From positions 10,668 to 74,667 of the forward strand of contig JAGMCL010000133.1 of the NCBI GenBank assembly GCA_023129165.1: a DNA stretch of 64,000 nt, read 5' to 3'. The stretch comes from a candidate division WOR-3 bacterium (GTDB taxonomy: Bacteria; Hydrothermota; UBA3073). The notes under the pieces were generated by a model. It searched no databases, was not told the DNA's origin, and saw only the letters and a list, made by a program, of their open reading frames with translations. This document shows positions 1 through 64,000 of the stretch, piece by piece (the first letter of the stretch is position 1; each line of letters opens with the position of its first letter). A program made the position numbers and the translations under genes.

Positions 1-1059
1 TTTAAACTATTCTTTTTTTTATGCATCTATACGGCAAGTTATAATGGTGTGGAGACAGATGTCCCTGTAAAAGAATTTAACGGATATCGATATCTAAGCC
101 TAAAACCAATATCTCAACTTCTGGACAGTAAAATAAATTACCTTCAGAAGAGCGGTAGAATATTCTGGCAAAAGGGAAATCAGAATATAGTACTTACCGA
201 CAAATCACCCTGGATAACAATCAATGGAAAACCCTATAATTTTCCTTTGCCTGTAATAAAGCAAGATGATGAAGTATTTATCTCACCTTCTATGCTTATT
301 CCTCTTCTTAAGAGTAGATTTAATTTATTGGCTGATTTAAGAGATGATGAGATTATTCTTCTCGATAGAAAGATTAAGATTGAAAAAATTGTGATAGATG
401 CTGGACATGGTGGAAAGGACCCTGGTGCAATAGGTCTTAATAAAACAAAAGAAAAGGATGTTGTACTAAAGATATCACTGATCGTAGCTGATGAGTTAAG
501 CAAGTTGGGTGCCAACTGTATCCTGACAAGAGACACCGATGTCTTTATACCTCTCCAGGAAAGGACTGATATTGCCAATAAGAAAGGAGCTGACATCTTT
601 GTTTCAATACACCTGAATGCCTGTAGAAACAGAAATGTCAGAGGATGTGAGGTATATTTTTTATCTAAGGCAAGAACCGATTGGGAAAGGGCTGTTGAGG
701 CAAAAGAAAATAGTGTAATAGAATTTGAAGATAGAGAAATAACACCAGACCTTGAATCAATAATGTGGGACCTTTCACAGGCAGAGCATCTTACTGAATC
801 AAAAGAGCTGGCAGCATTTATACTGGAGTCAATTGTAAAAAGGGCAAAAGTAACATCAAGAGGTGTAAAACAGGCAAATTTCCATGTACTGAGAGGTGCA
901 TATATGCCCGCTGTTCTGGTTGAAGGGGAGCATCTATCATATCCAGAATGTGAAAAAAAATTAAAGGACAGCAATTTCGTAAGAAACATCGCCCTGGGAA
1001 TAGTTGATGGAGTAAAGGAATTTATAGAAGTCTATGAAAAACAAATGAATTATGACTAA
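1..1059 (+). CDS. N-acetylmuramoyl-L-alanine amidase (Amidase_3 type); 5' end probably outside window
   Basis: Reading frame is open from base 1 (no stop before the GTG at 49). IVIDAGHGGKDPGA and SIHLNA motifs are typical of AmiC-type cell-wall amidases. Confidence 0.8.
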   Translation, partial: FKLFFFLCIYTASYNGVETDVPVKEFNGYRYLSLKPISQLLDSKINYLQKSGRIFWQKGNQNIVLTDKSPWITINGKPYNFPLPVIKQDDEVFISPSMLIPLLKSRFNLLADLRDDEIILLDRKIKIEKIVIDAGHGGKDPGAIGLNKTKEKDVVLKISLIVADELSKLGANCILTRDTDVFIPLQERTDIANKKGADIFVSIHLNACRNRNVRGCEVYFLSKARTDWERAVEAKENSVIEFEDREITPDLESIMWDLSQAEHLTESKELAAFILESIVKRAKVTSRGVKQANFHVLRGAYMPAVLVEGEHLSYPECEKKLKDSNFVRNIALGIVDGVKEFIEVYEKQMNYD

Positions 1060-1834
1060 ACCCATTGGTATATTTGATTCAGGAATAGGCGGATTAACTG
1101 TTGCAAGAGAAATTATTACAACTCTTCCAAACGAAGATGTTATCTATTTTGGTGACACTGCAAGAGTTCCATACGGTTCTAAATCGAAAGAGACAATAAC
1201 AAGATTCTCAAAGGAAATTGTAGAATTTCTATTGGAGAAGGGGGTCAAACTTATTGTAGTCGCATGCAACACTGCCTCGAGTAACGCTCTTTCCGAACTT
1301 AAAAGTGTTTATAAGAACATACCATTTGTAGGTGTAATAAACCCAGGAGTTAAGAAGGCACTATCGGTAGCAAACAGGGTTATAGGCATAATCGGTACAA
1401 AGGCTACTATTGGATCTGCTATTTATTCTACTGCTCTCGGGGACAAATACAGGGTAATACAAAAGGCTTGTCCTCTTCTTGTCCCAATTGTGGAGGAGGG
1501 CCTTGTTGAAAAATCCTTTACAGAAGAAATTGTTGAGTTTTATCTTTATTCTCTGAAAAGAGAGCGTGTTGATACTTTAATTTTAGGCTGTACACATTAT
1601 CCAATGTTGAAAAGCGTTATTCAAAACGTTATGGGTTCCGAGGTTAAGCTTGTTGATTCTGCTGTTGAGGTGGCAAGATTCGTTAGAATACTACTTAACA
1701 AGAAAGATATTAAGAATGATTCGAGAACGCCAAAATATAACTTCTATTTCAGTGATATAACTGGTAATCAAAATACATTAGTGGAAAGATTTCTTGGAAG
1801 AAAGGTTGAATTAAGCAAGATTACACTTGATTAA
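1052..1834 (+). CDS. murI: glutamate racemase
   Basis: IGIFDSGIGGLTV, VVACNTAS and LGCTHYP motifs (two catalytic Cys). Start overlaps the amidase stop. Confidence 0.9.
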   Translation: MTKPIGIFDSGIGGLTVAREIITTLPNEDVIYFGDTARVPYGSKSKETITRFSKEIVEFLLEKGVKLIVVACNTASSNALSELKSVYKNIPFVGVINPGVKKALSVANRVIGIIGTKATIGSAIYSTALGDKYRVIQKACPLLVPIVEEGLVEKSFTEEIVEFYLYSLKRERVDTLILGCTHYPMLKSVIQNVMGSEVKLVDSAVEVARFVRILLNKKDIKNDSRTPKYNFYFSDITGNQNTLVERFLGRKVELSKITLD

Positions 1835-1855
1835 ATATCAATAATTTCCTTTATA

Positions 1856-2632
1856 ATGATGCTTTCAAACATTCCCATATTACTTTACCACAGCATATCA
1901 CCATTTGAGGTGAGTGGTATTTGGGTATCAAAAAAAACCTTCAATAAACAAATTGACTGGCTCTTTAAAAATCAATTTAAATGTATTAAAACGAATGACG
2001 TCTTTTCTGAAGTTATTCCACCTAAATCAGTACTTATTACATTCGATGATGCATATAACAATATATATGAAGAAGGAATCCCGATATTACTCAATTATGG
2101 ATTTTCAGCTACATTATTTGTCGTATCGGACTATACAGGGAAAAAAAACACATGGGATGCAGGTTTTGCCAGGCGTACCCATATGGAATGGGACAGACTC
2201 ATTGAACTATCAGGGCTTGGTTTTGAAATCGCCTCTCATACTCACACACATCGGGACCTCACGAGACTTTCAAGTAAGGAGATAAAAGTTGAGATGGAAT
2301 TTTCTAAAAAAATAATAGAAGATAGAATTGGTAAATCTGTTCAATTTCTATCGTATCCTTTTGGGAGACACTCAAAATTAGTTAGAGATTTAGCAAGAGA
2401 TGTGGGATATAAAGCCTGTTTCTCCTCAAACTCTCTGATAAGAGATAGATGGGCAATTGGAAGGATGTGTATAACTTTTATGGATACTATGAAGGATTAT
2501 AGAATCAAACTTCATCCAGAAAGTGGGTCTCTATATAAAATCGAGGGGATAAAATCAAATGCCATAAACTTCCTTTCAAAGGGTACACCTCTATGGAAAA
2601 GTCTTATAGGAGCCAACAAAATAACGATTTAG
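1856..2632 (+). CDS. polysaccharide deacetylase family protein (NodB/CE4-like)
   Basis: ITFDDAY and SHTHTH motifs of NodB-homology deacetylases. Confidence 0.75.
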   Translation: MMLSNIPILLYHSISPFEVSGIWVSKKTFNKQIDWLFKNQFKCIKTNDVFSEVIPPKSVLITFDDAYNNIYEEGIPILLNYGFSATLFVVSDYTGKKNTWDAGFARRTHMEWDRLIELSGLGFEIASHTHTHRDLTRLSSKEIKVEMEFSKKIIEDRIGKSVQFLSYPFGRHSKLVRDLARDVGYKACFSSNSLIRDRWAIGRMCITFMDTMKDYRIKLHPESGSLYKIEGIKSNAINFLSKGTPLWKSLIGANKITI

Positions 2633-2847
2633 ATTAATTAGTTTCTTCTACAGAGTGGAGTGCATTACCTTGGTAATGCTAAAATTACCGATATGTTCTA
2701 TGCTATTATGGCAAAAGCTCACAGAATGGAAAAGAGTAAATAAATTATGTTCGTGAAATCTATGTTAATCAGTGAAATCAGTGGCTCGTTTTTTAATCTT
2801 TGATTTTTAATATTTGATATTTTATTTTACTTTTTATAGGGGGTTCT

Positions 2848-3381
2848 ATGAAGGTTATAATTGGGTCAGACCATAGGGGATTTAATATAAAAAAATTAGT
2901 GAAGAAAACGTTGAAAGCTAAAAAGATAGAGTATGAAGATATTGGTGTATCAAGTACCAAATCTGTTGATTATCCGGATATTGCATTCCAACTTACAGAA
3001 CATGTGACTAAAGGTGAATTCGAAAGGGGAATACTTATATGCAATACTGGTATAGGTATGAGTATTTCGGCAAATAAGATTAAAGGTATCTATGCTGCAT
3101 TGTGCCTTACCCCGGATATGGCGGAATGGGCAAGGAAACACAATAATGCCAATATAATGACTCTATCAGGTGCATATACAAACCCTGATGAACTTGAAAA
3201 CATGCTCACTATATTTCTGGAAACAGAATTCGAAGGTAAAAGACACGAAAAAAGACTTAATAAGATAATTGAAAAAGAAAATGAATTAATACCAAAGAAT
3301 GAGATTGAAAAATTAGAAAAAAAACTCAAGAAATGGGAAAAAGAGGCACATCACTGGAAGTCCCGCGCCTGGAGAAGATGA
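2848..3381 (+). CDS. rpiB: ribose-5-phosphate isomerase B (RpiB/LacA/LacB family) with Lys/Glu-rich C-terminal tail
   Basis: MKVIIGSDHRG and ICNTGIGMSISANK signatures. GGGGG-rich RBS upstream. Extra ~35 aa charged tail. Confidence 0.85.
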   Translation: MKVIIGSDHRGFNIKKLVKKTLKAKKIEYEDIGVSSTKSVDYPDIAFQLTEHVTKGEFERGILICNTGIGMSISANKIKGIYAALCLTPDMAEWARKHNNANIMTLSGAYTNPDELENMLTIFLETEFEGKRHEKRLNKIIEKENELIPKNEIEKLEKKLKKWEKEAHHWKSRAWRR

Positions 3382-3443
3382 CACACAGGATTGACGAATG
3401 TTGTGAAATGTTAAATGTTTAATGTTAAATGTTTGATGTTGAA

Positions 3444-3538
3444 GGTAGGAGCGACTTCCTAGTCGCGATAGAAGAAACAAGGTAGGAGCACAACGTCCTC
3501 GTTGCGATTGTTAGGAGCCCCGCCAAAGGCGGGGCGAT
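3444..3538 (+). repeat. three tandem REP-like hairpins (GGTAGGAG-stem-loop-stem-CGAT), three different stems
   Basis: ggtaggaGCGACttcctaGTCGCgat (3444-3469), ggtaggaGCAcAACGtcctCGTTGCgat (3481-3508), gttaggaGCCCCGCCaaaGGCGGGGCgat (3510-3538). Located in the convergent gap between rpiB and the TPR gene. Confidence 0.8.
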
Positions 3539-3629
3539 AAAAGGAATGTTCAATGTTGATTGACGATTGACTTTATCCTTTAACCTTTTTACTTTTTCCT
3601 TTTGAACAGACCCAATGACTATTCTTATC

Positions 3630-4358
3630 TTACTCCATCTCCTGAATATCTATCTGAATATCAGGTGGAATAGCAGTGGATGATACAGCACCCATTCCCT
3701 CAAGAAATGCTATTTTTTCTTCAGCTTCTTTAGCAACATCAGTATTTGCAAATGTACTAACCACACCCCTTAAAACCTCTTTTGCACCCTCAATATCTCC
3801 GCTTGTTTCTTTCAAATCAGCCAGTTCCATAAGTGCTACCTCTGCAAAGTATGAGTGGGAAAATTTCTCTGCTGTTTCCTGGTAAGACTCCATTGCTTCA
3901 TCTACTTGACCGAGCTGAGTCTTGCATGAAGCTATGCCAAGAAGGGCAGCAGGAGTAAGGATAGGATCCTTGTATATTGATAAAAATTCCTCGAAGTATT
4001 TTATTGCCTCATCTGGTTGTCCCTGGAGTTGCATCAAATGTCCTGTATAATATACTGCCTTCTTTCCCGCGGGAGTATTACTGAAATTACTCCTTACTGT
4101 TTCAAATTCCATATATGCATCTTGAAAATCACCCCTAACATATGCAAGCTCTGCCTGCATTAGTTTACTATCTGCCCTATCCCTGATACCTCGTCTATAG
4201 TTCTGGTAGTAAGGAACTGCAATTAATATAACGGCTATAAAAACAACTATACCACCAATAATCTTCTTATGATGTCTTGCATATATCATAAACTCTACTG
4301 TTGAATCCAGGAATCTATCATGTTTGAGTTCTTTCTTGGTTATCTTGTGCTTTGTCAT
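3630..4358 (-). CDS. membrane-anchored tetratricopeptide-repeat protein (YfgM-like)
   Basis: N-terminal TM helix (IIGGIVVFIAVILIAVPYY) followed by TPR-like A/Y/G-patterned helices. Confidence 0.55.
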   Translation of the reverse strand: MTKHKITKKELKHDRFLDSTVEFMIYARHHKKIIGGIVVFIAVILIAVPYYQNYRRGIRDRADSKLMQAELAYVRGDFQDAYMEFETVRSNFSNTPAGKKAVYYTGHLMQLQGQPDEAIKYFEEFLSIYKDPILTPAALLGIASCKTQLGQVDEAMESYQETAEKFSHSYFAEVALMELADLKETSGDIEGAKEVLRGVVSTFANTDVAKEAEEKIAFLEGMGAVSSTAIPPDIQIDIQEME

Positions 4359-4468
4359 GTATCCTCCTTAATATTATATTGGTATTGTCAAAAATTTTTA
4401 TGGATTTTCTCTTAATCCACTGTTTTTTATATAGTTATCAATTTTTAACCTGCCTCCCCCGAATTCTT

Positions 4469-4611
4469 GTAGGGGTCGGATTCATCCAACCCTGATTCTT
4501 GTAGGGGTCGGATTCCTGCCCGACGTCAGACGGGTATCCGACCCGTTTCTATCGTATTTCTTTCTGTTTAGAAGGGGACTTATTTGTGGGTTCGATAAAT
4601 CGAACCCCTAC
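4469..4611. repeat. REP-like hairpins with GTAGGGG head (two forward, one reverse)
   Basis: gtagGGGTCGGATtcatcCAACCCtgat (4469-4496), gtagGGGTCGGAT...ATCCGACCCgtttctatcg (4501-4564), reverse copy gtGGGTTCGATaaATCGAACCCctac (4586-4611). All lie in the 5' UTR region of the TPR gene. Confidence 0.7.
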
Positions 4612-4679
4612 ATTTTCGTTTTCATATTCTATTTGACACTACCACTATATTCCCAAAATATAAATCTATAAAGAGGTTT

Positions 4680-4708
4680 ATTATACCATATTATTACTAA
4701 AAAGTCAA
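4680..4708 (-). promoter_or_regulatory. sigma70-type promoter (TTGACT - 17 bp - TGgTATAAT)
   Basis: Reverse complement reads cTTGACTttttagtaataatatggTATAAT. Lies just downstream of the guaA stop and ~320 nt upstream of the TPR gene. Confidence 0.6.
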
Positions 4709-4733
4709 GAAAATCTTACATACTTATTTTAAT

Positions 4734-6260
4734 TTATTCCCACTCCATTGTAGAAGGTGGTTTATTAGAAATATCATAAACTACTCTATTGACTTCGCTG
4801 ATTTCATTCGTGATTCTCGTAGAAATTTTTTCTAATATATTGTAGGGTATCCTGGCAAAATTGGCTGTCATTGCGTCCCTTGATTCTACAATTCTAATTA
4901 CAATTGGATATCTATAGCTCCGTGAGTCTCCCTGGATTCCAACACTTTTTATTGGTAACAAAACTGCAAATGCCATCCAGACCTTGTCATAAATACTGGC
5001 TTCCTTTAGTTCTTCTGAAATAATAAAACTGGCTTTTCTAACAATCTCTACCCTTTCAGGAGTTACTTTACCAACGATTCTTACAGCCAATCCAGGACCA
5101 GGAAAAACATGTCTTTTAATAATCTCTTCAGACAAATCCAATTCCTTAGCAAGTTTCTTTACCTCATCTTTGTATAAATCTCTCAGTGGTTCATAAACTT
5201 CTAATTTCATATCATCTGGAAGACCACCAACATTATGATGTGATTTAATCTTAGATGAGTGCTTTGTCACTCCACTTTCAATTCTGTCTGAATAAATTGT
5301 CCCCTGAATTAAAATTTCTGCATTTTCTCTCTGTGCAACCTCATCAAATATATCGACAAACAATTTTCCTATAACTTTTCTTTTCTCTTCAGGTTCAACA
5401 ATTCCCTTTAATACCTTGAAAAATCTATTTCGTGCCTTTATAATCTTTAAGTTCATATCGGATTTAGAAAATATTCGTCTAACGAATTCTGTATCTTTAT
5501 ATCTCATTAAACCTGAATCAACATATACAGCAGTCAGGTTCTTGCCTATCACCCTACTTACGAGAAGAGCAGCAGTTGCAGAGTCAATCCCCCCGGATAA
5601 ACCAATTATTGCCTTTCTATTACCTATTGTCTTTTTTATCTCCTCTCTAATCTTTTCTACCATACATGACATATCCCAATCCTTTTCAGCCTTACATATC
5701 CCAAATACAAAATTCTTTAGTATCCTATCACCATTTACGGTATGAGTAACCTCTGGATGAAATTGAACTCCATAGATTTTCTTCTCTTTATTTTCGAAAA
5801 CTGCAATAGGTGAATTGGTTGTCGACGCTATGGTGGAATAATCTTCTGGTAAATTTATAACAACATCTTTATGATTCATCCAGACACTCTCTATAGGACC
5901 CAGACCGTCAAGCAATCTACTTTCTCTCGATGTCTTAAGATCTGTTAAACCATATTCACCATGTTTTCCAGAAATCACACCTCCATTATCGAGATAAGCA
6001 ATTAATTGATGTCCATAGCAGATACCTAAAATTGGAATATCTAAATCTAATATCTTCTTATCATATTTCGGGGAAGAGGAGTCATAAACTGAGGCTGCAC
6101 CCCCTGAAAGAATTACTCCCTTCAAGCCCCCAATTTTTCTTATATCATCAATTGGAGTGCTTGTTGGTAAAACCTCAGAATAAACACCAATATCCCTGAT
6201 TCTTCTTGATATCAGGTGACAATATTGTCCCCCAAAATCTAATACAATAATCCTGTCCAT
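4734..6260 (-). CDS. guaA: GMP synthase (glutamine-hydrolysing)
   Basis: GATase (ILGICYGHQL), ATP-PPase SGGIDS loop and C-terminal dimerisation domain ending PPSTMEWE. Start placed at MDRIIVLDFGGQY (codon 19 of the track ORF), which avoids overlap with the upstream gene. Confidence 0.92.
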   Translation of the reverse strand: MDRIIVLDFGGQYCHLISRRIRDIGVYSEVLPTSTPIDDIRKIGGLKGVILSGGAASVYDSSSPKYDKKILDLDIPILGICYGHQLIAYLDNGGVISGKHGEYGLTDLKTSRESRLLDGLGPIESVWMNHKDVVINLPEDYSTIASTTNSPIAVFENKEKKIYGVQFHPEVTHTVNGDRILKNFVFGICKAEKDWDMSCMVEKIREEIKKTIGNRKAIIGLSGGIDSATAALLVSRVIGKNLTAVYVDSGLMRYKDTEFVRRIFSKSDMNLKIIKARNRFFKVLKGIVEPEEKRKVIGKLFVDIFDEVAQRENAEILIQGTIYSDRIESGVTKHSSKIKSHHNVGGLPDDMKLEVYEPLRDLYKDEVKKLAKELDLSEEIIKRHVFPGPGLAVRIVGKVTPERVEIVRKASFIISEELKEASIYDKVWMAFAVLLPIKSVGIQGDSRSYRYPIVIRIVESRDAMTANFARIPYNILEKISTRITNEISEVNRVVYDISNKPPSTMEWE

Positions 6261-6282
6261 ATTACTATTCCTCCACAAATTA

Positions 6283-6588
6283 TTATTGCACGACATCCCC
6301 CATCTTCTTTCCATGCCTGTAGGGTCTTTTTTTATTTTTCTCCATCTTCTTTTCTATTTCCTTCTTTATATCAATATCAAGTGTCCCACATATGTCGAAA
6401 AGCCTTATGAATATATCAGCAATCTCTTCATTGAAACCTTTTCTATCATCATTGCGGAAACACTGTGCTGCTTCAGAAACTTCAGTCACAACAAGCATCA
6501 ATTTCTCAAGCATATTATCCCATGTTGTGATAAAACCCTTTTTCTCTCTCCAGGTTGCTATCTCTTTAGCAAGCTTGTTCATATCCAT
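6283..6588 (-). CDS. MazG-like nucleotide pyrophosphohydrolase domain protein
   Basis: EVSEA ... EEIADIFIRLFDI ... KMEKNKKR pattern of small MazG-family proteins. Start chosen at MDMNKL after a G-rich RBS. Confidence 0.65.
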   Translation of the reverse strand: MDMNKLAKEIATWREKKGFITTWDNMLEKLMLVVTEVSEAAQCFRNDDRKGFNEEIADIFIRLFDICGTLDIDIKKEIEKKMEKNKKRPYRHGKKMGDVVQ

Positions 6589-6759
6589 AATCCCCCTTCC
6601 CTTCAAGACTAAAGACATAAGACCACAGACCGAAGACCAACTAAAAAATTACAATATTTCATAGCAGTATTCAAATCCACTTTCCACATCCCACATTACA
6701 CATTTCACATTAAACATTCCCTTTATCACTAATCAACTAATTAACTATTCAACTCTTTT

Positions 6760-6853
6760 ATCGTCCCGCCTTTGGCGGGGCTCCTACATATTTTCGCAAC
6801 GAGGACGTTGCTCCTACCCGCCCTTTTTGTAGGAGGGGTTTCCTAACCCCGAT
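6760..6853. repeat. BIME-like cluster: two reverse REP-like units plus one forward unit, head to head
   Basis: atcgtCCCGCCtttGGCGGGgctcctac (6760-6787), tcGCAACGaggaCGTTGCtcctac (6794-6817), gtaggaGGGGTTtcctAACCCCgat (6829-6853). The same trio architecture recurs at 42692-42754. Confidence 0.8.
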
Positions 6854-6900
6854 TAACCAGCATGGGAATTCATTGCGACTTGCCTGCCTACTGGCAGGCA

Positions 6901-6984
6901 GGCGACAGGTAGATACAATTGCTTTCCAATATCATTTAACCTAATCAACCAATTAACTATTCAACTAATCAACTCTTATCTCAT
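6901..6984 (+). repeat. 85-bp dispersed intergenic module (copies at 46437-46521 and, partial, 20628-20682)
   Basis: ggcgacaggtagatacaattgctttccaatatcatttaacctaatcaaccaattaactattcaactaatcaactcttatctcatt is near-identical at the three loci. Confidence 0.8.
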
Positions 6985-7013
6985 TCAACATTAAACATTA
7001 AACATTTAACATT

Positions 7014-10000
7014 TCATCCAACTTGTCTAACTATTCCTTTATCAAGATAAAAAAGATAAGCTCTAATATCCCTCTCTGGAAAAATTAAATTCATACCTTC
7101 TCTATACTCCTTGAGTTGTTTTATATCCTCATCCTTTTCCTCCCCGGTTTTATAATCAATAATTGTTATCTTACTGGGTTCAATTAGAAGGCGGTCAATC
7201 TTAATTGATACATCCCTTTTCCCTTTTTCATAGTAGACAGGAACTTCTACCTTCAATCTTACATCCTTGTCTCCTTTATTGAATGCGAACTGGAAATCAG
7301 GGAATGTGAGTGTATTATATATAATTTCTCTTACCTTCTCCTCAATCAACCTTTCATCTTCTTCCTTTCGAACGTAGATAGATTTCGCATATTCTAATAG
7401 ACTTGAGATTACCTCATTTATGTCTCTACCGTCAAGCCACTCCAACCTTGAAAGAGTATCGTGAACGATATTGCCAAATTCAATTTTCTCCTGCCTCTCT
7501 GGGGTTACAATCTCAACCCCCCTTTCTGTGGGTGAATAGAGCTCTCTTTCTTCTTTAATAGAACGAACTCCCTTCCCATTTGCCTTTTGCCATTTACCAT
7601 TTGCCATTTCCTTTCTTCCCCCTTCTCCCATTACCTTTGCCTTTTGCCATTTACCATTTGCCATTTCCTCTCTTCCCTCTTCTCCTTTTTCCTTTGCCTT
7701 TTGCCATTTACCATTTGCCATTTCCTCTCTTCCCTCTTCTACCTTCCCAACATAATATGGACATTCAACATTCCCCTTAATAAAATCAAACCAGGTAAAT
7801 ATACTCTTCCTGTTTTGCCAGTCAAATCCAAGTATATATAAACCGTTTACTGCCCTTGTTAATGCTACATAGAGCACCTTTTTCTCATCCTCTATAACCC
7901 TCTTTATACTTGCTTCTTTAATCTCTGGAAATAGACTGCCCATTCTTGCCCAGTATACTTTGTCAGGTTCAATACTCCCCTCTTCATAATAATAAAGGAG
8001 TAATCTGTCCTCCTCCTTGAGACCCCATACTGTATCCGGAATTATTACAACGGGAAACTCGAGACCCTTCGCCTTATGGATAGTTAAAATCCTTATCCCC
8101 TCACCTTCTATGTCCTGAACTGCAATACTTTCACCAATTAACTCTACCCAATCTATAAAAGAACTCAAGGGATTAAATCCATCATGAGTATATAAAAGCG
8201 CTGCCTGAAGCAATGCAGCAATCGAACCGCTGATTGTAAATTCTAATTCCTTACAAATTTTATATACTATTTCATAAGGAGTTGAGAATCCCACTATAGA
8301 AAGAAGTTTATTTAACTTCTTAGATACATCCCAATCCGGATGCTCATCAACAAGTGAGAGATAGAGCGACTTTTTACCTTTTCCCTTATCTTTTATCCTC
8401 CTTAAAGTATTTTCCTTCAAACCAAAAGATGGGGATAGAAGCACACAGGAAAGAGAAAAATCATCCTCCGGGCACTCGAGGAATTTGAGAAGGTTTATTA
8501 TTGTTTTTGTATCTTCTCTGGAAAAGAGATTCGCCTTAGATTCACTTATACAGGGAATGCCTTCACTATCAAGTAAATCGGTCATTGCTATCCCAAACTT
8601 ATTTTCCCTGACAAGTATTGCAATGTCATCATATTTATAACCCTCCTCTATTAATCCTTTAATAATCTCTACGGTTCTTCTTCTTGATTCTTCTCTACCT
8701 TCATTAATACTATAATCTCCGACACTCTCAAAACTAATCCATCCGCCCTTGTTATTCTTTTCATATATGTCATTTCTCTTGAATAACCTGTTTACAAACT
8801 CTACTATAGCACTTTTGCTCCTATGGTTTACCTTAAGTGTTTCCTCGACAATTTTTCCCTCATATTCTTTCTTTACAAAATCAAAAAGTTTTGCCTCTCC
8901 CCCACGCCAGCGGAAAACTGCCTGATTAGGATCACCTACATAAAAAAGAGTTTTTTCTCCAGCTCCGTATGATGTAATCTCATCAACAAGAGGTTTCAAT
9001 ACCTCCCATTGTCTGATACTGGTATCCTGGAACTCATCAATCATAAGATGGTCTATTGTAGCTCCAATCTTGAAATACAGATAATCTGTTCCGCCCATAA
9101 GTGCCTTCTCGGCAAATCTCTCAATATCATCAAATGTAATAAGGTTACGACTGAGCTTCTCTGCCTGCAGCATCTTCTCAATCTCCAATATAGGTCTTAT
9201 ATGAACAAACAATTCCCAATCAGATAAGGTTACACAGAGTAAATTAAGACTCATTCTTAGCTTATCTACAATCATATAAAACCTTTTTTCTTTATCTCTA
9301 AGTCTATCCACAAACTTCTTGAAATAAGTTTTTGACAAAGGATTGCCCTTTATCCATAATTCCCCAACTTCTTTCCAACTGTCTTCATTGATAAACAATT
9401 GAAGTTTTTGAATGAAATTGTCCATATATTTATCCATCTTACCTTTGGCTGTATAGGCACACTCGGCATTCTCGTTCATGAATATCATAAATTCATCTAT
9501 CACACGCCTGAATTGAGCCTCTTTTTCCTTTATCTCTCTCTTTATTACTTCTATCTCATCAATATTATCCCTTATTAATCTAATATTACTTCTCACATTT
9601 TTAAATATACTGAGTATACTCTCCTTAATTCTTCTTTCGTCATTCCTGACAAGGTCAAATATCGCCTTTCTATAGTCTTCCATTTTAAGTGCCTTCTCAA
9701 AGAATCCATCAAGAACCTCATCAATTATAATATTTTCCTCTGTTTCATTAATAATATCATAACCGGGAAGAATGCCGGCTTCAAATGGCAAGGTTGATAG
9801 GAAACTTGCAAATAGGGAGTGAAATGTATCTATGTTCAGGGAAGTTAGATTGTCAAATAAATTCTTCCTCTTCTCCTTGATAAATTTTTGTCTGTCTCTA
9901 AATATTTTTTGGATCTCAATTTCATCGGGTTTTATTGGATTATCGTTTACAAGGACATTCAGATAATTTATTATTCTTTCTTTCATCTCCAGTGTCGCTT

Positions 10001-10145
10001 TGTTGGTGAATGTAATCCCATAAAGAGATTCAAGCGGAACATCTCTTAGGTATAGCGAGAGAAACCTCTTCGCCAGCTCGTATGTCTTACCCGAACCTGC
10101 AGATGATTTCAGAGCTATATTAAACATAGAGTTTTTTGAGTTCAT
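7014..10145 (-). CDS. addA: UvrD/PcrA-type helicase fused to PD-(D/E)XK nuclease (AddA-like subunit)
   Basis: Walker A SSAGSGKTYEL, helicase motifs (DEFQDTS, VGDPNQAVFRWRGG, LKVNHRS, IHKAKGLEFPVV, YVALTRA) and a C-terminal nuclease (IIDYKTG). Sits immediately downstream of the AddB-like gene. Confidence 0.8.
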   Translation of the reverse strand: MNSKNSMFNIALKSSAGSGKTYELAKRFLSLYLRDVPLESLYGITFTNKATLEMKERIINYLNVLVNDNPIKPDEIEIQKIFRDRQKFIKEKRKNLFDNLTSLNIDTFHSLFASFLSTLPFEAGILPGYDIINETEENIIIDEVLDGFFEKALKMEDYRKAIFDLVRNDERRIKESILSIFKNVRSNIRLIRDNIDEIEVIKREIKEKEAQFRRVIDEFMIFMNENAECAYTAKGKMDKYMDNFIQKLQLFINEDSWKEVGELWIKGNPLSKTYFKKFVDRLRDKEKRFYMIVDKLRMSLNLLCVTLSDWELFVHIRPILEIEKMLQAEKLSRNLITFDDIERFAEKALMGGTDYLYFKIGATIDHLMIDEFQDTSIRQWEVLKPLVDEITSYGAGEKTLFYVGDPNQAVFRWRGGEAKLFDFVKKEYEGKIVEETLKVNHRSKSAIVEFVNRLFKRNDIYEKNNKGGWISFESVGDYSINEGREESRRRTVEIIKGLIEEGYKYDDIAILVRENKFGIAMTDLLDSEGIPCISESKANLFSREDTKTIINLLKFLECPEDDFSLSCVLLSPSFGLKENTLRRIKDKGKGKKSLYLSLVDEHPDWDVSKKLNKLLSIVGFSTPYEIVYKICKELEFTISGSIAALLQAALLYTHDGFNPLSSFIDWVELIGESIAVQDIEGEGIRILTIHKAKGLEFPVVIIPDTVWGLKEEDRLLLYYYEEGSIEPDKVYWARMGSLFPEIKEASIKRVIEDEKKVLYVALTRAVNGLYILGFDWQNRKSIFTWFDFIKGNVECPYYVGKVEEGREEMANGKWQKAKEKGEEGREEMANGKWQKAKVMGEGGRKEMANGKWQKANGKGVRSIKEERELYSPTERGVEIVTPERQEKIEFGNIVHDTLSRLEWLDGRDINEVISSLLEYAKSIYVRKEEDERLIEEKVREIIYNTLTFPDFQFAFNKGDKDVRLKVEVPVYYEKGKRDVSIKIDRLLIEPSKITIIDYKTGEEKDEDIKQLKEYREGMNLIFPERDIRAYLFYLDKGIVRQVG
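7575..7745. repeat. 3 x 57-bp tandem repeat inside the addA-like CDS (encodes EEGREEMANGKWQKAK x3)
   Basis: ttgccttttgccatttaccatttgccatttcctctcttccctcttct is repeated three times in frame. The word content is the same as intergenic modules at 21480-21570 and 38915-38975. Confidence 0.85.
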
Positions 10146-10285
10146 TGAGTTTACCCAGTTTGTTGGGATTCACGGTTTGTTGAGTCAATAAGTGCCAGGT
10201 CACTTGTCATTTGTCATCTGGTTTTCCCTTTTTGTTTTTAACATTAAACATCCAATAATCAACAATTCAACCAATCAACTCTTTT

Positions 10286-10313
10286 ATCGCCCCGCCTTTG
10301 GCGGGGCTCCTAC
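10286..10313 (-). repeat. REP-like hairpin (CCCCGCC stem class)
   Basis: atcgCCCCGCCtttGGCGGGGctcctac, between the addB-like stop and the addA-like start. Confidence 0.8.
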
Positions 10314-10351
10314 ATTAAACATTTAACATTCAACATTTAACATTGCATATT

Positions 10352-13141
10352 TCACTTCCCACAAAATCCTTTATAAGCACAGGTCCGACATCTTTTTTCG
10401 TCGTTCGTTCTGGGAAAATCCTTTGTTGGGTTTATGATCTCATTAATCGTAGGGATGAGAATCTCGTCTCTAAACATCGAGAGATAACCCTCTTCCATAA
10501 TATCTACAACCTCTGTTTTCTCCCTTGATATATAGTAATATACAAGTCCACCAATCTTGCCAAAGTTCTCCTCAGAGAATATGAGTGCATAGAGTGGTAA
10601 TTGGAACTCTGTAAATTCTTCACCAATCCTGTAGTATTTTTTCCCAATCTTACGCCCTGTCTTATAATCTAAAATACAGTATTTTTCATTATATTGGTCT
10701 ATTCTGTCTATCATACCACCCAATCTAAAGTTCTTACCATCGGATGAGAGAACATAGTCAAGTGGCTTCTCAAGAGAGTGTATACTATAACCTTTCTCGA
10801 ACCGTTTCTTATCCTGTATAAGAAATCTCTCTAACTGCCTTCTATACAACTCAAGGTCAAATATAGTATCCGCCTTTGGTTGATACAACTCCTCTTTCAT
10901 CGTCTTCTCCATACGATTGTAGAGTATTTCCTCTGTATCTTCCAATTTTTTATCGAAGAAACCTGAGGGAAAATCCTTACTGTAAAACCCCCTCAAGGTT
11001 TTATGTATTATATTTCCCCATTCCAGAGCTCCTGCTTCCTCAACTATACCAGATGGCTCCCTTATCATTGTAACATACTTTAAATAAAACCGATATGGAC
11101 AAACTCGATAATCCCTTAAGGAAGAGGGTGTATATTTCATTTTCTCTAATTTTCTAATTAGAGATTCGTCCTTTTGCACTGGTTCTTTTCTTCTCTCTTT
11201 ACCTCTACCAAAAGCCACTGGTGAATCGTATAACTTTATTCCCTTATCACAAAGGAAACTTATAAATCTTGAACAAACATCCCTTTCTTCTTTTTCAACA
11301 TATGATAAATACACCTCCTGCTTACCCTCTATAAGCTGAGTAAAGTAATAGTAATAAAGATTCTCCCTCTCTTTATCGTATGTCATTCCTGACTCTTTAC
11401 GCAGATGAGGAGGAACGAATAGGTCTTTCTCACTCCTTGCAGGAAATATTCCCTCATTCATCGATGGTAATATTACACAATCAAAATCAAGATTCCTTGC
11501 CTCAAGGACTCCTATCAACTGGATACCACTAAATGGATCACCATAAACAGGATATTCACCGTCTTTTAGAGTCCTCAGGATGAGGTCAAGTTTCTCTATT
11601 CCAGCAGAAAAGATATCCTCTCTGATTATAATTTTATCGATTTTGTGGATTTGTTTAAGAAACTCGCCAATCCCCAGTATGCCAGACTCTAAAAACTCAG
11701 GATTACAGGATAGAAGCTGAAAAAGTATCTCCTCGATGCCATTTACATAAAGAGAAAATGAGGTTTTCTCTGTTATCCTGTCAGTAAATTTCTCTATCAT
11801 TCCGATAAGTGGTTTATATTCCTCATCTTTAAAATCCTCAAATTTGAAGAAAACCCTGTTCTCCTTTATCATTTGCCTCTCAATTTCATATATGATTGGT
11901 CTTGTTTCAATTCCCTCAAGGACTGCATTTTTCATAAGTGGGTGTTTTATAAGTGAAAGGAATTCCTTATAATGAAAATCCTTCTTCACCACATCACTCA
12001 GTAGAAACAGGAATGAGTAAAGAAGATTCTGTGAAAATGGTATCCCCATAGAGATATTGAAATTATAACCCTCTGCTTCTAAAGCCGTCTTTATTGGTAA
12101 TACCAATGTTCTGTCTGTAAGTATAATGGCAATTCTATGAGGTTCATATCTACCAATGAGATTACTCAGTAGATATTTTATGTAAAGCACCTCCTCAATC
12201 TGGCTTTTCACTTTCGTTATATGAATTGTAGGAGCCCCGCCTTTGGCGGGGCGACAATTATGTGACATCGTATTATTTGTGTATTTGTTCTCACCGTTCA
12301 CAGATGACTGTTCACTGATTACTTCTGTATCTTCAACGCTTGCTCCCAGCGAAAGAATGAATTTATTGTGACTATAGTAAGGGGACGTGATATCTTCTTT
12401 GATATCGTCTTTACTTGAATGGAGAATAAGTTCCGATTTTAGATTATCAAGAATATCTTTTATTATTTTACACTCTACTTTTGTTGGGGCAAGAAGACCT
12501 GAAATAAAAATATAATCAAAACCCTTTAGTAATTCTGGCTTAAATCCACTCATTATAAGTTCATATTTATACTCTGTATCTGTGTAGCCAGATTCTCCTA
12601 GAACCTTTCTATATTCGTTAAATATGCTTCTCGTTATTGTAAGTTCCTTCTCTACATATCTCTCCGGAAAATGAAGTTGCTCCTTCAATTCCTCTATATT
12701 CTCAAGAGTTATATTCGTTTTCAAAAGTTCATCAAAGAAAGTGAGTAATCTATTTCCTATTGATATGAATCTAAGGAAATCAATGTCCTTCCAGAATTCT
12801 ATCTTCAAGGAATCAACTACATATTTAAGGATAAGATTTCTCTCAAGTCTCTCAAGATCTTTACCCTTTCTTCCTCCAAGCCTTTCAAATAGAAGGTCAA
12901 TTAGCTCCTGGACAGTTAATATTGTAGGGGGAATTATTCCCTTCATTTCCGAAGACTGGAGTAGATACCTTCTGAAATAGTACCTGTTCCTCTTTGATGG
13001 AAAGATAATGAGAATTTGGGATAGGTCAGGATAGTATCCATTAAATCTATCCCATATATAGGAGGCAAGGGTAGGTAAAAATGGTTGTTCGATGGGGATT
13101 ATTTTTATTTTTGATGAAATACCCTGGATAGTCACAGTCAC
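10352..13141 (-). CDS. addB: PD-(D/E)XK nuclease family protein with C-terminal Cys cluster (AddB-like subunit)
   Basis: C-terminal RecB-type nuclease (ILDYKTG) and Cys cluster (CPYRFYLKY ... CRTCAYKGFC) typical of AddB/Cas4-type Fe-S nucleases. Its position upstream of the AddA-like helicase fits the canonical order. Confidence 0.7.
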   Translation of the reverse strand: MTVTIQGISSKIKIIPIEQPFLPTLASYIWDRFNGYYPDLSQILIIFPSKRNRYYFRRYLLQSSEMKGIIPPTILTVQELIDLLFERLGGRKGKDLERLERNLILKYVVDSLKIEFWKDIDFLRFISIGNRLLTFFDELLKTNITLENIEELKEQLHFPERYVEKELTITRSIFNEYRKVLGESGYTDTEYKYELIMSGFKPELLKGFDYIFISGLLAPTKVECKIIKDILDNLKSELILHSSKDDIKEDITSPYYSHNKFILSLGASVEDTEVISEQSSVNGENKYTNNTMSHNCRPAKGGAPTIHITKVKSQIEEVLYIKYLLSNLIGRYEPHRIAIILTDRTLVLPIKTALEAEGYNFNISMGIPFSQNLLYSFLFLLSDVVKKDFHYKEFLSLIKHPLMKNAVLEGIETRPIIYEIERQMIKENRVFFKFEDFKDEEYKPLIGMIEKFTDRITEKTSFSLYVNGIEEILFQLLSCNPEFLESGILGIGEFLKQIHKIDKIIIREDIFSAGIEKLDLILRTLKDGEYPVYGDPFSGIQLIGVLEARNLDFDCVILPSMNEGIFPARSEKDLFVPPHLRKESGMTYDKERENLYYYYFTQLIEGKQEVYLSYVEKEERDVCSRFISFLCDKGIKLYDSPVAFGRGKERRKEPVQKDESLIRKLEKMKYTPSSLRDYRVCPYRFYLKYVTMIREPSGIVEEAGALEWGNIIHKTLRGFYSKDFPSGFFDKKLEDTEEILYNRMEKTMKEELYQPKADTIFDLELYRRQLERFLIQDKKRFEKGYSIHSLEKPLDYVLSSDGKNFRLGGMIDRIDQYNEKYCILDYKTGRKIGKKYYRIGEEFTEFQLPLYALIFSEENFGKIGGLVYYYISREKTEVVDIMEEGYLSMFRDEILIPTINEIINPTKDFPRTNDEKRCRTCAYKGFCGK
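12228..12254 (+). repeat. REP-like hairpin inserted in frame within the addB-like CDS
   Basis: gtaggaGCCCCGCCtttGGCGGGGCga is translated as CRPAKGGAPT within the ORF. Confidence 0.8.
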
Positions 13142-13358
13142 TGGTTACACAGATAGTTATAACAGCAAAAAACACAAAATACGCTGAATCGGAATAAAAT
13201 CATAGGTTCAAATTTACTATGGAGCTTTATCCCTCAACTATTTTAGTAATATGTATTGAATTACTCCCTATATTAGAGGTCTCACCGCCTGATAACTGGG
13301 AAACCTTGATTTATAAAAACGGTATGTTAGGCAAGTAAATAGTGAAAACTGGGTTTTA

Positions 13359-13601
13359 TTATGATACTTGGAAAGATTGCCCAAGGGGTTGAAAATTCTT
13401 CACCTCTTGACGTTCTAATTTTGCTCTAATTTCCTCAAATCGCTGAACTGTTTCTTGAGAATAAAGACGCTCACCGCAACGAAGGCAAACCTCTGCCTTC
13501 ACCTTAATTACAGCAACATGGATCCCCCCCCGGAGCAATTTTTCTACATCTTTTACTAAAAGGTCGCCTCCACATACTGGACATTTCTTAAAAGGCATCA
13601 T
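13359..13601 (-). CDS. YgiT-type zinc-finger protein (MqsA-family antitoxin-like)
   Basis: CPVCGG ... CLRCGE zinc ribbon. Located immediately downstream of the DUF4258 gene, a known pairing. Confidence 0.7.
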   Translation of the reverse strand: MMPFKKCPVCGGDLLVKDVEKLLRGGIHVAVIKVKAEVCLRCGERLYSQETVQRFEEIRAKLERQEVKNFQPLGQSFQVS

Positions 13602-13602
13602 A

Positions 13603-13914
13603 TTACTTCCTCCTTTTACGCCAATCTACCCATTTGCCTGGCTCAGGTCGATAAACTGTAATAAGAACAGCCCATTGGTTCTGTTCATTATATGCCCACA
13701 CACTATGTACTGGTTCTCTGCGAAAAGTTTGACCATATATAAGGCAACTTGGATACGGCCTATCTGTTGGATATTCCTCGATTATTTCGCCATGTAAAAC
13801 CGAAAAGAAAATTTCATCATAAGATAGACCATCAACCTGAGATTCTTCATCAGCGTGGTCTGTAATGCGAATCTTATTATTTCGAATTGCTTCACTGATA
13901 TCTTTTATTTCCAT
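13603..13914 (-). CDS. DUF4258 domain protein (putative toxin)
   Basis: ITDHADEE ... IIEEYPTDRPYPSCLIYG ... VHSVWAYN ... VLITVYRPEP pattern. Start placed at MEIKDISEAI (codon 29 of the track ORF). Confidence 0.7.
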   Translation of the reverse strand: MEIKDISEAIRNNKIRITDHADEESQVDGLSYDEIFFSVLHGEIIEEYPTDRPYPSCLIYGQTFRREPVHSVWAYNEQNQWAVLITVYRPEPGKWVDWRKRRK

Positions 13915-14242
13915 CTTATTTATTTTATTTTTGGGAATGTCCCAAACTCTCGTGATGATAGATAAGAGGATGCATGTTATTGCGAGTGAATCCCCCATTC
14001 TTCTAGGAATTGGGGGATGAGCGTGGCAATCTCGTCTCTAATTACTATACCTAATATGAGATTGCTTCATCCCGATGTTCATCGAAATTCGCAATGACAG
14101 ACCAAACCCTTATCACATAACTTTGGGAAAATGTCTAATTTTTGAATAAAAATTCCTTCTGCCTTTAATCTCCTATTAAAGAGGTCTCTCAACTATATAG
14201 AAACATGAGAACATAAAGTGAATGACTTGAACTCTACAATCT

Positions 14243-14271
14243 ATTATAAATCATATCTCCAAAAAAGTCAA
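14243..14271 (-). promoter_or_regulatory. sigma70-type promoter (TTGACT - 17 bp - TATAAT)
   Basis: Reverse complement reads cTTGACTtttttggagatatgattTATAAT. Upstream of the DUF4258/YgiT pair. Confidence 0.5.
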
Positions 14272-14527
14272 GGGAAATTTTATAAGGTAGAAATAAAATC
14301 AGAATTGAGGAAAATTATATATTACCTCCGGTCTATTTTGCTGTCCCAAAAAACAATGACAAAGTTTCAAACTTTATTTTCTTCTCTTAGACGGGAAATA
14401 AGGATTTAATTATCCATTTGGCGTAACGTCTTTTGGATAATTTACAATCTTTTTTCTATCCAAAGTTTAAAAAACATATCAATAAATTCATAAATTCCAT
14501 TTTCTCTCTCAATGAGTTTCTGTTTTT

Positions 14528-14597
14528 TGCATCAGCAAGCTGATGCACTCCATTATTAGTTTAATGTGTTTTTGGAGTGCAGTAGCTTGCTACTGCA
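14528..14597. other. pair of covarying 20-bp palindromic hairpins bridged by a third 7-bp helix (orphan structured element)
   Basis: TGCATCAGCaaGCTGATGCA (14528-14547) and TGCAGTAGCttGCTACTGCA (14578-14597). GCACTCC (14545-14551) pairs with GGAGTGC (14574-14580). Confidence 0.4.
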
Positions 14598-14746
14598 TCC
14601 TTATTCAGCCAAAACAGAGAACATCCTGAGAAGGAGAGATAACTTTCCAAATACAAAAAGCCTCATTTATATAACAGTACAGCTTTTGGTTAGCTTATGA
14701 ACTCACCAAATTGGAGAAGAACCAACTTTTTACCAATATCTATGAA

Positions 14747-14867
14747 TCCAAATCAATTCGCCACGCACTGCGTGGCGTTTTCAAAGATTTCTAAAACCCT
14801 AAATTTCCCATCCTCCAACCCTGATTCTCTGCTCTCTCAATTTAAAATCTTAAGATTAGAATCTGAC
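14747..14867 (+). repeat. ~125-bp direct repeat, copy A (partner at 16656-16786)
   Basis: tccaaatcaat..gccacgca..gttttcaaagatttc..aaatttc..cctccaaccctgatt.tctgc.ctctcaat is shared, roughly 80 percent identical by eye. Lies just 3' of the hicA stop. Confidence 0.7.
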
Positions 14868-14911
14868 TTCCTCCATAGAAATTTCTGAAAGCGTAAGACA
14901 ACTAATTACTT

Positions 14912-15133
14912 TTACAACAACTTGATAAACTCATTTACTGTTAAACCAGAGTGGCGGATAATGGTACGCAATGTGCCCCGGTCCAACTCTTTATGTAACG
15001 GAACAACTACTTGAGCAAAAGGTTTATCACGACGAAGGGTTACATGGCTACCTTCCTGTCTCTTAAAATAAAATCCAGCCTTTTCCAAAGCCTTAACACA
15101 CTTACTACCAGATATGACAGGAAGTTTACTCAT
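14912..15133 (-). CDS. hicA: type II toxin HicA (YcfA family)
   Basis: KCVKALEKAGFYFKRQEGSHVTLRR motif. Has a 4-nt ATGA overlap with hicB. Confidence 0.85.
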   Translation of the reverse strand: MSKLPVISGSKCVKALEKAGFYFKRQEGSHVTLRRDKPFAQVVVPLHKELDRGTLRTIIRHSGLTVNEFIKLL

Positions 15134-15336
15134 ACAGCTATCAGTTTGGCATTAAACTTCTCTTCAGGTATTGGGAGATTATCTTCTTTGAGTGCATGGA
15201 TATAGCAATTTATAGCTTCTTTGATATTCTTAATCGCTTCTTCCTTGGTCTTGCCCTGACTAATACATCCGGGCAGGCTGTGACACTCTACTACCCAATA
15301 ACCATCTTCTCCAGGATACAGTATGGCTTCCCTCAT
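15130..15336 (-). CDS. hicB: type II antitoxin HicB (UPF0150)
   Basis: GEDGYWVVECHSLPGCISQGKTKEEAIKNIKEAI motif. Start at MREAIL follows an AGGAGG RBS; the longer track ORF begins inside the repeated leader. Confidence 0.8.
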   Translation of the reverse strand: MREAILYPGEDGYWVVECHSLPGCISQGKTKEEAIKNIKEAINCYIHALKEDNLPIPEEKFNAKLIAV

Positions 15337-15340
15337 TTTA

Positions 15341-15405
15341 CCTCCTGGCATAATATTCATTATACCTGATTACTCAGATATTAACTACACAACACCTTTA
15401 GTGTG
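15341..15405 (-). promoter_or_regulatory. portable 65-bp leader/promoter-like element, copy 1 (also 43418-43480 and 57334-57397)
   Basis: Minus strand reads ...tagttaatatctgagtaatcaGGTATAATgaatATTATGCCaggagg. A hairpin containing TATAAT abuts the SD of hicB. Confidence 0.6.
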
Positions 15406-15621
15406 TTAAAGATTACTCAGATTAAAATATAAATCTCTTTATCTGACATCATGATCTTTATAGGATATCTTGTAAAAAATCAAACTTGATACCATCGTTG
15501 TTCTATATTTCAGTTTTCAGTTTACCCCGTTAGAAGTTTAGAACTTTCTAATGGGGCCTGACCCAAATTTCTCGTGGAAGACCAGTTTAAGCTATAGGGT
15601 CAGACATTTCTAGATCATTGT

Positions 15622-15924
15622 TTATTCCATTGTGATTTTGACTATTTGACCCTCTTTCCCTATATTTAGTTGAGGCTTGTTACCAAAGACTTTGGTAAAG
15701 GCGTTTGTTAGTTTAACATTATCGCCTTCCTTTACCATATCAATCTGTTTTCTCCAGAGACTGAGATCAATTGAACCTGTTTCATCCTCTAATGTGGCTG
15801 TAGCGACATCGACAGGCCCAAATTTGGTCTGAACATTTCTTTTCTCCCCCATTTTGCTTATCCGTCCCGTCACTTCAATGTTTCGCATATTGGGCTGGAT
15901 ATCATGGATTTTTATCCCTGCCAT
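15622..15924 (-). CDS. stand-alone OB-fold nucleic-acid-binding protein (RPA/SSB-like)
   Basis: NIEVTGRI ... VATATLEDETGSIDLSLW ... VKEGDNVKLTNA pattern of archaeal-type single OB folds. Start at MAGIKI follows a GGAGG RBS. Confidence 0.55.
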   Translation of the reverse strand: MAGIKIHDIQPNMRNIEVTGRISKMGEKRNVQTKFGPVDVATATLEDETGSIDLSLWRKQIDMVKEGDNVKLTNAFTKVFGNKPQLNIGKEGQIVKITME

Positions 15925-15983
15925 AATTACCTCCAATCTGTTGTCAATGAATGCAAAATCTTACCCTCTCTGGAGTCTCATTT

Positions 15984-16124
15984 TTAATAATATCCCATTT
16001 TTTTTCTTATGAATTTACGAACTTCCTTCATTCTGATAACAGCTTCTTTGGATTCCTCTACAGTAGCCTCTTCTCCGTCTTCCTCTGCTTTATAAATCCA
16101 TTCATTGGATAACTTTTCTCTCAT
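15984..16124 (-). pseudogene. HEPN-domain toxin remnant (internally deleted)
   Basis: Retains the N-terminal EWIYKAEED and a C-terminal helix, but is only ~46 aa and lacks an Rx4-6H motif. Occupies the canonical position overlapping the 3' end of the MNT gene. Confidence 0.5.
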
Positions 16125-16461
16125 ATAATACTTTCCCTTTTTTGATAATTTTCTTGACGAAAGGGTCGCCAATTGCCAGCCGTTCCTTCACTTCAGAAGG
16201 AGTTTTTACAATAAAATCCATCGCCATCTCTCTTTCCCAGAATAATTGGTTCACCATTATTCTACGTTTAGAGGGTCTCTCATTACTTTCCATAACTATA
16301 AACAGGTCTAAATCGCTGTCTTTCCCGGGTTCTCCATAAGCGTAAGAGCCAAATAATATAATCCTATCAGGGTCCAAATGTCTCGCAATTTTTGCTACGA
16401 TCTCCTTCAATATTTTCTCAAATAAAGTTTTGTTCAATTTTCCTCCTCGTCTTCTTTCCAC
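16102..16461 (-). CDS. nucleotidyltransferase-domain protein (MNT-type antitoxin)
   Basis: ILFGSYAYGEPGKDSDLDLFIV minimal nucleotidyltransferase motif. The true start may be the TTG at ~16437 after an AGGAGG RBS. Confidence 0.8.
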   Translation of the reverse strand: MERRRGGKLNKTLFEKILKEIVAKIARHLDPDRIILFGSYAYGEPGKDSDLDLFIVMESNERPSKRRIMVNQLFWEREMAMDFIVKTPSEVKERLAIGDPFVKKIIKKGKVLYERKVIQ

Positions 16462-16500
16462 TCAATCTGGATAGGTACAGGATTTATTTAACCCAATTAT

Positions 16501-16529
16501 ATTATAGCACATTTTCGATAACTTGTCAA
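16501..16529 (-). promoter_or_regulatory. sigma70-type promoter (TTGACA - 17 bp - TGcTATAAT)
   Basis: Reverse complement reads cTTGACAagttatcgaaaatgtgcTATAAT, 40 nt upstream of the MNT ORF. Confidence 0.7.
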
Positions 16530-16655
16530 GTATTATTGATATTTTTTAATTTTTCTCTCTTAAATTGTCTTAAAAGATCTCTTCCTATTCTTGCCTTTGA
16601 ACTCTAATCGTTTCATTTTCAAGCACAGGAATCTTGAAATCAAGTAGTTAGTAAG

Positions 16656-16786
16656 TCCAAATCAATCAGCCACGCAAAGCACAGTGTTTTCAAAGATTTC
16701 AAAAGTTTCTGAAGCCCCAAATTTCTCAACCTCCAACCCTGATTGTCTGCCCTCTCAATCTGAAATTTCAAGTCCCAACTCTGATT
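16656..16786 (+). repeat. ~125-bp direct repeat, copy B (partner at 14747-14867)
   Basis: Same module as 14747-14867. Lies just 3' of the stop of the 16813-17310 gene. Confidence 0.7.
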
Positions 16787-16812
16787 ACTAATTATATGTG
16801 GTTTCTTAATCC

Positions 16813-17310
16813 TTATACCTCTTTTTTCATTTGTTTTCGGAGATGTTCTCTGATATCGGATTTGAAGTAGAGGTACGCTTTCTCTCGTAATTTATGAACC
16901 GGAATTTTGCTTCTTATACAAAATCTGCACTTAACACATGTCCATGTATATCCAAACAATTTTTTTCTCTCCTCAAGTTCAGTATCACATTTGGGACAAA
17001 ACGGACCCGTTACTTTCAATCTCTTTGCTATTTCTAATGGACTAGGACTAGGTAACAATGGATGGGAATCAAATGGACCTGGATTGGGAAGTTGTAAGAC
17101 CCATTTTACTCCTCCATAGATTCCTGTTCCCACTTCTTGATAACCATATCTTGGTATGCTCACTATTCTTGGCAGCCCCAGTTCTCTTTCTTCCCTTCTT
17201 CTTACAGACCTACTGATGAAGTACCAAATTAAAAAGGCTGCCAAACAAAAGATAAAAAAATATCCAATCGATATTTTTATTGATGTCAATTGGTAAATTT
17301 TCCTATACAA
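16813..17310 (-). CDS. hypothetical membrane-anchored zinc-ribbon protein
   Basis: N-terminal TM helix (IGYFFIFCLAAFLIWYFI) and CPKC ... CVKCRFC zinc ribbon. Non-ATG start, so the start is uncertain. Downstream of and co-oriented with the R-M gene. Confidence 0.4.
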   Translation of the reverse strand: MYRKIYQLTSIKISIGYFFIFCLAAFLIWYFISRSVRRREERELGLPRIVSIPRYGYQEVGTGIYGGVKWVLQLPNPGPFDSHPLLPSPSPLEIAKRLKVTGPFCPKCDTELEERKKLFGYTWTCVKCRFCIRSKIPVHKLREKAYLYFKSDIREHLRKQMKKEV

Positions 17311-17428
17311 TAATGATAATGATGCCCATAGCTTCCAAACAGCAAGAGAAATTACTGATGCTCAAAGAGCTCTTAATATCCACTTGAGTGTATCTTTAAA
17401 TTTGTTTCGTTTTTTCACTTTTTGATTT

Positions 17429-20317
17429 TTAGCTTCCTGATTTAATAATCTTAATTTCTTCCTTTGTTAAACCATAGAGTTTATAGACAAGTGAGTCGAT
17501 TTGTTTGTCGAGGATATCTATCTGGGTTTTATACATCCTTTTATCATTTTCCAATCTGGCAGAATGAAACTTCTTCTGCAGTTTTAACATCTTCTCCACC
17601 ATCGCCACCAATTTATCATGCATTGCTTTTTCAGATGGATTGGAAAAGTCAATTTTACGAATGGGTAGCTTTTTTAGATTTATTGCTAAGACTTTAGCAA
17701 AGGTTTTCCCCTTGTTCATTGAATAACTGTTGTGAATAAATCCAATTAGGCTCGAATTCAAAAGTCCAACTATATATAATATAGATTCATTTGTCTCTTT
17801 ATTTAGCTGAACACCATAAGCCAGAGAGTCATAATAAAAACCTTCAGTATCATATGTGGCAATAATATAATCTGCTGTTTTCCTTATTAATATTTTATTT
17901 GATTTATATATTTCTGGTTTCCTTAATGCGAAATCAACTCTTTTTTGAGGTGTCATACCATCTTTTGATTTTGTATCTGAAATCTTAACTCGATATCTAA
18001 GACTTGAATCGTAATTCACCCAAGTGCCTGACCATTTAAGAAAATACGGCTGTATATCACGACCTAAAACCATCTCCTTGTGAGTACTTGTTTCTTTTCT
18101 ATCTGAAAGTAGAATATGCCTAATATTCCCCGGGTTCAATCCGTTTGATACAACTGTAATTTCTCCTAGTTCTTTTGTTGGGACTTTTATTTGAATAGGA
18201 GCAGTATAAAATATTGCTTCTTTATTTATTAATAGCTCACTTTGAACAGTTTCTATCTTTTCTATAATATCGAATTTGGGAAACACATTTGTAACTTTAT
18301 AATATTTCAGAGTTTTTTTAATGGGATTTAACGTTTTCTGTGCAAAAAACAATATAGAGTCTCCTACCTCTGCATTTTGAAACACTTTATCTCTTATTTC
18401 AATTATCTGTGGAATTGCATAATTTCTCAGCAAAGTAGCTCTTGTCTTTGAAAAATAAGCGTTGAAAACCAAAGACTTTGGAATAATGAATCCAAGTAAT
18501 GAATCTTTTGAGCCGAGTAACTGTAGACCTTTTTCTAAAAACAAAATATATGTATTTGTTTTATATGATGTTAAAGTAAACCTTCCACTGCAAAAGTAAG
18601 ATTGTTCAGCCTCTCTATCAGAGCCTATGAGTACATACGGTGGATTTCCTATTACTACATCAAATCCTCCATTCTGGAAAATGTCGGGGAAGGCACTTTC
18701 CCAATCGAAGACATTAATTCGCCTCATCTCGGCTTCGTCAAAAAGAGTTGTTTGCTGAGTATCGTAGAAATCGGGTCCAATCAGAGAGTTACCGCATTTA
18801 ATATTGTTTGATAAATCGGGTAAAAGCTTCATCTGGGTATATCTGAACAGCCGACCTGTTGACTCTTCTGTCTCTCCTTCCAAAAGTTTAAGAAGAAGTG
18901 AGAGTTTAGATACCTCAACTGCCTGAGTATCTATATCCACTCCAAATATATTATTGAGAAGAATTCTCTGTTTCTCTGTAATAGTTAATTGATAACTATC
19001 TTTTCCTATTTGTATAATCTGTCCTTTCTTCAATGCCTTTCTTAAATTTTCACTTTTGGAATACCACTCTAAATGATAGTTTAAGAGCTCTTGATAGGCA
19101 CCGAGAAGAAAACTCCCAGAGCCACAGGCAGGGTCAAGGAGCTTTATCTTGTCAATCTGTTTTGGAGCTTTTTCTTTAATAATTTTTCCAACAGTATTTT
19201 TAACAATGTATTCAACAATATATTTTGGTGTATAATATACTCCACCTGCCTTTTTAACCTCTGGTTTTTCTTCTATCTTAACCTGATGTGAGGGTGTTAG
19301 ACGAATGGTTTTACCGAGAAATTGCTCATATATATTCCCAAGAATTTCTACATCTAAAACAGAAAATTCATAAGGCGATTCTGGATAGTACACGGATTTT
19401 AGAATATCTTTTATCGGTTTATCATCAACAGAAATAGATTGAGTAATCCTATCCTTTTCAAAATCAAATAATCCACTGTTGTATTTTTTATCGGAGTGAA
19501 GGAAAACCTGCATCAATCTTCTATATGTGTTGGTTCCGTTTATTAGGATCTGAAGTTTTCCATAATCCTCAATCTGCCTGTCTTCTGTTATACGTAGAAA
19601 TATAATCCTATCAACAATTTTCTGTATAGCGAAGTTTAATTCATAAAGGGATAAACTCTTATTTCGAAGGGCAATATTCTTTGCAAGTTTCTCCCTCCAT
19701 TTATCAATAAGTTTTAAAAATTCTTTATCTACCTCTGATGTACCTCTTTTTTTCTTGTTTGATTCTACATATCTGTCAAAACTTCCTTGTAAAATACCCT
19801 CTTTGGAGAATGTTTCATATATGAATTCAATATTTTTGAGATAATCTTTATATCCACAGTAGAAGATACGGGCACAGGAAGCCGAATCTTTTGGTGTGGG
19901 TTTAATTCTGGTGTCATACACAGAGAATTCCTCAAAATCTGTGAGGATAGAGAGAGGTAATTTTGCAGTATAGGCATATCTTCTCAATTGATAGGCTGGC
20001 GATATTTCATGCTTTAGGTCTCTAACTGGTTTTTTTGCCTCTACGAAGAATTTTCGTATTCCACCTATACGAAAGGAGTAATCAGGTGCACTGTGCTTAC
20101 CTGCAACGATAACTTTTGCTTCTCTTACAACTTCACGATATTGCTCAGCATAACCCTGTTTGTTGGCAACGTCCCAGCCTAAGTTTTCAAAGAAAGGGTC
20201 TATAAAGTCAGTACGGGTATTCGCCTCATCGTAATTTAGTTTCTTATATTGAGAGATATTCTCTCCAAATCTCTTTACCAATTTTCCAATATGTCTCTTT
20301 GCATTTATTTTATCCAT
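17429..20317 (-). CDS. type IIG restriction enzyme / N6-adenine DNA methyltransferase fusion
   Basis: N-terminal PD-(D/E)XK-like module (PDYSF ... FFVEAKKP), SAM motif I DPACGSGSFLL, catalytic motif IV VVIGNPPY, and a long C-terminal specificity region. Confidence 0.8.
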   Translation of the reverse strand: MDKINAKRHIGKLVKRFGENISQYKKLNYDEANTRTDFIDPFFENLGWDVANKQGYAEQYREVVREAKVIVAGKHSAPDYSFRIGGIRKFFVEAKKPVRDLKHEISPAYQLRRYAYTAKLPLSILTDFEEFSVYDTRIKPTPKDSASCARIFYCGYKDYLKNIEFIYETFSKEGILQGSFDRYVESNKKKRGTSEVDKEFLKLIDKWREKLAKNIALRNKSLSLYELNFAIQKIVDRIIFLRITEDRQIEDYGKLQILINGTNTYRRLMQVFLHSDKKYNSGLFDFEKDRITQSISVDDKPIKDILKSVYYPESPYEFSVLDVEILGNIYEQFLGKTIRLTPSHQVKIEEKPEVKKAGGVYYTPKYIVEYIVKNTVGKIIKEKAPKQIDKIKLLDPACGSGSFLLGAYQELLNYHLEWYSKSENLRKALKKGQIIQIGKDSYQLTITEKQRILLNNIFGVDIDTQAVEVSKLSLLLKLLEGETEESTGRLFRYTQMKLLPDLSNNIKCGNSLIGPDFYDTQQTTLFDEAEMRRINVFDWESAFPDIFQNGGFDVVIGNPPYVLIGSDREAEQSYFCSGRFTLTSYKTNTYILFLEKGLQLLGSKDSLLGFIIPKSLVFNAYFSKTRATLLRNYAIPQIIEIRDKVFQNAEVGDSILFFAQKTLNPIKKTLKYYKVTNVFPKFDIIEKIETVQSELLINKEAIFYTAPIQIKVPTKELGEITVVSNGLNPGNIRHILLSDRKETSTHKEMVLGRDIQPYFLKWSGTWVNYDSSLRYRVKISDTKSKDGMTPQKRVDFALRKPEIYKSNKILIRKTADYIIATYDTEGFYYDSLAYGVQLNKETNESILYIVGLLNSSLIGFIHNSYSMNKGKTFAKVLAINLKKLPIRKIDFSNPSEKAMHDKLVAMVEKMLKLQKKFHSARLENDKRMYKTQIDILDKQIDSLVYKLYGLTKEEIKIIKSGS

Positions 20318-20369
20318 TTCTCTATATTTTTACACTTCCTTCTTAATTATATCCTTAAACTCTTTTTAT

Positions 20370-20398
20370 ATTCTACCACCGATTTTATTAAATGTCAA
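20370..20398 (-). promoter_or_regulatory. sigma70-type promoter (TTGACA - 17 bp - TGgTAGAAT)
   Basis: Reverse complement reads cTTGACAtttaataaaatcggtggTAGAAT, ~50 nt upstream of the R-M start. Confidence 0.6.
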
Positions 20399-20559
20399 GA
20401 ATTTTTTCTGAGGATGAAGTTCTTACTTAATGGAAGTAGGTGGTTCAAAAATGTAAAACGCAACTATGGCATGCTTTATCACCACGCGCTAAGGGTAAGA
20501 TCGAGAGACCTTATCCAAACTTGTTACATTGTCTTAATAGGTGTTACTAACTATCTAGC

Positions 20560-20619
20560 TTCGCCCCGCCAAAGGCGGGGCTCCTACCAATTATCGTCCG
20601 TCAAACGACGGATTCCTAC
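20560..20619 (-). repeat. two tandem REP-like hairpins (CCCCGCC and CCGTC stem classes)
   Basis: ttcgCCCCGCCaaaGGCGGGGctcctac (20560-20587) and atcgTCCGTCaaacGACGGAttcctac (20593-20619). Confidence 0.8.
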
Positions 20620-20682
20620 CATCACTTATCATTTAACCTAATCAACCAATTAACTTTTCAACTAATCAACTCTTATCTCATT

Positions 20683-21363
20683 TCAACATTTAATTAATCC
20701 CACATCTTTCGGATTAATATTTATAATCTCGCCTGGTCTGAGATTTCCCAGCAATAAATTTCCTATCCTTATTCTCTTTAAAGACAAAACTCTTATACCA
20801 AATGCCTTAAACAGCCTCTTTACCTCTCTCTTTTTACCCTCAGTCATAATAACCCGTGCGGTTTTGCCTGTCAAAGATACAGAAACTACCCTTAAAACGT
20901 CATTATCAGATTCTACTCCCTCAATCATCTCGCCTATCTCTTTCTCATCTGGTTTTCTCGATAGTAGAACCTTATATTCCTTCTCAATATTAAATTTAGG
21001 ATGAGTGATATTAAAGGCAAAATCCCCGTCGTTTGTGAGGAGGAGAAGTCCTTCTGAATCTTTATCAAGTCTACCAACCGGGAATACATCCAATCCTTCA
21101 GGAAGGAAATTCTTCAAGGTGACATTTGCATGAGGGTCTGAGAGTGTTGTTGTACAACCACTGGGTTTATAAAAGGCTAAATAGACATATTTACGTCTTT
21201 TTACCAATTTTCCATCAACAGTAATCTTATCTATATCAGGATTAACAACAGTACCAACCTCTGCTACAACTCCATTAATCTTAACTCTTCCTTCACCTAT
21301 GATATTATCTACTTTTCTTCTTGAGGCAATACCAGCCTCACTAAGAAATTTATTAATCCTCAT
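20683..21363 (-). CDS. pseudouridine synthase, RsuA/RluB family
   Basis: N-terminal S4 domain (MRINKFLSEAGIASRRKVD) and catalytic GRLDKDSEGLLLLTNDG motif. Confidence 0.85.
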   Translation of the reverse strand: MRINKFLSEAGIASRRKVDNIIGEGRVKINGVVAEVGTVVNPDIDKITVDGKLVKRRKYVYLAFYKPSGCTTTLSDPHANVTLKNFLPEGLDVFPVGRLDKDSEGLLLLTNDGDFAFNITHPKFNIEKEYKVLLSRKPDEKEIGEMIEGVESDNDVLRVVSVSLTGKTARVIMTEGKKREVKRLFKAFGIRVLSLKRIRIGNLLLGNLRPGEIININPKDVGLIKC

Positions 21364-21573
21364 TTAAAATATCAACCACAGATTACACAGATAATCACAG
21401 ATAAATCAAAATTCAAAATCATTTCACCTTCAACATTCAACAATCAATTATTCAACTAATCAACTAATCAACATTCCTTTTAACTTTTGCCTTTTGACTT
21501 TTTACTTTTGCCTTTTTACTTTTGCCTTTTGACATTTCCCTTTCCCTCTTTCACCGTTTCCCCGTTTCTCTCT

Positions 21574-21662
21574 TCGCAACGAGGACGTTGCTCCTACCAC
21601 ATTCAACATCTAACATTTCACATTCAACCTACTTATCGCCCCGCCTTTGGCGGGGCTCCTAC
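21574..21662 (-). repeat. two REP-like hairpins separated by AACAT word array
   Basis: tcGCAACGaggaCGTTGCtcctac (21574-21597) and atcgCCCCGCCtttGGCGGGGctcctac (21635-21662). Confidence 0.8.
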
Positions 21663-21747
21663 CACATTCAACATCCAACATTTAACATTCCACATTCAAC
21701 ATTTCATTAGTCAATCTTCAATCTAAAATCTAAAATCTAAAATTACA

Positions 21748-23226
21748 CTATCTTCCAATCCTGTAGTCCTTTCCTATGTCCTTATCGGTTACTATTAACT
21801 CCCCATAATTCACGTCCGAGTCAATTTCGAACTCTATACGCAATCTTTTCATCCTCATTAATTTCTTCAGGTTATTCCATTCAGTTGTCTTAAGGTAACT
21901 TATGATATAATCTTTTGCTCTGATTTTAAAATGCTTTCTTCCCTCAAGAGAAAGAAGTGTCTGCTCAAGCCTTGATGTAACATCTGACAGCGAAGGTATA
22001 TGTCCAGTTCCTTCACAAACAGGGCAATTATCAAAAAGGATACGGCTTAAAGAGAATCGAGCGCGCTTTCTTGTAAGCTGAACAAGACCTAACTTGGTCA
22101 TTCCGTATACTCTACTCCTTGACTTGTCTTTCTTTAATTCCTTTTTCAGGGTGTTTACGACCTTTCTTTTATTTGATGCATCATGCATATCAATAAAATC
22201 AATGACAATTACCCCACCTTTATTTCGAAGTCTCAACTGCCTCGCAACTTCCTTTGCCGCCTCAAGGTTGGTTGTAAGGCTCATTACTTCTGCATCCTTG
22301 TGACCTTTGAATGATCCGCTGTTTACATCAACAGCAACAAGCGCCTCGGTCTCTTCAATTATTATATATCCACCTGATGGAAGTTTTATCTTCTTTTCGA
22401 AACTCCTCTTGAGCCATTCATTAACCTTATATACATCAAACAGTGGAGTAGTCAAATTATGTAATTTTATTCGCGAAAGATAGATAGGAGAATATTTCTT
22501 TACATATCCGTAAATTCCCTTGTATGTACGCTTTGAATCCATAATAATTAAATCCACATCAGGAGCAAGGTTATCTCTCACATATGCGGTTATAAAATCA
22601 GCATCCTTATAAAGAAGATATGGAGCTGTCTTCTTACACGCTATACTCTCCAATCTTTTCCACATTTTTAAGAGCATCTTAAGGTCTCTTTTCAACTCAC
22701 CTGGTTCTATTTTCTGCGCTGCAGTTCTTATTATAACCCCGAAATCGGGGGGTTTAATATCCGTCACTATTTTCCTCAACCTGTACCTCTCTCTTGGATT
22801 TGATATCCTTCTTGATATTCCAGTATGTTTTGTCCCAGCCATCAGAACAAGATATCTTCCAGGTAATGAACAATACTGGGTAATTCTTGCACCCTTTTTA
22901 TCAATTCCTTCTTTGGTAACCTGAACAAGAATCTCATCTCCTTTGGTCAACTTTCTCTCCTCCAGAAGTTCCTCTGCAAGTTCCTCTCCCTCGAGTAGCT
23001 CCTCCCTCTCCCTTGTTAATGAAAGGAATGCCGACCTTTCAACCCCTATATTGATAAATGCTGCATTAAGTTCAGGATTGACGGATAGTACTTTTCCTTT
23101 ATAAATATTACCAACTCTCTTTTCAAGACCTGGACGCTCAATAGAAAATTCTACGAGAACATCATCTTCTATAACCGCCATCCTATACTCATCCAGTAGA
23201 GTTGATATTAGTATTTTCTTTTTCAT
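21748..23226 (-). CDS. rng: ribonuclease G/E family protein
   Basis: S1 domain (GNIYKGKVLSV), the catalytic DNase-I-like region (VAVDVNSG) and a Zn-link CPVCEGTG, typical of Rne/Rng. Confidence 0.85.
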   Translation of the reverse strand: MKKKILISTLLDEYRMAVIEDDVLVEFSIERPGLEKRVGNIYKGKVLSVNPELNAAFINIGVERSAFLSLTREREELLEGEELAEELLEERKLTKGDEILVQVTKEGIDKKGARITQYCSLPGRYLVLMAGTKHTGISRRISNPRERYRLRKIVTDIKPPDFGVIIRTAAQKIEPGELKRDLKMLLKMWKRLESIACKKTAPYLLYKDADFITAYVRDNLAPDVDLIIMDSKRTYKGIYGYVKKYSPIYLSRIKLHNLTTPLFDVYKVNEWLKRSFEKKIKLPSGGYIIIEETEALVAVDVNSGSFKGHKDAEVMSLTTNLEAAKEVARQLRLRNKGGVIVIDFIDMHDASNKRKVVNTLKKELKKDKSRSRVYGMTKLGLVQLTRKRARFSLSRILFDNCPVCEGTGHIPSLSDVTSRLEQTLLSLEGRKHFKIRAKDYIISYLKTTEWNNLKKLMRMKRLRIEFEIDSDVNYGELIVTDKDIGKDYRIGR

Positions 23227-23268
23227 ATATTGATTAATAAATTAGGCATTTTGTATCAAAACTGACTA

Positions 23269-23297
23269 ATTATACCACAAAAACATTACTATGTCAA
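23269..23297 (-). promoter_or_regulatory. sigma70-type promoter (TTGACA - 17 bp - TGgTATAAT)
   Basis: Reverse complement reads aTTGACAtagtaatgtttttgtggTATAAT, ~40 nt upstream of rng. Confidence 0.7.
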
Positions 23298-23445
23298 TAA
23301 GTTTTTATATATCTATGAATTATTTATTCAATAGGAAGTCTGGCAGAAGTTAAATTAGGGCATTTGAGTTCTTTACAAGATGGTCAGCAGTCTCTTGTGC
23401 TTTTTTTGAAGTGTAGTTATTTAAGAAGTGCCTTAAAAAGCGTAT

Positions 23446-23922
23446 TTAACCTAACATTGATCCGAGCCAATCTCCAACATAATGCGTTATAATTATGACT
23501 ACTAATGCTATAAGCAGGTGTTCCAGGATAATTTTCCAGGGTTTTACTTTTTGCTCTTTAGCAATATAGTAACTAAAAATTCCTAATAAATTTAGTCCCC
23601 CCAATATACTTACGATAATTGCTATTTCTAATGGAAGCAATAAAACAGGAATAACAAATGTAATTGCAAAAAGAAATTTTGCTCCAAATGTGGAAATTGT
23701 TGCCTCCCAGATTTCTCTGTTAGTGTGTATATTCTCAGATTCTTCAGAAACATGAATACCCAATGCATCTGAGAAAGCATCTGCTATAGCTATTGTCAAT
23801 ATGCCACCAATAACAACAAGTTTTGAATGAGTGCCAGAATGTAATCCCACCATTAACCCAAGTGTTGTGATTATTCCTGAGGTTAAACCAAAACTAAATC
23901 CTGTCTTTAGTGAATGTTTCAT
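23446..23922 (-). CDS. VIT1/CCC1-like small membrane protein
   Basis: Multi-TM protein with a GLMVG ... IAIADAFSDALGIHVSEES pattern resembling the VIT family. Confidence 0.5.
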   Translation of the reverse strand: MKHSLKTGFSFGLTSGIITTLGLMVGLHSGTHSKLVVIGGILTIAIADAFSDALGIHVSEESENIHTNREIWEATISTFGAKFLFAITFVIPVLLLPLEIAIIVSILGGLNLLGIFSYYIAKEQKVKPWKIILEHLLIALVVIIITHYVGDWLGSMLG

Positions 23923-24104
23923 AATAATATTTTGTAATCACAAAAGATCAAAAACTAAATTATACCTTATTACACTTTGAGACAGCAGATAAACCATAAA
24001 CTAACTAATTTTTCTTTTAAATCCCCATGTTGTTTTTTAGGCAGATTGCAAGGCGCCTGCCTGCCGGTAGGCAGGTTGGCGTTAAGATTTCCATCCTCAT
24101 ACTA

Positions 24105-25124
24105 TCAATGAATAACACCCCTAAGATGAATTATTATGATCGGCTGTTTTTCAAAGTTGGTGTAAAGTTCCAAATCCTCCTCAAAATAACCCTCTAGGGC
24201 ATCAGTCGTTGGTCTTAATATTATCCTGTATACCTTTTTCCCTCCTTTCAGTCCTAACAATAAAAATTCAGAAGTGAAATATCCCAACTTATCCTTCGCT
24301 CCAATAATATTATATCCCCTTTTTGCTCCAACATCCAATGATACTTCAAAGATTACCGAATCTCCTTTATTTACCTCAAAATCATATACCTCTGGTGAAA
24401 ATTCGACTTTACCGAGAACCAAACCTAAAATTGGTACCTGTATTATAGGCTGTATCTTGCTATTGGTGTAAATTCTAAGTGTATCAAGAATCCTCCCCTG
24501 GGGGGTTCTGGAACTTAAAGTCACTATAACCTCAAATCCCTTTTTATCTCCTTCAGAATATTTTACACTCTCCAAAGTAACGTATTCTGATAGAATTTCT
24601 AATTTCTCAATCTCCAATCTCTCAAGTGCTACAGGTAGTACAGTCAATTTCCTGAAATCACTCTCACCTTCATCAATTAATCCAAAATCCAACCTTATAG
24701 GATTAACCACAAGGTCAATTTTTACCATCGCAGTTATCTTAAGCGTGGTTATAGGTTCATCAGGATCATTGGAATGTACAAAGACTTGCTTTGTTATCCA
24801 TCCATCATAACTTCTTGAGTAGAATGTTACCTTAATCTCACCAGTTCCACCTGGTTCTATCTCTGTCGAAGTAATATTAACTGCAGTGCAACCACATGAA
24901 CTTCTAACCTTCTCAACGTTTAAAACCCCCTGCCCCGCATTTGTGAATTTGTAAATATGGGTTATCTTATCTCCTTTATATACTTCACCAAAGTCGAATA
25001 TCTTTTCTTCAAACTGGATATCTGGAGGAGTAGACTCCTTGAGATTATCTACCTCATCAGCAAATACATTGCAGAAAAGCAAGATGATGGCTACAACTAA
25101 AATTGAACTAAGTATAGCCCTCAT
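24105..25124 (-). CDS. DUF1573 domain-containing secreted protein
   Basis: Signal peptide and FDFGEVYKGDKITHIYKFTNAGQGVLNVEKVRSSCGCT, the hallmark DUF1573 block. Confidence 0.7.
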   Translation of the reverse strand: MRAILSSILVVAIILLFCNVFADEVDNLKESTPPDIQFEEKIFDFGEVYKGDKITHIYKFTNAGQGVLNVEKVRSSCGCTAVNITSTEIEPGGTGEIKVTFYSRSYDGWITKQVFVHSNDPDEPITTLKITAMVKIDLVVNPIRLDFGLIDEGESDFRKLTVLPVALERLEIEKLEILSEYVTLESVKYSEGDKKGFEVIVTLSSRTPQGRILDTLRIYTNSKIQPIIQVPILGLVLGKVEFSPEVYDFEVNKGDSVIFEVSLDVGAKRGYNIIGAKDKLGYFTSEFLLLGLKGGKKVYRIILRPTTDALEGYFEEDLELYTNFEKQPIIIIHLRGVIH

Positions 25125-25136
25125 TTCAACCCCTTT

Positions 25137-26705
25137 CTAAAAGATATAAAATATCAAAAATCCTGCCAGACAGAAAAAAATCAACGCCATTATAAGTTTC
25201 ACTATTTTACCTTTCTTCTTCCAGACAGCAGTAAGATGTTCTGATGTCATACCCTTATACGCCAGTATGAATATGAATATCAGTGGTATGATAAAACAAA
25301 AATTATATAATAATAAATAAAATACTGCCCTAACCTTTAGCGAGGGTATATTAGAAACGAATACTATGGTGGGTAGATAGACCTGACCTGTACAGGCAAA
25401 TTCAAGGAGAGAAATAAAAATACCCGTAATAAAGGCAGCAAGCAAGTAATTCTTCATTTTACTCTTTTCATGTATTACCTTGTGGATTTTCTTATGTAAA
25501 AAATCTGGTAGTTTTAGTATCGACTCATCATAATCACCTTTCTTATATTTCGTATAATCGTAAATGCATAATCCTCCAAGTACAATTGCCACACCTGCAG
25601 TAAATATGTATACTATCCTTGCCAGAATAGGTATAAACAATAAAGACTGTATAAATTTTAAAAATCCCAATCCTATTAAAAGGTAGGTTATGAAGACAGC
25701 TGAAGTGAAGGTCAATCCAACAAGCAATAATGCTCTTCCTTTTCTACCAATAAGAGCAAGATAGGATATAAAGAAGATAATAGTCACAAAAGCGCAAGGA
25801 TTAACCCCATCTGTAAGCCCGGCTATAAACACAGTAGTTATCTCCAAACCTTTAAATCTGCTAATTATATTCTTCTCAGCCTCTTTTAGGTAATCTTCTG
25901 CATCCTCCCAGGGTGGTTTTGTTCCTTTATACCTATATCTTTCGATAAGTTCAATCAAATTCTTATCATTTATATCATCTGTAATCAAATAATCCTGTCC
26001 AGTATAGACAGATGGGGTTGCCATTCTTTTAATATCAGGTACATTATAAATCTCGCCAAGTGCCTCTGCCAGTTTTTTTGTCTTTCTATCAGCAATGTTA
26101 AATTTCTTAACCACAAGGTTTGGGTATTTCCATTGCAGATATTTTATTTGATATTCAGCACGGTCACATTTTGGGCAGCCTGGTTCATAAAAGTAGGCAA
26201 GATAGACTTCAATTAGTTCATGTTTATTTCCGCTTTTTTCTCGCTGCTCTTCCAAGATAGGTTTTTCGGTATACTGTGTGTCTTTTATTAAATCTATCCT
26301 TTGAAATGGAATCCCATCTTTTGAATACTTATTCAATATCGTTTCAAGTTCTGCCTCTATCGCTTCGAATCCTAATAAGAAATTCCCTATTACCATAATC
26401 GGGAATTCATTATCTGTACTATAAAATGCCTCTTCAAGTTTGACAAGAGCCTCGTAATTTTCTATTTTACTTATATCAAAATACCTTATACTCACCCGGT
26501 CTTGATATTCAGATATTATCTGAGGGAGGAATTCATATATTATATATTGACAATTCTCGCAGTCCTCTTCATAAAAAACAAACATACAAATCTCAGACTC
26601 TCCTGAGTCAGCATAAGATGATACAGTGATAGAAATTAGCGATACTATCAATAAATTGATTATCATTTTAGATCTGATCATATTCATAAAATCCCTTTTT
26701 CGCAT
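25137..26705 (-). CDS. thioredoxin-like / CcdA(DsbD)-type thiol-disulfide transfer membrane protein
   Basis: Two periplasmic CxxC motifs (CENC, CPKC) followed by a CcdA/DsbD-like TM core (GLTDGVNPCAF, EFACTGQVYLP). Confidence 0.6.
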   Translation of the reverse strand: MRKRDFMNMIRSKMIINLLIVSLISITVSSYADSGESEICMFVFYEEDCENCQYIIYEFLPQIISEYQDRVSIRYFDISKIENYEALVKLEEAFYSTDNEFPIMVIGNFLLGFEAIEAELETILNKYSKDGIPFQRIDLIKDTQYTEKPILEEQREKSGNKHELIEVYLAYFYEPGCPKCDRAEYQIKYLQWKYPNLVVKKFNIADRKTKKLAEALGEIYNVPDIKRMATPSVYTGQDYLITDDINDKNLIELIERYRYKGTKPPWEDAEDYLKEAEKNIISRFKGLEITTVFIAGLTDGVNPCAFVTIIFFISYLALIGRKGRALLLVGLTFTSAVFITYLLIGLGFLKFIQSLLFIPILARIVYIFTAGVAIVLGGLCIYDYTKYKKGDYDESILKLPDFLHKKIHKVIHEKSKMKNYLLAAFITGIFISLLEFACTGQVYLPTIVFVSNIPSLKVRAVFYLLLYNFCFIIPLIFIFILAYKGMTSEHLTAVWKKKGKIVKLIMALIFFCLAGFLIFYIF

Positions 26706-26796
26706 TTCTACCTTTCGTTTTTATTATGATTTATGGTTCATCTCCAATTTAGTTGGTTTAAATGATATTCAAGAGATGCTAAACCTATTGATGATG

Positions 26797-26937
26797 AACT
26801 AGTGCTGGGTCAGCAAAGGTAATTTCGCTTTTTTAAGAATATGGTAGGCGCAAGCTTCAACCTGCGAATTACAACGCAACCTGAAGGTTGCGGCTACCTC
26901 TAAAATGTAATATACCTTACCTTACACAGCACTAGTT
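26797..26937. repeat. MITE-like unit: 11-bp inverted repeats enclosing two GGTAG-headed hairpins
   Basis: AACTAGTGCTG (26797-26807) pairs with CAGCACTAGTT (26927-26937). The interior contains ggtaggcgcaag... and GCAACCtgaaGGTTGCggctacc. Confidence 0.5.
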
Positions 26938-26995
26938 ACTAAAAAAATGGGATTAGCCAAAGGTTGAATAAGAATTTGGAGATAGCAGTATATCA

Positions 26996-28081
26996 TTAAA
27001 ATCCAGTTTTCTTAAAAGAATCCAAACGCTCTTTTACATATTCATAAAAATCTTCGTTCAGCACTCTATCATATGAAATTGTAAAACGGGGGTACGGAAG
27101 TCCCATAACAAATCTATAGTGTGACTCAAGCGTTGTAATGTCTGTCTTCCTATCAATTTGAAGGAAGTATCTCTGAGAGGAATCAGGGATTTTCTTTTGC
27201 ATTTCTTCTGGAATTGCAATAAGGTATATAAAGGATAACACCTCTTCCTCTGTTATATTCAGGTCAGGAAAATTGGTCTCAATTGTGCATGCTAATGTAT
27301 CATCCTGCTCTATGAACTTTAGTGAATATTTATCCAGGGTATCAATTGCATCGGCAAGATATGCACCAAGACCAACACTCATACTATAAAGAAGTCCACT
27401 TACTATCACTGCTGCATCATCTGAAACACCAAGACCCCTTTTGTGTCTTATATACTGAAATCTAATGCTCGGATGACGTAAGAAATCCACATTCTTTGAG
27501 TCTCGTAAAATTAAGCCTTCTTCTATGTATTCAGCTATCTTATTCTCATGGTTACCATGTGCAAGAACCTCTCCATTCAGATTCATCTTTTCCATTACCT
27601 TGAGATCGATAAGGTATGGCTTTCCTCCACCCATATTGGTTTTAAACTTCTTGTTCACCCTCATGCGCATCGAAAAATCATCCATCAATCCACCAAGATA
27701 CAAGCCTCTCAGCACATCCTCAGGATTTACTTCCCACTGCAAGAAAAGAGGACAACGCATTAAAGGCTCATTATGCTTGTTTAAAAGACGAGGAAGATTC
27801 TCTCCATCTATTACTCGCTCAGCATATTCGTATATTTCATCTATCAACATCTGTCTCTCAGAACGTATAATAAATTCTTCTCTTCTCAGTGCATGAACAA
27901 TATCATTAATCGTGGTATCCACAAACTTTCGTCCTTTAAATGCACCATCACCATTATGGGAATGACCTTCTATTGTCTGGATAAAGAGAAGGTCTTCGAC
28001 AATAGACTTTGTAAAAAGGTCTTTTTTCTTGCGTAATCTCTGAAAATCCTTCCATATCAAATCCTTAGGTGCTATCTGCAT
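26996..28081 (-). CDS. conserved-looking hypothetical protein, family not recognised
   Basis: 361-aa ORF with non-repetitive composition and a strong AGGAGGGG RBS. I could not assign any motif. Confidence 0.5.
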   Translation of the reverse strand: MQIAPKDLIWKDFQRLRKKKDLFTKSIVEDLLFIQTIEGHSHNGDGAFKGRKFVDTTINDIVHALRREEFIIRSERQMLIDEIYEYAERVIDGENLPRLLNKHNEPLMRCPLFLQWEVNPEDVLRGLYLGGLMDDFSMRMRVNKKFKTNMGGGKPYLIDLKVMEKMNLNGEVLAHGNHENKIAEYIEEGLILRDSKNVDFLRHPSIRFQYIRHKRGLGVSDDAAVIVSGLLYSMSVGLGAYLADAIDTLDKYSLKFIEQDDTLACTIETNFPDLNITEEEVLSFIYLIAIPEEMQKKIPDSSQRYFLQIDRKTDITTLESHYRFVMGLPYPRFTISYDRVLNEDFYEYVKERLDSFKKTGF

Positions 28082-28102
28082 AAAATCCCCTCCTATTTAT
28101 AG

Positions 28103-28126
28103 TTAGCCCACCGCTTTAGCGGTGGG
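28103..28126 (+). repeat. REP hairpin (TTAG-CCCACCGC-ttta-GCGGTGGG) flanking the RAYT remnant
   Basis: Perfect 8-bp stem. Inverted relative to the four copies at 28323-28498. Confidence 0.8.
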
Positions 28127-28168
28127 AATAGAAAAAGAACAACACCATAGCCATCCTGCCATTTTAAT

Positions 28169-28312
28169 TTAAAGCGTGGTTTTATCTTTTTGACGTACTT
28201 CCTCTTGCAGAATCTTCAGAAAATCAGGCCTCCAGTTCCTATCAATAATAGGCTCACGATTATGAGTGCTCCAGATAAAATGATAATAGAGCTGGAAAAA
28301 AACATGCGCCAT
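28169..28312 (-). pseudogene. truncated IS200/IS605-type Y1 transposase (RAYT-like) N-terminal fragment
   Basis: 47-codon ORF MAHVFFQLYYHFIWSTHNREPIIDRNWRPDFLKILQEEVRQKDKTTL. This matches the conserved N-terminal strand (L-YH-i-STk-R-P-i) of Y1_Tnp/RayT proteins. The HUH motif and catalytic Tyr are absent. Confidence 0.65.
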
Positions 28313-28322
28313 TTTGTTTTTT

Positions 28323-28498
28323 CATACCCACTGCTGAAGCAGTGGGCTGATTAAAACCTGACATTTCATACCCACCGCTGAAGCAGTGGGCTAATTAAAA
28401 CCTGACATTTCATACCCACCGCTGAAGCAGTGGGCTAATTAAAACCTGACATTTCATACCCACCGCTGAAGCAGTGGGCTAATTAAAAACCAATATAC
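28323..28498 (-). repeat. 4 x 44-bp tandem array, each unit carrying the REP hairpin
   Basis: catacccacCgctgaagcagtgggctaattaaaacctgacattt with unit starts at 28323, 28367, 28411 and 28455. The hairpin pairs best on the minus strand (G-T wobble). Confidence 0.9.
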
Positions 28499-29038
28499 CT
28501 ATTTTATTATTTTCAATATTTCCTTGAACTCTTTTCCCTCTGCTACTTTCAATAATTCAAATAGTGCTGTCTCTACACTTGTAAGGCTGGCACCTGTATC
28601 CTTTATTCTGTCGAGACCTACCCTTTTATTCTTTACTGTCCTTGAAGAAACGGTATCCACAACAACCTGTACTTCATACCCGAGATTGATTAAATCTACA
28701 GTCGTTTGATAAATACATATGTGTGTCTCAATTCCTGCGATTAGAATATGTTTATGGTTGAGGGCTTTAAGCTCCTGCATAAACCTTTCATTCTGGCAGC
28801 AGCTGAAACTAATCTTACTTATCGGTCTTTTCGGGGATAAAATCTGGGCTATTTCAGGTATTGTGGGACCAATTTTCTCGGGTGTTTGTTCTGTCCATAT
28901 AATTGGCAGTCCAAGGATTTTTGCACCCTTTATAAGTATCTGGAGGTTTTGGAATAGGGACTCTTTTTCGTACATCAGATGTGCTAATTTTCCCTGAATA
29001 TCAATTATTACAAGAATGGTGTTATCTAAGGCAAGCAT
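28499..29038 (-). CDS. isochorismatase-family cysteine hydrolase
   Basis: LVIIDIQ ... catalytic-type GIETHICI motif of isochorismatase/nicotinamidase-like hydrolases. Confidence 0.75.
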   Translation of the reverse strand: MLALDNTILVIIDIQGKLAHLMYEKESLFQNLQILIKGAKILGLPIIWTEQTPEKIGPTIPEIAQILSPKRPISKISFSCCQNERFMQELKALNHKHILIAGIETHICIYQTTVDLINLGYEVQVVVDTVSSRTVKNKRVGLDRIKDTGASLTSVETALFELLKVAEGKEFKEILKIIK

Positions 29039-29067
29039 AATTAATAATATGTATTATTCGCCGAATT

Positions 29068-29733
29068 TTAATCAATTATGATACCATCCCTGATCTTTAC
29101 AATACGGTCAGCATATTCACTTATCTCAGGGTCATGGGTAACGGCAATTAGCGTCCTACCCTCTTTATGCAGACTCCTGAAAAGCTCCATTATCTCATGA
29201 CCTGTCTTAGAATCAAGATTACCTGTTGGTTCGTCAGCAAGGACAAGCTTAGGGTTATTTACCAGTGCCCTGGCTATGGCTACACGTTGGCGTTCACCAC
29301 CTGAGAGCTCAGTCGGTCGGTGATTTACACGGTCCTCTAAGCCTACACGTTCGAGAACATCAAGTGCCCTTTTTCTAATTGCAGCAGCTCTTCCACCGGA
29401 ATACATTAGTGGCAATTCCACATTCTCAAATGCCTTCATACGGGGAAGTAAATTGAAGGTCTGAAAAACAAATCCTACTTCTCGATTTCTGGTGTTGGCA
29501 AGCTCATCTTCTGATAAATCTTGTACCTCTCTCCCTCGAAATAAATAAGTTCCGGAAGTTGGTGTATCAAGACAACCGAGTATATGCATAAGTGTAGATT
29601 TTCCAGAACCTGAAGGACCCATTATCGCAATGAATTCACCCTCCTCAATATTCAGATTTACACCCCTGAGGGCATTAACATCAATATTGCCCATTTTATA
29701 TACCTTTTTTATCTGTTTTGTTTCTATTAGCAT
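29068..29733 (-). CDS. ABC transporter ATP-binding protein (MacB/LolD-type)
   Basis: Walker [10 protein letters not shown], signature LSGGERQRV, Walker B LVLADEPT and an H-loop. Confidence 0.9.
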
Positions 29734-29734
29734 C

Positions 29735-30928
29735 TTATTTTCCTACCTTTACTCTAATCCCACCCCGTTTTTTTTCCTTTTCTTCTCCACCCAATAATGG
29801 TTCCTGTAGTTTCACATCTATTTTTTCTCCATCTTCTAATTCTCTGAGTGTCTTATATGGTCCTGTAAGTATAGTATCACCTTCAAATACTCCGTCAACT
29901 ATTTCTATACCATTTTCACCTGTAATTCCTAATTTCACCTGAACAACCTTTGAATTTTTTTCTTTAGCCAGAAACACAACATCCTCCTCGGTTCCTTCTA
30001 TCTTTTTTCTTCCCACTGCTGTATATGGTATTACGATAACAGAGTCTCTGATATCAACCGTAATCTCACATGTAGCCGACATTCCAGGATAAAGTCTTTC
30101 AGGAGCACCTGATATTTCTACCTCAATTGGAAAGCTGATAGCCTCCTCATAACCATAGCCTGAACTTGCCGGTATACCACCAATTCTTATTACTCTACCC
30201 TCAAAGGTCGTATCTGGTAAAGCATCTACCTCTATTTTAACAGGCTGGTCTGGATTTATCCTTATTACTTCAGTCTCATCAACAAGCGCCTTAACAAACA
30301 TCTTTGAACGTTCGGCGATTGTCATAATTACTGAACCAGGAGTACTGATTGTACCCATTACAGCCATCTCACCTTGCTCTTTATTGATCTGCATCACCTC
30401 ACCATCAACAGGTGATTTTATGATTGTCTTGTTATAATTCTCTTTTGCCTCGTTGTAGGATTCAAAAGTTGCATCGGTCTCTGTTTTCGCCATCTCGTAG
30501 CTCAGTTTTTCACTTTCGTATTGTTCCTGAGAAATCAGTTTGTTATCATATAATTCATCCATACGTCTCAGGTCGCCTTCTGCCTTGGTTAACTTCGCCC
30601 GTGCAAAATCCAGCGAAGCCTTTACTTTTTTAAGTCTGGCAAAATAGGTGCTTTGTTCAATAATACAAAGAATATCCCCTTTTTTCACCCTATCACCTTC
30701 GTTTACCTTTAGTTCAATAATCCTACCCATAACATCGCTACCAATCTGGACCTGATTAAGGGCTTTTAAAGCACCTTCAGCTCTTACCTTAGAGATTATG
30801 TTATCTCTTTTTGCAATAGTGGCATCTACCTTTATACCCCTTTCCCCTCTCGCCAGGTTAATGATAATGATAATAATAATAAAAACAACTATTCCTATTA
30901 TAATAAAAAGTTTCTTCTTTTTTTTCAT
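29735..30928 (-). CDS. efflux transporter periplasmic adaptor subunit (MacA/HlyD family)
   Basis: N-terminal TM, coiled-coil hairpin and beta-barrel regions typical of membrane fusion proteins. Start at MKKKKKLF follows an AGGAGAAG RBS. Confidence 0.8.
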
Positions 30929-31176
30929 ATTCTTCTCCTGATATAATATTGCTGTGTTAAATATCAACCACAGAGGTTACATATAATATTAAATATCAAA
31001 CATCAAACCTGCCTGCGGTAGGCAGGTATTAAAATGACAGATAAAAAATCAAAAATTAACGAAGAGATGCCTCTGTGTTCTTCATGTGCTCTACAGTTAA
31101 AAATCTCCATATTCTCTCTTAAATTTTTCTTTTAACTCTGCATGCTTCGCGAACTCTGCGGTTAATTACAATTAAT

Positions 31177-32424
31177 TTAAATTTCCCCACCTACTACATA
31201 TTTGATTTTCGCCTTTGCGAGTTTACAGTCATACTGAGCAGAAACATATGTTACCTCGGCATCCAGCAGGTCATTTTCTGACTGGAATAGCTCAAGTGTA
31301 GAAATCAAGCCAAGTTCATACTGCAATTTCGCCAGATCATCACCCTCTTTTGCTGCATCATAAAGACTCTGGGCAAGATTCAGGTTTTCATATACAGTCA
31401 TACAATCAAGCCATGCCTCCTTAACATCTTCGACCACACTCAACCTCTTATTTAATAGGTTCAATTTCGTCATATCCATAATGGTCTTCATTTTAGAGAC
31501 CTCAAAAGGATAGGTAAATAGATTAATACTGGCAGAAGCAGACCAACCAGAGCTCTTTACTGCCTCATCCCTTATCGTGGAGAAGTTATCAGGGAAATCC
31601 TCACTGCTATAATTCCAGAGCCACCTAAAAGAAACCTGGGGGACAAATGATAGCATACTACCCCAGAATCCAATATTTGAATTTTTCATCTCTTCCCTTG
31701 CTGCCTTTATTGTAGGTCTCGCTTCCAGGCTTATGGTTATGAGTGTATCAAGATCAGGCAATTCAAAATCATTGTCGGTTTCTACGGGTTCGAGCAAGAT
31801 TTCAGTTTGATGCCAAATTCCAAGTATATTAAGTATTAGTCTCTTTGCAATCTGATAATCCTTGCCAGCAGAGGATAGATATAATTTGGCTCGATTGAGA
31901 GACACCAGTGCGTTCAGGATGTCCAGTTTAGATGCCTGCCCGAGTTCTTGCCTTTTGGATACTAATCTCATATTTTCCTCTGCTCGTTTTATGGCATTTT
32001 GACGCATCTGTAGTAGTTTCTCTGCCTTTAAAACAGCTAGATACTGTGCTTCAACCTGATAATACAGTGCATTTGTTGCCTCTTCAAGTGTAGCGCCAGC
32101 AGAATTAACACTGGATTTGCTTTGAATAATAGAGGCAAGTTCCTGAATATCGAATACTGTCTGATTTAAAGAAAAACTAAAATTATAACCCTCTAACGAG
32201 GTGTAGGGCCACTGTTCATATGTAACATCAGAATATGTGACTCCAATTGACGGGTTGAGTATGTTGGAGGATAATTCATCATATAAACCAAGCTTGTAAT
32301 ATCTATAATTTAATTCCTCAATACCATATGCCGGGTTATTTTCAATCGCTATTTGTTTTGCCTGTTCCAGGTCGATTTTTAATGTATTACTTAAAAGAAA
32401 TATAGACAATATTATACCTATCAC
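31177..32424 (-). CDS. TolC-family outer membrane efflux protein
   Basis: Two-fold repeat of long alpha-helical/beta segments with the typical LxxAxxxAxxNNP start. Located in an operon with the adaptor and ABC components. Confidence 0.75.
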   Translation of the reverse strand: MIGIILSIFLLSNTLKIDLEQAKQIAIENNPAYGIEELNYRYYKLGLYDELSSNILNPSIGVTYSDVTYEQWPYTSLEGYNFSFSLNQTVFDIQELASIIQSKSSVNSAGATLEEATNALYYQVEAQYLAVLKAEKLLQMRQNAIKRAEENMRLVSKRQELGQASKLDILNALVSLNRAKLYLSSAGKDYQIAKRLILNILGIWHQTEILLEPVETDNDFELPDLDTLITISLEARPTIKAAREEMKNSNIGFWGSMLSFVPQVSFRWLWNYSSEDFPDNFSTIRDEAVKSSGWSASASINLFTYPFEVSKMKTIMDMTKLNLLNKRLSVVEDVKEAWLDCMTVYENLNLAQSLYDAAKEGDDLAKLQYELGLISTLELFQSENDLLDAEVTYVSAQYDCKLAKAKIKYVVGGEI

Positions 32425-32938
32425 TTTAACCCTCCCATTCTTAAGCCAATTGTAGCAAGGGTCGCAAGACCTGCAGCAAACAACAACCAGGTAACAAAGA
32501 CAAGGATATAACTTTTCTTTCTATCAAATTCAGAAACCACAGAAATGCCAATAGATAACAGAATAAATGCCCATATATTAAAAAAATCAATCTGTGCAAA
32601 AAAATTATAGAAAAAGGTTTCCTGCTTCAGGAAAGGCGAGAATAGAAGTAAACTCGTATGTATCTCGGCTGATTGTTTAATAAGAGACAATGGTGTTTTT
32701 AATATGATTCCGGCAATTGTAACAAGATATGAGTATGCTGTTATTGAGAGTAACTTTTTAAATCCAGCCTCTTTACCTATTTCATAACCTCTGGTCTGAT
32801 AACACCAGGTATAAGAACAGCGGTACCAATTAATGAAAATACAGCTAGCACAAGGAATGCAATAAACCATACAGGCTTTTCCTTTATATCATTGAAGACC
32901 TCTACAGGCTCATAGAATATCCTTATAATATTTTTCAT
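32421..32938 (-). pseudogene. Yip1-like multi-TM membrane protein, split by a frameshift
   Basis: A 53-codon ORF (32777-32938) reads MKNIIRIFYEPVEVFNDIKEKPVWFIAFLVLAVFSLIGTAVLIPGVIRPEVMK-stop. It continues in the -1 frame as ...EIGKEAGFKKLL... (track ORF 32421-32870). Confidence 0.5.
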
Positions 32939-32942
32939 ATCT

Positions 32943-34205
32943 TTACTCATACTGAAGTGCCCTTATGGGGTCAAGTTTTGCAGCTTTTGAAGCTGGATAA
33001 ATACCAAAAAATAAGCCAATAATAACAGAGAATCCAATTCCCAGAGCAACACTCCAGAATGGGGTACTTGCCGGTAAAGGTGTAAACGCAGCTATCAACT
33101 TACTAAGACCAAATCCCAACAATACTCCCATTCCTCCACCAGCCCCTGTTAAAACCACCGCCTCAATAAGAAATTGAACCATTATATCTCTTCTTTTTGC
33201 ACCTATTGCCATACGTAAACCTATCTCTCTTGTACGTTCGATAACCGATACAAGCATAATGTTCATAATTCCAATTCCACCAACAATCAGTGCCAACGAT
33301 GCGATACCAATCATAGAGGTATAAATACCTGAAGTAATTTTCTTATAAATATCGACTATCATCTGCTGAGTGTTTAAGGCAAAGTCATTCTCTTCATTAA
33401 ATCTATTGCCTCTTCTCTGTCTCAATAATTCCTCCATTTGTTCCTGAGCCTCTTCTATCGGGAAGGTCTCACTTGTCTGTGCAACTATAAAAGGAGATTC
33501 ATAAGTAGAATACCAACCGCGAGTAGACCCGACATATTTACTTAATGTAGTAAGAGGAATAATTAAAGTATTATCCAGGTTATTTCCCATGAAATTGCCA
33601 CGCTCCGTCAGCACACCAATGATCTCAAACTTATAGCTTCCAATATAAACATCCTTACCTATAGGGTCCTCTCCTTTCTTAAAAAGATTTTCTACAATAT
33701 AAGCACCCACAATACAAACCTGTCTCCTGAAAGAAAGGTCTGTTTCGATGAAGGTTCTACCTCGCTCTATTTCGTAGTTTGATATTATCATATAATCAGG
33801 GGTTGCACCTTCAATTTGATTAATCTCAATCTCTTCACTACGATACGCAATCTTTCTTCCCCTACCCCAGGTTGACTGAGCAAATGTTACTCGCTCAATG
33901 GATGGAAGTTTAGATATTGCCTCTACATCCTCTTCTGTAAAATCCTTCCTTTTGGCAATTTCCCTGTATTCCTTTCTACTCATATGTCCACCCATAACCC
34001 GCCATTGATATTTCTGTGCATATATTACATTGCTTCCAATGGTACCAAGAATCTTGTACACATATCTATTCATGCCCTGAACAATGGAGGTCATCGTTAT
34101 CACAGTCATTACACCAATAATTATACCGAGGGTGGTTAAAAATGTCCTCATCCTCTGCGATTTTAGAGCAAGTAATGCCGTCTTTGTATGAACCAGAAAC
34201 TTCAT
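32943..34205 (-). CDS. ABC transporter permease (MacB/FtsX type)
   Basis: MacB periplasmic domain between TM1 and TM2, plus a C-terminal FtsX TM bundle (RTREIGLRMAIGA). Confidence 0.85.
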   Translation of the reverse strand: MKFLVHTKTALLALKSQRMRTFLTTLGIIIGVMTVITMTSIVQGMNRYVYKILGTIGSNVIYAQKYQWRVMGGHMSRKEYREIAKRKDFTEEDVEAISKLPSIERVTFAQSTWGRGRKIAYRSEEIEINQIEGATPDYMIISNYEIERGRTFIETDLSFRRQVCIVGAYIVENLFKKGEDPIGKDVYIGSYKFEIIGVLTERGNFMGNNLDNTLIIPLTTLSKYVGSTRGWYSTYESPFIVAQTSETFPIEEAQEQMEELLRQRRGNRFNEENDFALNTQQMIVDIYKKITSGIYTSMIGIASLALIVGGIGIMNIMLVSVIERTREIGLRMAIGAKRRDIMVQFLIEAVVLTGAGGGMGVLLGFGLSKLIAAFTPLPASTPFWSVALGIGFSVIIGLFFGIYPASKAAKLDPIRALQYE

Positions 34206-34210
34206 AAAAA

Positions 34211-34239
34211 ATTATAATTTTCTAATACCAAGCAGCTAA
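34211..34239 (-). promoter_or_regulatory. candidate promoter (TTAGCT - 17 bp - TATAAT) only 5 nt from the ATG
   Basis: Reverse complement reads TTAGCTgcttggtattagaaaatTATAATttttATG. Spacing would give a leaderless or near-leaderless mRNA. Confidence 0.35.
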
Positions 34240-34258
34240 AAAATATAAATATATATCT

Positions 34259-35989
34259 TTATCTTAGCAACGTCATTCTCCTTGACTGTGCAAAATCACC
34301 TGTACTCAACCTGTAAAAATAGATACCATTTGTTGCTGTACAACCATATTTATCCTTACCATCCCATGTGACAGTATAATTACCAGGTCCATTCTCACCA
34401 TTAAATAAATTCTTCACCAATCTTCCTGTTACATCGTAAATATCCAGAGAAAGAGTTGTTTGAACTGGAAGCTGGTACTTAATAGTTGTATACTCATTGA
34501 ATGGCTCAGGATAGTTATTAGAAAGCAAAGTAATATCAGTATCAAAGTTTTCACAAATACCCGTTATCCAGTCACTCCTATCAAAATAGGCATTCTGATA
34601 AGGAAAATCAGCATATACTATTCCATAGATGCCACTTGACACGCGCTCTATTACAGGTTTAACAGAATAGCGAGGCTCATAGTCACTGAATTCAACTGGT
34701 GCACTCCATGGATCAAGAGGATAATCCCTCCAGGAATACATGCCATATTGATGTTCACCATCCCATAACCAATGAACAGCTCCCATCCCATCACCATTCC
34801 GGGATGTTACATCACACATATCACCTGCATGTGTAGTATCACCTACAAACCACCAGTACCAGAAAGCCCCGGCATCATAAGAGATACGATACTTTACCCA
34901 TGGATTAGATGCACCATAATGTGGAAACATGGTTATTACTGTATCATAATAGGCACTAATGGAAGAACCCGCCCAAAGACATCCAGAGTAATCGATAGCG
35001 CCATAATTTTGCCATATTCCAATGTAGTTAATTCCTAACACTACTACACTATCATCTGTATTGATATAAGAGACATAGGAAAATATATCCTCGTCAACTG
35101 AGTATGGCTTGTTGGTACATATATCAAGTCCCCTTAATGCGTCATTAACTAAAGGGTTAGAATCTAACCAGTTCGCATTTAATGGATAATTCCAGTAAAA
35201 ACAGAGACTATTATCTGACTGGATTGCTGTATAGTATACTCTGTCGTTATAGTAATCAGCATTACTGGTTAAGGCTATATCTTCTATCGTTATCCCATGG
35301 TCAAATACCTCAATCCAACCATAGTCTCCATCAACATAGCCACTGTCTGTATCAAATCTTCTTACGCGTGCAGATGTTAGAGAATCTATCCCATTATGCG
35401 TGTATCCAACAAAGAAATAATTGCCAGCTACCACAGCACTTATATCATTTATGTAAAAAGATGCCCACCATATATAGGTTTCTAACCACGTTTTTCCTGT
35501 ATCTTCTGAAATATATACAGACCATTTATATTGTGTGTCCTCCGGATACAGAAATGCAGCAAATAGATTTCCGTTTGCGTTTTCGACATCAAGATTCACT
35601 ACATAAATGTCTTCCCTGCTACCAATCTGAACATCCTCTCCCCACTTTGATTCCGTTTTTATCGGTTCTTTCCATTGTATCCCACATGATACATCCTGGA
35701 GGTCTGCAAAATTACGAAACAGCTCAATTGCTCCTGCATAATTTCCACTGTTCCACTTGTTTTCAACAAGACTGGAATGTTCAATCATGTCTATTGATTT
35801 TTCCTTTGGAAGTTCAATCTTCAATATAGCATTTTGTCTTTCGGTTTGACTCAAAGACTCCAGTCCCTTCCATATAGGCTTACATTCTCTTATAACTGTA
35901 GGTTCTACATAACCAAAACTATGATTATTTGCAGCAAAAATTGTTCCACAAAGAGCTATAATTATACATAAGGTCAATACTACTTTCAT
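34259..35989 (-). CDS. secreted protein with T9SS C-terminal sorting domain
   Basis: Signal peptide (start at MKVVLTLC after an AGGAGG RBS). C-terminal ~75 aa has the Por_Secre_tail pattern (YPEPFN ... IYDVTGRLV ... WDGKD ... GIYFYRL). Confidence 0.75.
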   Translation of the reverse strand: MKVVLTLCIIIALCGTIFAANNHSFGYVEPTVIRECKPIWKGLESLSQTERQNAILKIELPKEKSIDMIEHSSLVENKWNSGNYAGAIELFRNFADLQDVSCGIQWKEPIKTESKWGEDVQIGSREDIYVVNLDVENANGNLFAAFLYPEDTQYKWSVYISEDTGKTWLETYIWWASFYINDISAVVAGNYFFVGYTHNGIDSLTSARVRRFDTDSGYVDGDYGWIEVFDHGITIEDIALTSNADYYNDRVYYTAIQSDNSLCFYWNYPLNANWLDSNPLVNDALRGLDICTNKPYSVDEDIFSYVSYINTDDSVVVLGINYIGIWQNYGAIDYSGCLWAGSSISAYYDTVITMFPHYGASNPWVKYRISYDAGAFWYWWFVGDTTHAGDMCDVTSRNGDGMGAVHWLWDGEHQYGMYSWRDYPLDPWSAPVEFSDYEPRYSVKPVIERVSSGIYGIVYADFPYQNAYFDRSDWITGICENFDTDITLLSNNYPEPFNEYTTIKYQLPVQTTLSLDIYDVTGRLVKNLFNGENGPGNYTVTWDGKDKYGCTATNGIYFYRLSTGDFAQSRRMTLLR

Positions 35990-36269
35990 CTCTTCCTCCT
36001 TTTTGCAGAGTGAACACACATTTTACTTATTTAAAAAAAATTAAATCACAACCATCCCATAAAATATATTTATATCACCCCCTATGGTCTTAAATTATAT
36101 GATAATTACGAAATTTGAAATTAGTCATTTTTCCTTTATCTTTTTTCCTGTTGTCTGCCTGCCCTGCTTGTCCTGTAGCGTAGTGTACAGGATGAAATGC
36201 GAGCTTGTGAGCTATTTCATCAGGGGCTTGCCCTGTGAAATGCATAGCATATTTCATCAGGGTCATTCA

Positions 36270-36899
36270 TTAATGCGCCCTCACAATATCCTTAATCCTC
36301 ATAAGTCTTGAAAGCGCTGAACGTTCCATCTCAGAAAGCTTCATAACTATATATCGAAGTGTCTCTTCAAGATTTGGTATAAGGATATATTCAAGGGCAT
36401 TCACCCTTCTACGGGTTTTTTCAATCTCCAATGCAACAAGTTCAAGAGTTTTCTCTTTTGCTGCAAGTTCAAGAAGCTCCCCTATTATCTCGTCAAGACT
36501 CATCAGGGCTGCATCCAGCTCTGGTGATGTCCCGTAATATCCATAACAGATTATCTCACCACTAACAGATTGCGTAAGAACTGGAACCTTAACATTCATC
36601 AGATTTTTCTGCTCCAGTCTTACCTCAACATGCTTCGTAGGAATAAAAAGCGCCTCTTTCAGTAAGTCTGGTTCCATGCTGGCTCTTGCAAGAAGAAATT
36701 TTTTTGTAACACGAGTAAGTTCCCTTTCAATCTTCTCTCTCAGCACTTCAAGCTCTCTGGTCATAGCAAGAAGCCTCTCCATAAGTTCGTCCTGCTTATC
36801 CTTAAGGAGTTTGTGTCCCCTTTTTGCAATCTCTGTGCGCTTACGGAGCCTTAAAAGCTCCATTCTCGTTGCATTTACATTAAGCCTCATATTAATCAC
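36270..36899 (-). CDS. atpD: V/A-type ATP synthase subunit D
   Basis: MRLNVNATRMELLRLRKR start and coiled-coil body typical of V-type subunit D. Confidence 0.85.
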   Translation of the reverse strand: MINMRLNVNATRMELLRLRKRTEIAKRGHKLLKDKQDELMERLLAMTRELEVLREKIERELTRVTKKFLLARASMEPDLLKEALFIPTKHVEVRLEQKNLMNVKVPVLTQSVSGEIICYGYYGTSPELDAALMSLDEIIGELLELAAKEKTLELVALEIEKTRRRVNALEYILIPNLEETLRYIVMKLSEMERSALSRLMRIKDIVRAH

Positions 36900-36980
36900 T
36901 GTCTATTGGACGCAGATCTTCGCAGATTATCTTGATTATTTTATTTTACAAATAATTATTCTTTTCGTGGTTATTCGCGT

Positions 36981-38354
36981 TTATGATTTTTTGTAATACT
37001 TGTCAAGGTGCTCATCCCTTATCCTTTTCAATTCCGCCCTGGGAAACATCGATAGAAGTTCCCAACCAAGATTTAGTGTGGTTTCTATATCCCTATCTTC
37101 ATAATCATCCTGGGATATATATCTTTTTTCAAACTCGTCTGAGAAGTTCAAATATAGTATGTCCATATCAGATAGTGCCGCCTCACCAAGTACGATTGAG
37201 AGTTCCTCTGCCTCCTTACCTCTTGAATAACAAGCAATCAATTGATTAAAGAGGTCTGCATGATCCTCTCTTGTTTTACCCTCTCCAATTCCTTTATCCT
37301 TAAGTCTTGAAAGTGATGGTAATACATTTACAGGCGGAAATACCTTCTTTCTAAAAAGCCCTCTTCCAAGTAGAATCTGCCCTTCTGTAATATATCCAGT
37401 TAAGTCAGGAATCGGATGAGTTTTATCATCCTCAGGCATTGTAAGAATCGGAATGAGTGTTATTGAACCCTTTTTATTCTTCAACCTTCCAGCCCTCTCG
37501 TATACCGAGGCAAGATCAGTATACATATATCCGGGGTAACCCCTTCTCCCTGGTATCTCTTTTCTCGCTGCAGATATTTCCCTTAGTGCCTCACAATAGT
37601 TGGTCATATCTGTAAGTATTACAAGTGTATGCATCTCGAGTTCAAAGGCAAGATACTCTGCTGCTGTCAAAGCAACTCTTGGTGTTGCTATCCTCTCAAT
37701 AACTGGGTCATTCGCAAGATTTATAAACATGGATGCCCTTGATATAGCTCCTGTCTCTCTGAAATCGTTTATAAAAAACTCAGCTTCTTCATAAGTAATG
37801 CCCATGGCAGCAAAAACCACTGAAAATTTCTCCTCTTTTCCAAGTACTTTTGCCTGACGTGCTATCTGAGCAGCTATTGAATTATGAGGAAGACCTGAAC
37901 CAGAGAATATAGGGAGCTTCTGTCCTCTTACAAGTGTATTTAATCCGTCTATTGCAGATATACCTGTCTGGATAAACTCATCCGGATAATTCCTGGCATA
38001 TGGATTAAGAGGAGAACCATTTATATCGGCTTTCACCTCAGGAAGAATCTCGGGAGCATTGTCGATGGGTTCACCCATACCATTGAATATCCTGCCTGTT
38101 ATCTCAGGTGATAGAGAAATTTCAATACCCCTTCCCCTGAATCTCACCTTTGTCTCGGGAATATCAATACCTCTTGTTCCCTCAAACACCTGTACCAATG
38201 CTTTATCTTTGTCAACCTCAAGAACCTGTCCCTTTCTAACCTCGCCATTCTTCAATTCTATCTCGCACAGCTCGGCATATTTTATCCCACTGACCCCTTC
38301 TACAAGCATGAGAGGACCTGATATCTTTATAACGGTTCTATATTCCTCTGCCAT
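36981..38354 (-). CDS. atpB: V/A-type ATP synthase subunit B
   Basis: Full-length similarity pattern to V-type B subunits ([40 protein letters not shown]). Confidence 0.92.
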
Positions 38355-38772
38355 AAACTCCCCTATTTTTTATTAATCGTTATTTGTTATTAGGTAATTA
38401 AGTAATTCTTATTAGCCACTAAGCCACTAAGACACCAAGTGTTCAAAAAATTATATATATTCTAAAACAAACAAGTTATTAAGTATACCCACTTTACTCA
38501 GTTTATTGTGTTTATTGAGTTTACACAGTTTACTCTGTTTTTGAGTTTGTTTTAAAATCCGAAATTCGCAATCCGACGGCTTCAAGTCATTAAGTAATTA
38601 AGTTATTAGGTCATTAAAGAAATAGTCAATTGTCAATTTAAAATCGTCAATCTTCAATAGGCATTCAACATTTCTTCTAATGCCACCAAGTCCGTTAGCT
38701 AACGGAAAGGCACAAAGTTTTTTATTTACTGATTACTGATAACCGATGACTTTCGCTCTTCACGCTTCCCTT

Positions 38773-38797
38773 ATCGCGACTGTGAAGTCCCTCCTAC
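38773..38797 (-). repeat. REP-like hairpin (GCGAC stem class, degenerate)
   Basis: atcGCGACtgtgaaGTCcCtcctac, inside the atpA-atpB spacer. Confidence 0.65.
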
Positions 38798-39016
38798 CTT
38801 TAATTTACTATTTTTGATTGTCGATTTACAATTGCTTTCCAATTTGTGTTCCTCAATAGTAAATATTCAATTATTACTATTCCTCCCTCTTCCCCTGTAC
38901 TAACCAACTTACCAACTAACCAACTATTCCCTCTTCTCTCTTCCCTGTTTCACCGGTTCCCCGTTTCTCGCCCTACGCCCTACGCTTTACACACTACGCT
39001 TTTCGCTCTTCATTCT

Positions 39017-39121
39017 TCGCAACGAGGACGTTGCTCCTACCATCACCTGCTTAAAAAGTATCTGTATACATCTGCCTTAATCTGCTTCCAAATTCTATCG
39101 CGACTGGGAAGTCCCTCCTAC
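39017..39121 (-). repeat. two REP-like hairpins in the atpA-atpB spacer
   Basis: tcGCAACGaggaCGTTGCtcctac (39017-39040) and atcGCGACtgggaaGTCcCtcctac (39097-39121). Confidence 0.75.
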
Positions 39122-39180
39122 CACATTAAACATTAAACATTAAACATTTAACATTTCGTTCACATTCAACCATTCAACTA

Positions 39181-40917
39181 TCAAAGCTTATCAATATCCT
39201 TCCTGAGTTCCTCTATCTTTTTTATCTTCTCCTCTTCTATATATTTCATCCTCGAAATCCGCTCCCAGATAGGGGACTTTATTATTTCATCCATTGTCTT
39301 TCCCGTCTTTAACAGAGATTGCACCTTCTTATAGAGATAAAGTATGGTTGAGAGCATCTCCTTTTGTTTCTTAATCGATGTATATGTATCAACCTCATGG
39401 AATGCATTTTGATGAAGAAAATCCTCTCTGATTGACCGTGCAATCTCAAGCAGCAATCTTTCTTCATTAGAAAGCGATTCAATTCCAACGAGCCTCACAA
39501 TCTCCTGTAACTCTGACTCTCTCTCTAAAATTATCATTGCATCCTTTATCTCTGAAGGAAATTCTTCTCCAACGTTTGCATCCAACCATTCCCTTAAAGT
39601 GTCTGAATAAAGCGAATAACTTGAAAGCCAATCTATCGCAGGGAAATGTCTTGCATTTGCGAGTCTATCCTGCAAATCCCAGAAGACCTTAACAACCCTG
39701 AGCGTTGACTGTACTACAGGGTCAGCAAGGTCTCCACCAGGTGGTGATACCGAACCAATCACAGTAAGAAATCCCTCCCTTTCAGGAGCTCCCTGGCATT
39801 TTACCCTTCCTGCCCTTTCATAAAACTCTGCAATTCGTGTGCCAAGATAAGCAGGATAACCCTCTTCACCTGGCATCTCTTCAAGTCTTCCCGATATCTC
39901 TCTCATTGCTTCTGCCCATCTTGATGTTGAATCTGCCTGTAGTGTCACACGGTAGCCCATATCCCTGAAATACTCTGCTATGGTCATTCCTGTATAAACT
40001 GATGCCTCCCTTGCAGCCACAGGCATATTGGATGTATTTGCCACAAGTATAGTCCGCTTCATAAGTGGTTCGTCGGACTTTGGGTCCTTTAGCTCAGGAA
40101 ATTCTAATAATACATCTGTCATCTCATTACCCCTCTCACCGCATCCCACAAACAGGATAATGTCTGCATCTGCCCACTTGGAAATCTGGTGCTGAATTAC
40201 AGTTTTTCCGGATCCAAAGGGACCCGGTACACATGCAGTTCCACCTTCAGCAACAGGAAAGAAGGTATCTATCACCCTTTGACCCGTATACATAGGTATC
40301 TCCGGTGGCAACTTCTTTTTGTAAGGCCTTGCCATTCTCACCGGCCACCTCTGCATAAGTGTTATCTCTCTCTTACCATTTTTAGTATCGACCATACAAA
40401 CAACATCAGTGACATTGAATTTACCCTTCTTTATATCAATAATCTTTCCTGTGATACCAGGTGGTATCATAATTCTATGCTTGACCAGAATAGTCTCCTC
40501 AACCTCACCAATTATATCCCCACCAGCAACCTCATTACCTTTCTCTTTTGTTGGTACAAACTCCCATTTATGTTCCCTGTCAAGCCCGGGAATTGCGATT
40601 CCCCTTGTGATATAATTACCTGCCTGTTTCATAATATCATCAAGGGGTCTCTGGACTCCATCATATATTGAACTTATAAGACCAGGTCCAAGTTCAACAG
40701 ATAGAGGTTCATGTGTGGGGTATACTGATTCCCCGGGTCCAATTCCCCCAGTTTCCTCATAAACTTGAATTGATGCAAGGTCTCCCTTCAATTCTATTAT
40801 CTCTCCTATTAGATTTGCCTTACTTACCCTTACTACATCGTACATTTTGGAACCACTCATACCCTTTGCTACAACAAGAGGACCTGAAACCTTTATTATC
40901 TCACCAAAATCTTTCAT
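39181..40917 (-). CDS. atpA: V/A-type ATP synthase catalytic subunit A
   Basis: Walker A GPFGSGKTV, the non-homologous region and C-terminal helices. Start at MKDFGEII has a 4-nt ATGA overlap with the atpF stop. Confidence 0.92.
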   Translation of the reverse strand: MKDFGEIIKVSGPLVVAKGMSGSKMYDVVRVSKANLIGEIIELKGDLASIQVYEETGGIGPGESVYPTHEPLSVELGPGLISSIYDGVQRPLDDIMKQAGNYITRGIAIPGLDREHKWEFVPTKEKGNEVAGGDIIGEVEETILVKHRIMIPPGITGKIIDIKKGKFNVTDVVCMVDTKNGKREITLMQRWPVRMARPYKKKLPPEIPMYTGQRVIDTFFPVAEGGTACVPGPFGSGKTVIQHQISKWADADIILFVGCGERGNEMTDVLLEFPELKDPKSDEPLMKRTILVANTSNMPVAAREASVYTGMTIAEYFRDMGYRVTLQADSTSRWAEAMREISGRLEEMPGEEGYPAYLGTRIAEFYERAGRVKCQGAPEREGFLTVIGSVSPPGGDLADPVVQSTLRVVKVFWDLQDRLANARHFPAIDWLSSYSLYSDTLREWLDANVGEEFPSEIKDAMIILERESELQEIVRLVGIESLSNEERLLLEIARSIREDFLHQNAFHEVDTYTSIKKQKEMLSTILYLYKKVQSLLKTGKTMDEIIKSPIWERISRMKYIEEEKIKKIEELRKDIDKL

Positions 40918-41246
40918 AGAGACCCCTTTCTCCCCCCCATCAAATCCACGCCACAAGCCTTTTTAACAAGATTTCTCATACGTTCACGAGTAAATCCACT
41001 TGCTCCAAGTGGTCCGGGTATTGATAGTAAACAGGGAAGTGGTTTAAAAGAAACCTCTTTAAAAATTGATTCTGCACCACTCAGAAACTTATCCGATACG
41101 AATATAACACCCACATTCTCCTCTATAAGCTCCTGTACTGTTTTGATAAACTCATGCTCAGAAGTAACCGGGTAAATCTCGACACCTACTGCGCTGAAAG
41201 GCATTATAACGTCATATTCTCCAACTGCTGCAAGTTTAGTCGCCAT
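40914..41246 (-). CDS. atpF: V/A-type ATP synthase subunit F
   Basis: ~110 aa, KLAAVGEYDVIMPFSAVGVEIYPV pattern, positioned between C and A. Confidence 0.8.
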   Translation of the reverse strand: MATKLAAVGEYDVIMPFSAVGVEIYPVTSEHEFIKTVQELIEENVGVIFVSDKFLSGAESIFKEVSFKPLPCLLSIPGPLGASGFTRERMRNLVKKACGVDLMGGRKGSL

Positions 41247-41429
41247 GATAGATTAGTAATTATGTCATTAAGTAATTAAGTTATTCTGGTTTATTTGGTT
41301 TGTTTAGTTTGTTTAGTTAAAAGACAAGTAAAAAGGAAAAAGTAAATTGTCAATAGTCAATTTAAAATCGTCAATCTTCAATTACCATTCAACATACAAC
41401 ATTTAACATTTAACATTAGACATTTAACA

Positions 41430-42446
41430 TTAGACATACGTTTCCGGCAACCTTTCTTTTAACAACTCCTCTTCTATACCATAAATGCTGGAAGTAAAAA
41501 GCATGCGTAAGATTTTAAATTCATTCTCCTTTGCATAGAAATATGTAACCACAGGCTCAACACCAAATGCAAGATATTTTGAATGCCTTGAAAAATCAAT
41601 AAAAACATCATCACAAAACTTCTCAAGTTTGAGAAAAGAACCCTTCTCAAATACTGGTGGTGCTCCCTCACTTAAGATATGAACATAAGGAGTATATTTG
41701 AAATACTCCCACACACTCTCTACTGTCTCATCGTAGATTGCCAACAATTCTTTACTGGGTATAAAACCACCATCAATCAAACCAAAAGAAAATCTTCTCT
41801 TATCTACTTTTGCCCACTTGGTTCTTATAAGTGTCTTTATATTGACAAGGTCAATGTCAATCTTATGAAGTGCGGAGATAAATAAATTACCTGACTCAAG
41901 AACCCTATCACTGCGATACTCGAAAAAACTCTTATCAAGTATAATATCCAACATTCCTGGGTCTTTGTCTATATAGTATGATTCTACTGCCTTTTCAATC
42001 CCTTCTTCATACATTGAGGGTAATCTAAAATATAATTCGTTTCTGAATATATCAGTAATCTCTGAAAGTGATATGTTGCCGTATGGTGAGAGAGATTTGG
42101 GTTCAGTCTCGGTGATTTTTGCCTTTAGACACATCTTAATGTTGTAACTATCATATTGAGATCTTAAAAACTGCATTACAGGCGGGTCTAAAATCAATTT
42201 TTCCATAAGCAAGAATAACACCTCTCTCCCCCTACTTATTATATCTTCATATTCACGAGGTAAATTAGGAAGGAGTTGTGCATAATCCGTATCTCCAAGA
42301 GACTTTAACAGTTCTTCTCCGGACATTCCCATGAGACGAGAAATTTTCTGAGAAGTAAGCAGTCCTGTTTCAAGTGACCTTATTCTTGCAACTGCATATG
42401 CATATCTCTCATCTTCACTCTCTATGTAGGGAAAACTTATAACCAT
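41430..42446 (-). CDS. atpC: V/A-type ATP synthase subunit C (d-type)
   Basis: ~338 aa helical protein with the YAYAVARIRSLE start typical of the V-type C/d subunit. Operon context agrees. Confidence 0.8.
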   Translation of the reverse strand: MVISFPYIESEDERYAYAVARIRSLETGLLTSQKISRLMGMSGEELLKSLGDTDYAQLLPNLPREYEDIISRGREVLFLLMEKLILDPPVMQFLRSQYDSYNIKMCLKAKITETEPKSLSPYGNISLSEITDIFRNELYFRLPSMYEEGIEKAVESYYIDKDPGMLDIILDKSFFEYRSDRVLESGNLFISALHKIDIDLVNIKTLIRTKWAKVDKRRFSFGLIDGGFIPSKELLAIYDETVESVWEYFKYTPYVHILSEGAPPVFEKGSFLKLEKFCDDVFIDFSRHSKYLAFGVEPVVTYFYAKENEFKILRMLFTSSIYGIEEELLKERLPETYV

Positions 42447-42569
42447 AACAAAAGATAGTCATAGGGTCCTGATGAAATAGTAAACATTCCACAGGATAAA
42501 TCTTAGAGTCATAGAGTCATTGTGTCCTTTACTCCTACCACCTATTACCTGTCACCTGTCAGCTACTTT

Positions 42570-42797
42570 TCGCAACGAGGACGTTGCTCCTACCATCACC
42601 TATCACTTTCATCATTCAACATTAAACATTAAATATCTAACATGTATCTGTATCATTTAACCAATTAACTACTCAACTAATCAACTCTTTTATCGTCCGT
42701 CAAACGACGGACTCCTACCCTCCCTTTTTGTAGGAGGGGTTTCCTAACCCCGATTAACCATAATGGGAATTTATCGCGACTGGGAAGTCGCTCCTAC
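42570..42797. repeat. BIME-like cluster of four REP-like units with four different stems
   Basis: tcGCAACGaggaCGTTGCtcctac (42570-42593), atcgTCCGTCaaacGACGGActcctac (42692-42718), forward gtaggaGGGGTTtcctAACCCCgat (42730-42754), atcGCGACtgggaaGTCGCtcctac (42773-42797). Confidence 0.8.
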
Positions 42798-42833
42798 ATT
42801 AAACATTTAACATTCATCATCCCACATTCAACA

Positions 42834-43412
42834 TTAAACATTACTCTTCCCAAACAATATCCTTACCAATTCAGTTTCTAACAATTCCCTTTTCTCCTTA
42901 ATTATGGTTCCAACTGATGCATCGATATCTTTATTTTTACCCTTTAGTATGAATCCTCTCCTTATTGGTATCTTCTCATTTGATAGTTTGAGTTTCCAAC
43001 CCTTATCCTTGTTTATCTTCTGGACGAATTTCTCATTTATTATCTTCTCATCTTTACATACAAAAACCTCTTCTTCCCCTGATTCAACAGAGTTTTCAAA
43101 AAGAGATTCTATAAGCTTCGAGTACTTATCACCCTTACAAATATCATCCACCACCTTGTTAAAAAGACTATTCATTAGTTCGTGCTTATATCCGAGTAAG
43201 GCATTTCTCTGCTCAATCTCTTTTAAACCTATTAACCTTTCAAATTCCCTTTCACCTTTTTCTTTTGCCCTTCTTTCTATTTTCTCTGTAACCTTTTTGA
43301 GTTCACGCTTTGTTGCACTATCAATCTCCTTCTTCTTCTTTTCTGCCTCTTTTATAATCTTATTACTTTCCTTTTTCGCATCTTCCAGTATTTTTTGTGA
43401 TACCTTATCCAT
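42834..43412 (-). CDS. atpE: V/A-type ATP synthase subunit E
   Basis: Lys/Glu-rich N-terminal helix (KILEDAKKESNKIIKEAEKKKKEI) plus a globular C-terminus. Start at MDKVSQK follows an AGGAG RBS. Confidence 0.8.
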   Translation of the reverse strand: MDKVSQKILEDAKKESNKIIKEAEKKKKEIDSATKRELKKVTEKIERRAKEKGEREFERLIGLKEIEQRNALLGYKHELMNSLFNKVVDDICKGDKYSKLIESLFENSVESGEEEVFVCKDEKIINEKFVQKINKDKGWKLKLSNEKIPIRRGFILKGKNKDIDASVGTIIKEKRELLETELVRILFGKSNV

Positions 43413-43417
43413 TGATT

Positions 43418-43480
43418 CTCCTGGTATAATATTCATTATACCTGATTACTCAGATATTTAACTACCTTACACCTTTATAG
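43418..43480 (-). promoter_or_regulatory. portable 65-bp leader/promoter-like element, copy 2
   Basis: Minus strand reads ...tagttaaatatctgagtaatcaGGTATAATgaatATTATACCaggagaatcaATG (atpE). Confidence 0.6.
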
Positions 43481-43559
43481 TCCAATCTAAAATCATAAAT
43501 CTTGGTGTCTTAGTGTCTTTCCGTTAGCTAACGGACTTAGTGGCATACAATTCTTATAA

Positions 43560-44045
43560 CTAAATTTTTATCCCAATATATATGATAAGGAATGAAATTA
43601 CCAGACCAAGAACTGCATATGTTTCAACCATAACCCCAAATATCACAGCCCTCATTGCTGCATCAGGCTGCTTTGCAGCCATCTCAACACCAGCAGCACA
43701 TACCTTTCCCTGATGAATCCCTGATGTGAAACAGGCTATGGCACATGGAAGTGCAGCAAATAGTATTTGTAAACCCTGTATAGTAGTGGGTATAAGAGGT
43801 GTTCCACCAAGAAGATTTAATTTGAGAATTACTATAATTGCAATAATAAACCCATAAAAACCCTGTGTGGATGGAAGAACAGCCAATAAAAATATCTTAC
43901 CAAATTTATCAGGGTCCTCACTTAATACACCACTTGCACTTCTTCCAACTATACCAAGCCCTATTGCAGAGCCAACTCCGCCCATAAAGGATGCAATAGC
44001 CCCACCTGCTATTGCAAACATTAACCCAAGCTGTTCAAGTCCCAT
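43560..44045 (-). CDS. atpK: V/A-type ATP synthase proteolipid subunit K (4-TM, duplicated c)
   Basis: Four TM helices with an ion-binding Glu in VMVETYAV. Start at MGLEQLG. Confidence 0.85.
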   Translation of the reverse strand: MGLEQLGLMFAIAGGAIASFMGGVGSAIGLGIVGRSASGVLSEDPDKFGKIFLLAVLPSTQGFYGFIIAIIVILKLNLLGGTPLIPTTIQGLQILFAALPCAIACFTSGIHQGKVCAAGVEMAAKQPDAAMRAVIFGVMVETYAVLGLVISFLIIYIGIKI

Positions 44046-44352
44046 AATCCCCCCTGTAAATAAAAAATTTTTTGGTAAACAATTTATTTTACACACATCT
44101 GGAAAAAAGATTAGAAGATATTATATATATTTGCTTCTTTTATTTTACGAGTCTAATCCCTACCTATCGACAGGCAGGTCCCTGTTAAAAGTGTCATAGG
44201 GTCGACACAGTTTATTGAGTTTAACCGGTTTATTGTGTTTACTTTTTTCCTGTCTTTAATTCGTAAATAGTCAATAGTAAATCGTTTACCCTATGAAATG
44301 AGTATCTATTTCATCGGGGTCAATTACAAGTCCCTGTCAAGGAGTCCCATAC

Positions 44353-45354
44353 CTACCAGATATCCTTCCCGATAAGAGTTACTGATAATCTGACAAATAG
44401 CTCTTCAATCTCCTCCCAGCTTCTCTTACCCGCCTCAACACCGATTGATAACTCACCCAGTCTATCCGGGTAAAGATAACTTGTTCCAAAGCATCCACCT
44501 ATCTCGTCTATATCTCTATAATACCATGAATGCAAGAATACACCACCTCTTAACGTTTTTGTACCTATCTTTTTACTCAAACTTAAACCTATATTTGTTC
44601 CAGTTGAAAAAATATTATCAACACTCTCCCACATTTCCATATCAACATTTGTTGCAATCATCCAGTCCTGACTCACTCTATAGAATAACGATATTGAGTA
44701 CTTTGGAGGAAGCTCTACATCGCTAAAGAAATGAGAATAACTCAGTGATAAATCCACCTTTTTATAACTTAATTTAAACTGGGGCCTCAATCCATATCCA
44801 TATGTTGAACTATTAATAATATAAGTTGTTTTATCATAATTGCTCGATGTAAAGTTTGTTTCCCATATTTCCTCTGTCCTTCCAAAAGTTGCAAGTCCAC
44901 CTATGCCAATACTAAAGGAATGAAATGACTTATATAAAGATATGGAAGTAATATTAATGCTTCCTGTTCCAGTAATTATCCTATCGTATCTAATATCTCC
45001 CAACTGATTATCTCTCGATTCGATATAAAAATTTTTTGAAAGTATGTTAGAGAGAGTAATGGCTACGCCAAATCTATTAGGAAGTGGAAAAAAGTAGTTT
45101 ATATCATATAAAGAGAAAGACTGATCATTTCGTACATTATCCCCATCCCTTATTTGTATGAAATCAGCAAGAAAGGTTACACTAAATGTGTTTACCTCTG
45201 GCGTCTCAAATATTCTCGCACCCGCCATTCCCCTTTCAACTGCATTACCAAAGTCTACATATTCACCATAACCCAGGGATGAAAACACGGATGCATATGA
45301 AACAATAGGAACAAACAATAAGATTAATAATAAAAATCTTAATAAAGTTCTCAT
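44353..45354 (-). CDS. hypothetical outer-membrane beta-barrel-like protein
   Basis: Signal peptide, alternating beta-strand pattern and C-terminal aromatic residue. No family recognised. Confidence 0.4.
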   Translation of the reverse strand: MRTLLRFLLLILLFVPIVSYASVFSSLGYGEYVDFGNAVERGMAGARIFETPEVNTFSVTFLADFIQIRDGDNVRNDQSFSLYDINYFFPLPNRFGVAITLSNILSKNFYIESRDNQLGDIRYDRIITGTGSINITSISLYKSFHSFSIGIGGLATFGRTEEIWETNFTSSNYDKTTYIINSSTYGYGLRPQFKLSYKKVDLSLSYSHFFSDVELPPKYSISLFYRVSQDWMIATNVDMEMWESVDNIFSTGTNIGLSLSKKIGTKTLRGGVFLHSWYYRDIDEIGGCFGTSYLYPDRLGELSIGVEAGKRSWEEIEELFVRLSVTLIGKDIW

Positions 45355-46358
45355 CTCATATCTCCTGTCTTATTCGTATAAACAACTTCAAGCATAATAT
45401 CTCTACTGAAGGAAGCTCTAAAATGTGTTCCTTCTTTACCTTCGATTATGAGAAACCTATCCTCATCGGTTATCCATTCATCCACAAACCTTGTTATCTC
45501 TATTTTTACAATAGAATCTTCCTCTATTTTATACCCTGCAGATTGGCTACCTTTGTATCTTATGGAGATTTTAGGGTTTGGTCCAAACGTGCTAATTACA
45601 GTAATATACAAGTCGGCATTATTTACAGTCGCAACATTATCAAAATCAATAATCGAATCCGCTATAAAGATACTATCCTTATATTCATAGAATCCAGAGG
45701 CGATAAAAATATCCGTAGTATCTAAATCAAAAATGGTATCTACAAAGACATCCCTAATAGGTTCTTCTATTTCCAGTAAGGGACCTCTATATAATTTAAT
45801 AATAGGTGTGAAATGTGAATCCTTTGAATAAAATGCACATCCCTCACCTTCTCCACACAAAGCTACATTAATTAAACTGTCATCGAGAACCTTATTAGCA
45901 GAAATACGGAGCAGTGTATCACCTGTCAAAGTATCTTCTATCCAGGAATATGATTCAGAAATAACGTCTGAAAGATGTGAGCTAACATACTCCCAATTAA
46001 TTATACTATCTTCCTCAAACTCACCATCAAACCTTTTCAGATATAATTCTCCATCCACTCTACTATTCACCACAAACTCCAAAATCACACTGTCATACTG
46101 TACCTTGGTTTGCGGTCTTTCAAACGAGAGAAGACTTATCACATTATCACCTGTATAAATATAATCTGATGAGCCTGTTATAGAGTTTTCCTGAAAATAA
46201 GTGTGTGTAAAGCTAACAAGACTATCACAAACTACATCTCCGACTATATCATCTATAAAATCACCGCCCACAGGGTCATCCCTGTCACATGATACCAATA
46301 TAAGAACAAACCCAATAATAAGAACCGAAATTTTAATGTCTAACATCACATTTTTCAT
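45351..46358 (-). CDS. hypothetical lipoprotein
   Basis: Lipobox LILVSC after an N-terminal hydrophobic segment. Has a 4-nt overlap with the downstream OMP-like gene. Confidence 0.45.
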   Translation of the reverse strand: MKNVMLDIKISVLIIGFVLILVSCDRDDPVGGDFIDDIVGDVVCDSLVSFTHTYFQENSITGSSDYIYTGDNVISLLSFERPQTKVQYDSVILEFVVNSRVDGELYLKRFDGEFEEDSIINWEYVSSHLSDVISESYSWIEDTLTGDTLLRISANKVLDDSLINVALCGEGEGCAFYSKDSHFTPIIKLYRGPLLEIEEPIRDVFVDTIFDLDTTDIFIASGFYEYKDSIFIADSIIDFDNVATVNNADLYITVISTFGPNPKISIRYKGSQSAGYKIEEDSIVKIEITRFVDEWITDEDRFLIIEGKEGTHFRASFSRDIMLEVVYTNKTGDMR

Positions 46359-46436
46359 TTTTTATTTTAACTCTCCTTTTTTAAAATTTACTATTTTCGA
46401 TTGTCGATTCCTGTCTACCCCCGCCAAGGCGGGGCA

Positions 46437-46521
46437 GGCGACAGGTAGATACGATTGCATTCCAATATCATTTAACCTAATCAACCAATTAACTTTTCAA
46501 CTAATCAACTCTTATCTCATT
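46437..46521 (+). repeat. 85-bp dispersed module (same as 6901-6984)
   Basis: Near-identical sequence: ggcgacaggtagatacgattgcattccaatatcatttaacc...tcttatctcatt. Confidence 0.8.
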
Positions 46522-46545
46522 TAACATTTTACATTCAACATAATT

Positions 46546-46772
46546 ATCGCGACTGGGAAGTCGCTCCTACCATCTAACACCTGAAACCTAACACCTATCA
46601 CCTTCATCATTCAACATTAAACATTTCTTCTAATGCCACGAAGACACAAAGTTTTTTTATTTACTGATTACTGATAACCGATAATTTTCGCTCTTCACTC
46701 TTCCCTTATCGCGACTGGGAAGTCGCTCCTACCATCTAACACCTGAAACCTAACACCTATCACCTTCATCAT
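46546..46772 (-). repeat. two identical ~65-bp units (REP hairpin + CTAACACCTGAAACC words) around a ~95-bp module shared with 38662-38797
   Basis: atcgcgactgggaagtcgctcctaccatctaacacctgaaacctaacacctatcaccttcatcat occurs at 46546-46610 and 46708-46772. Confidence 0.8.
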
Positions 46773-46828
46773 CCCACATTTTTCCTTTTTTCACTTTTTA
46801 CTTTTACCTTTTTACTTTTTACTTTCAT

Positions 46829-47038
46829 TTAGGGTACCGGGTCATAACCACCTCTACTAAAAGGATTACACCTAAGAACCCTCCATATCCCAAGTCCCAG
46901 CCCCTTGAATACTCCATATCGTATTATTGCCTCCTTGGTATATTCAGAGCAGGTAGGGTAGAACCTACAGCTTGGTGGGAACAAAGGAGAGATTATCTTT
47001 TTATATATGTTCAGTACAAGGATTAACACATATTTCAT
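46829..47038 (-). CDS. yidD: membrane protein insertion efficiency factor YidD
   Basis: [27 protein letters not shown] ... [14 protein letters not shown] signature. Confidence 0.9.
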
Positions 47039-47172
47039 ACTACCAACCTTTTTCTTCCTTTTGCTCTTCTTCTCTTTAATATTTCTCTACCATCTTTCGT
47101 TGAACTTCTCTTCCTGAACCCATGTTTGTGATGACGCTTAATTCTCGATGGTTGATATGTCCTCTTCGGCAT
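47035..47172 (-). CDS. rpmH: 50S ribosomal protein L34
   Basis: 45-aa ORF not in the track: [53 protein letters not shown] present. Its stop overlaps the yidD ATG. Confidence 0.9.
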
Positions 47173-47432
47173 TATATACTCCTAGTTATTAGTTATAAGT
47201 TATTAGTTACTCGTTTTAGTTATAATAATTAAGCTATTCAGGTTTGTTTGGTTTGTCGAGTTTGTTTAGTTTATATGCTCGGGACTCACTATTTATCCCG
47301 TTGAATGTTTAAACTATTCCATCGGGACTGGATACTCGCTACTTCAATATACGGTTTATTGAGTTCGTTAGATTCATATAATTAACGTTGATAATTTTGA
47401 TATTTAATATTTGATTTTTAATTTACTTATCC

Positions 47433-47506
47433 TACCCCCAGTCCGACTCGAACGGACAACCTACTGGTTCGTAGCCAGTTGCTCTATCCAGTTGAGCTAT
47501 GGGGGC
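47433..47506 (-). tRNA. tRNA-Arg (anticodon ACG)
   Basis: Hand-folded cloverleaf: acceptor GCCCCCA/TGGGGGT, D arm GCTC..GAGC, anticodon arm ACTGG-CTACGAA-CCAGT, T arm GTCCG-TTCGAGT-CGGAC. No encoded CCA. Confidence 0.85.
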
Positions 47507-47555
47507 GAGAATTACTAATAGTCAATAAATTAACAGTTTACTCAGTTCTTTGAGT

Positions 47556-47954
47556 TTACTCAGTTTGTTGAGTTTTCTTGGATGACTTTATTTTAGATGT
47601 TAAGTAGCTTATCAGTCCTGAGTCAAGTTTAGAAACTTTCTCCGATTGATTGTATATACTTTCAAAGGTCTCTTTTGATATATAATTTTGATCTAAAGCT
47701 ACATAATAAATACTTTGTATTTCAGCAGCAGAAGATTTGGATATAAAAAGAAATTGAATAAATTCTTTATTCGAGTGTCGAGAAAAACCCTCAGCTATGT
47801 TTGACATAGTAGAAACAGCTGCTGCGGTTGATTGGTCTCTAAGTCTATAATCCCTTTTAAAATTTTCATTCCTGTTTATAGAATTATAAACCATCCGAAC
47901 GAGAATCCTTGCCTCCTTCCAACATTCAAGCTCTTCAAATCTTTTAACTGTCAT
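47556..47954 (-). CDS. four-helix-bundle protein (23S rRNA intervening-sequence protein family)
   Basis: ELECWKEARILV ... STMSNIAEGFSR ... FLFISKSSAAEIQS pattern of the TIGR02436/PF05635 family. The last codons are encoded by the flanking word repeat. Confidence 0.8.
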   Translation of the reverse strand: MTVKRFEELECWKEARILVRMVYNSINRNENFKRDYRLRDQSTAAAVSTMSNIAEGFSRHSNKEFIQFLFISKSSAAEIQSIYYVALDQNYISKETFESIYNQSEKVSKLDSGLISYLTSKIKSSKKTQQTE

Positions 47955-47961
47955 TTATTCC

Positions 47962-48069
47962 CCAACAAACTCAATAAACCGGGTAAACCCAATAAACCCA
48001 ACAAACTCAATAAACCGGGTAAACCCAACAAACTCAATAAACTCAACAAACTTAATAAACCCAATAAAC
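47962..48069. repeat. 12 phase-perfect 9-bp repeats (YYRRYAAAC; minus strand TGRGTTTRT)
   Basis: ccaacaaac tcaataaac cgggtaaac ccaataaac ... fills the gap between the tRNA-Lys 3' end and the four-helix-bundle gene start. Confidence 0.9.
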
Positions 48070-48077
48070 TCAAATTA

Positions 48078-48151
48078 TACGCCGCCTGGGAATCGAACCC
48101 AGAACCCACGGATTAAGAGTCCGTTGCTCTCCCTAGTTGAGCTAGCGGCGC
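48078..48151 (-). tRNA. tRNA-Lys (anticodon CTT)
   Basis: Hand-folded cloverleaf: acceptor GCGCCGC/GCGGCGT, anticodon arm ACGGA-CTCTTAA-TCCGT, T arm CTGGG-TTCGATT-CCCAG. No encoded CCA. Confidence 0.85.
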
Positions 48152-48210
48152 ATTAGAAATACTTATTTAAGCAATTTTACTCGATGATTAGTGTATATTT
48201 CGACGCTGTT

Positions 48211-48239
48211 ATTATAACACGAACTCCCAAAAATGTCAA
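48211..48239 (-). promoter_or_regulatory. sigma70-type promoter (TTGACA - 17 bp - TGtTATAAT)
   Basis: Reverse complement reads cTTGACAtttttgggagttcgtgtTATAAT, ~55 nt upstream of tRNA-Lys. Confidence 0.7.
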
Positions 48240-48280
48240 GAAAAAAAATCAACGGATTAAGCGGATTTATCGGATTATAT

Positions 48281-48313
48281 AAAAAAGGGTCGCAGCTGTA
48301 AATGCTACGACCC
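48281..48313 (-). terminator. rho-independent terminator after cspA
   Basis: Minus strand reads GGGTCGtagcatttacagctgCGACCC followed by TTTTTTATAT. Confidence 0.65.
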
Positions 48314-48336
48314 CTGGGTAGACTGTGTCAGGACTT

Positions 48337-48540
48337 TTAAGACTTGTTTACATTGGTTGCTTTTTGTCCCTTAGCATCATCCACTACCTCAAATGTTACT
48401 TCATCACCCTCGAGCAGGTTCTTAAAACCCTCACCCTGGATTTCACTGTAGTGGACGAAGACATCATCACCACCATCTTCTCGTTCAATGAATCCATAAC
48501 CCTTGGACTCATTAAACCACTTTACTTTACCTCGTACCAT
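48337..48540 (-). CDS. cspA: cold-shock protein (CspA family)
   Basis: [15 protein letters not shown] (RNP1) and VFVHYS (RNP2) motifs. Confidence 0.92.
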
Positions 48541-48582
48541 GTGTTACTCCCCTTTTTTTAAAAAAACAAAAAAACGTAACAG

Positions 48583-48611
48583 ATTATAACACATTTTTTA
48601 CACTTTGTCAA
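48583..48611 (-). promoter_or_regulatory. sigma70-type promoter (TTGACA - 17 bp - TGtTATAAT)
   Basis: Reverse complement reads cTTGACAaagtgtaaaaaatgtgtTATAAT, with a T-tract upstream of the -35. Lies ~40 nt from the cspA ATG. Confidence 0.75.
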
Positions 48612-48651
48612 GAAAAAAAATCAGCCTGTCCCCTTTTTTATTTCTATTCCT

Positions 48652-49791
48652 TTATTTCAACAACAACATCCTTCTGGTTTTATTAAACGAGCCTGCACTC
48701 AATCGATATATATAAAAACCACCTGAGACATTTACTCCTTTCTCATTTTTACCATCCCAGACAACAGAATATTCTCCTGGTTGTTTTTCACCATTTACTA
48801 ATGTCCGTACTAACCTTCCCAACTCATCATAAATGGTAATCTGCACAACATCTGATGTTCTGATTTCATAGCGTATAGTCGTAGATGAATTAAACGGATT
48901 AGGGAAATTTACATATAATACATAATCGTCTGGCAGAACCTGACCTTCTTCAACCGATATCCCACCACCTACATCGATCTGAAATATTGTTGCCGCTTGC
49001 CAGGATAACACCCAGATATACTGTCCATCCCATGCCAAATCCCTTGGATTAGTATGAGGAGATCTAACCATCCGTATGATTGAACCATCTGAAGGGTCAA
49101 TCTGATATAACTTATCAGCTAAAAAATCATCGCTCCATAGGTATTGACTATCCCAGGTTAATCCTATTGAACCATCTCCTGGAGCAGGAATTGAGTCTAA
49201 AACCTGACCATCTGAAGGATCGACCTTATATATCATTTTTGTATAAAAGTCGTCAATCCATAAATATTGTCCGTCATAGGTTATTCCATGCGGCCAGGCA
49301 CCATGAGGAGTAAACGAATGAATTACTGTTCCATCTGAGGGGTTTAATTTATAAATTTTATTTGGTTCTGATGGACCACCTCCATTGTCTGAAGCCCATA
49401 AATTAGTTCCATCCCATGCCAGACCTTCAACATAATTCCCTGGTGTAGTAAATGAACTTATTACTGCTCCATCTACAGTACTTACCTCATATATTAAGTC
49501 TGTCTGATAATCTGATACCCATAAATTGGTTCCATCATAGGTTAATCCCTGGCATCTGGAACCAGGGGCTGGAACTGTATGAATAATATCCCCTGTATCT
49601 TTATCAGTTGATATATCGGGAATTACAACTATTTTATCTGTGGTGGTTCTATAATCGATCCTACCATCAAGATCTATATCCTCTTGATATGTGTCCTGTG
49701 CATAGGTAAGGTTATGACTCAGAGTCAGGGTAACCAAAGCCAATAATACCAAGCACAACCCACTTCTTCTCATAAGACTACCATATTCCAT
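48652..49791 (-). CDS. secreted beta-propeller repeat protein with T9SS C-terminal sorting domain
   Basis: Signal peptide, five YDG/WDGxxLWxxD blades, and a C-terminal FPNPFN ... IYDELGRLV ... WDGKN ... GFYIYRL tail. Confidence 0.75.
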   Translation of the reverse strand: MEYGSLMRRSGLCLVLLALVTLTLSHNLTYAQDTYQEDIDLDGRIDYRTTTDKIVVIPDISTDKDTGDIIHTVPAPGSRCQGLTYDGTNLWVSDYQTDLIYEVSTVDGAVISSFTTPGNYVEGLAWDGTNLWASDNGGGPSEPNKIYKLNPSDGTVIHSFTPHGAWPHGITYDGQYLWIDDFYTKMIYKVDPSDGQVLDSIPAPGDGSIGLTWDSQYLWSDDFLADKLYQIDPSDGSIIRMVRSPHTNPRDLAWDGQYIWVLSWQAATIFQIDVGGGISVEEGQVLPDDYVLYVNFPNPFNSSTTIRYEIRTSDVVQITIYDELGRLVRTLVNGEKQPGEYSVVWDGKNEKGVNVSGGFYIYRLSAGSFNKTRRMLLLK

Positions 49792-49869
49792 ACTTCCCTC
49801 CTCTTTGGTTGAAAATTTGAAAAAAAATTAAATAAAACATACCGAATGGCTAAGATAACAGGACTTCCA

Positions 49870-49898
49870 ATTATAACACGAACCCATATAAAAGTCAA
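49870..49898 (-). promoter_or_regulatory. sigma70-type promoter (TTGACT - 17 bp - TGtTATAAT)
   Basis: Reverse complement reads cTTGACTtttatatgggttcgtgtTATAAT. Confidence 0.7.
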
Positions 49899-49928
49899 GA
49901 AAATATTAGGAGGAAAACAAAAGGTATG

Positions 49929-50546
49929 TTATTGGTTTTCTCTAATAGATAGGTTTTTATCAGGAAAGAGACTTATTTTCGAGTAGAGGTCGAAATAATC
50001 AATTACTTCATTAAGTTGCTTTTCTGGACTTTTAGACCTGATAAAATAACCATGTGTGAATTCTCTATTTTTTAGAATTTTAGGATTTTGAGTTAAAATA
50101 ATACGTCCTTCCCTTACTGCAATTTTAATAATCTCATTATTTTTGTAACACTCTCTATAAAATGTATCGAAACCAATTTTCTGGAGATAACCAGTTAATT
50201 TCTCGAGATGACTATTCAGGATAAATTTCGGCTCACGTAAAGGTTTCTTTCTCAGATGTGTAACATTTGAAATATCTAAAGTTTCAAAAACTGGATATAT
50301 AGAGACTATATCACCATCCTTAAGACTATAAGAAAATTCCACAGATTTACTGTTCGCAAGTATAAGGTCAATCTCGGCGTGCGGAATTCCTATAGATTCA
50401 ATAACATCCCTAACTGAAGGACTTCCCTTAAAATTATAAGCGAAAAAGACCTTCTTTTTTTCTTCGGGAAGATAATCATTAAGTTCTTCATAGAAACGAA
50501 AGACCGCCTTGCTTGATTTCTTCATCATGATTTTATTTAATTGCAT
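49929..50546 (-). CDS. Mut7-C ubiquitin-like + Mut7-C RNase (PIN-like) domain protein, possibly degenerate
   Basis: FRFYEELNDYLP ... GDIVSIYPVFE (Ub-Mut7C) followed by KFILNSHLEKLTGYLQKIGFDT (Mut7-C RNase-like). The usual first Asp is Asn and no C-terminal CxxC ribbon is present. Confidence 0.5.
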   Translation of the reverse strand: MQLNKIMMKKSSKAVFRFYEELNDYLPEEKKKVFFAYNFKGSPSVRDVIESIGIPHAEIDLILANSKSVEFSYSLKDGDIVSIYPVFETLDISNVTHLRKKPLREPKFILNSHLEKLTGYLQKIGFDTFYRECYKNNEIIKIAVREGRIILTQNPKILKNREFTHGYFIRSKSPEKQLNEVIDYFDLYSKISLFPDKNLSIRENQ

Positions 50547-50618
50547 GATTTTTTAAGTGAAAAAATCAAATGGTCGTGCTAATTTCATTATTTTACTATA
50601 TCTCGAACCCTATCGGCA

Positions 50619-51671
50619 TCAGGATAAGATTTTGCATTTACTAATGGGTAAATATACTTTAACCCTATCGCCAATGTTATGTCGAAAAGTGAGGTCTGTC
50701 TGAAGTCTTATCTCCAATCGTGATGCTAAATCTATCAAGTAATCCATCTTATTACCCAAATATGTCGTTCGTGCAACTGTTCCATCAAATATATTATCTT
50801 TTCCCTCTTTCTCATCTATCATAAATTCTACATCATTCGGACGAATAAGAACCTGTACCTTTTCTCCTATCTTTATCTCCTTTTTATAGGATATGGTAAG
50901 TATCAGGTTTGAACCAATATCCAGACAAAGTGGGTGGGTATTCTTAACTGTTCCCTCAATAATATTAGATAAACCAATAAATGTAGCTACAAAGAACGTT
51001 TTTGGTCTTTCAAATATCTCCTCAGGTGTCCCGACCTGATGGATTCTTCCATCTTTCATTATTGCTATCTTATCAGACAAAGCAAGAGCCTCTTCCTGAT
51101 CATGAGTAACGTAAATAGCAGTAATCCCCAGTCTCTTCTGCAGTTCCTTGATCTCAAATCTCATTTCTTCCCTGAATTTAGCATCGAGGTTAGATAGAGG
51201 CTCATCCAATAGTAATATTTTAGGCTGATAAACCAATGCTCGTGCAAGACCAACACGCTGCTGTTGTCCTCCTGAAAGCTGCCTGGGATAATGATTCTCA
51301 TAACCGGATAATTGTACCAAATTCAGAGTTTCATAAATCCGTTCACCTGCCTTCTTTTTACCTATTCCTCTTATTTTCAAAGGGAAGTGGATATTTTCAA
51401 AGACAGTCATGTGAGGAAATAGAGCAAAGTTCTGGAATACCATTCCTACCTTTCTCCTGTTTGGAGGAAGTATTGTCACGTCCTTTCCTTCAATAAATAT
51501 CTCACCCTGATCAAGGGAACAATGTCCTGTAATACAACGAAGGGTTGTGGTTTTTCCGCATCCACTGGGTCCCAGGAGCGTCATTAGTTCGCCCTTATTA
51601 ACCTTTAAGCAAACCTCATCATTGGCAATAATATTACCGTATCGTTTAGTAACTCTAATGAGCTCTATCAT
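50619..51671 (-). CDS. ABC importer ATP-binding protein (PotA/MalK-like)
   Basis: Walker A GPSGCGKTT, LSGGQQQRV, Walker B LLLDEPLS and a C-terminal TOBE-like domain. Confidence 0.88.
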   Translation of the reverse strand: MIELIRVTKRYGNIIANDEVCLKVNKGELMTLLGPSGCGKTTTLRCITGHCSLDQGEIFIEGKDVTILPPNRRKVGMVFQNFALFPHMTVFENIHFPLKIRGIGKKKAGERIYETLNLVQLSGYENHYPRQLSGGQQQRVGLARALVYQPKILLLDEPLSNLDAKFREEMRFEIKELQKRLGITAIYVTHDQEEALALSDKIAIMKDGRIHQVGTPEEIFERPKTFFVATFIGLSNIIEGTVKNTHPLCLDIGSNLILTISYKKEIKIGEKVQVLIRPNDVEFMIDEKEGKDNIFDGTVARTTYLGNKMDYLIDLASRLEIRLQTDLTFRHNIGDRVKVYLPISKCKILS

Positions 51672-52474
51672 ACGCCTTTAAACCCCCCAACTATTTTCTC
51701 TGGCTTTAATAACCTCTGGATAATGATAAGTACAATGAGTGATGGAATTAAAAGGATTGTCGAAATGGCACTGGCTACCTCCCAATATCCATCACCAATA
51801 GCTAAGTAGGTCTTTACTGGAAGTGTAACTGTGTGTGGACCATAGGTCATAATTGTCAATGTAAATTCATTATAGGAAGTGGTAAATGTAAATATGATAG
51901 CAGCCAAAATACCTGGCATAACTAATGGTAATATGACATGGAAAAAGGTTCTCCACCTGCTTGCACCACACACTTGGGCTGCCTCTATAATTCTCTGGTC
52001 AAGACCCTCAAAAGTACTGGATAAAATTAGAATACCAAATGGTAAGCATAATGTAACATGTGCTAAACTCACCCCTAAATATGTATCTATTAAATTTAAT
52101 TTGTAAAAAATATTCGATATACCCAATGCATATGTAATAGGAGGTATCATTCTGGGTAACAGAATGATACTAAATAAAATTTCTTTTCCTGGTACTGGAC
52201 GTCGTGCAATAGCCCAGGCTGTAGCCATACCTATAAATAAACTCATCGCAATGGCTAAGACTGCAATAATTATGCTATTTTTCAAGATTGCACCAATATT
52301 AGCAACCTGAAATGCCCATTGATACCAATCAAATGTCCATTCCTGAGGCATCCATTGTGTGCCAAACCAACCTCTGGCAAAGGAGGTCACGATTATCATT
52401 AAAAAAGGTGATATGATGAATATTGTAATACAGAGTAAAAATGTTATGATTAAAACCTTTTTAGCGTAATGCAT
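51668..52474 (-). CDS. ABC importer permease (PotC-like)
   Basis: Six-TM BPD_transp_1 core with an EAA-like loop (IEAAQVCGASRWRTFFHVILP). Confidence 0.8.
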   Translation of the reverse strand: MHYAKKVLIITFLLCITIFIISPFLMIIVTSFARGWFGTQWMPQEWTFDWYQWAFQVANIGAILKNSIIIAVLAIAMSLFIGMATAWAIARRPVPGKEILFSIILLPRMIPPITYALGISNIFYKLNLIDTYLGVSLAHVTLCLPFGILILSSTFEGLDQRIIEAAQVCGASRWRTFFHVILPLVMPGILAAIIFTFTTSYNEFTLTIMTYGPHTVTLPVKTYLAIGDGYWEVASAISTILLIPSLIVLIIIQRLLKPEKIVGGFKGV

Positions 52475-53293
52475 CTATCTTGCCCTCTTCATTATCCTGA
52501 TATAGGAAATTAAAAAAAAGATTTGTATTAGTGCCATAATCACAGCCATAGCACTTCCCTCATCCCAGCGGTTGTAAATAGCAGAAGTCGTATAAATACT
52601 AACTGAAAGTGGTCTGTAATCTCCACCACAGATTAATGGAACACTAAAAGCGCCAAAACAGAGCATAAAGGTTATTATGGACCCGGCGAGTAAGCCTGGT
52701 TTTGCAAGTGGGAGGAGAATATATCTTAATACCTGCATTCTATTGGCACCTACTACCTCAGCAGCCTCTTCAATACTCTTATCAAGTGATTCAACTTGAG
52801 AAAAGGTAATAAGAAAGGTATAGGGAAAAAACAGCCAGGTATAGAATATTAGAAGTCCCGGAATTGTATAATTAACCTGAATTGGACGATTTATTATTCC
52901 CTGGATAATGAGATTCATCCAACCATTTTTATCCCAGAATAGAAGTAACCCCAGGGCACAAATAAGACCCGGAATGGTGATGGGAGCAAGAACGAGTGTC
53001 TTGAAGAAATTATGTCCAATGGGCTTCCTGCGCAGGATTAAAATCAATAAAATACTCAAGCAGATAGAAAGAAATGTTGCTCCAAACGCCAATAAACAGG
53101 TAAGCCCAATAACATATAGTCCGTTAGAACTCGATAAAAATTTAATATAATGATAGAATATATGTTCTTCCTCAAAGGCGAGACTATTTTTTATAATTAT
53201 AAAAAGGGGATAGAAAAAGAGACAACCAATGGCAAGCAATCCAGGGGACAGTAAGGAAAATGTAACCAAACTTTGTTTGGTAATTTTCTTCAT
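52475..53293 (-). CDS. ABC importer permease (PotB-like)
   Basis: BPD_transp_1 core with an EAA loop (IEEAAEVVGANRMQVLRYILLP). Confidence 0.8.
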   Translation of the reverse strand: MKKITKQSLVTFSLLSPGLLAIGCLFFYPLFIIIKNSLAFEEEHIFYHYIKFLSSSNGLYVIGLTCLLAFGATFLSICLSILLILILRRKPIGHNFFKTLVLAPITIPGLICALGLLLFWDKNGWMNLIIQGIINRPIQVNYTIPGLLIFYTWLFFPYTFLITFSQVESLDKSIEEAAEVVGANRMQVLRYILLPLAKPGLLAGSIITFMLCFGAFSVPLICGGDYRPLSVSIYTTSAIYNRWDEGSAMAVIMALIQIFFLISYIRIMKRAR

Positions 53294-53345
53294 ATTTAGG
53301 TTTGTTTATTAAATCATATCCATCTCTTTAGATTTTAAAGCAGAC

Positions 53346-54491
53346 TTATTTAATTACTTCCATAGTATGTTCCCTAATAAAGTTGAACGCCTCATTATTT
53401 GTAATTCTAATTCGTGTGTTTTTAATATCTTCCCATCTTGGTATATTTTCCCAGACATATTCTGGTACTTTATCCCAGATCTCAGTTCCAGGATATTGCC
53501 ACATAGTACTTATCAACTGAAGTTGAATCTCGTCGGAAAGGAGAAAATTTACAAAATCATATGCTGCTTGCCTCTTTTTTTCTAAAATGAAAGATGGAAT
53601 TACCAGGTAGGCATCAGCACCAGCAGTAACACCATCATTTAGAGTAAACGCTTTTGTTGTCTCAGGGAGCATACCCTTGTCTCTTGACCATAGAGTATAA
53701 TCAGTAGCATATACACTTATCCAGACATCCTCTTTTTTAAATTGATTGAATAGAATTGGTGGTTCTGATGCAAGAGGTTTGTGCATTGTCTCATAAAGTT
53801 CCTTGAATTTATTCCATACATCATCCCATTCAGATGTGTTTTTTAATTCTTCAAATGGTATAGAAAAATCAATACCAAATGCGTGCAAAAAGCAATAGAC
53901 AAACCTTCTACCTCCACTTGATTTTGCATCGGGACGGATCATACCAATATGCCCGGTCCACTCACCTCTTCTCTCATATAGTTCCTTCCATGATGAAGGA
54001 GGGTTTGGAATGAGAGAACCATTACAAATACCATTCATCTGACTTCGCCAGAAAAGTGCTGCTCTTCCATTAAGGTTGTTACCCAATACACTTGTTAAAT
54101 ATTCCTCTAAGCATTTTGTGATATTCGGGATTCTATCCACTTTATCTGGATAAAGAGTTTCTAAGGGGATATCAGAACTGAGTATGTCAACGAGGTCCTT
54201 CGGTTTTATTAGTAGAATATGAATATCTCCTTTCCCCTCTTTCCATGTTTTAATCCGCTGAATAATTTCAGGTCCAGAAGAGACTACATAATGTATTTTA
54301 ATGTTTAGCGTCTTTTCTGCTTCAGGAATTACTTTGGTCTTTATAAACCATTGAAAATTTGCACCAGAATTAGTATCTATAAAGGTGAGTTCCAGCTCTT
54401 TATCTTTTGAACCACACCCATTGAATGTTGTAAATATTACGAACGTTATAATATATAATAGCAATGTATAAAGTATTTTACTGAACTTCAT
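53346..54491 (-). CDS. ABC importer substrate-binding lipoprotein
   Basis: Lipobox FNGCGS and the size and position of a family-1 SBP. Start at MKFSKIL follows an AAGGAG RBS; the track ORF starts at an upstream TTG. Confidence 0.65.
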   Translation of the reverse strand: MKFSKILYTLLLYIITFVIFTTFNGCGSKDKELELTFIDTNSGANFQWFIKTKVIPEAEKTLNIKIHYVVSSGPEIIQRIKTWKEGKGDIHILLIKPKDLVDILSSDIPLETLYPDKVDRIPNITKCLEEYLTSVLGNNLNGRAALFWRSQMNGICNGSLIPNPPSSWKELYERRGEWTGHIGMIRPDAKSSGGRRFVYCFLHAFGIDFSIPFEELKNTSEWDDVWNKFKELYETMHKPLASEPPILFNQFKKEDVWISVYATDYTLWSRDKGMLPETTKAFTLNDGVTAGADAYLVIPSFILEKKRQAAYDFVNFLLSDEIQLQLISTMWQYPGTEIWDKVPEYVWENIPRWEDIKNTRIRITNNEAFNFIREHTMEVIK

Positions 54492-54524
54492 ATCTTTCTC
54501 CTTAGTATGCAACTCTCCTTTGTT

Positions 54525-54553
54525 ATTATAACACGTCCAGCCCTAAATGTCAA
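54525..54553 (-). promoter_or_regulatory. sigma70-type promoter (TTGACA - 17 bp - TGtTATAAT)
   Basis: Reverse complement reads cTTGACAtttagggctggacgtgtTATAAT, ~30 nt upstream of the SBP start. Confidence 0.75.
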
Positions 54554-54569
54554 GAATAAATTTAAGATT

Positions 54570-54608
54570 GAAAAAGGGGACAGGCTACTTTTTAAGTAAC
54601 GTGTCCCC
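54570..54608 (-). terminator. rho-independent terminator after the GT39-like gene
   Basis: Minus strand reads GGGGACAcgttacttaaaaagtagccTGTCCCC followed by TTTTTC. Confidence 0.65.
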
Positions 54609-54625
54609 TTTCCTGTTTAACGAAC

Positions 54626-56404
54626 CTACAAAGGTTCCCGTATCCATTCGACAAGAAATAGGGGTTCTGAATTCAAATGAAGGTCAAATATTTGATTGGG
54701 TCCCATTGGGCCTTGTGGAGCCATTAATCCTTCCATTCGACCCTTTGGTGGTCTAACACCATGTGGCTTATTTATGTATGTAGGTCTTAATTCAGGAAGT
54801 TCGATTTCTATTATATTAACAAGCTTATCATATTCTGATAATTGCGGTTTATACATAGAGATTTGTTCTTCGCTGGCAATTATATATACCTTATATTTTT
54901 CCCCTGCCCATAACCAAACATCAAAAGAAAAGGTTTCAAAACGTTCCTTACCCGTAAGCTCTGCGTATTTAATGCGTGCTTCAATGTTTCTTAACTCCCT
55001 CTTTTTAGGAATACCATGGTCTTGTATAAACCACTTTCGAGGTTTAGGTTCTGGAGACTTCAAGATTGATGCATCGATAAGTCGCCAACTACCAATGAAG
55101 TCGAGATGTTGATTGATTCCTTCGTTTGCTATCAAGATGCTGCCTGGATTAACATTTTCTTCAATTATACCTGTTACCTTTGTAAGAACAGCGTTCCGTT
55201 CTTTTAGATACTGCAAAGAGCGAATAGAGGGCGGAAGTTCCCACAAAATAGTAATCAACAAAAGTACAATAGAAAAAGACCAGGATAGATGATAACGATT
55301 ATTGGTAACCATCTTTAAGAGCCAGACTCCAGCAATTGCGTAAATATAAAAGGTCGGTAATAAAAACCTCATTGATTGAGGATCGGGTTTCCAGAAATAC
55401 GACATGTAAAGTAATGTTACTGGCAGAACAAGCAAAAAAAACGATAAACCCTGTTTCCATGTCTTTCTACGAGTGCATAAAACAATAATACCGATAATTC
55501 CAAGAACGAATACTAAGCCACATCCTTCAAGCAAAAGCTTTTGTATGTATATGAGATAGTAACTTATAATATAGTTAAAACCAAATTGTGACGGCTCATT
55601 TGATAAGGCATAACCTGTTTTCCAGAAAACACCAAAAGCCATCTGATTTCGAATACACAACGCACCAATGGGAATTGCAGCTCCAATGACAAAAGATACA
55701 AGGGAAGACCAAAACATCCTATTTCTTTTTATATGCAATAAAACGAAAATTCCAAATCCTATACAAAACAATATTTCAGGATATCGAATGGTTGGAATGA
55801 TGCCCAAAAAAAGACCCGCAGCAAAAGCCCACCAGGATGAACGGGTTTTTATCCATAAAGCGAGGAAAAATAGCGCCCATATTAGAAAAAAGATTATAGC
55901 TGTATGAGAATCGCCGAAAAGGGCATGTTCGTTTGCAAAGTGATTAACAGCCATAAGTGCTACAGCCAGTAATGCCCAGCCTTTTCCAACCCACAATCGG
56001 CACAGAAGAAATAATCCGAGTAAAGATAACGAAAACATCAGAGGATTAACAAGCAATGCTGCTTTTGGTCCAAAAATTTTATATACAACTGCAAGTATTG
56101 CAGGAAAGCCTGGTGGAAAGGTAGTAAAATAATGGTTATCACCTTTATAAAGCCAGTGGGGTCCGATATACTGTAATATCGATTCAGGCTCAAGATACGT
56201 TTTACCTTGTCTGGCAATCAACCTTGCCTCGGCAAAATAGCCCTGTGCATCGGGCGTAGAAATAGCCGGTTCAAAAAAAATCAGGAGGAAGACAAAGTGG
56301 ACTAAAATAAGCAAAAGGGCAAGTAGTGTGAAAGGAATCTTCCGTCTGTATCGAGTTCCACTTTCTATAGTTGTTTCAGCATTTGAAATATTTAAAGTAC
56401 TCAT
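54626..56404 (-). CDS. ArnT/PMT-like glycosyltransferase family 39 membrane protein
   Basis: Around 11 TM helices with an N-terminal periplasmic-loop D/E motif region (STPDAQGYFAEARL) and a soluble C-terminal domain. Confidence 0.6.
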   Translation of the reverse strand: MSTLNISNAETTIESGTRYRRKIPFTLLALLLILVHFVFLLIFFEPAISTPDAQGYFAEARLIARQGKTYLEPESILQYIGPHWLYKGDNHYFTTFPPGFPAILAVVYKIFGPKAALLVNPLMFSLSLLGLFLLCRLWVGKGWALLAVALMAVNHFANEHALFGDSHTAIIFFLIWALFFLALWIKTRSSWWAFAAGLFLGIIPTIRYPEILFCIGFGIFVLLHIKRNRMFWSSLVSFVIGAAIPIGALCIRNQMAFGVFWKTGYALSNEPSQFGFNYIISYYLIYIQKLLLEGCGLVFVLGIIGIIVLCTRRKTWKQGLSFFLLVLPVTLLYMSYFWKPDPQSMRFLLPTFYIYAIAGVWLLKMVTNNRYHLSWSFSIVLLLITILWELPPSIRSLQYLKERNAVLTKVTGIIEENVNPGSILIANEGINQHLDFIGSWRLIDASILKSPEPKPRKWFIQDHGIPKKRELRNIEARIKYAELTGKERFETFSFDVWLWAGEKYKVYIIASEEQISMYKPQLSEYDKLVNIIEIELPELRPTYINKPHGVRPPKGRMEGLMAPQGPMGPNQIFDLHLNSEPLFLVEWIREPL

Positions 56405-56439
56405 GCTATATTATAAGATAATATCATAAATTCAATCCC

Positions 56440-57327
56440 TTATGGGAAATATCCTGCTCCCACAATCAGCACTCTACCATCGATTTCAATCTTTTTCACA
56501 TAGACCATTTTTCTTGAAGGTTCAGTTTCACCAGGTTTAGGCCACATATACTCCATCCAGCATTCATCTTGAGTTTGTAGAAGTTCTAATTCTTCACGGA
56601 TGAAATATTTTCCATTCGAATCTTGAAGGTCGTAAAGATTTTGTCCTTCTAAATCCGGGAAAGCTGGATTTAATATTTCATCTCCTTTCATATCTTTTAT
56701 AAACACATAACTATCTAAAAAGATAAACTCACTGGCACTTGAGCGCATCTCTTCTATGGCAGCCAATCCCTTATCCTTAAGAAGCTTAATAGCATTATCT
56801 ACTGCATTCACAATAAATAACCTTTCACATTTCATGTTATAAAGCCCACTTCCAACAAGATAGACCTTTCCTGATGGCGCCTTCGCTCTCTTCAAATACG
56901 TGCTTTTCCAGGTTGGTGTTTCCTCACCAGGTTTAGGCCATTCACAATGAACCCAGCCTTCTTCTTTTTCACCGGAAACTGCCCTAACAATCATCTTCCC
57001 GATTGGTTTCCCGTCAATATCCTTTAAATCCAACATGTTCTCGCCTTCACCTTCAGGGTCTGGTGGGTAAACATATCTCATTCCATCCAAACCCCAAACA
57101 AAGATATACATATCGTCATGTTGCCACTTGCTGTCTTTTATGCGAAATTCGGGAAAACATTCCTCTCCATCCTTTTCTATCAAATCAGTAGCAGAATTAA
57201 CAAAGGCTACCAACTTAATAGTTTCTTCATACTCATACACTGGTTTATCCAAAGCCTTTTCTGTTACACAGGCATAGAGGAACAATAAACCTATGATTAT
57301 ACTAACAATCCCACACCTTGCAGCCAT
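56440..57327 (-). CDS. lipoprotein with two Cache-like (sCache_2) sensor modules
   Basis: Lipobox LFLYAC. The block YIFVWGLDGMRYVYPPDP ... GWVHCEWPKPGE is duplicated as YVFIKDMKGDEILNPAFP ... CWMEYMWPKPGE. Confidence 0.55.
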   Translation of the reverse strand: MAARCGIVSIIIGLLFLYACVTEKALDKPVYEYEETIKLVAFVNSATDLIEKDGEECFPEFRIKDSKWQHDDMYIFVWGLDGMRYVYPPDPEGEGENMLDLKDIDGKPIGKMIVRAVSGEKEEGWVHCEWPKPGEETPTWKSTYLKRAKAPSGKVYLVGSGLYNMKCERLFIVNAVDNAIKLLKDKGLAAIEEMRSSASEFIFLDSYVFIKDMKGDEILNPAFPDLEGQNLYDLQDSNGKYFIREELELLQTQDECWMEYMWPKPGETEPSRKMVYVKKIEIDGRVLIVGAGYFP

Positions 57328-57333
57328 TCTACC

Positions 57334-57397
57334 CTCCTTAGTATAATATTCATTATATATGCTTACTCAGATATTTAACTACATCACACTTTTTAGT
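57334..57397 (-). promoter_or_regulatory. portable 65-bp leader/promoter-like element, copy 3
   Basis: Minus strand reads ...tagttaaatatctgagtaagcatatATAATgaatATTATactaaggagggtagaATG (Cache lipoprotein). Confidence 0.55.
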
Positions 57398-57522
57398 GGG
57401 TTTGTGTCTTAGGGTCGACACTGTTTATTGAGTTTACCCAGTTTGTTGTGTTTGTTGGGTTGACTTTTTACTTGTCCTTAAATCGTAAATCTAAAATCCA
57501 AAATCTTAAATTCCAAGTCCCT

Positions 57523-57551
57523 GTTATAATTAGTCTTAGAGTCTTTGTCAA
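57523..57551 (-). promoter_or_regulatory. sigma70-type promoter (TTGACA - 17 bp - TATAAC)
   Basis: Reverse complement reads TTGACAaagactctaagactaatTATAAC. Confidence 0.5.
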
Positions 57552-57574
57552 TAAGGACTATTTTATCAAATTAT

Positions 57575-57603
57575 ATTATAACACAACCTGAAGGAAAAAT
57601 CAA
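57575..57603 (-). promoter_or_regulatory. sigma70-type promoter (TTGATT - 17 bp - TGtTATAAT)
   Basis: Reverse complement reads cTTGATTtttccttcaggttgtgtTATAAT, in tandem with the promoter at 57523-57551. Confidence 0.6.
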
Positions 57604-57632
57604 GAAAAAAATCAGCTGATTTAGCGGATTAT

Positions 57633-57668
57633 ATAAAAGGGACAGGTTAATTTTCCTGTCCCTTTTTT
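57633..57668. terminator. bidirectional rho-independent terminator (after the arfB-like gene)
   Basis: GGGACAGGttaattttCCTGTCCC is flanked by an A-run on one side and a T-run on the other. Confidence 0.7.
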
Positions 57669-57697
57669 CTGGTTTTTTTATACTGACACAAAATTCT

Positions 57698-58048
57698 TCA
57701 ATCTACTATATCATATCCATCTACATCTATCTTCTTTCTAAGTTTCTTTTTATCAGCTAACTCTTTTTTTTCTTTTAACTCTTTCTCTCTTACCCCTCTT
57801 GATTTCTTTGTCGGTATTCTTGGCTTTTTGGGTCTATTTAGCTCTTCAAGTTTCTCTTGTAATCTCTCAAAAGCCAGCTCTCTATTCTTCGCCTGAGACC
57901 TGTGCTCTGTGGCTATAACAGTAATACCAGAGGAAGGATGATAAATTCTAACAGCAGTTTCCCGTTTATTCTTCCGTTGACCACCTGGTCCACTACTTTT
58001 AAAGAAGGTAACCTCAATTTCCTTTTCCAATTTACCTTTTTCACACAT
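57698..58048 (-). CDS. arfB: GGQ-domain peptidyl-tRNA hydrolase (ArfB/YaeJ-like ribosome rescue factor)
   Basis: SSGPGGQRKNK motif, RF-1 domain core and a Lys/Arg-rich C-terminal tail. Confidence 0.75.
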   Translation of the reverse strand: MCEKGKLEKEIEVTFFKSSGPGGQRKNKRETAVRIYHPSSGITVIATEHRSQAKNRELAFERLQEKLEELNRPKKPRIPTKKSRGVREKELKEKKELADKKKLRKKIDVDGYDIVD

Positions 58049-58066
58049 ATTGTTTTTAGGAAAAGA

Positions 58067-58250
58067 AAATGGGGGTCAGGCTAAGAGATAAGTGATAACT
58101 GCTTGGCATAAAGGGAAAGTTATAGTAGTTTTGTAATACGCTTAGAAAACCGAGGATAGAATATGAAGGAGTTTTTTTGTTATGTGATATCTCGTGGTAA
58201 AAGGAGTGAGTTTATATTCTATCTCTTATCTCTTAGCCTGACCCCTATTT
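58067..58250. mobile_element. MITE-like element, ~180 bp, 21-bp perfect (26-bp imperfect) terminal inverted repeats
   Basis: GGGGTCAGGCTAAGAGATAAG at 58072-58092 and its exact reverse complement at 58225-58245. A nested inner inverted repeat (gatagaatat / atattctatc) is present. No ORF. Confidence 0.7.
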
Positions 58251-58253
58251 CCC

Positions 58254-58859
58254 TTAGTCCCTCAACTTAAATCTTACAGGATAAACAAGCCAAACTCTCA
58301 CAGGTTTATCTCTCTGCTTTGCAGGGGTAAATCTACAGGTGCGGGCAGCCTTTACCGCCGCCTCATCAAACACAGAGTTTAAGGATTTAACCACCTTGAT
58401 GTCTATCACACAACCGGTGGTATCGAGGAGAAGCTTGAGAAGAACAACTCCCTCTATTCCCGCCTGTCTCCCAATCTCAGGATATTCGGGTTTGGTCATA
58501 TACAATAATTCTGGTTCTTTATCATAGGCTACAAAATCGGGTGTCACTGTGGACGGTGTCGATGGCACCTTCTCAAATCCCGTGAAGCCTGTGGGATCTA
58601 TGGTCGCCTGTTCCACTTCCTCCGGTGTCTCTGCCTCAACAGGCATCCTTGGTTTGGGAGGTGGAGGTGGCTCTGCGAGTTGCTTAATCTCTGATGGTAG
58701 TTCTGTAACGATAATCCCTTTCTCCACTCTCTGCCTATAAGGATTGGGTGCGCTCTCCGGGATGAAGAGCACAGCAACCATCACAATTACTAACCCGCAC
58801 ACCCATCCAATCTTTAGATACTCTCCTCCTTTTTCCTCTATGTCAAAACTTCTCTTCAT
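58254..58859 (-). CDS. tonB: TonB-family energy transducer
   Basis: N-terminal TM, Pro-rich spacer (EPPPPPKPRMP) and a C-terminal TonB_C fold (GIEGVVLLKLLLDTTG ... VRVWLVYPVRF). Start at MKRSFD follows a GGAGG RBS. Confidence 0.8.
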   Translation of the reverse strand: MKRSFDIEEKGGEYLKIGWVCGLVIVMVAVLFIPESAPNPYRQRVEKGIIVTELPSEIKQLAEPPPPPKPRMPVEAETPEEVEQATIDPTGFTGFEKVPSTPSTVTPDFVAYDKEPELLYMTKPEYPEIGRQAGIEGVVLLKLLLDTTGCVIDIKVVKSLNSVFDEAAVKAARTCRFTPAKQRDKPVRVWLVYPVRFKLRD

Positions 58860-58873
58860 TTTTATCCTCCAAA

Positions 58874-60628
58874 TTATCTTATTAACAGGCATTTCCTTGT
58901 GGCAACTGTTTTGCCATCAACTTCTAATTTACAGAGATATATTCCAGATGGAACAGGTTTGTCGTTTTTATCAGTACCATTCCATTCCACTTTAGTCATT
59001 GGACTTTGGTCACTTATCATTGGGCTGAGAGTTTTTAAAAGTTGTCCTCTGACATTGTAGATTTTTATCCCTTTTAATTTGTGTAAATCTGTGGCTGAAA
59101 AAGAAATCGTGGTTGAAGCGTTGAATGGATTCGGGAAGTTTATTAACTGATACCCATATTTTTCGGCTATCTCTGGCAAATTTTCGATACCCGTCAAATC
59201 TATATCCAGAACTGTACATAATTCAATTGGGTCTATTTCTCCAAAGTTTGTAGTTCCGCTGTAAGCGAAGCGTCCATGAGCCATATAGTGAAGGCTAATA
59301 ATTGGAAATTCAATTGAGGTTCCTTGAATAGGGTCGACAATGGTAGTAAGACCCATATTTACAGTTTCCCCACAGATTTCGCATTGTTCAACTCCATAAA
59401 CCAGGTGGTATTGTATATAAATCTGATCAGTTGGTGTTGTCCCCCCCGATGCCTCAGGTAAATCGCTAATATGCTCAATGATAGCCTCTGTAATCTCCTG
59501 TCCGTCATCTATTCCAATATTATGGGTGTGAGGATTGTCTGGATTCATATCGAAATGTTCTTCGGAAGCATTATTCAGTCCGTCATTATCAATATCAGAA
59601 GCAGTTTCAATTACCAGGTGTTGAGTATCGAAAGGTGCCAAAACTTCTTTCAAAAGTTCAATATCTACACGAGAAGAATCTCCTTCAATGATATAAGAAA
59701 AACTACCATGCTCCATAAAGTGCATTGCCATATAAGGGACTTGAATTACAAAATTACGAAGCGGGTTATACACATCTACATAGCCCATATTTGCGGTTTC
59801 TCCACAGATCGGGCAGGTGTAATGCCCGTATGTATAATTATCACAAGCATAGCAGGTAGTGTCTGATTCTTCCCTTGGAAGATAATCAATGATAGTTTTA
59901 TATGATTTTGCAATGGAGTCTGCAGAAGTAGGATATAGATGAAAACATTGAGTGCCCAAAAGAACTTCCTCTCTATAACTGAGAAAATCGTTGTCAATAT
60001 CATCTTGTACTGTTAACCAATGTTCATCTGCGTGTAGTTGGCTGTTAACTATAAGAGGTACACCAAGAGCAATCAAAAAAGAAGTAGCAATAGGTAAGGA
60101 TTTTCTACAAAGACCTGTAATAGGATTGTTGAGATGTGTAGAACTGGCTTCTGTAAAAATATACTCACATTCATTGTGGATTTTCTGATAGTAGGGGATA
60201 AGAGAAGGAGTGTTTCTGCAATCTGGACAAATCCAATGGAAAAGAAGTTTCTGTTCCCTTCCAATATATGGATTTTTGGTGTACCCATTTTCTACGAAGT
60301 TTTTCACACAGCAATAAGGATAACCGAAAAGGAATCCTTGTTTTACTCTGTCGGATTTTTTTGTAGCAATTGGCTTATTTTCAAAGCTCTTCAGGTAGCT
60401 GTCTAAATATCTTGATTTAGTGCCAAAGATAGTTTCGAATGTATATTTTCCATTTAAGAGTTTTCGCTCTACATTTTCAACCTTCAGACCGTATCTTTTC
60501 AAGATATTGGAATCTCTTGAGTTTATCGGGATTCCCTTTTCCCAGCGGCTTAAAGGCTTAACCTGTTGTTTGGTTAGCAGAGCTAAATAAGCCAGCTGAA
60601 AGTCTAATTTTGACAACGGATTTTTCAT
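58874..60628 (-). CDS. chimeric membrane protein: XRE-like HTH + GYPxCC domain + TM + duplicated Cys-ribbon modules + T9SS C-terminal domain
   Basis: QLAYLALLTKQQVKPLSRWEKG (HTH-like), FLFGYPYCC, TM LPIATSFLIALGVPLIV, repeats CPICGETANMG / CEICGETVNMG, and a tail FPNPFN ... IYNVRGQLL ... WNGTD ... GIYLCKL. Confidence 0.55.
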   Translation of the reverse strand: MKNPLSKLDFQLAYLALLTKQQVKPLSRWEKGIPINSRDSNILKRYGLKVENVERKLLNGKYTFETIFGTKSRYLDSYLKSFENKPIATKKSDRVKQGFLFGYPYCCVKNFVENGYTKNPYIGREQKLLFHWICPDCRNTPSLIPYYQKIHNECEYIFTEASSTHLNNPITGLCRKSLPIATSFLIALGVPLIVNSQLHADEHWLTVQDDIDNDFLSYREEVLLGTQCFHLYPTSADSIAKSYKTIIDYLPREESDTTCYACDNYTYGHYTCPICGETANMGYVDVYNPLRNFVIQVPYMAMHFMEHGSFSYIIEGDSSRVDIELLKEVLAPFDTQHLVIETASDIDNDGLNNASEEHFDMNPDNPHTHNIGIDDGQEITEAIIEHISDLPEASGGTTPTDQIYIQYHLVYGVEQCEICGETVNMGLTTIVDPIQGTSIEFPIISLHYMAHGRFAYSGTTNFGEIDPIELCTVLDIDLTGIENLPEIAEKYGYQLINFPNPFNASTTISFSATDLHKLKGIKIYNVRGQLLKTLSPMISDQSPMTKVEWNGTDKNDKPVPSGIYLCKLEVDGKTVATRKCLLIR

Positions 60629-60848
60629 CTTGACCTCCCGGTATATTACCTTTGAACTTATCTTTCAATATGGTTATGAGAAAAAGAGAATGTATATCCG
60701 GTAAGTAGTTCCTTACGAAAAATATGAGGCACAACTACGGCATAGACTGTGGTAGGAATACGAAGTAAAACAAGTGTGGGTTCTTTTGACTTCTCTGTAC
60801 TTGTCTCTGCTCTTTATTTCTTATTATTTCAAATAACTCTCCTCTATA

Positions 60849-60877
60849 ATTATACTACAAAATTAAGTAAAAGTCAA
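60849..60877 (-). promoter_or_regulatory. sigma70-type promoter (TTGACT - 17 bp - TATAAT)
   Basis: Reverse complement reads cTTGACTtttacttaattttgtagTATAAT, ~220 nt upstream of the 58874-60628 gene. Confidence 0.6.
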
Positions 60878-61270
60878 GAAAAAAAATCATCGGTTTTCGA
60901 GTACATGACCCTATAGGGATGTATGTAGAGCAAGTATTAGCTTTGTAAAAATCCAACTAAATATTCCTTCTCACTCAAATTAAAGAGCAAATTCCGTGTC
61001 AGAATTTGCTAATCCTGAAATAGCAGTAAATAACTAATATAGGGGGCAATAAGACCGTGCAATTTTTGCAAAATCTGTGCAATAATTGCAGTTAATCATT
61101 GTTTTGCTTTTCCTTCGTTCCTCTGTACAATACCTGGAACCAATATGGAGGGAAGGCTCCTTTCAGGTCTTGGTACTCTTGTTGCGGATTGAAGGGATTA
61201 AACAGATGTTTTCAGCGGATTAAGCGCCTGCCTGCCGGTAGGCAGGGATTAAGCGGATTTATCGGATTAT

Positions 61271-61360
61271 AAAAATTAGCCTGTTTGCTTTTAAAATAAA
61301 GTCTCGTTATAACTCTATATATTCGAAGTGATTACTGAGAACTGATACCAATTTTATTCC
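61271..61360 (+). repeat. cassette-junction repeat, copy A (right half only)
   Basis: ttagcctgtttgcttttaaaataaagtctcgttataactctatatattcgaagtgattactgagaactgataccaatttta aligns with 63377-63460. Confidence 0.7.
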
Positions 61361-61680
61361 ACAACCTCGATTGTATTCCAAGCAGAGAAAGGGATTTGAA
61401 TATTTAAGTTAACACACTCCGCAAGCTTACACCTTTTTTAAGATGTCAAGTAAACTTAAAACTAAAGACCTGACCCCATTTCTACAATATATTTTCATTC
61501 AAGCCTTCAATGAGGTCTTTATATTTAGTTTTGTCAAATTGCTTTGAGGTTGGACGTGAAATATTCATATCACTATTCAAATTATTTGTTTAAGAGCAAA
61601 GCACAACTTTTTGCAGAAAAGTCTTAATACTAAGACTGCCAAATCAAATCTACAAATTTAACTTTCAAAGAATTTATCTC

Positions 61681-62298
61681 TTATATCTCAGCCTGACCCC
61701 GATTTTCTATCCTTTTTCCCTCCATTATTTCCTCTTCCCATAATTTTTGTACTTTGTTCTTACAATCAATACAAAAAATGTATGTGGAACATTCATAATT
61801 CATTATACATTCTGGTTTAGGTGGATGATGATGACGATTTAAACCTAGCATATGAGCAAATTCATGTCTTACAGCTTCTCTATGAGTGTATCTCAAAATT
61901 ACTAATCCGTCATCAACTCCGATTCCGTAAATAGCATTCGACTGAGACGGTTTACTACAAAATTCATATTTTTCTTTATCTATAAGTATCACAATACCGT
62001 ATTCTAATTTCCCTTTTTTTCTGAATTCTCTTAGTTCATCCTCAAATTTTTCATAATTAATTCTATTATTTTCCACTGATTTAGAAACAATTTCTTTTAT
62101 GAACCTTAAATCATCCGCTTGTTCTGAATTTCCATCTATTACATTTATGGGAATTTTAAACTCATCAATGAGTTTTGATATGTATCCAATAACAGATGAC
62201 TTATTATCGCTAAGTGAATCATCTATTACAAATACTATTACTTTTTTAAACTTTTCCCATTCCCAACGGGGTTCTATTCCCCAATCTTTAGATTTCAT
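61681..62298 (-). CDS. metzincin-like zinc metalloprotease resembling archaemetzincin (M54)
   Basis: HEFAHMLGL zinc site followed by CIM and a CxxxxxCxxC cluster. Spacing differs from the canonical archaemetzincin motif. The last 8 codons lie in a solo MITE-end-like sequence. Confidence 0.5.
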   Translation of the reverse strand: MKSKDWGIEPRWEWEKFKKVIVFVIDDSLSDNKSSVIGYISKLIDEFKIPINVIDGNSEQADDLRFIKEIVSKSVENNRINYEKFEDELREFRKKGKLEYGIVILIDKEKYEFCSKPSQSNAIYGIGVDDGLVILRYTHREAVRHEFAHMLGLNRHHHPPKPECIMNYECSTYIFCIDCKNKVQKLWEEEIMEGKRIENRGQAEI

Positions 62299-62428
62299 TT
62301 TTTATAACCTCTAGATCCTCCCATAAGGATAATGTCTGATAACTTGTTTATATCCGCAGCTAATTGCGGATATACTTTCCTATAACTGCTCTTTCTCTTT
62401 TCATTACAACGGTATCTCTATCTTTAAT

Positions 62429-62457
62429 ATTATAACATAATCCTCAGAAAAAATCAA
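62429..62457 (-). promoter_or_regulatory. sigma70-type promoter (TTGATT - 17 bp - TGtTATAAT)
   Basis: Reverse complement reads cTTGATTttttctgaggattatgtTATAAT. Confidence 0.6.
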
Positions 62458-62529
62458 GTAAAAACTTACATCAGATGGGAAGATAAAGATATGGTTATCA
62501 GTGGGTTACCCAGGATGTTATTAGAGATG

Positions 62530-62703
62530 CAATTTATGGAGCACTATGCAAATAGTGCTACCACTTAACATCGATGGAATTTGTTGAAGCAGGGTGCAAA
62601 TCCGATCTATGACGGAAGGTAAAGAAATAGATTGTGAGCGAAATAAGTAGCCTGTCCCCTTTTTCTAAACTTAAAAGATTATTGAGAAGTAACACCATTT
62701 TTC
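62530..62703 (+). repeat. cassette-junction repeat, copy B
   Basis: Shares caatttatGGAGCACTATgcaaATAGTGCTaCC...attgtgagcg..aagtagcctgtcccctttt...attattgagaagtaacaccattttt with copy C. Confidence 0.75.
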
Positions 62704-62740
62704 TGCTACTAGTGAATAACAACATAATAGGATAGTAGAA

Positions 62741-63271
62741 TCATACAGTTATTAATGAACGTGATTTAATTTCATCTACTATCTTATCTACTATTGGTTC
62801 TATTGGTCTTGTTCCTAAAGTTTTGTCTGTTTTTTTGAAAAAGAAGGATAGACCTTTTTCATCCAACAGGCGATATATACCCTGTCTAAGATTTATCTGT
62901 AATAAGTAAGGGAGTGTATCAATATTTCTCTTTGTCATTTCGTTAATAAAATCCCTCATTCGAGCTAATTGAATATCTTTAGGGAAACTAAAGCTATTTA
63001 TTGCACCCTTTAGCTCAATTATTACAAATTTTCCCTCTTTGCATCCAATAAAATCAAATGGGACACCTTGAAATTCATGAATACTGGGACCTTCGATAAC
63101 CTTGTCAAAATGCTCATACTCAGTTAATATATCCTTTGCTATAATCTTGTAGGATTTTTCCTTTTCAGTTTTATTCTTAGTGTGAACAATCTTTTCGATT
63201 ATATTTGCGTACTTATTTTTGTCAAAAGGTGAGAATATAATTTTGCTTTGAAGACTTACCATATCGAGCAA
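62741..63271 (-). CDS. hypothetical protein with possible PD-(D/E)XK nuclease core
   Basis: PFDFIG ... KFVIIELKG resembles a D...ExK restriction-endonuclease-like motif. TTG start in the track; first ATG at 63262. Confidence 0.35.
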   Translation of the reverse strand: MLDMVSLQSKIIFSPFDKNKYANIIEKIVHTKNKTEKEKSYKIIAKDILTEYEHFDKVIEGPSIHEFQGVPFDFIGCKEGKFVIIELKGAINSFSFPKDIQLARMRDFINEMTKRNIDTLPYLLQINLRQGIYRLLDEKGLSFFFKKTDKTLGTRPIEPIVDKIVDEIKSRSLITV

Positions 63272-63292
63272 CTCCTTCTGGTGTTATAGACA

Positions 63293-63460
63293 CAATTTAT
63301 GGAGCACTATACAAATAGTGCTACCATTTAACATCTATTGAATTTGATGTAAAAAAAGAAATTGTGAGCGGGAAAAGTAGCCTGTCCCCTTTTTTAAAAT
63401 GACGTATCGTTATAACTCTTTATATTCGAAAGCATTACTGAGAACTGACACCAATTTTAC
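63293..63460 (+). repeat. cassette-junction repeat, copy C (full length)
   Basis: The left half matches copy B and the right half matches copy A. Its right edge coincides with the premature stop of the DUF2188 fragment. Confidence 0.75.
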
Positions 63461-63540
63461 TTTTTCACAGCCCAACCGTCTTTTCTCGATATTACATGGA
63501 CTCTTGTGCTGGATTTGCTTTTTCCTGTTTTTTTAGCCAT
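63457..63540 (-). pseudogene. DUF2188-like gene truncated after 27 codons
   Basis: MAKKTGKSKSSTRVHVISRKDGWAVKK-stop. The VxxxxDGWAVKK block is the conserved start of DUF2188 proteins (usually ~70 aa). The ORF ends where the repeat begins. Confidence 0.45.
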
Positions 63541-63679
63541 TTTATTTCCTTAGAATTACAACAAATCTCTATTTTCTATTATATTTTAGACTAATCCTAC
63601 AATTCTTCATAATTTGAGGCTCCTAGCCTTGATTTTTCCTTCCTCATAATCTAGTTCACCATAAACCATACCAACGAAC

Positions 63680-63904
63680 TTATCTGGTAACTCTCAAAAC
63701 GATTCTTTTATTTTTAAATGAGGCTTTTTTATCAACCTCATCGCCACATTCACGGCAGAAAACTCTCAAATTCTCATTTATAAGTTCTGATTTTTCTACT
63801 TGAAATTCTCCATTTACAAACCTTAAACAATCGTATTGATTAGGCTGGGTTATAAACTCTTCAGAACCACATTTTGGACATTTGGATCTACTTATTTGTT
63901 TCAT
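63680..63904 (-). CDS. small zinc-ribbon protein
   Basis: CPKCGSEEF ... CRECGDE. Start placed at MKQISRSK (ATG); the track ORF starts at an upstream TTG. Confidence 0.4.
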   Translation of the reverse strand: MKQISRSKCPKCGSEEFITQPNQYDCLRFVNGEFQVEKSELINENLRVFCRECGDEVDKKASFKNKRIVLRVTR

Positions 63905-64000
63905 ATATGCTACTTCCAATCATTTTTAGCCTCTTCATTGCTATATTTTCACTAACTTCTCTGTAATATAAACTATTTTCCCTTACAATCACACCGATAA

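Follow-up and report, generated by a model that had tools for sequence, protein, structure and literature searches.

Probable GTAG-tagged REP elements with constant flanks and exchanged, compensated stems in a candidate division WOR-3 bacterium

We found that the 64-kb window (the whole stretch of DNA analysed, 64,000 nucleotides from a candidate division WOR-3 bacterium) contains 21 short hairpin units built to a common plan, GTAGGA-G-stem-loop-stem-C-GA(T/A/C), with stems that fall into five classes (A–E). These units are likely GTAG-tagged REP elements (in order, GTAG, an unpaired GA, a short hairpin with a perfect stem, and a tail of three bases, a layout also described in Pseudomonas, Xanthomonas, and Marinomonas) spread by RAYT transposases. 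An earlier note on this DNA had identified them as REP elements with a GTAG and a palindrome, linked to RAYT Y1 transposases, and the identification stands: the flanks match the REPs described by Nunvar 2010, five RAYT genes are flanked by such units, and the stems are compensated. The units are an ordinary kind of selfish repeat in a new lineage/phylum, and no new mechanism is revealed.

Every position listed in the earlier note was recovered, yielding the 21 units and three GTAGGGG-headed hairpins at 4469-4611 (Table 1). The conserved core of the unit consists of GTAGGA ... GA and the closing G-C pair. The GTAG tetranucleotide is present in 19 of the 21 units (the exceptions are one TTAG and one GTAGGAA), and the GA spacer between GTAG and the stem is present in all of them. 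The flanks had been called invariant, which they are not strictly: the first G of GGTAGGAG is missing from about one third of the units, and variant heads are found at 3511 (TTAGGAG) and 20619 (GTAGGAA). The tail directly follows the closing G-C pair and usually reads GAT (14 units); it is GAA at 20560-20587 and in all but one of the six class B units, and GAC at 12228-12255. Stems are 6–8 bp long and loops 3–4 nt; 15 of 20 hairpins are perfect, and the remaining five have one mismatch or bulge. The loop TCCY is common to classes A, B, and E, while the class C loop is seen in both orientations (AAA or TTT). The class A variant at 38773-38797 recurs at 39097-39121 and in a conspecific MAG. The units thus display several of the features that define GTAG REPs, namely an unpaired GTAG, a two-base spacer and 3-base tail, a short near-perfect stem, and compensated subfamilies. 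The hairpins at 4469-4611 belong to a second family of GTAG REPs, whose stem begins directly after GTAG, with no spacer; relatives of this family are present in locus L021.

Table 1. REP units and related features of the window.
Feature	Position	Strand	Sequence and remarks
Class A REP	3445..3469	+	GTAGGA GCGACT tcct AGTCGC GAT; convergent intergenic region, 65 nt past the stop of the + strand gene 2848-3381
Class B variant REP, 2-nt bulge	3482..3508	+	GTAGGAGCACAACGTCCTCGTTGCGAT
Class C REP, degenerate head TTAGGA	3511..3538	+	GCCCCGCC aaa GGCGGGGC GAT
Three second-family GTAG REPs	4469..4611		e.g., GTAG GGGTTCGA ttta TCGAACCC, - strand, 4588-4611
Class C REP, one stem mismatch	6760..6787	-	
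Class B REP	6793..6817	-	GCAACG tcct CGTTGC GAA; inverted partner, 6829-6853
Class E REP	6829..6853	+	GGGGTT tcct AACCCC GAT; antisense to flanking genes
Class C REP	10286..10313	-	40 nt past addB stop codon
Class C REP, loop TTT, tail GAC	12228..12255	+	inside addB, antisense, in frame
Class C REP, loop TTT, tail GAA	20560..20587	-	
Class D REP, head GTAGGAA	20593..20619	-	TCCGTC gttt GACGGA CGAT
Class B REP	21573..21597	-	
Class C REP	21635..21662	-	
Class A variant REP	38773..38797	-	GGGACT tcac AGTCGC; uncompensated C-to-G change
Class B REP	39016..39040	-	in the 826-nt spacer between ATPase A and B subunit genes
Class A variant REP	39097..39121	-	GGGACT tccc AGTCGC
Orphan GGTAGGAG head, no hairpin	42532..42539	-	inside a GGTGACA-type heptamer run
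Class B REP	42569..42593	-	GTAGGA GCAACG tcct CGTTGC GAA; start of the region noted earlier
Class D REP	42692..42718	-	GTAGGA GTCCGTC gttt GACGGAC GAT; inverted partner, 42730-42754
Class E REP	42730..42754	+	GTAGGA GGGGTT tcct AACCCC GAT; antisense to genes
Class A REP	42773..42797	-	GTAGGA GCGACT tccc AGTCGC GAT; 38 nt past ATPase E-like gene stop
Class A REP	46546..46570	-	within a duplicated ~87-nt mosaic (family D20)
Class A REP	46708..46732	-	second mosaic copy, common to the conspecific MAG

The head GGTAGGAG occurs 15 times in the window against 1.28 occurrences expected (maximum of four in 100 shuffles); for the extended pattern GTAGGAG-N12-30-CGAT, 13 matches were counted where chance would give 0.27. 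A perfect stem of at least 6 bp that begins at once 3' of GTAGGA and ends exactly at GA was found for 15 of the 35 GTAGGA hexamers in the window, and the same hairpin with one mismatch or bulge for five more, the random-position rate being 0.2%. A scan of JGI metagenomes with the flank-and-loop pattern revealed the same plan at 120 or more loci, in contigs that span 36-73% GC, and 128 of the 141 pattern matches were fully complementary, compared with a chance rate of 1/48. Among all fetched loci, 57 distinct 24-mers anchored on flanks and loop contained 28 different fully complementary stems. When these 24-mers were aligned, 97.1% of cells were paired versus 66.4% in shuffles, and all five variable pairs covaried (score of 0.835 versus 0.217, reached in none of 500 shuffles), so the stem complementarity claimed earlier survives alignment of the copies. 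An Rfam scan of the window returned two tRNAs only, with no unit at or above the gathering score, and a full-text literature search for the 8-mers matched only unrelated primer sequences.

Several RAYT-associated REPs with matching flanks have been described, including Pent1 (TGTAGGAGCGGATTCATCCGCGAT), Pent2 (GTAGGAGCCAGCTTGCTGGCGAA), Pput4 (TGTAGGAGCGGCCTTGcGTCGCGAA), Xaxo (GTAGGAGCGCACCtGGGCGCGAC), and Pflu1 (GTGGGAGGGGGCTTGCCCCCGAT) (Nunvar 2010). The closest known systems, Pseudomonas and Xanthomonas REPs (GTAG-1, group 3 RAYTs), have the same plan with near-identical flanks, GT(A/G)GGA-G-stem-loop-stem-C-GA(T/A/C). A given genome or genus likewise has several stem classes with common flanks, and the REPs are extragenic, lie downstream of ORFs, and flank RAYT genes. 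They differ from the units studied here in host (Gammaproteobacteria rather than a WOR-3 genome of 36% GC), in loops (TT/TTC-type rather than TCCY, AAA/TTT, or GTTT), and in arrangement (HH/TT dimers of one class rather than mostly head-to-tail clusters of mixed class); in addition, their RAYT genes are flanked by REPs, whereas no RAYT gene was found in ~85 kb of the WOR-3 genome. GTAG-1/-2 elements are defined by two additional bases ('GW'), a tail of 3 bp, and subfamilies whose stems differ but remain complementary (Di Nocera 2013). Thus, constant flanks combined with swapped, fully compensated stems, which the earlier note had considered unusual, are a real pattern but a known hallmark of published RAYT-associated REPs. 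In Stenotrophomonas maltophilia, SMAG elements (GTAG-6 to -9) are also GTAG-tagged short palindromes with stem and loop subfamilies that occur as singles, dimers, and clusters; their stem abuts GTAG, without the GA spacer or the 3-bp tail, which places them closer to the family at 4469-4611 than to the main family.

The pattern is explained by the biochemistry of group 3 RAYTs, which tolerate stem swaps and require pairing, the loop, and GTAG (Corneloup 2021). In the same work, Marinomonas REPMb (5-bp stem, 4-nt loop, and two bases after GTAG) was cleaved with moderate changes when its stem was swapped, while a mismatch seriously diminished cleavage; loop position T13 was crucial, and GTAG guided the choice of the cleavage site. 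The REPtron Mb of Marinomonas sp. MWYL1 shares with our units a short perfect stem, a 4-nt loop, and a two-base gap between GTAG and the stem, but differs in stem and loop sequences, and is known biochemically, whereas the window units are known by sequence. By analogy with these RAYTs, single-stranded DNA of a unit would fold into a hairpin, and a RAYT (HUH-Y1 family) would recognize GTAG in its unpaired state, the loop, and the fact that the stem is perfect, but not the stem sequence. The enzyme would then cut next to the hairpin, at a dinucleotide, and copy or move the unit. Since only pairing would be read, complementary stem variants would stay active, and each active variant may spread as its own lineage, generating the observed stem classes. 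Once in place, units would be transcribed in the sense orientation as part of operon spacers and 3' UTRs; as RNA hairpins, they may secondarily affect transcript stability.

RAYT genes were searched for by tblastn with E. coli RayT, with a 67-sequence RAYT profile on six-frame translations, and with Pfam and gene calls. The predicted Y1 RAYT was not found in ~85 kb of the source genome (the window and ~20 kb of flanks) or in ~70 kb of a conspecific MAG; other contigs yielded five independent RAYT genes (L033, L109, which is the same element as L145, L146, L147, and L148). All five are flanked within ~150 nt by GTAGGA...GA(W) units, i.e., same-plan REPs are physically linked to RAYT genes. The two proteins that were scored with NCBIfam NF047646 (cut-off of 80 bits) reached 143 bits (L033) and 110 bits (L109). 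An exact 25-mer copy of the class B unit of the window (as at 42569-42593) flanks and invades the RAYT gene of L109/L145. Exact class B and C units are also present in unrelated contigs. The 891-bp RAYT contig L146 (37% GC) was assembled from a sample that is a sibling within the study that produced the window. It was considered as the source genome's own and rejected: the stems of its REPs are absent from the window, and it probably belongs to another organism. Similarly, assignment of L109/L145 to WOR-3 was rejected, as tblastx revealed no shared genes and blastn only short shared repeats. A RAYT is inferred to be present and acting in the source genome, of which ~85 kb were read.

Comparison with the conspecific MAG CSMAG_2245, whose genes are 96-97% identical to those of the window, indicates that the REPs turn over fast. 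Classes A–E are present on seven other contigs of this MAG, at unrelated loci, so identical units have dispersed to non-homologous sites, and the two genomes differ in the repeat content of the same intergenic regions. A clean empty versus filled site for a GTAGGAG unit was not found between the two conspecific MAGs, because their intergenic regions are too rearranged to align. The only clean indel between them is a different 40-nt hairpin. In relatives, orthologous spacers contain no unit (L020) or a unit of a different class (L018, L021, and L118); L118, which is a syntenic JGI contig, has a unit resembling class A (GCGACC tcct GGTCGC) 31 nt past the ATPase E-like stop codon.

These data bear on the possibility that the units are fossils, in which case the RAYT would have been lost and the units reshuffled, together with the 7-9-nt arrays around them, by recombination, slippage, and gene conversion among repeats. 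Searches of ~155 kb of the species' DNA revealed no RAYT, units lie within larger duplicated mosaics (families D2, D11, D14, and D20, and a 162-nt duplication at 46544-46792), and REPtrons may be lost with REPs remaining (Di Nocera 2013). However, the search covered a small part of the genome, RAYT loci tend toward short unbinned contigs (L146, and the 2.5-kb L145), and the completely different class occupancy of intergenic regions in 96-97% identical conspecifics points to recent activity. We consider such a fossil origin unlikely, though it deserves some weight, and favor spread by a RAYT.

Twenty of the 21 units are intergenic and are clustered in eight of 47 intergenic regions; the remaining unit is inside addB. 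Among unit settings, 26 are in co-directional, four in convergent, and one in divergent intergenic regions, which is the preferred location of GTAG REPs, reported near 3' ends, where the neighboring ORFs are co-directional or convergent. The GTAG REP literature likewise contains a precedent for a REP inside a recBCD-type repair gene. In the window, the unit at 12228-12255 encodes CRPAKGGAPT within AddB; a 91% identical AddB ortholog, P0024, has a REP of class A instead (encoding DRDWEVAP) in this linker, which is hypervariable. The AGGAG that had been read as a Shine-Dalgarno-like core is unlikely to serve as one: every sense-oriented unit is at least 120 nt away from the next start codon.

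A BIME-like arrangement, as proposed earlier, is only partly borne out. Inverted pairs do exist, but most clusters consist of units of different classes placed head to tail, all in gene-sense orientation. Only three pairs were found (6793-6853, 42692-42754, and 4619-4679 of L024), each of which joins different stems; in the window, a class E(+) unit is joined to a class B or D(-) unit through a conserved 11-nt linker. Since the stems of the partners are unrelated, the long REPIN hairpin cannot form, and neither regular alternation of orientation nor inverted copies of one REP, by which BIMEs and REPINs are recognized, was seen in the clusters. The units share with E. coli BIMEs (REP y/z1/z2) and Pseudomonas REPINs short-linker REP mosaics and inverted pairs of two types; they lack regular alternation, and the palindromes of E. 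coli REPs are long and bulged.

The location of the units could also reflect host selection at the RNA level. According to this explanation, hairpins stabilize upstream transcripts or mark processing sites, setting ATPase subunit ratios, and transposase spread is secondary or absent. Many units are 20-80 nt past stop codons, including in V/A-ATPase operon spacers, and the sense to antisense ratio relative to flanking genes, in loci that were retrieved without regard to orientation, is 23:3. Folding of the 387-nt spacer RNA predicts that the local hairpins form. REPs of E. coli protect upstream mRNA. However, strand-specific transposition of single strands would be expected to produce the same orientation bias wherever genes are co-oriented; the two causes are inseparable here, and GC skew was useless for splitting replication from transcription bias, as the skew follows the coding strand. 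Moreover, the orthologous spacers of relatives vary both in the unit they contain, if any, and in length (between ATPase A and B, the genes overlap in L021, and are separated by ~100 nt in L020 and L118, and by 826 nt in the window), which means that no specific element is required at a given site. The plan also spans contigs of 36-73% GC and adjoins RAYT genes. Host selection as the primary cause thus appears improbable. A more daring proposal would treat WOR-3 REPs as modular RNA 'punctuation' for differential stability or processing of polycistronic mRNAs, with one stem-tolerant RAYT clade supplying the variants and an element set shared across phyla. It draws on the near-exclusive sense orientation and on the 7-9-nt arrays in expanded essential-operon spacers (826 nt), and we regard it as doubtful.

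The two remaining explanations have very little chance of being correct. GC-rich hairpins shortly past stop codons, notably class C with its 8-bp stem, might suggest intrinsic terminators that evolved locally at the ends of genes, but none of the units is among the six terminator-like sites of 36000-48500, the tails (GATAAAAG or GAAGA) are A/G-rich and a T-run follows none of the units, units occur between genes of one operon, and identical 25-28-nt units are present in other organisms and at unrelated loci. Mobile repeats of the cyanobacterial SDR type, which are very small and RNA-mediated, were considered on account of the 7-9-nt tandem arrays in which the units are embedded; SDR elements are reportedly set in heptameric STRR arrays and share a fold despite sequence differences, and the likeness extends to small hairpins in 7-nt tandem arrays and unusually long intergenic regions. 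The host is, however, of another phylum (gene content, including the V/A-ATPase and T9SS tails, and genome matches show WOR-3), and the GTAG tag and direct RAYT linkage fit the REP model.

RAYT-spread REPs of the GTAG-1/group-3 type have been studied almost only in Gammaproteobacteria; the results extend this system to WOR-3/Stahlbacteria and to many metagenomic taxa (36-73% GC). The 28 compensated stems constitute a natural data set that agrees with the published view that RAYTs read GTAG, the loop, and pairing over stem sequence. The repeats also explain MAG contig breaks in the intergenic regions of these organisms, as well as spurious ORFs and odd protein inserts, such as those in AddB and in RAYT genes themselves.

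Twenty-one units with the plan GTAGGA / G-stem-loop-stem-C / GA(T/A/C) were counted in the window, and all of the units listed in the earlier note were present in the sequence. Five stem classes were distinguished: A (GCGACT tccy AGTCGC; six copies, two of them with an uncompensated C-to-G change), B (GCAACG tcct CGTTGC; six copies, tail mostly GAA), C (GCCCCGCC aaa/ttt GGCGGGGC; seven copies), D (GTCCGTC gttt GACGGAC; two copies), and E (GGGGTT tcct AACCCC; two copies), with the loop TCCY common to classes A, B, and E. Enrichment of the flank-plus-hairpin arrangement in the window was strong: GGTAGGAG was observed 15 times versus 1.28 expected, and the flank-only pattern 13 times versus 0.27. 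A perfect stem of at least 6 bp, ending exactly at GA, immediately followed 15 of the 35 GTAGGA hexamers, and a further five were followed by a like hairpin with one defect (random-position rate, 0.2%). The flanks, previously described as invariant, are conserved but do vary: the tail changes, and GGTAGGAG may lack its first G.

The window has a GC content of 36%, a coding density of ~80%, and a median intergenic length of ~215 nt, and nearly all of its genes are carried by the minus strand. Part of the 137-kb ENA scaffold ERZ23498683 and contigs of MAG GCA_030628885.1 are identical to it, and close relatives with the same repeats carry the label candidate division WOR-3 or Candidatus Stahlbacteria. 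Region 42570-42797 is housed in a V/A-type ATPase gene cluster.

Coordinates of repeat units, genes, and other features (window positions unless a comparison locus is named)
Feature	Coordinates	Strand	Remarks
Second GTAG family	4469-4611		stem directly abuts GTAG
E/G-like ATPase subunit gene	42834-43436	-	neighbour of region 42570-42797
AC39/C ATPase subunit gene	41430-42446	-	other neighbour of region 42570-42797
ATPase A/B subunit gene spacer	38355-39180		826 nt, repeat-filled, three units
addB	10352-13141	-	
Class C unit in addB	12228-12255		in frame, antisense
addA	7014-10145	-	AddA/UvrD-like CDS
CCATTTG-type heptamer array in addA	7576-7740		period 57 nt, 2.8 copies, 95% matches
Nested hairpin CCTGTCGCCTGCCCCGCCTTGGCGGGGGTAGACAGG	46410-46445	-	
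PF05635 gene	47556-47954	-	
Period 7/8/9 arrays	3402-3440, 6677-7013, 10312-10344, 21429-21743, 38476-38926, 39123-39155		directly abut REP units
Period 7/8/9 arrays, continued	41255-41439, 42796-42852, 46477-46825, 47183-47272, 47961-48073		
44-nt tandem repeat	28320-28488		3.8 copies, 98% identity
TTGAC-N17-TATAAT motifs	4680-4713, 48211-48247, 48583-48619, 49870-49906, 54525-54561, 57575-57611, 60849-60885, 62429-62465	-	copy 48239-48211: 12/12 consensus positions plus TG extension
50-53-nt repeats	15348-15400, 43424-43476, 57341-57393; also 44191-44240, 57404-57453		
RAYT genes with in-frame REP insertions	L109 7027-7770, L145 985-1662, L146 248-775		

Stem variation was studied with a metagenome scan (pattern GGTAGGAGSRRYBTCCYVRYYSCGA) that set the flanks and loop and constrained the stems loosely. 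At least 120 loci were recovered, on contigs of 36-73% GC, and 128 of the 141 matches listed were fully complementary, versus a chance rate of 1/48. The fetched loci together yield 57 distinct 24-mers anchored on flank and loop, in which 28 different fully complementary stems occur; 97.1% of their cells pair, versus 66.4% in shuffles, and all five variable pairs covary, with a score reached by none of 500 shuffles. The full stem compensation proposed earlier is thus borne out.

The combination of constant flanks and swapped stems, considered unusual in the earlier note, is real but already known for this type of REP. The window units have the same flanks as RAYT-associated REPs of P. entomophila (TGTAGGAGCGGATTCATCCGCGAT and GTAGGAGCCAGCTTGCTGGCGAA), P. 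putida W619 (TGTAGGAGCGGCCTTGcGTCGCGAA), P. fluorescens SBW25 (GTGGGAGGGGGCTTGCCCCCGAT), and Xanthomonas (GTAGGAGCGCACCtGGGCGCGAC) (Nunvar et al. 2010), and most families contain subfamilies with alternative complementary stems (Di Nocera et al.). The Marinomonas REPMb of group 3 RAYTs has a 5-bp stem and a 4-nt loop, two bases after GTAG; swapping its whole stem to the complement affected cleavage only moderately, while a stem mismatch seriously diminished it, one loop base was crucial, and GTAG guided the choice of a CT or CA cleavage site (Corneloup et al. 2021). Given these REPs and this RAYT biochemistry, flanks that stay constant while compensated stems are swapped form the expected signature and no anomaly.

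Genes of the conspecific MAG CSMAG_2245 are 96-97% identical to the window at the DNA level; the intergenic repeat content is not alignable. In the window, the E-like/AC39 spacer contains five units or heads: one unit each of classes A, E, D, and B, together with an orphan head that has no hairpin. CSMAG_2245 has a single class C unit there, and in the syntenic JGI contig L118 one A-like unit (GCGACC tcct GGTCGC) follows the stop codon at a distance of 31 nt; relative L021 has one GTAGGGG-type unit and relative L020 heptamers only. The A and B subunit genes, separated by a repeat-filled spacer in the window, are ~100 nt apart in L020 and L118 and overlap in L021. Classes A-E are carried by unrelated loci of CSMAG_2245. 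Units are identical at non-homologous sites, and homologous sites have different occupants, which means that units are copied and replaced and have not evolved in place. Between the window and the conspecific MAG, the nested hairpin CCTGTCGCCTGCCCCGCCTTGGCGGGGGTAGACAGG gives a clean presence/absence difference of 40 nt; related hairpins (CCTGCC...GGCAGG GTAG RCAGG) are present in L023, L109, and L031. The exact class C core with flanks (TAGGAGCCCCGCCtttGGCGGGGCGAC) was found in L007 and L013, which belong to a MAG labelled uncultured Armatimonadia (another phylum), and GTAGGGGCGGAG-type REPs adjoin it there.

A tblastn search with E. coli RayT revealed RAYT genes in L033 and L109, whose proteins reach 143 and 110 bits against NCBIfam NF047646 (cut-off 80), and three further RAYT loci were located through homologs of the L109 protein. 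In every one, GTAGGA...GA(W) units lie within ~150 nt of the RAYT gene. L033 (60% GC) has same-plan units on both sides of the gene; L109, the same element as L145 (41% GC), carries the exact class B unit of the window, as well as REPs in frame within the RAYT ORF; L147 (49% GC) has about ten units with stems GCAAGC, GCGAGC, and GCAACC; and L148 (52% GC) has, on both sides, inverted pairs with two different stems, as for class E in the window. L146 (37% GC), from a sibling sample of the same study, has stems GCAACT, GCAATT, and GCAGGT, none of which occur in the window. The proposed RAYT linkage therefore holds for same-plan units elsewhere, but a 67-RAYT profile had no match in the window, its ~20-kb flanks, or the WOR-3 loci. 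We infer a RAYT in this genome; RAYT contigs assemble poorly (0.9-2.5 kb), so the MAG could easily lack it. The in-frame insertions in RAYT genes encode, e.g., GRSKLPLAKYT two or three times and VAPT motifs, the ORFs being open and the HUH and Tyr motifs intact.

The class C unit within addB encodes CRPAKGGAPT (residues 296-305), in a linker whose sequence is hypervariable across AddB orthologs. In the 91% identical ortholog P0024, the same position is occupied by DRDWEVAP, a translated class A unit, and heptamer-derived peptides (KIKNQKSKI) fill the linker in other orthologs. REPs inside recBCD and uvr genes are known from several species (Di Nocera et al.). The heptamer array in addA should encode a repetitive low-complexity insert.

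Twenty units are intergenic and are concentrated in 8 of the 47 intergenic regions of the window, embedded in tandem arrays with periods of 7, 8, and 9 nt (AATGTTN, AGTTGATT, CTTTTNC, AAACYCAAY) and in larger duplicated mosaics. Such arrays adjoin REP units directly, and intergenic regions are packed full; the AATGT(T/G)N array 3' of the ATPase E-like gene is retained in relatives without a REP there (L020). The arrays are similar to cyanobacterial STRR arrays, the host here being a WOR-3 bacterium. The PF05635 gene (23S rRNA intervening-sequence protein, a four-helix bundle) is bracketed by two tRNA genes and long 9-mer arrays, and the gene is conserved at this place in the relatives L018 (CSMAG_2245) and L020. 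Each copy of the 44-nt repeat contains the palindrome CCCAC(C/T)GCTGAAGCAGTGGG; a CRISPR-like array was rejected, as the copies lie between two genes without spacers between them. The TTGAC-N17-TATAAT motifs are probably housekeeping promoters of the organism. Two families of 50-53-nt repeats at or upstream of gene starts (GTATAATATTCATTATACCTGATTACTCAGATATTT... and GTGTCATAGGGTCGACACAGTTTATTGAGTTTA..., 74-90% identity) may be shared promoter or leader modules.

An intrinsic terminator function was rejected: terminator-like sites in 36000-48500 coincide with no units, and no T-run follows any unit. Many units are positioned 20-80 nt past a stop codon. No unit comes closer than 120 nt to the following start codon, and the AGGAG, earlier viewed as a Shine-Dalgarno-like core, accordingly gives no sign of such use. 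When this genome is taken together with its WOR-3 relatives, co-directional intergenic regions hold 23 sense and 3 antisense units, and all three antisense units belong to class E, each having a class B or D unit as its inverted partner; convergent regions contain four units and divergent regions one. Known REPs prefer co-directional and convergent regions (Di Nocera et al.). Inverted pairs do occur, as the suggested BIME-like arrangement implies, but the strong sense-strand bias and mixed-class head-to-tail clusters set these units apart from classic BIMEs and REPINs.

The bias may reflect strand-specific insertion, given that the genes of this genome are co-oriented, or it may reflect selection on transcripts; since GC skew tracks the coding strand, the two are not separable here. 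Local hairpin folding was predicted for units in the 387-nt spacer RNA, and an Rfam scan of the window returned two tRNAs only. A secondary RNA-level role is possible. Copying of the single-stranded hairpin by a RAYT is the most likely mechanism of spread, and recognition of GTAG, loop, and pairing would allow stem variants to persist as separate lineages. The units belong to the GTAG-tagged REPs and have the GTAG-1/group-3 format, which is new for WOR-3/Stahlbacteria.
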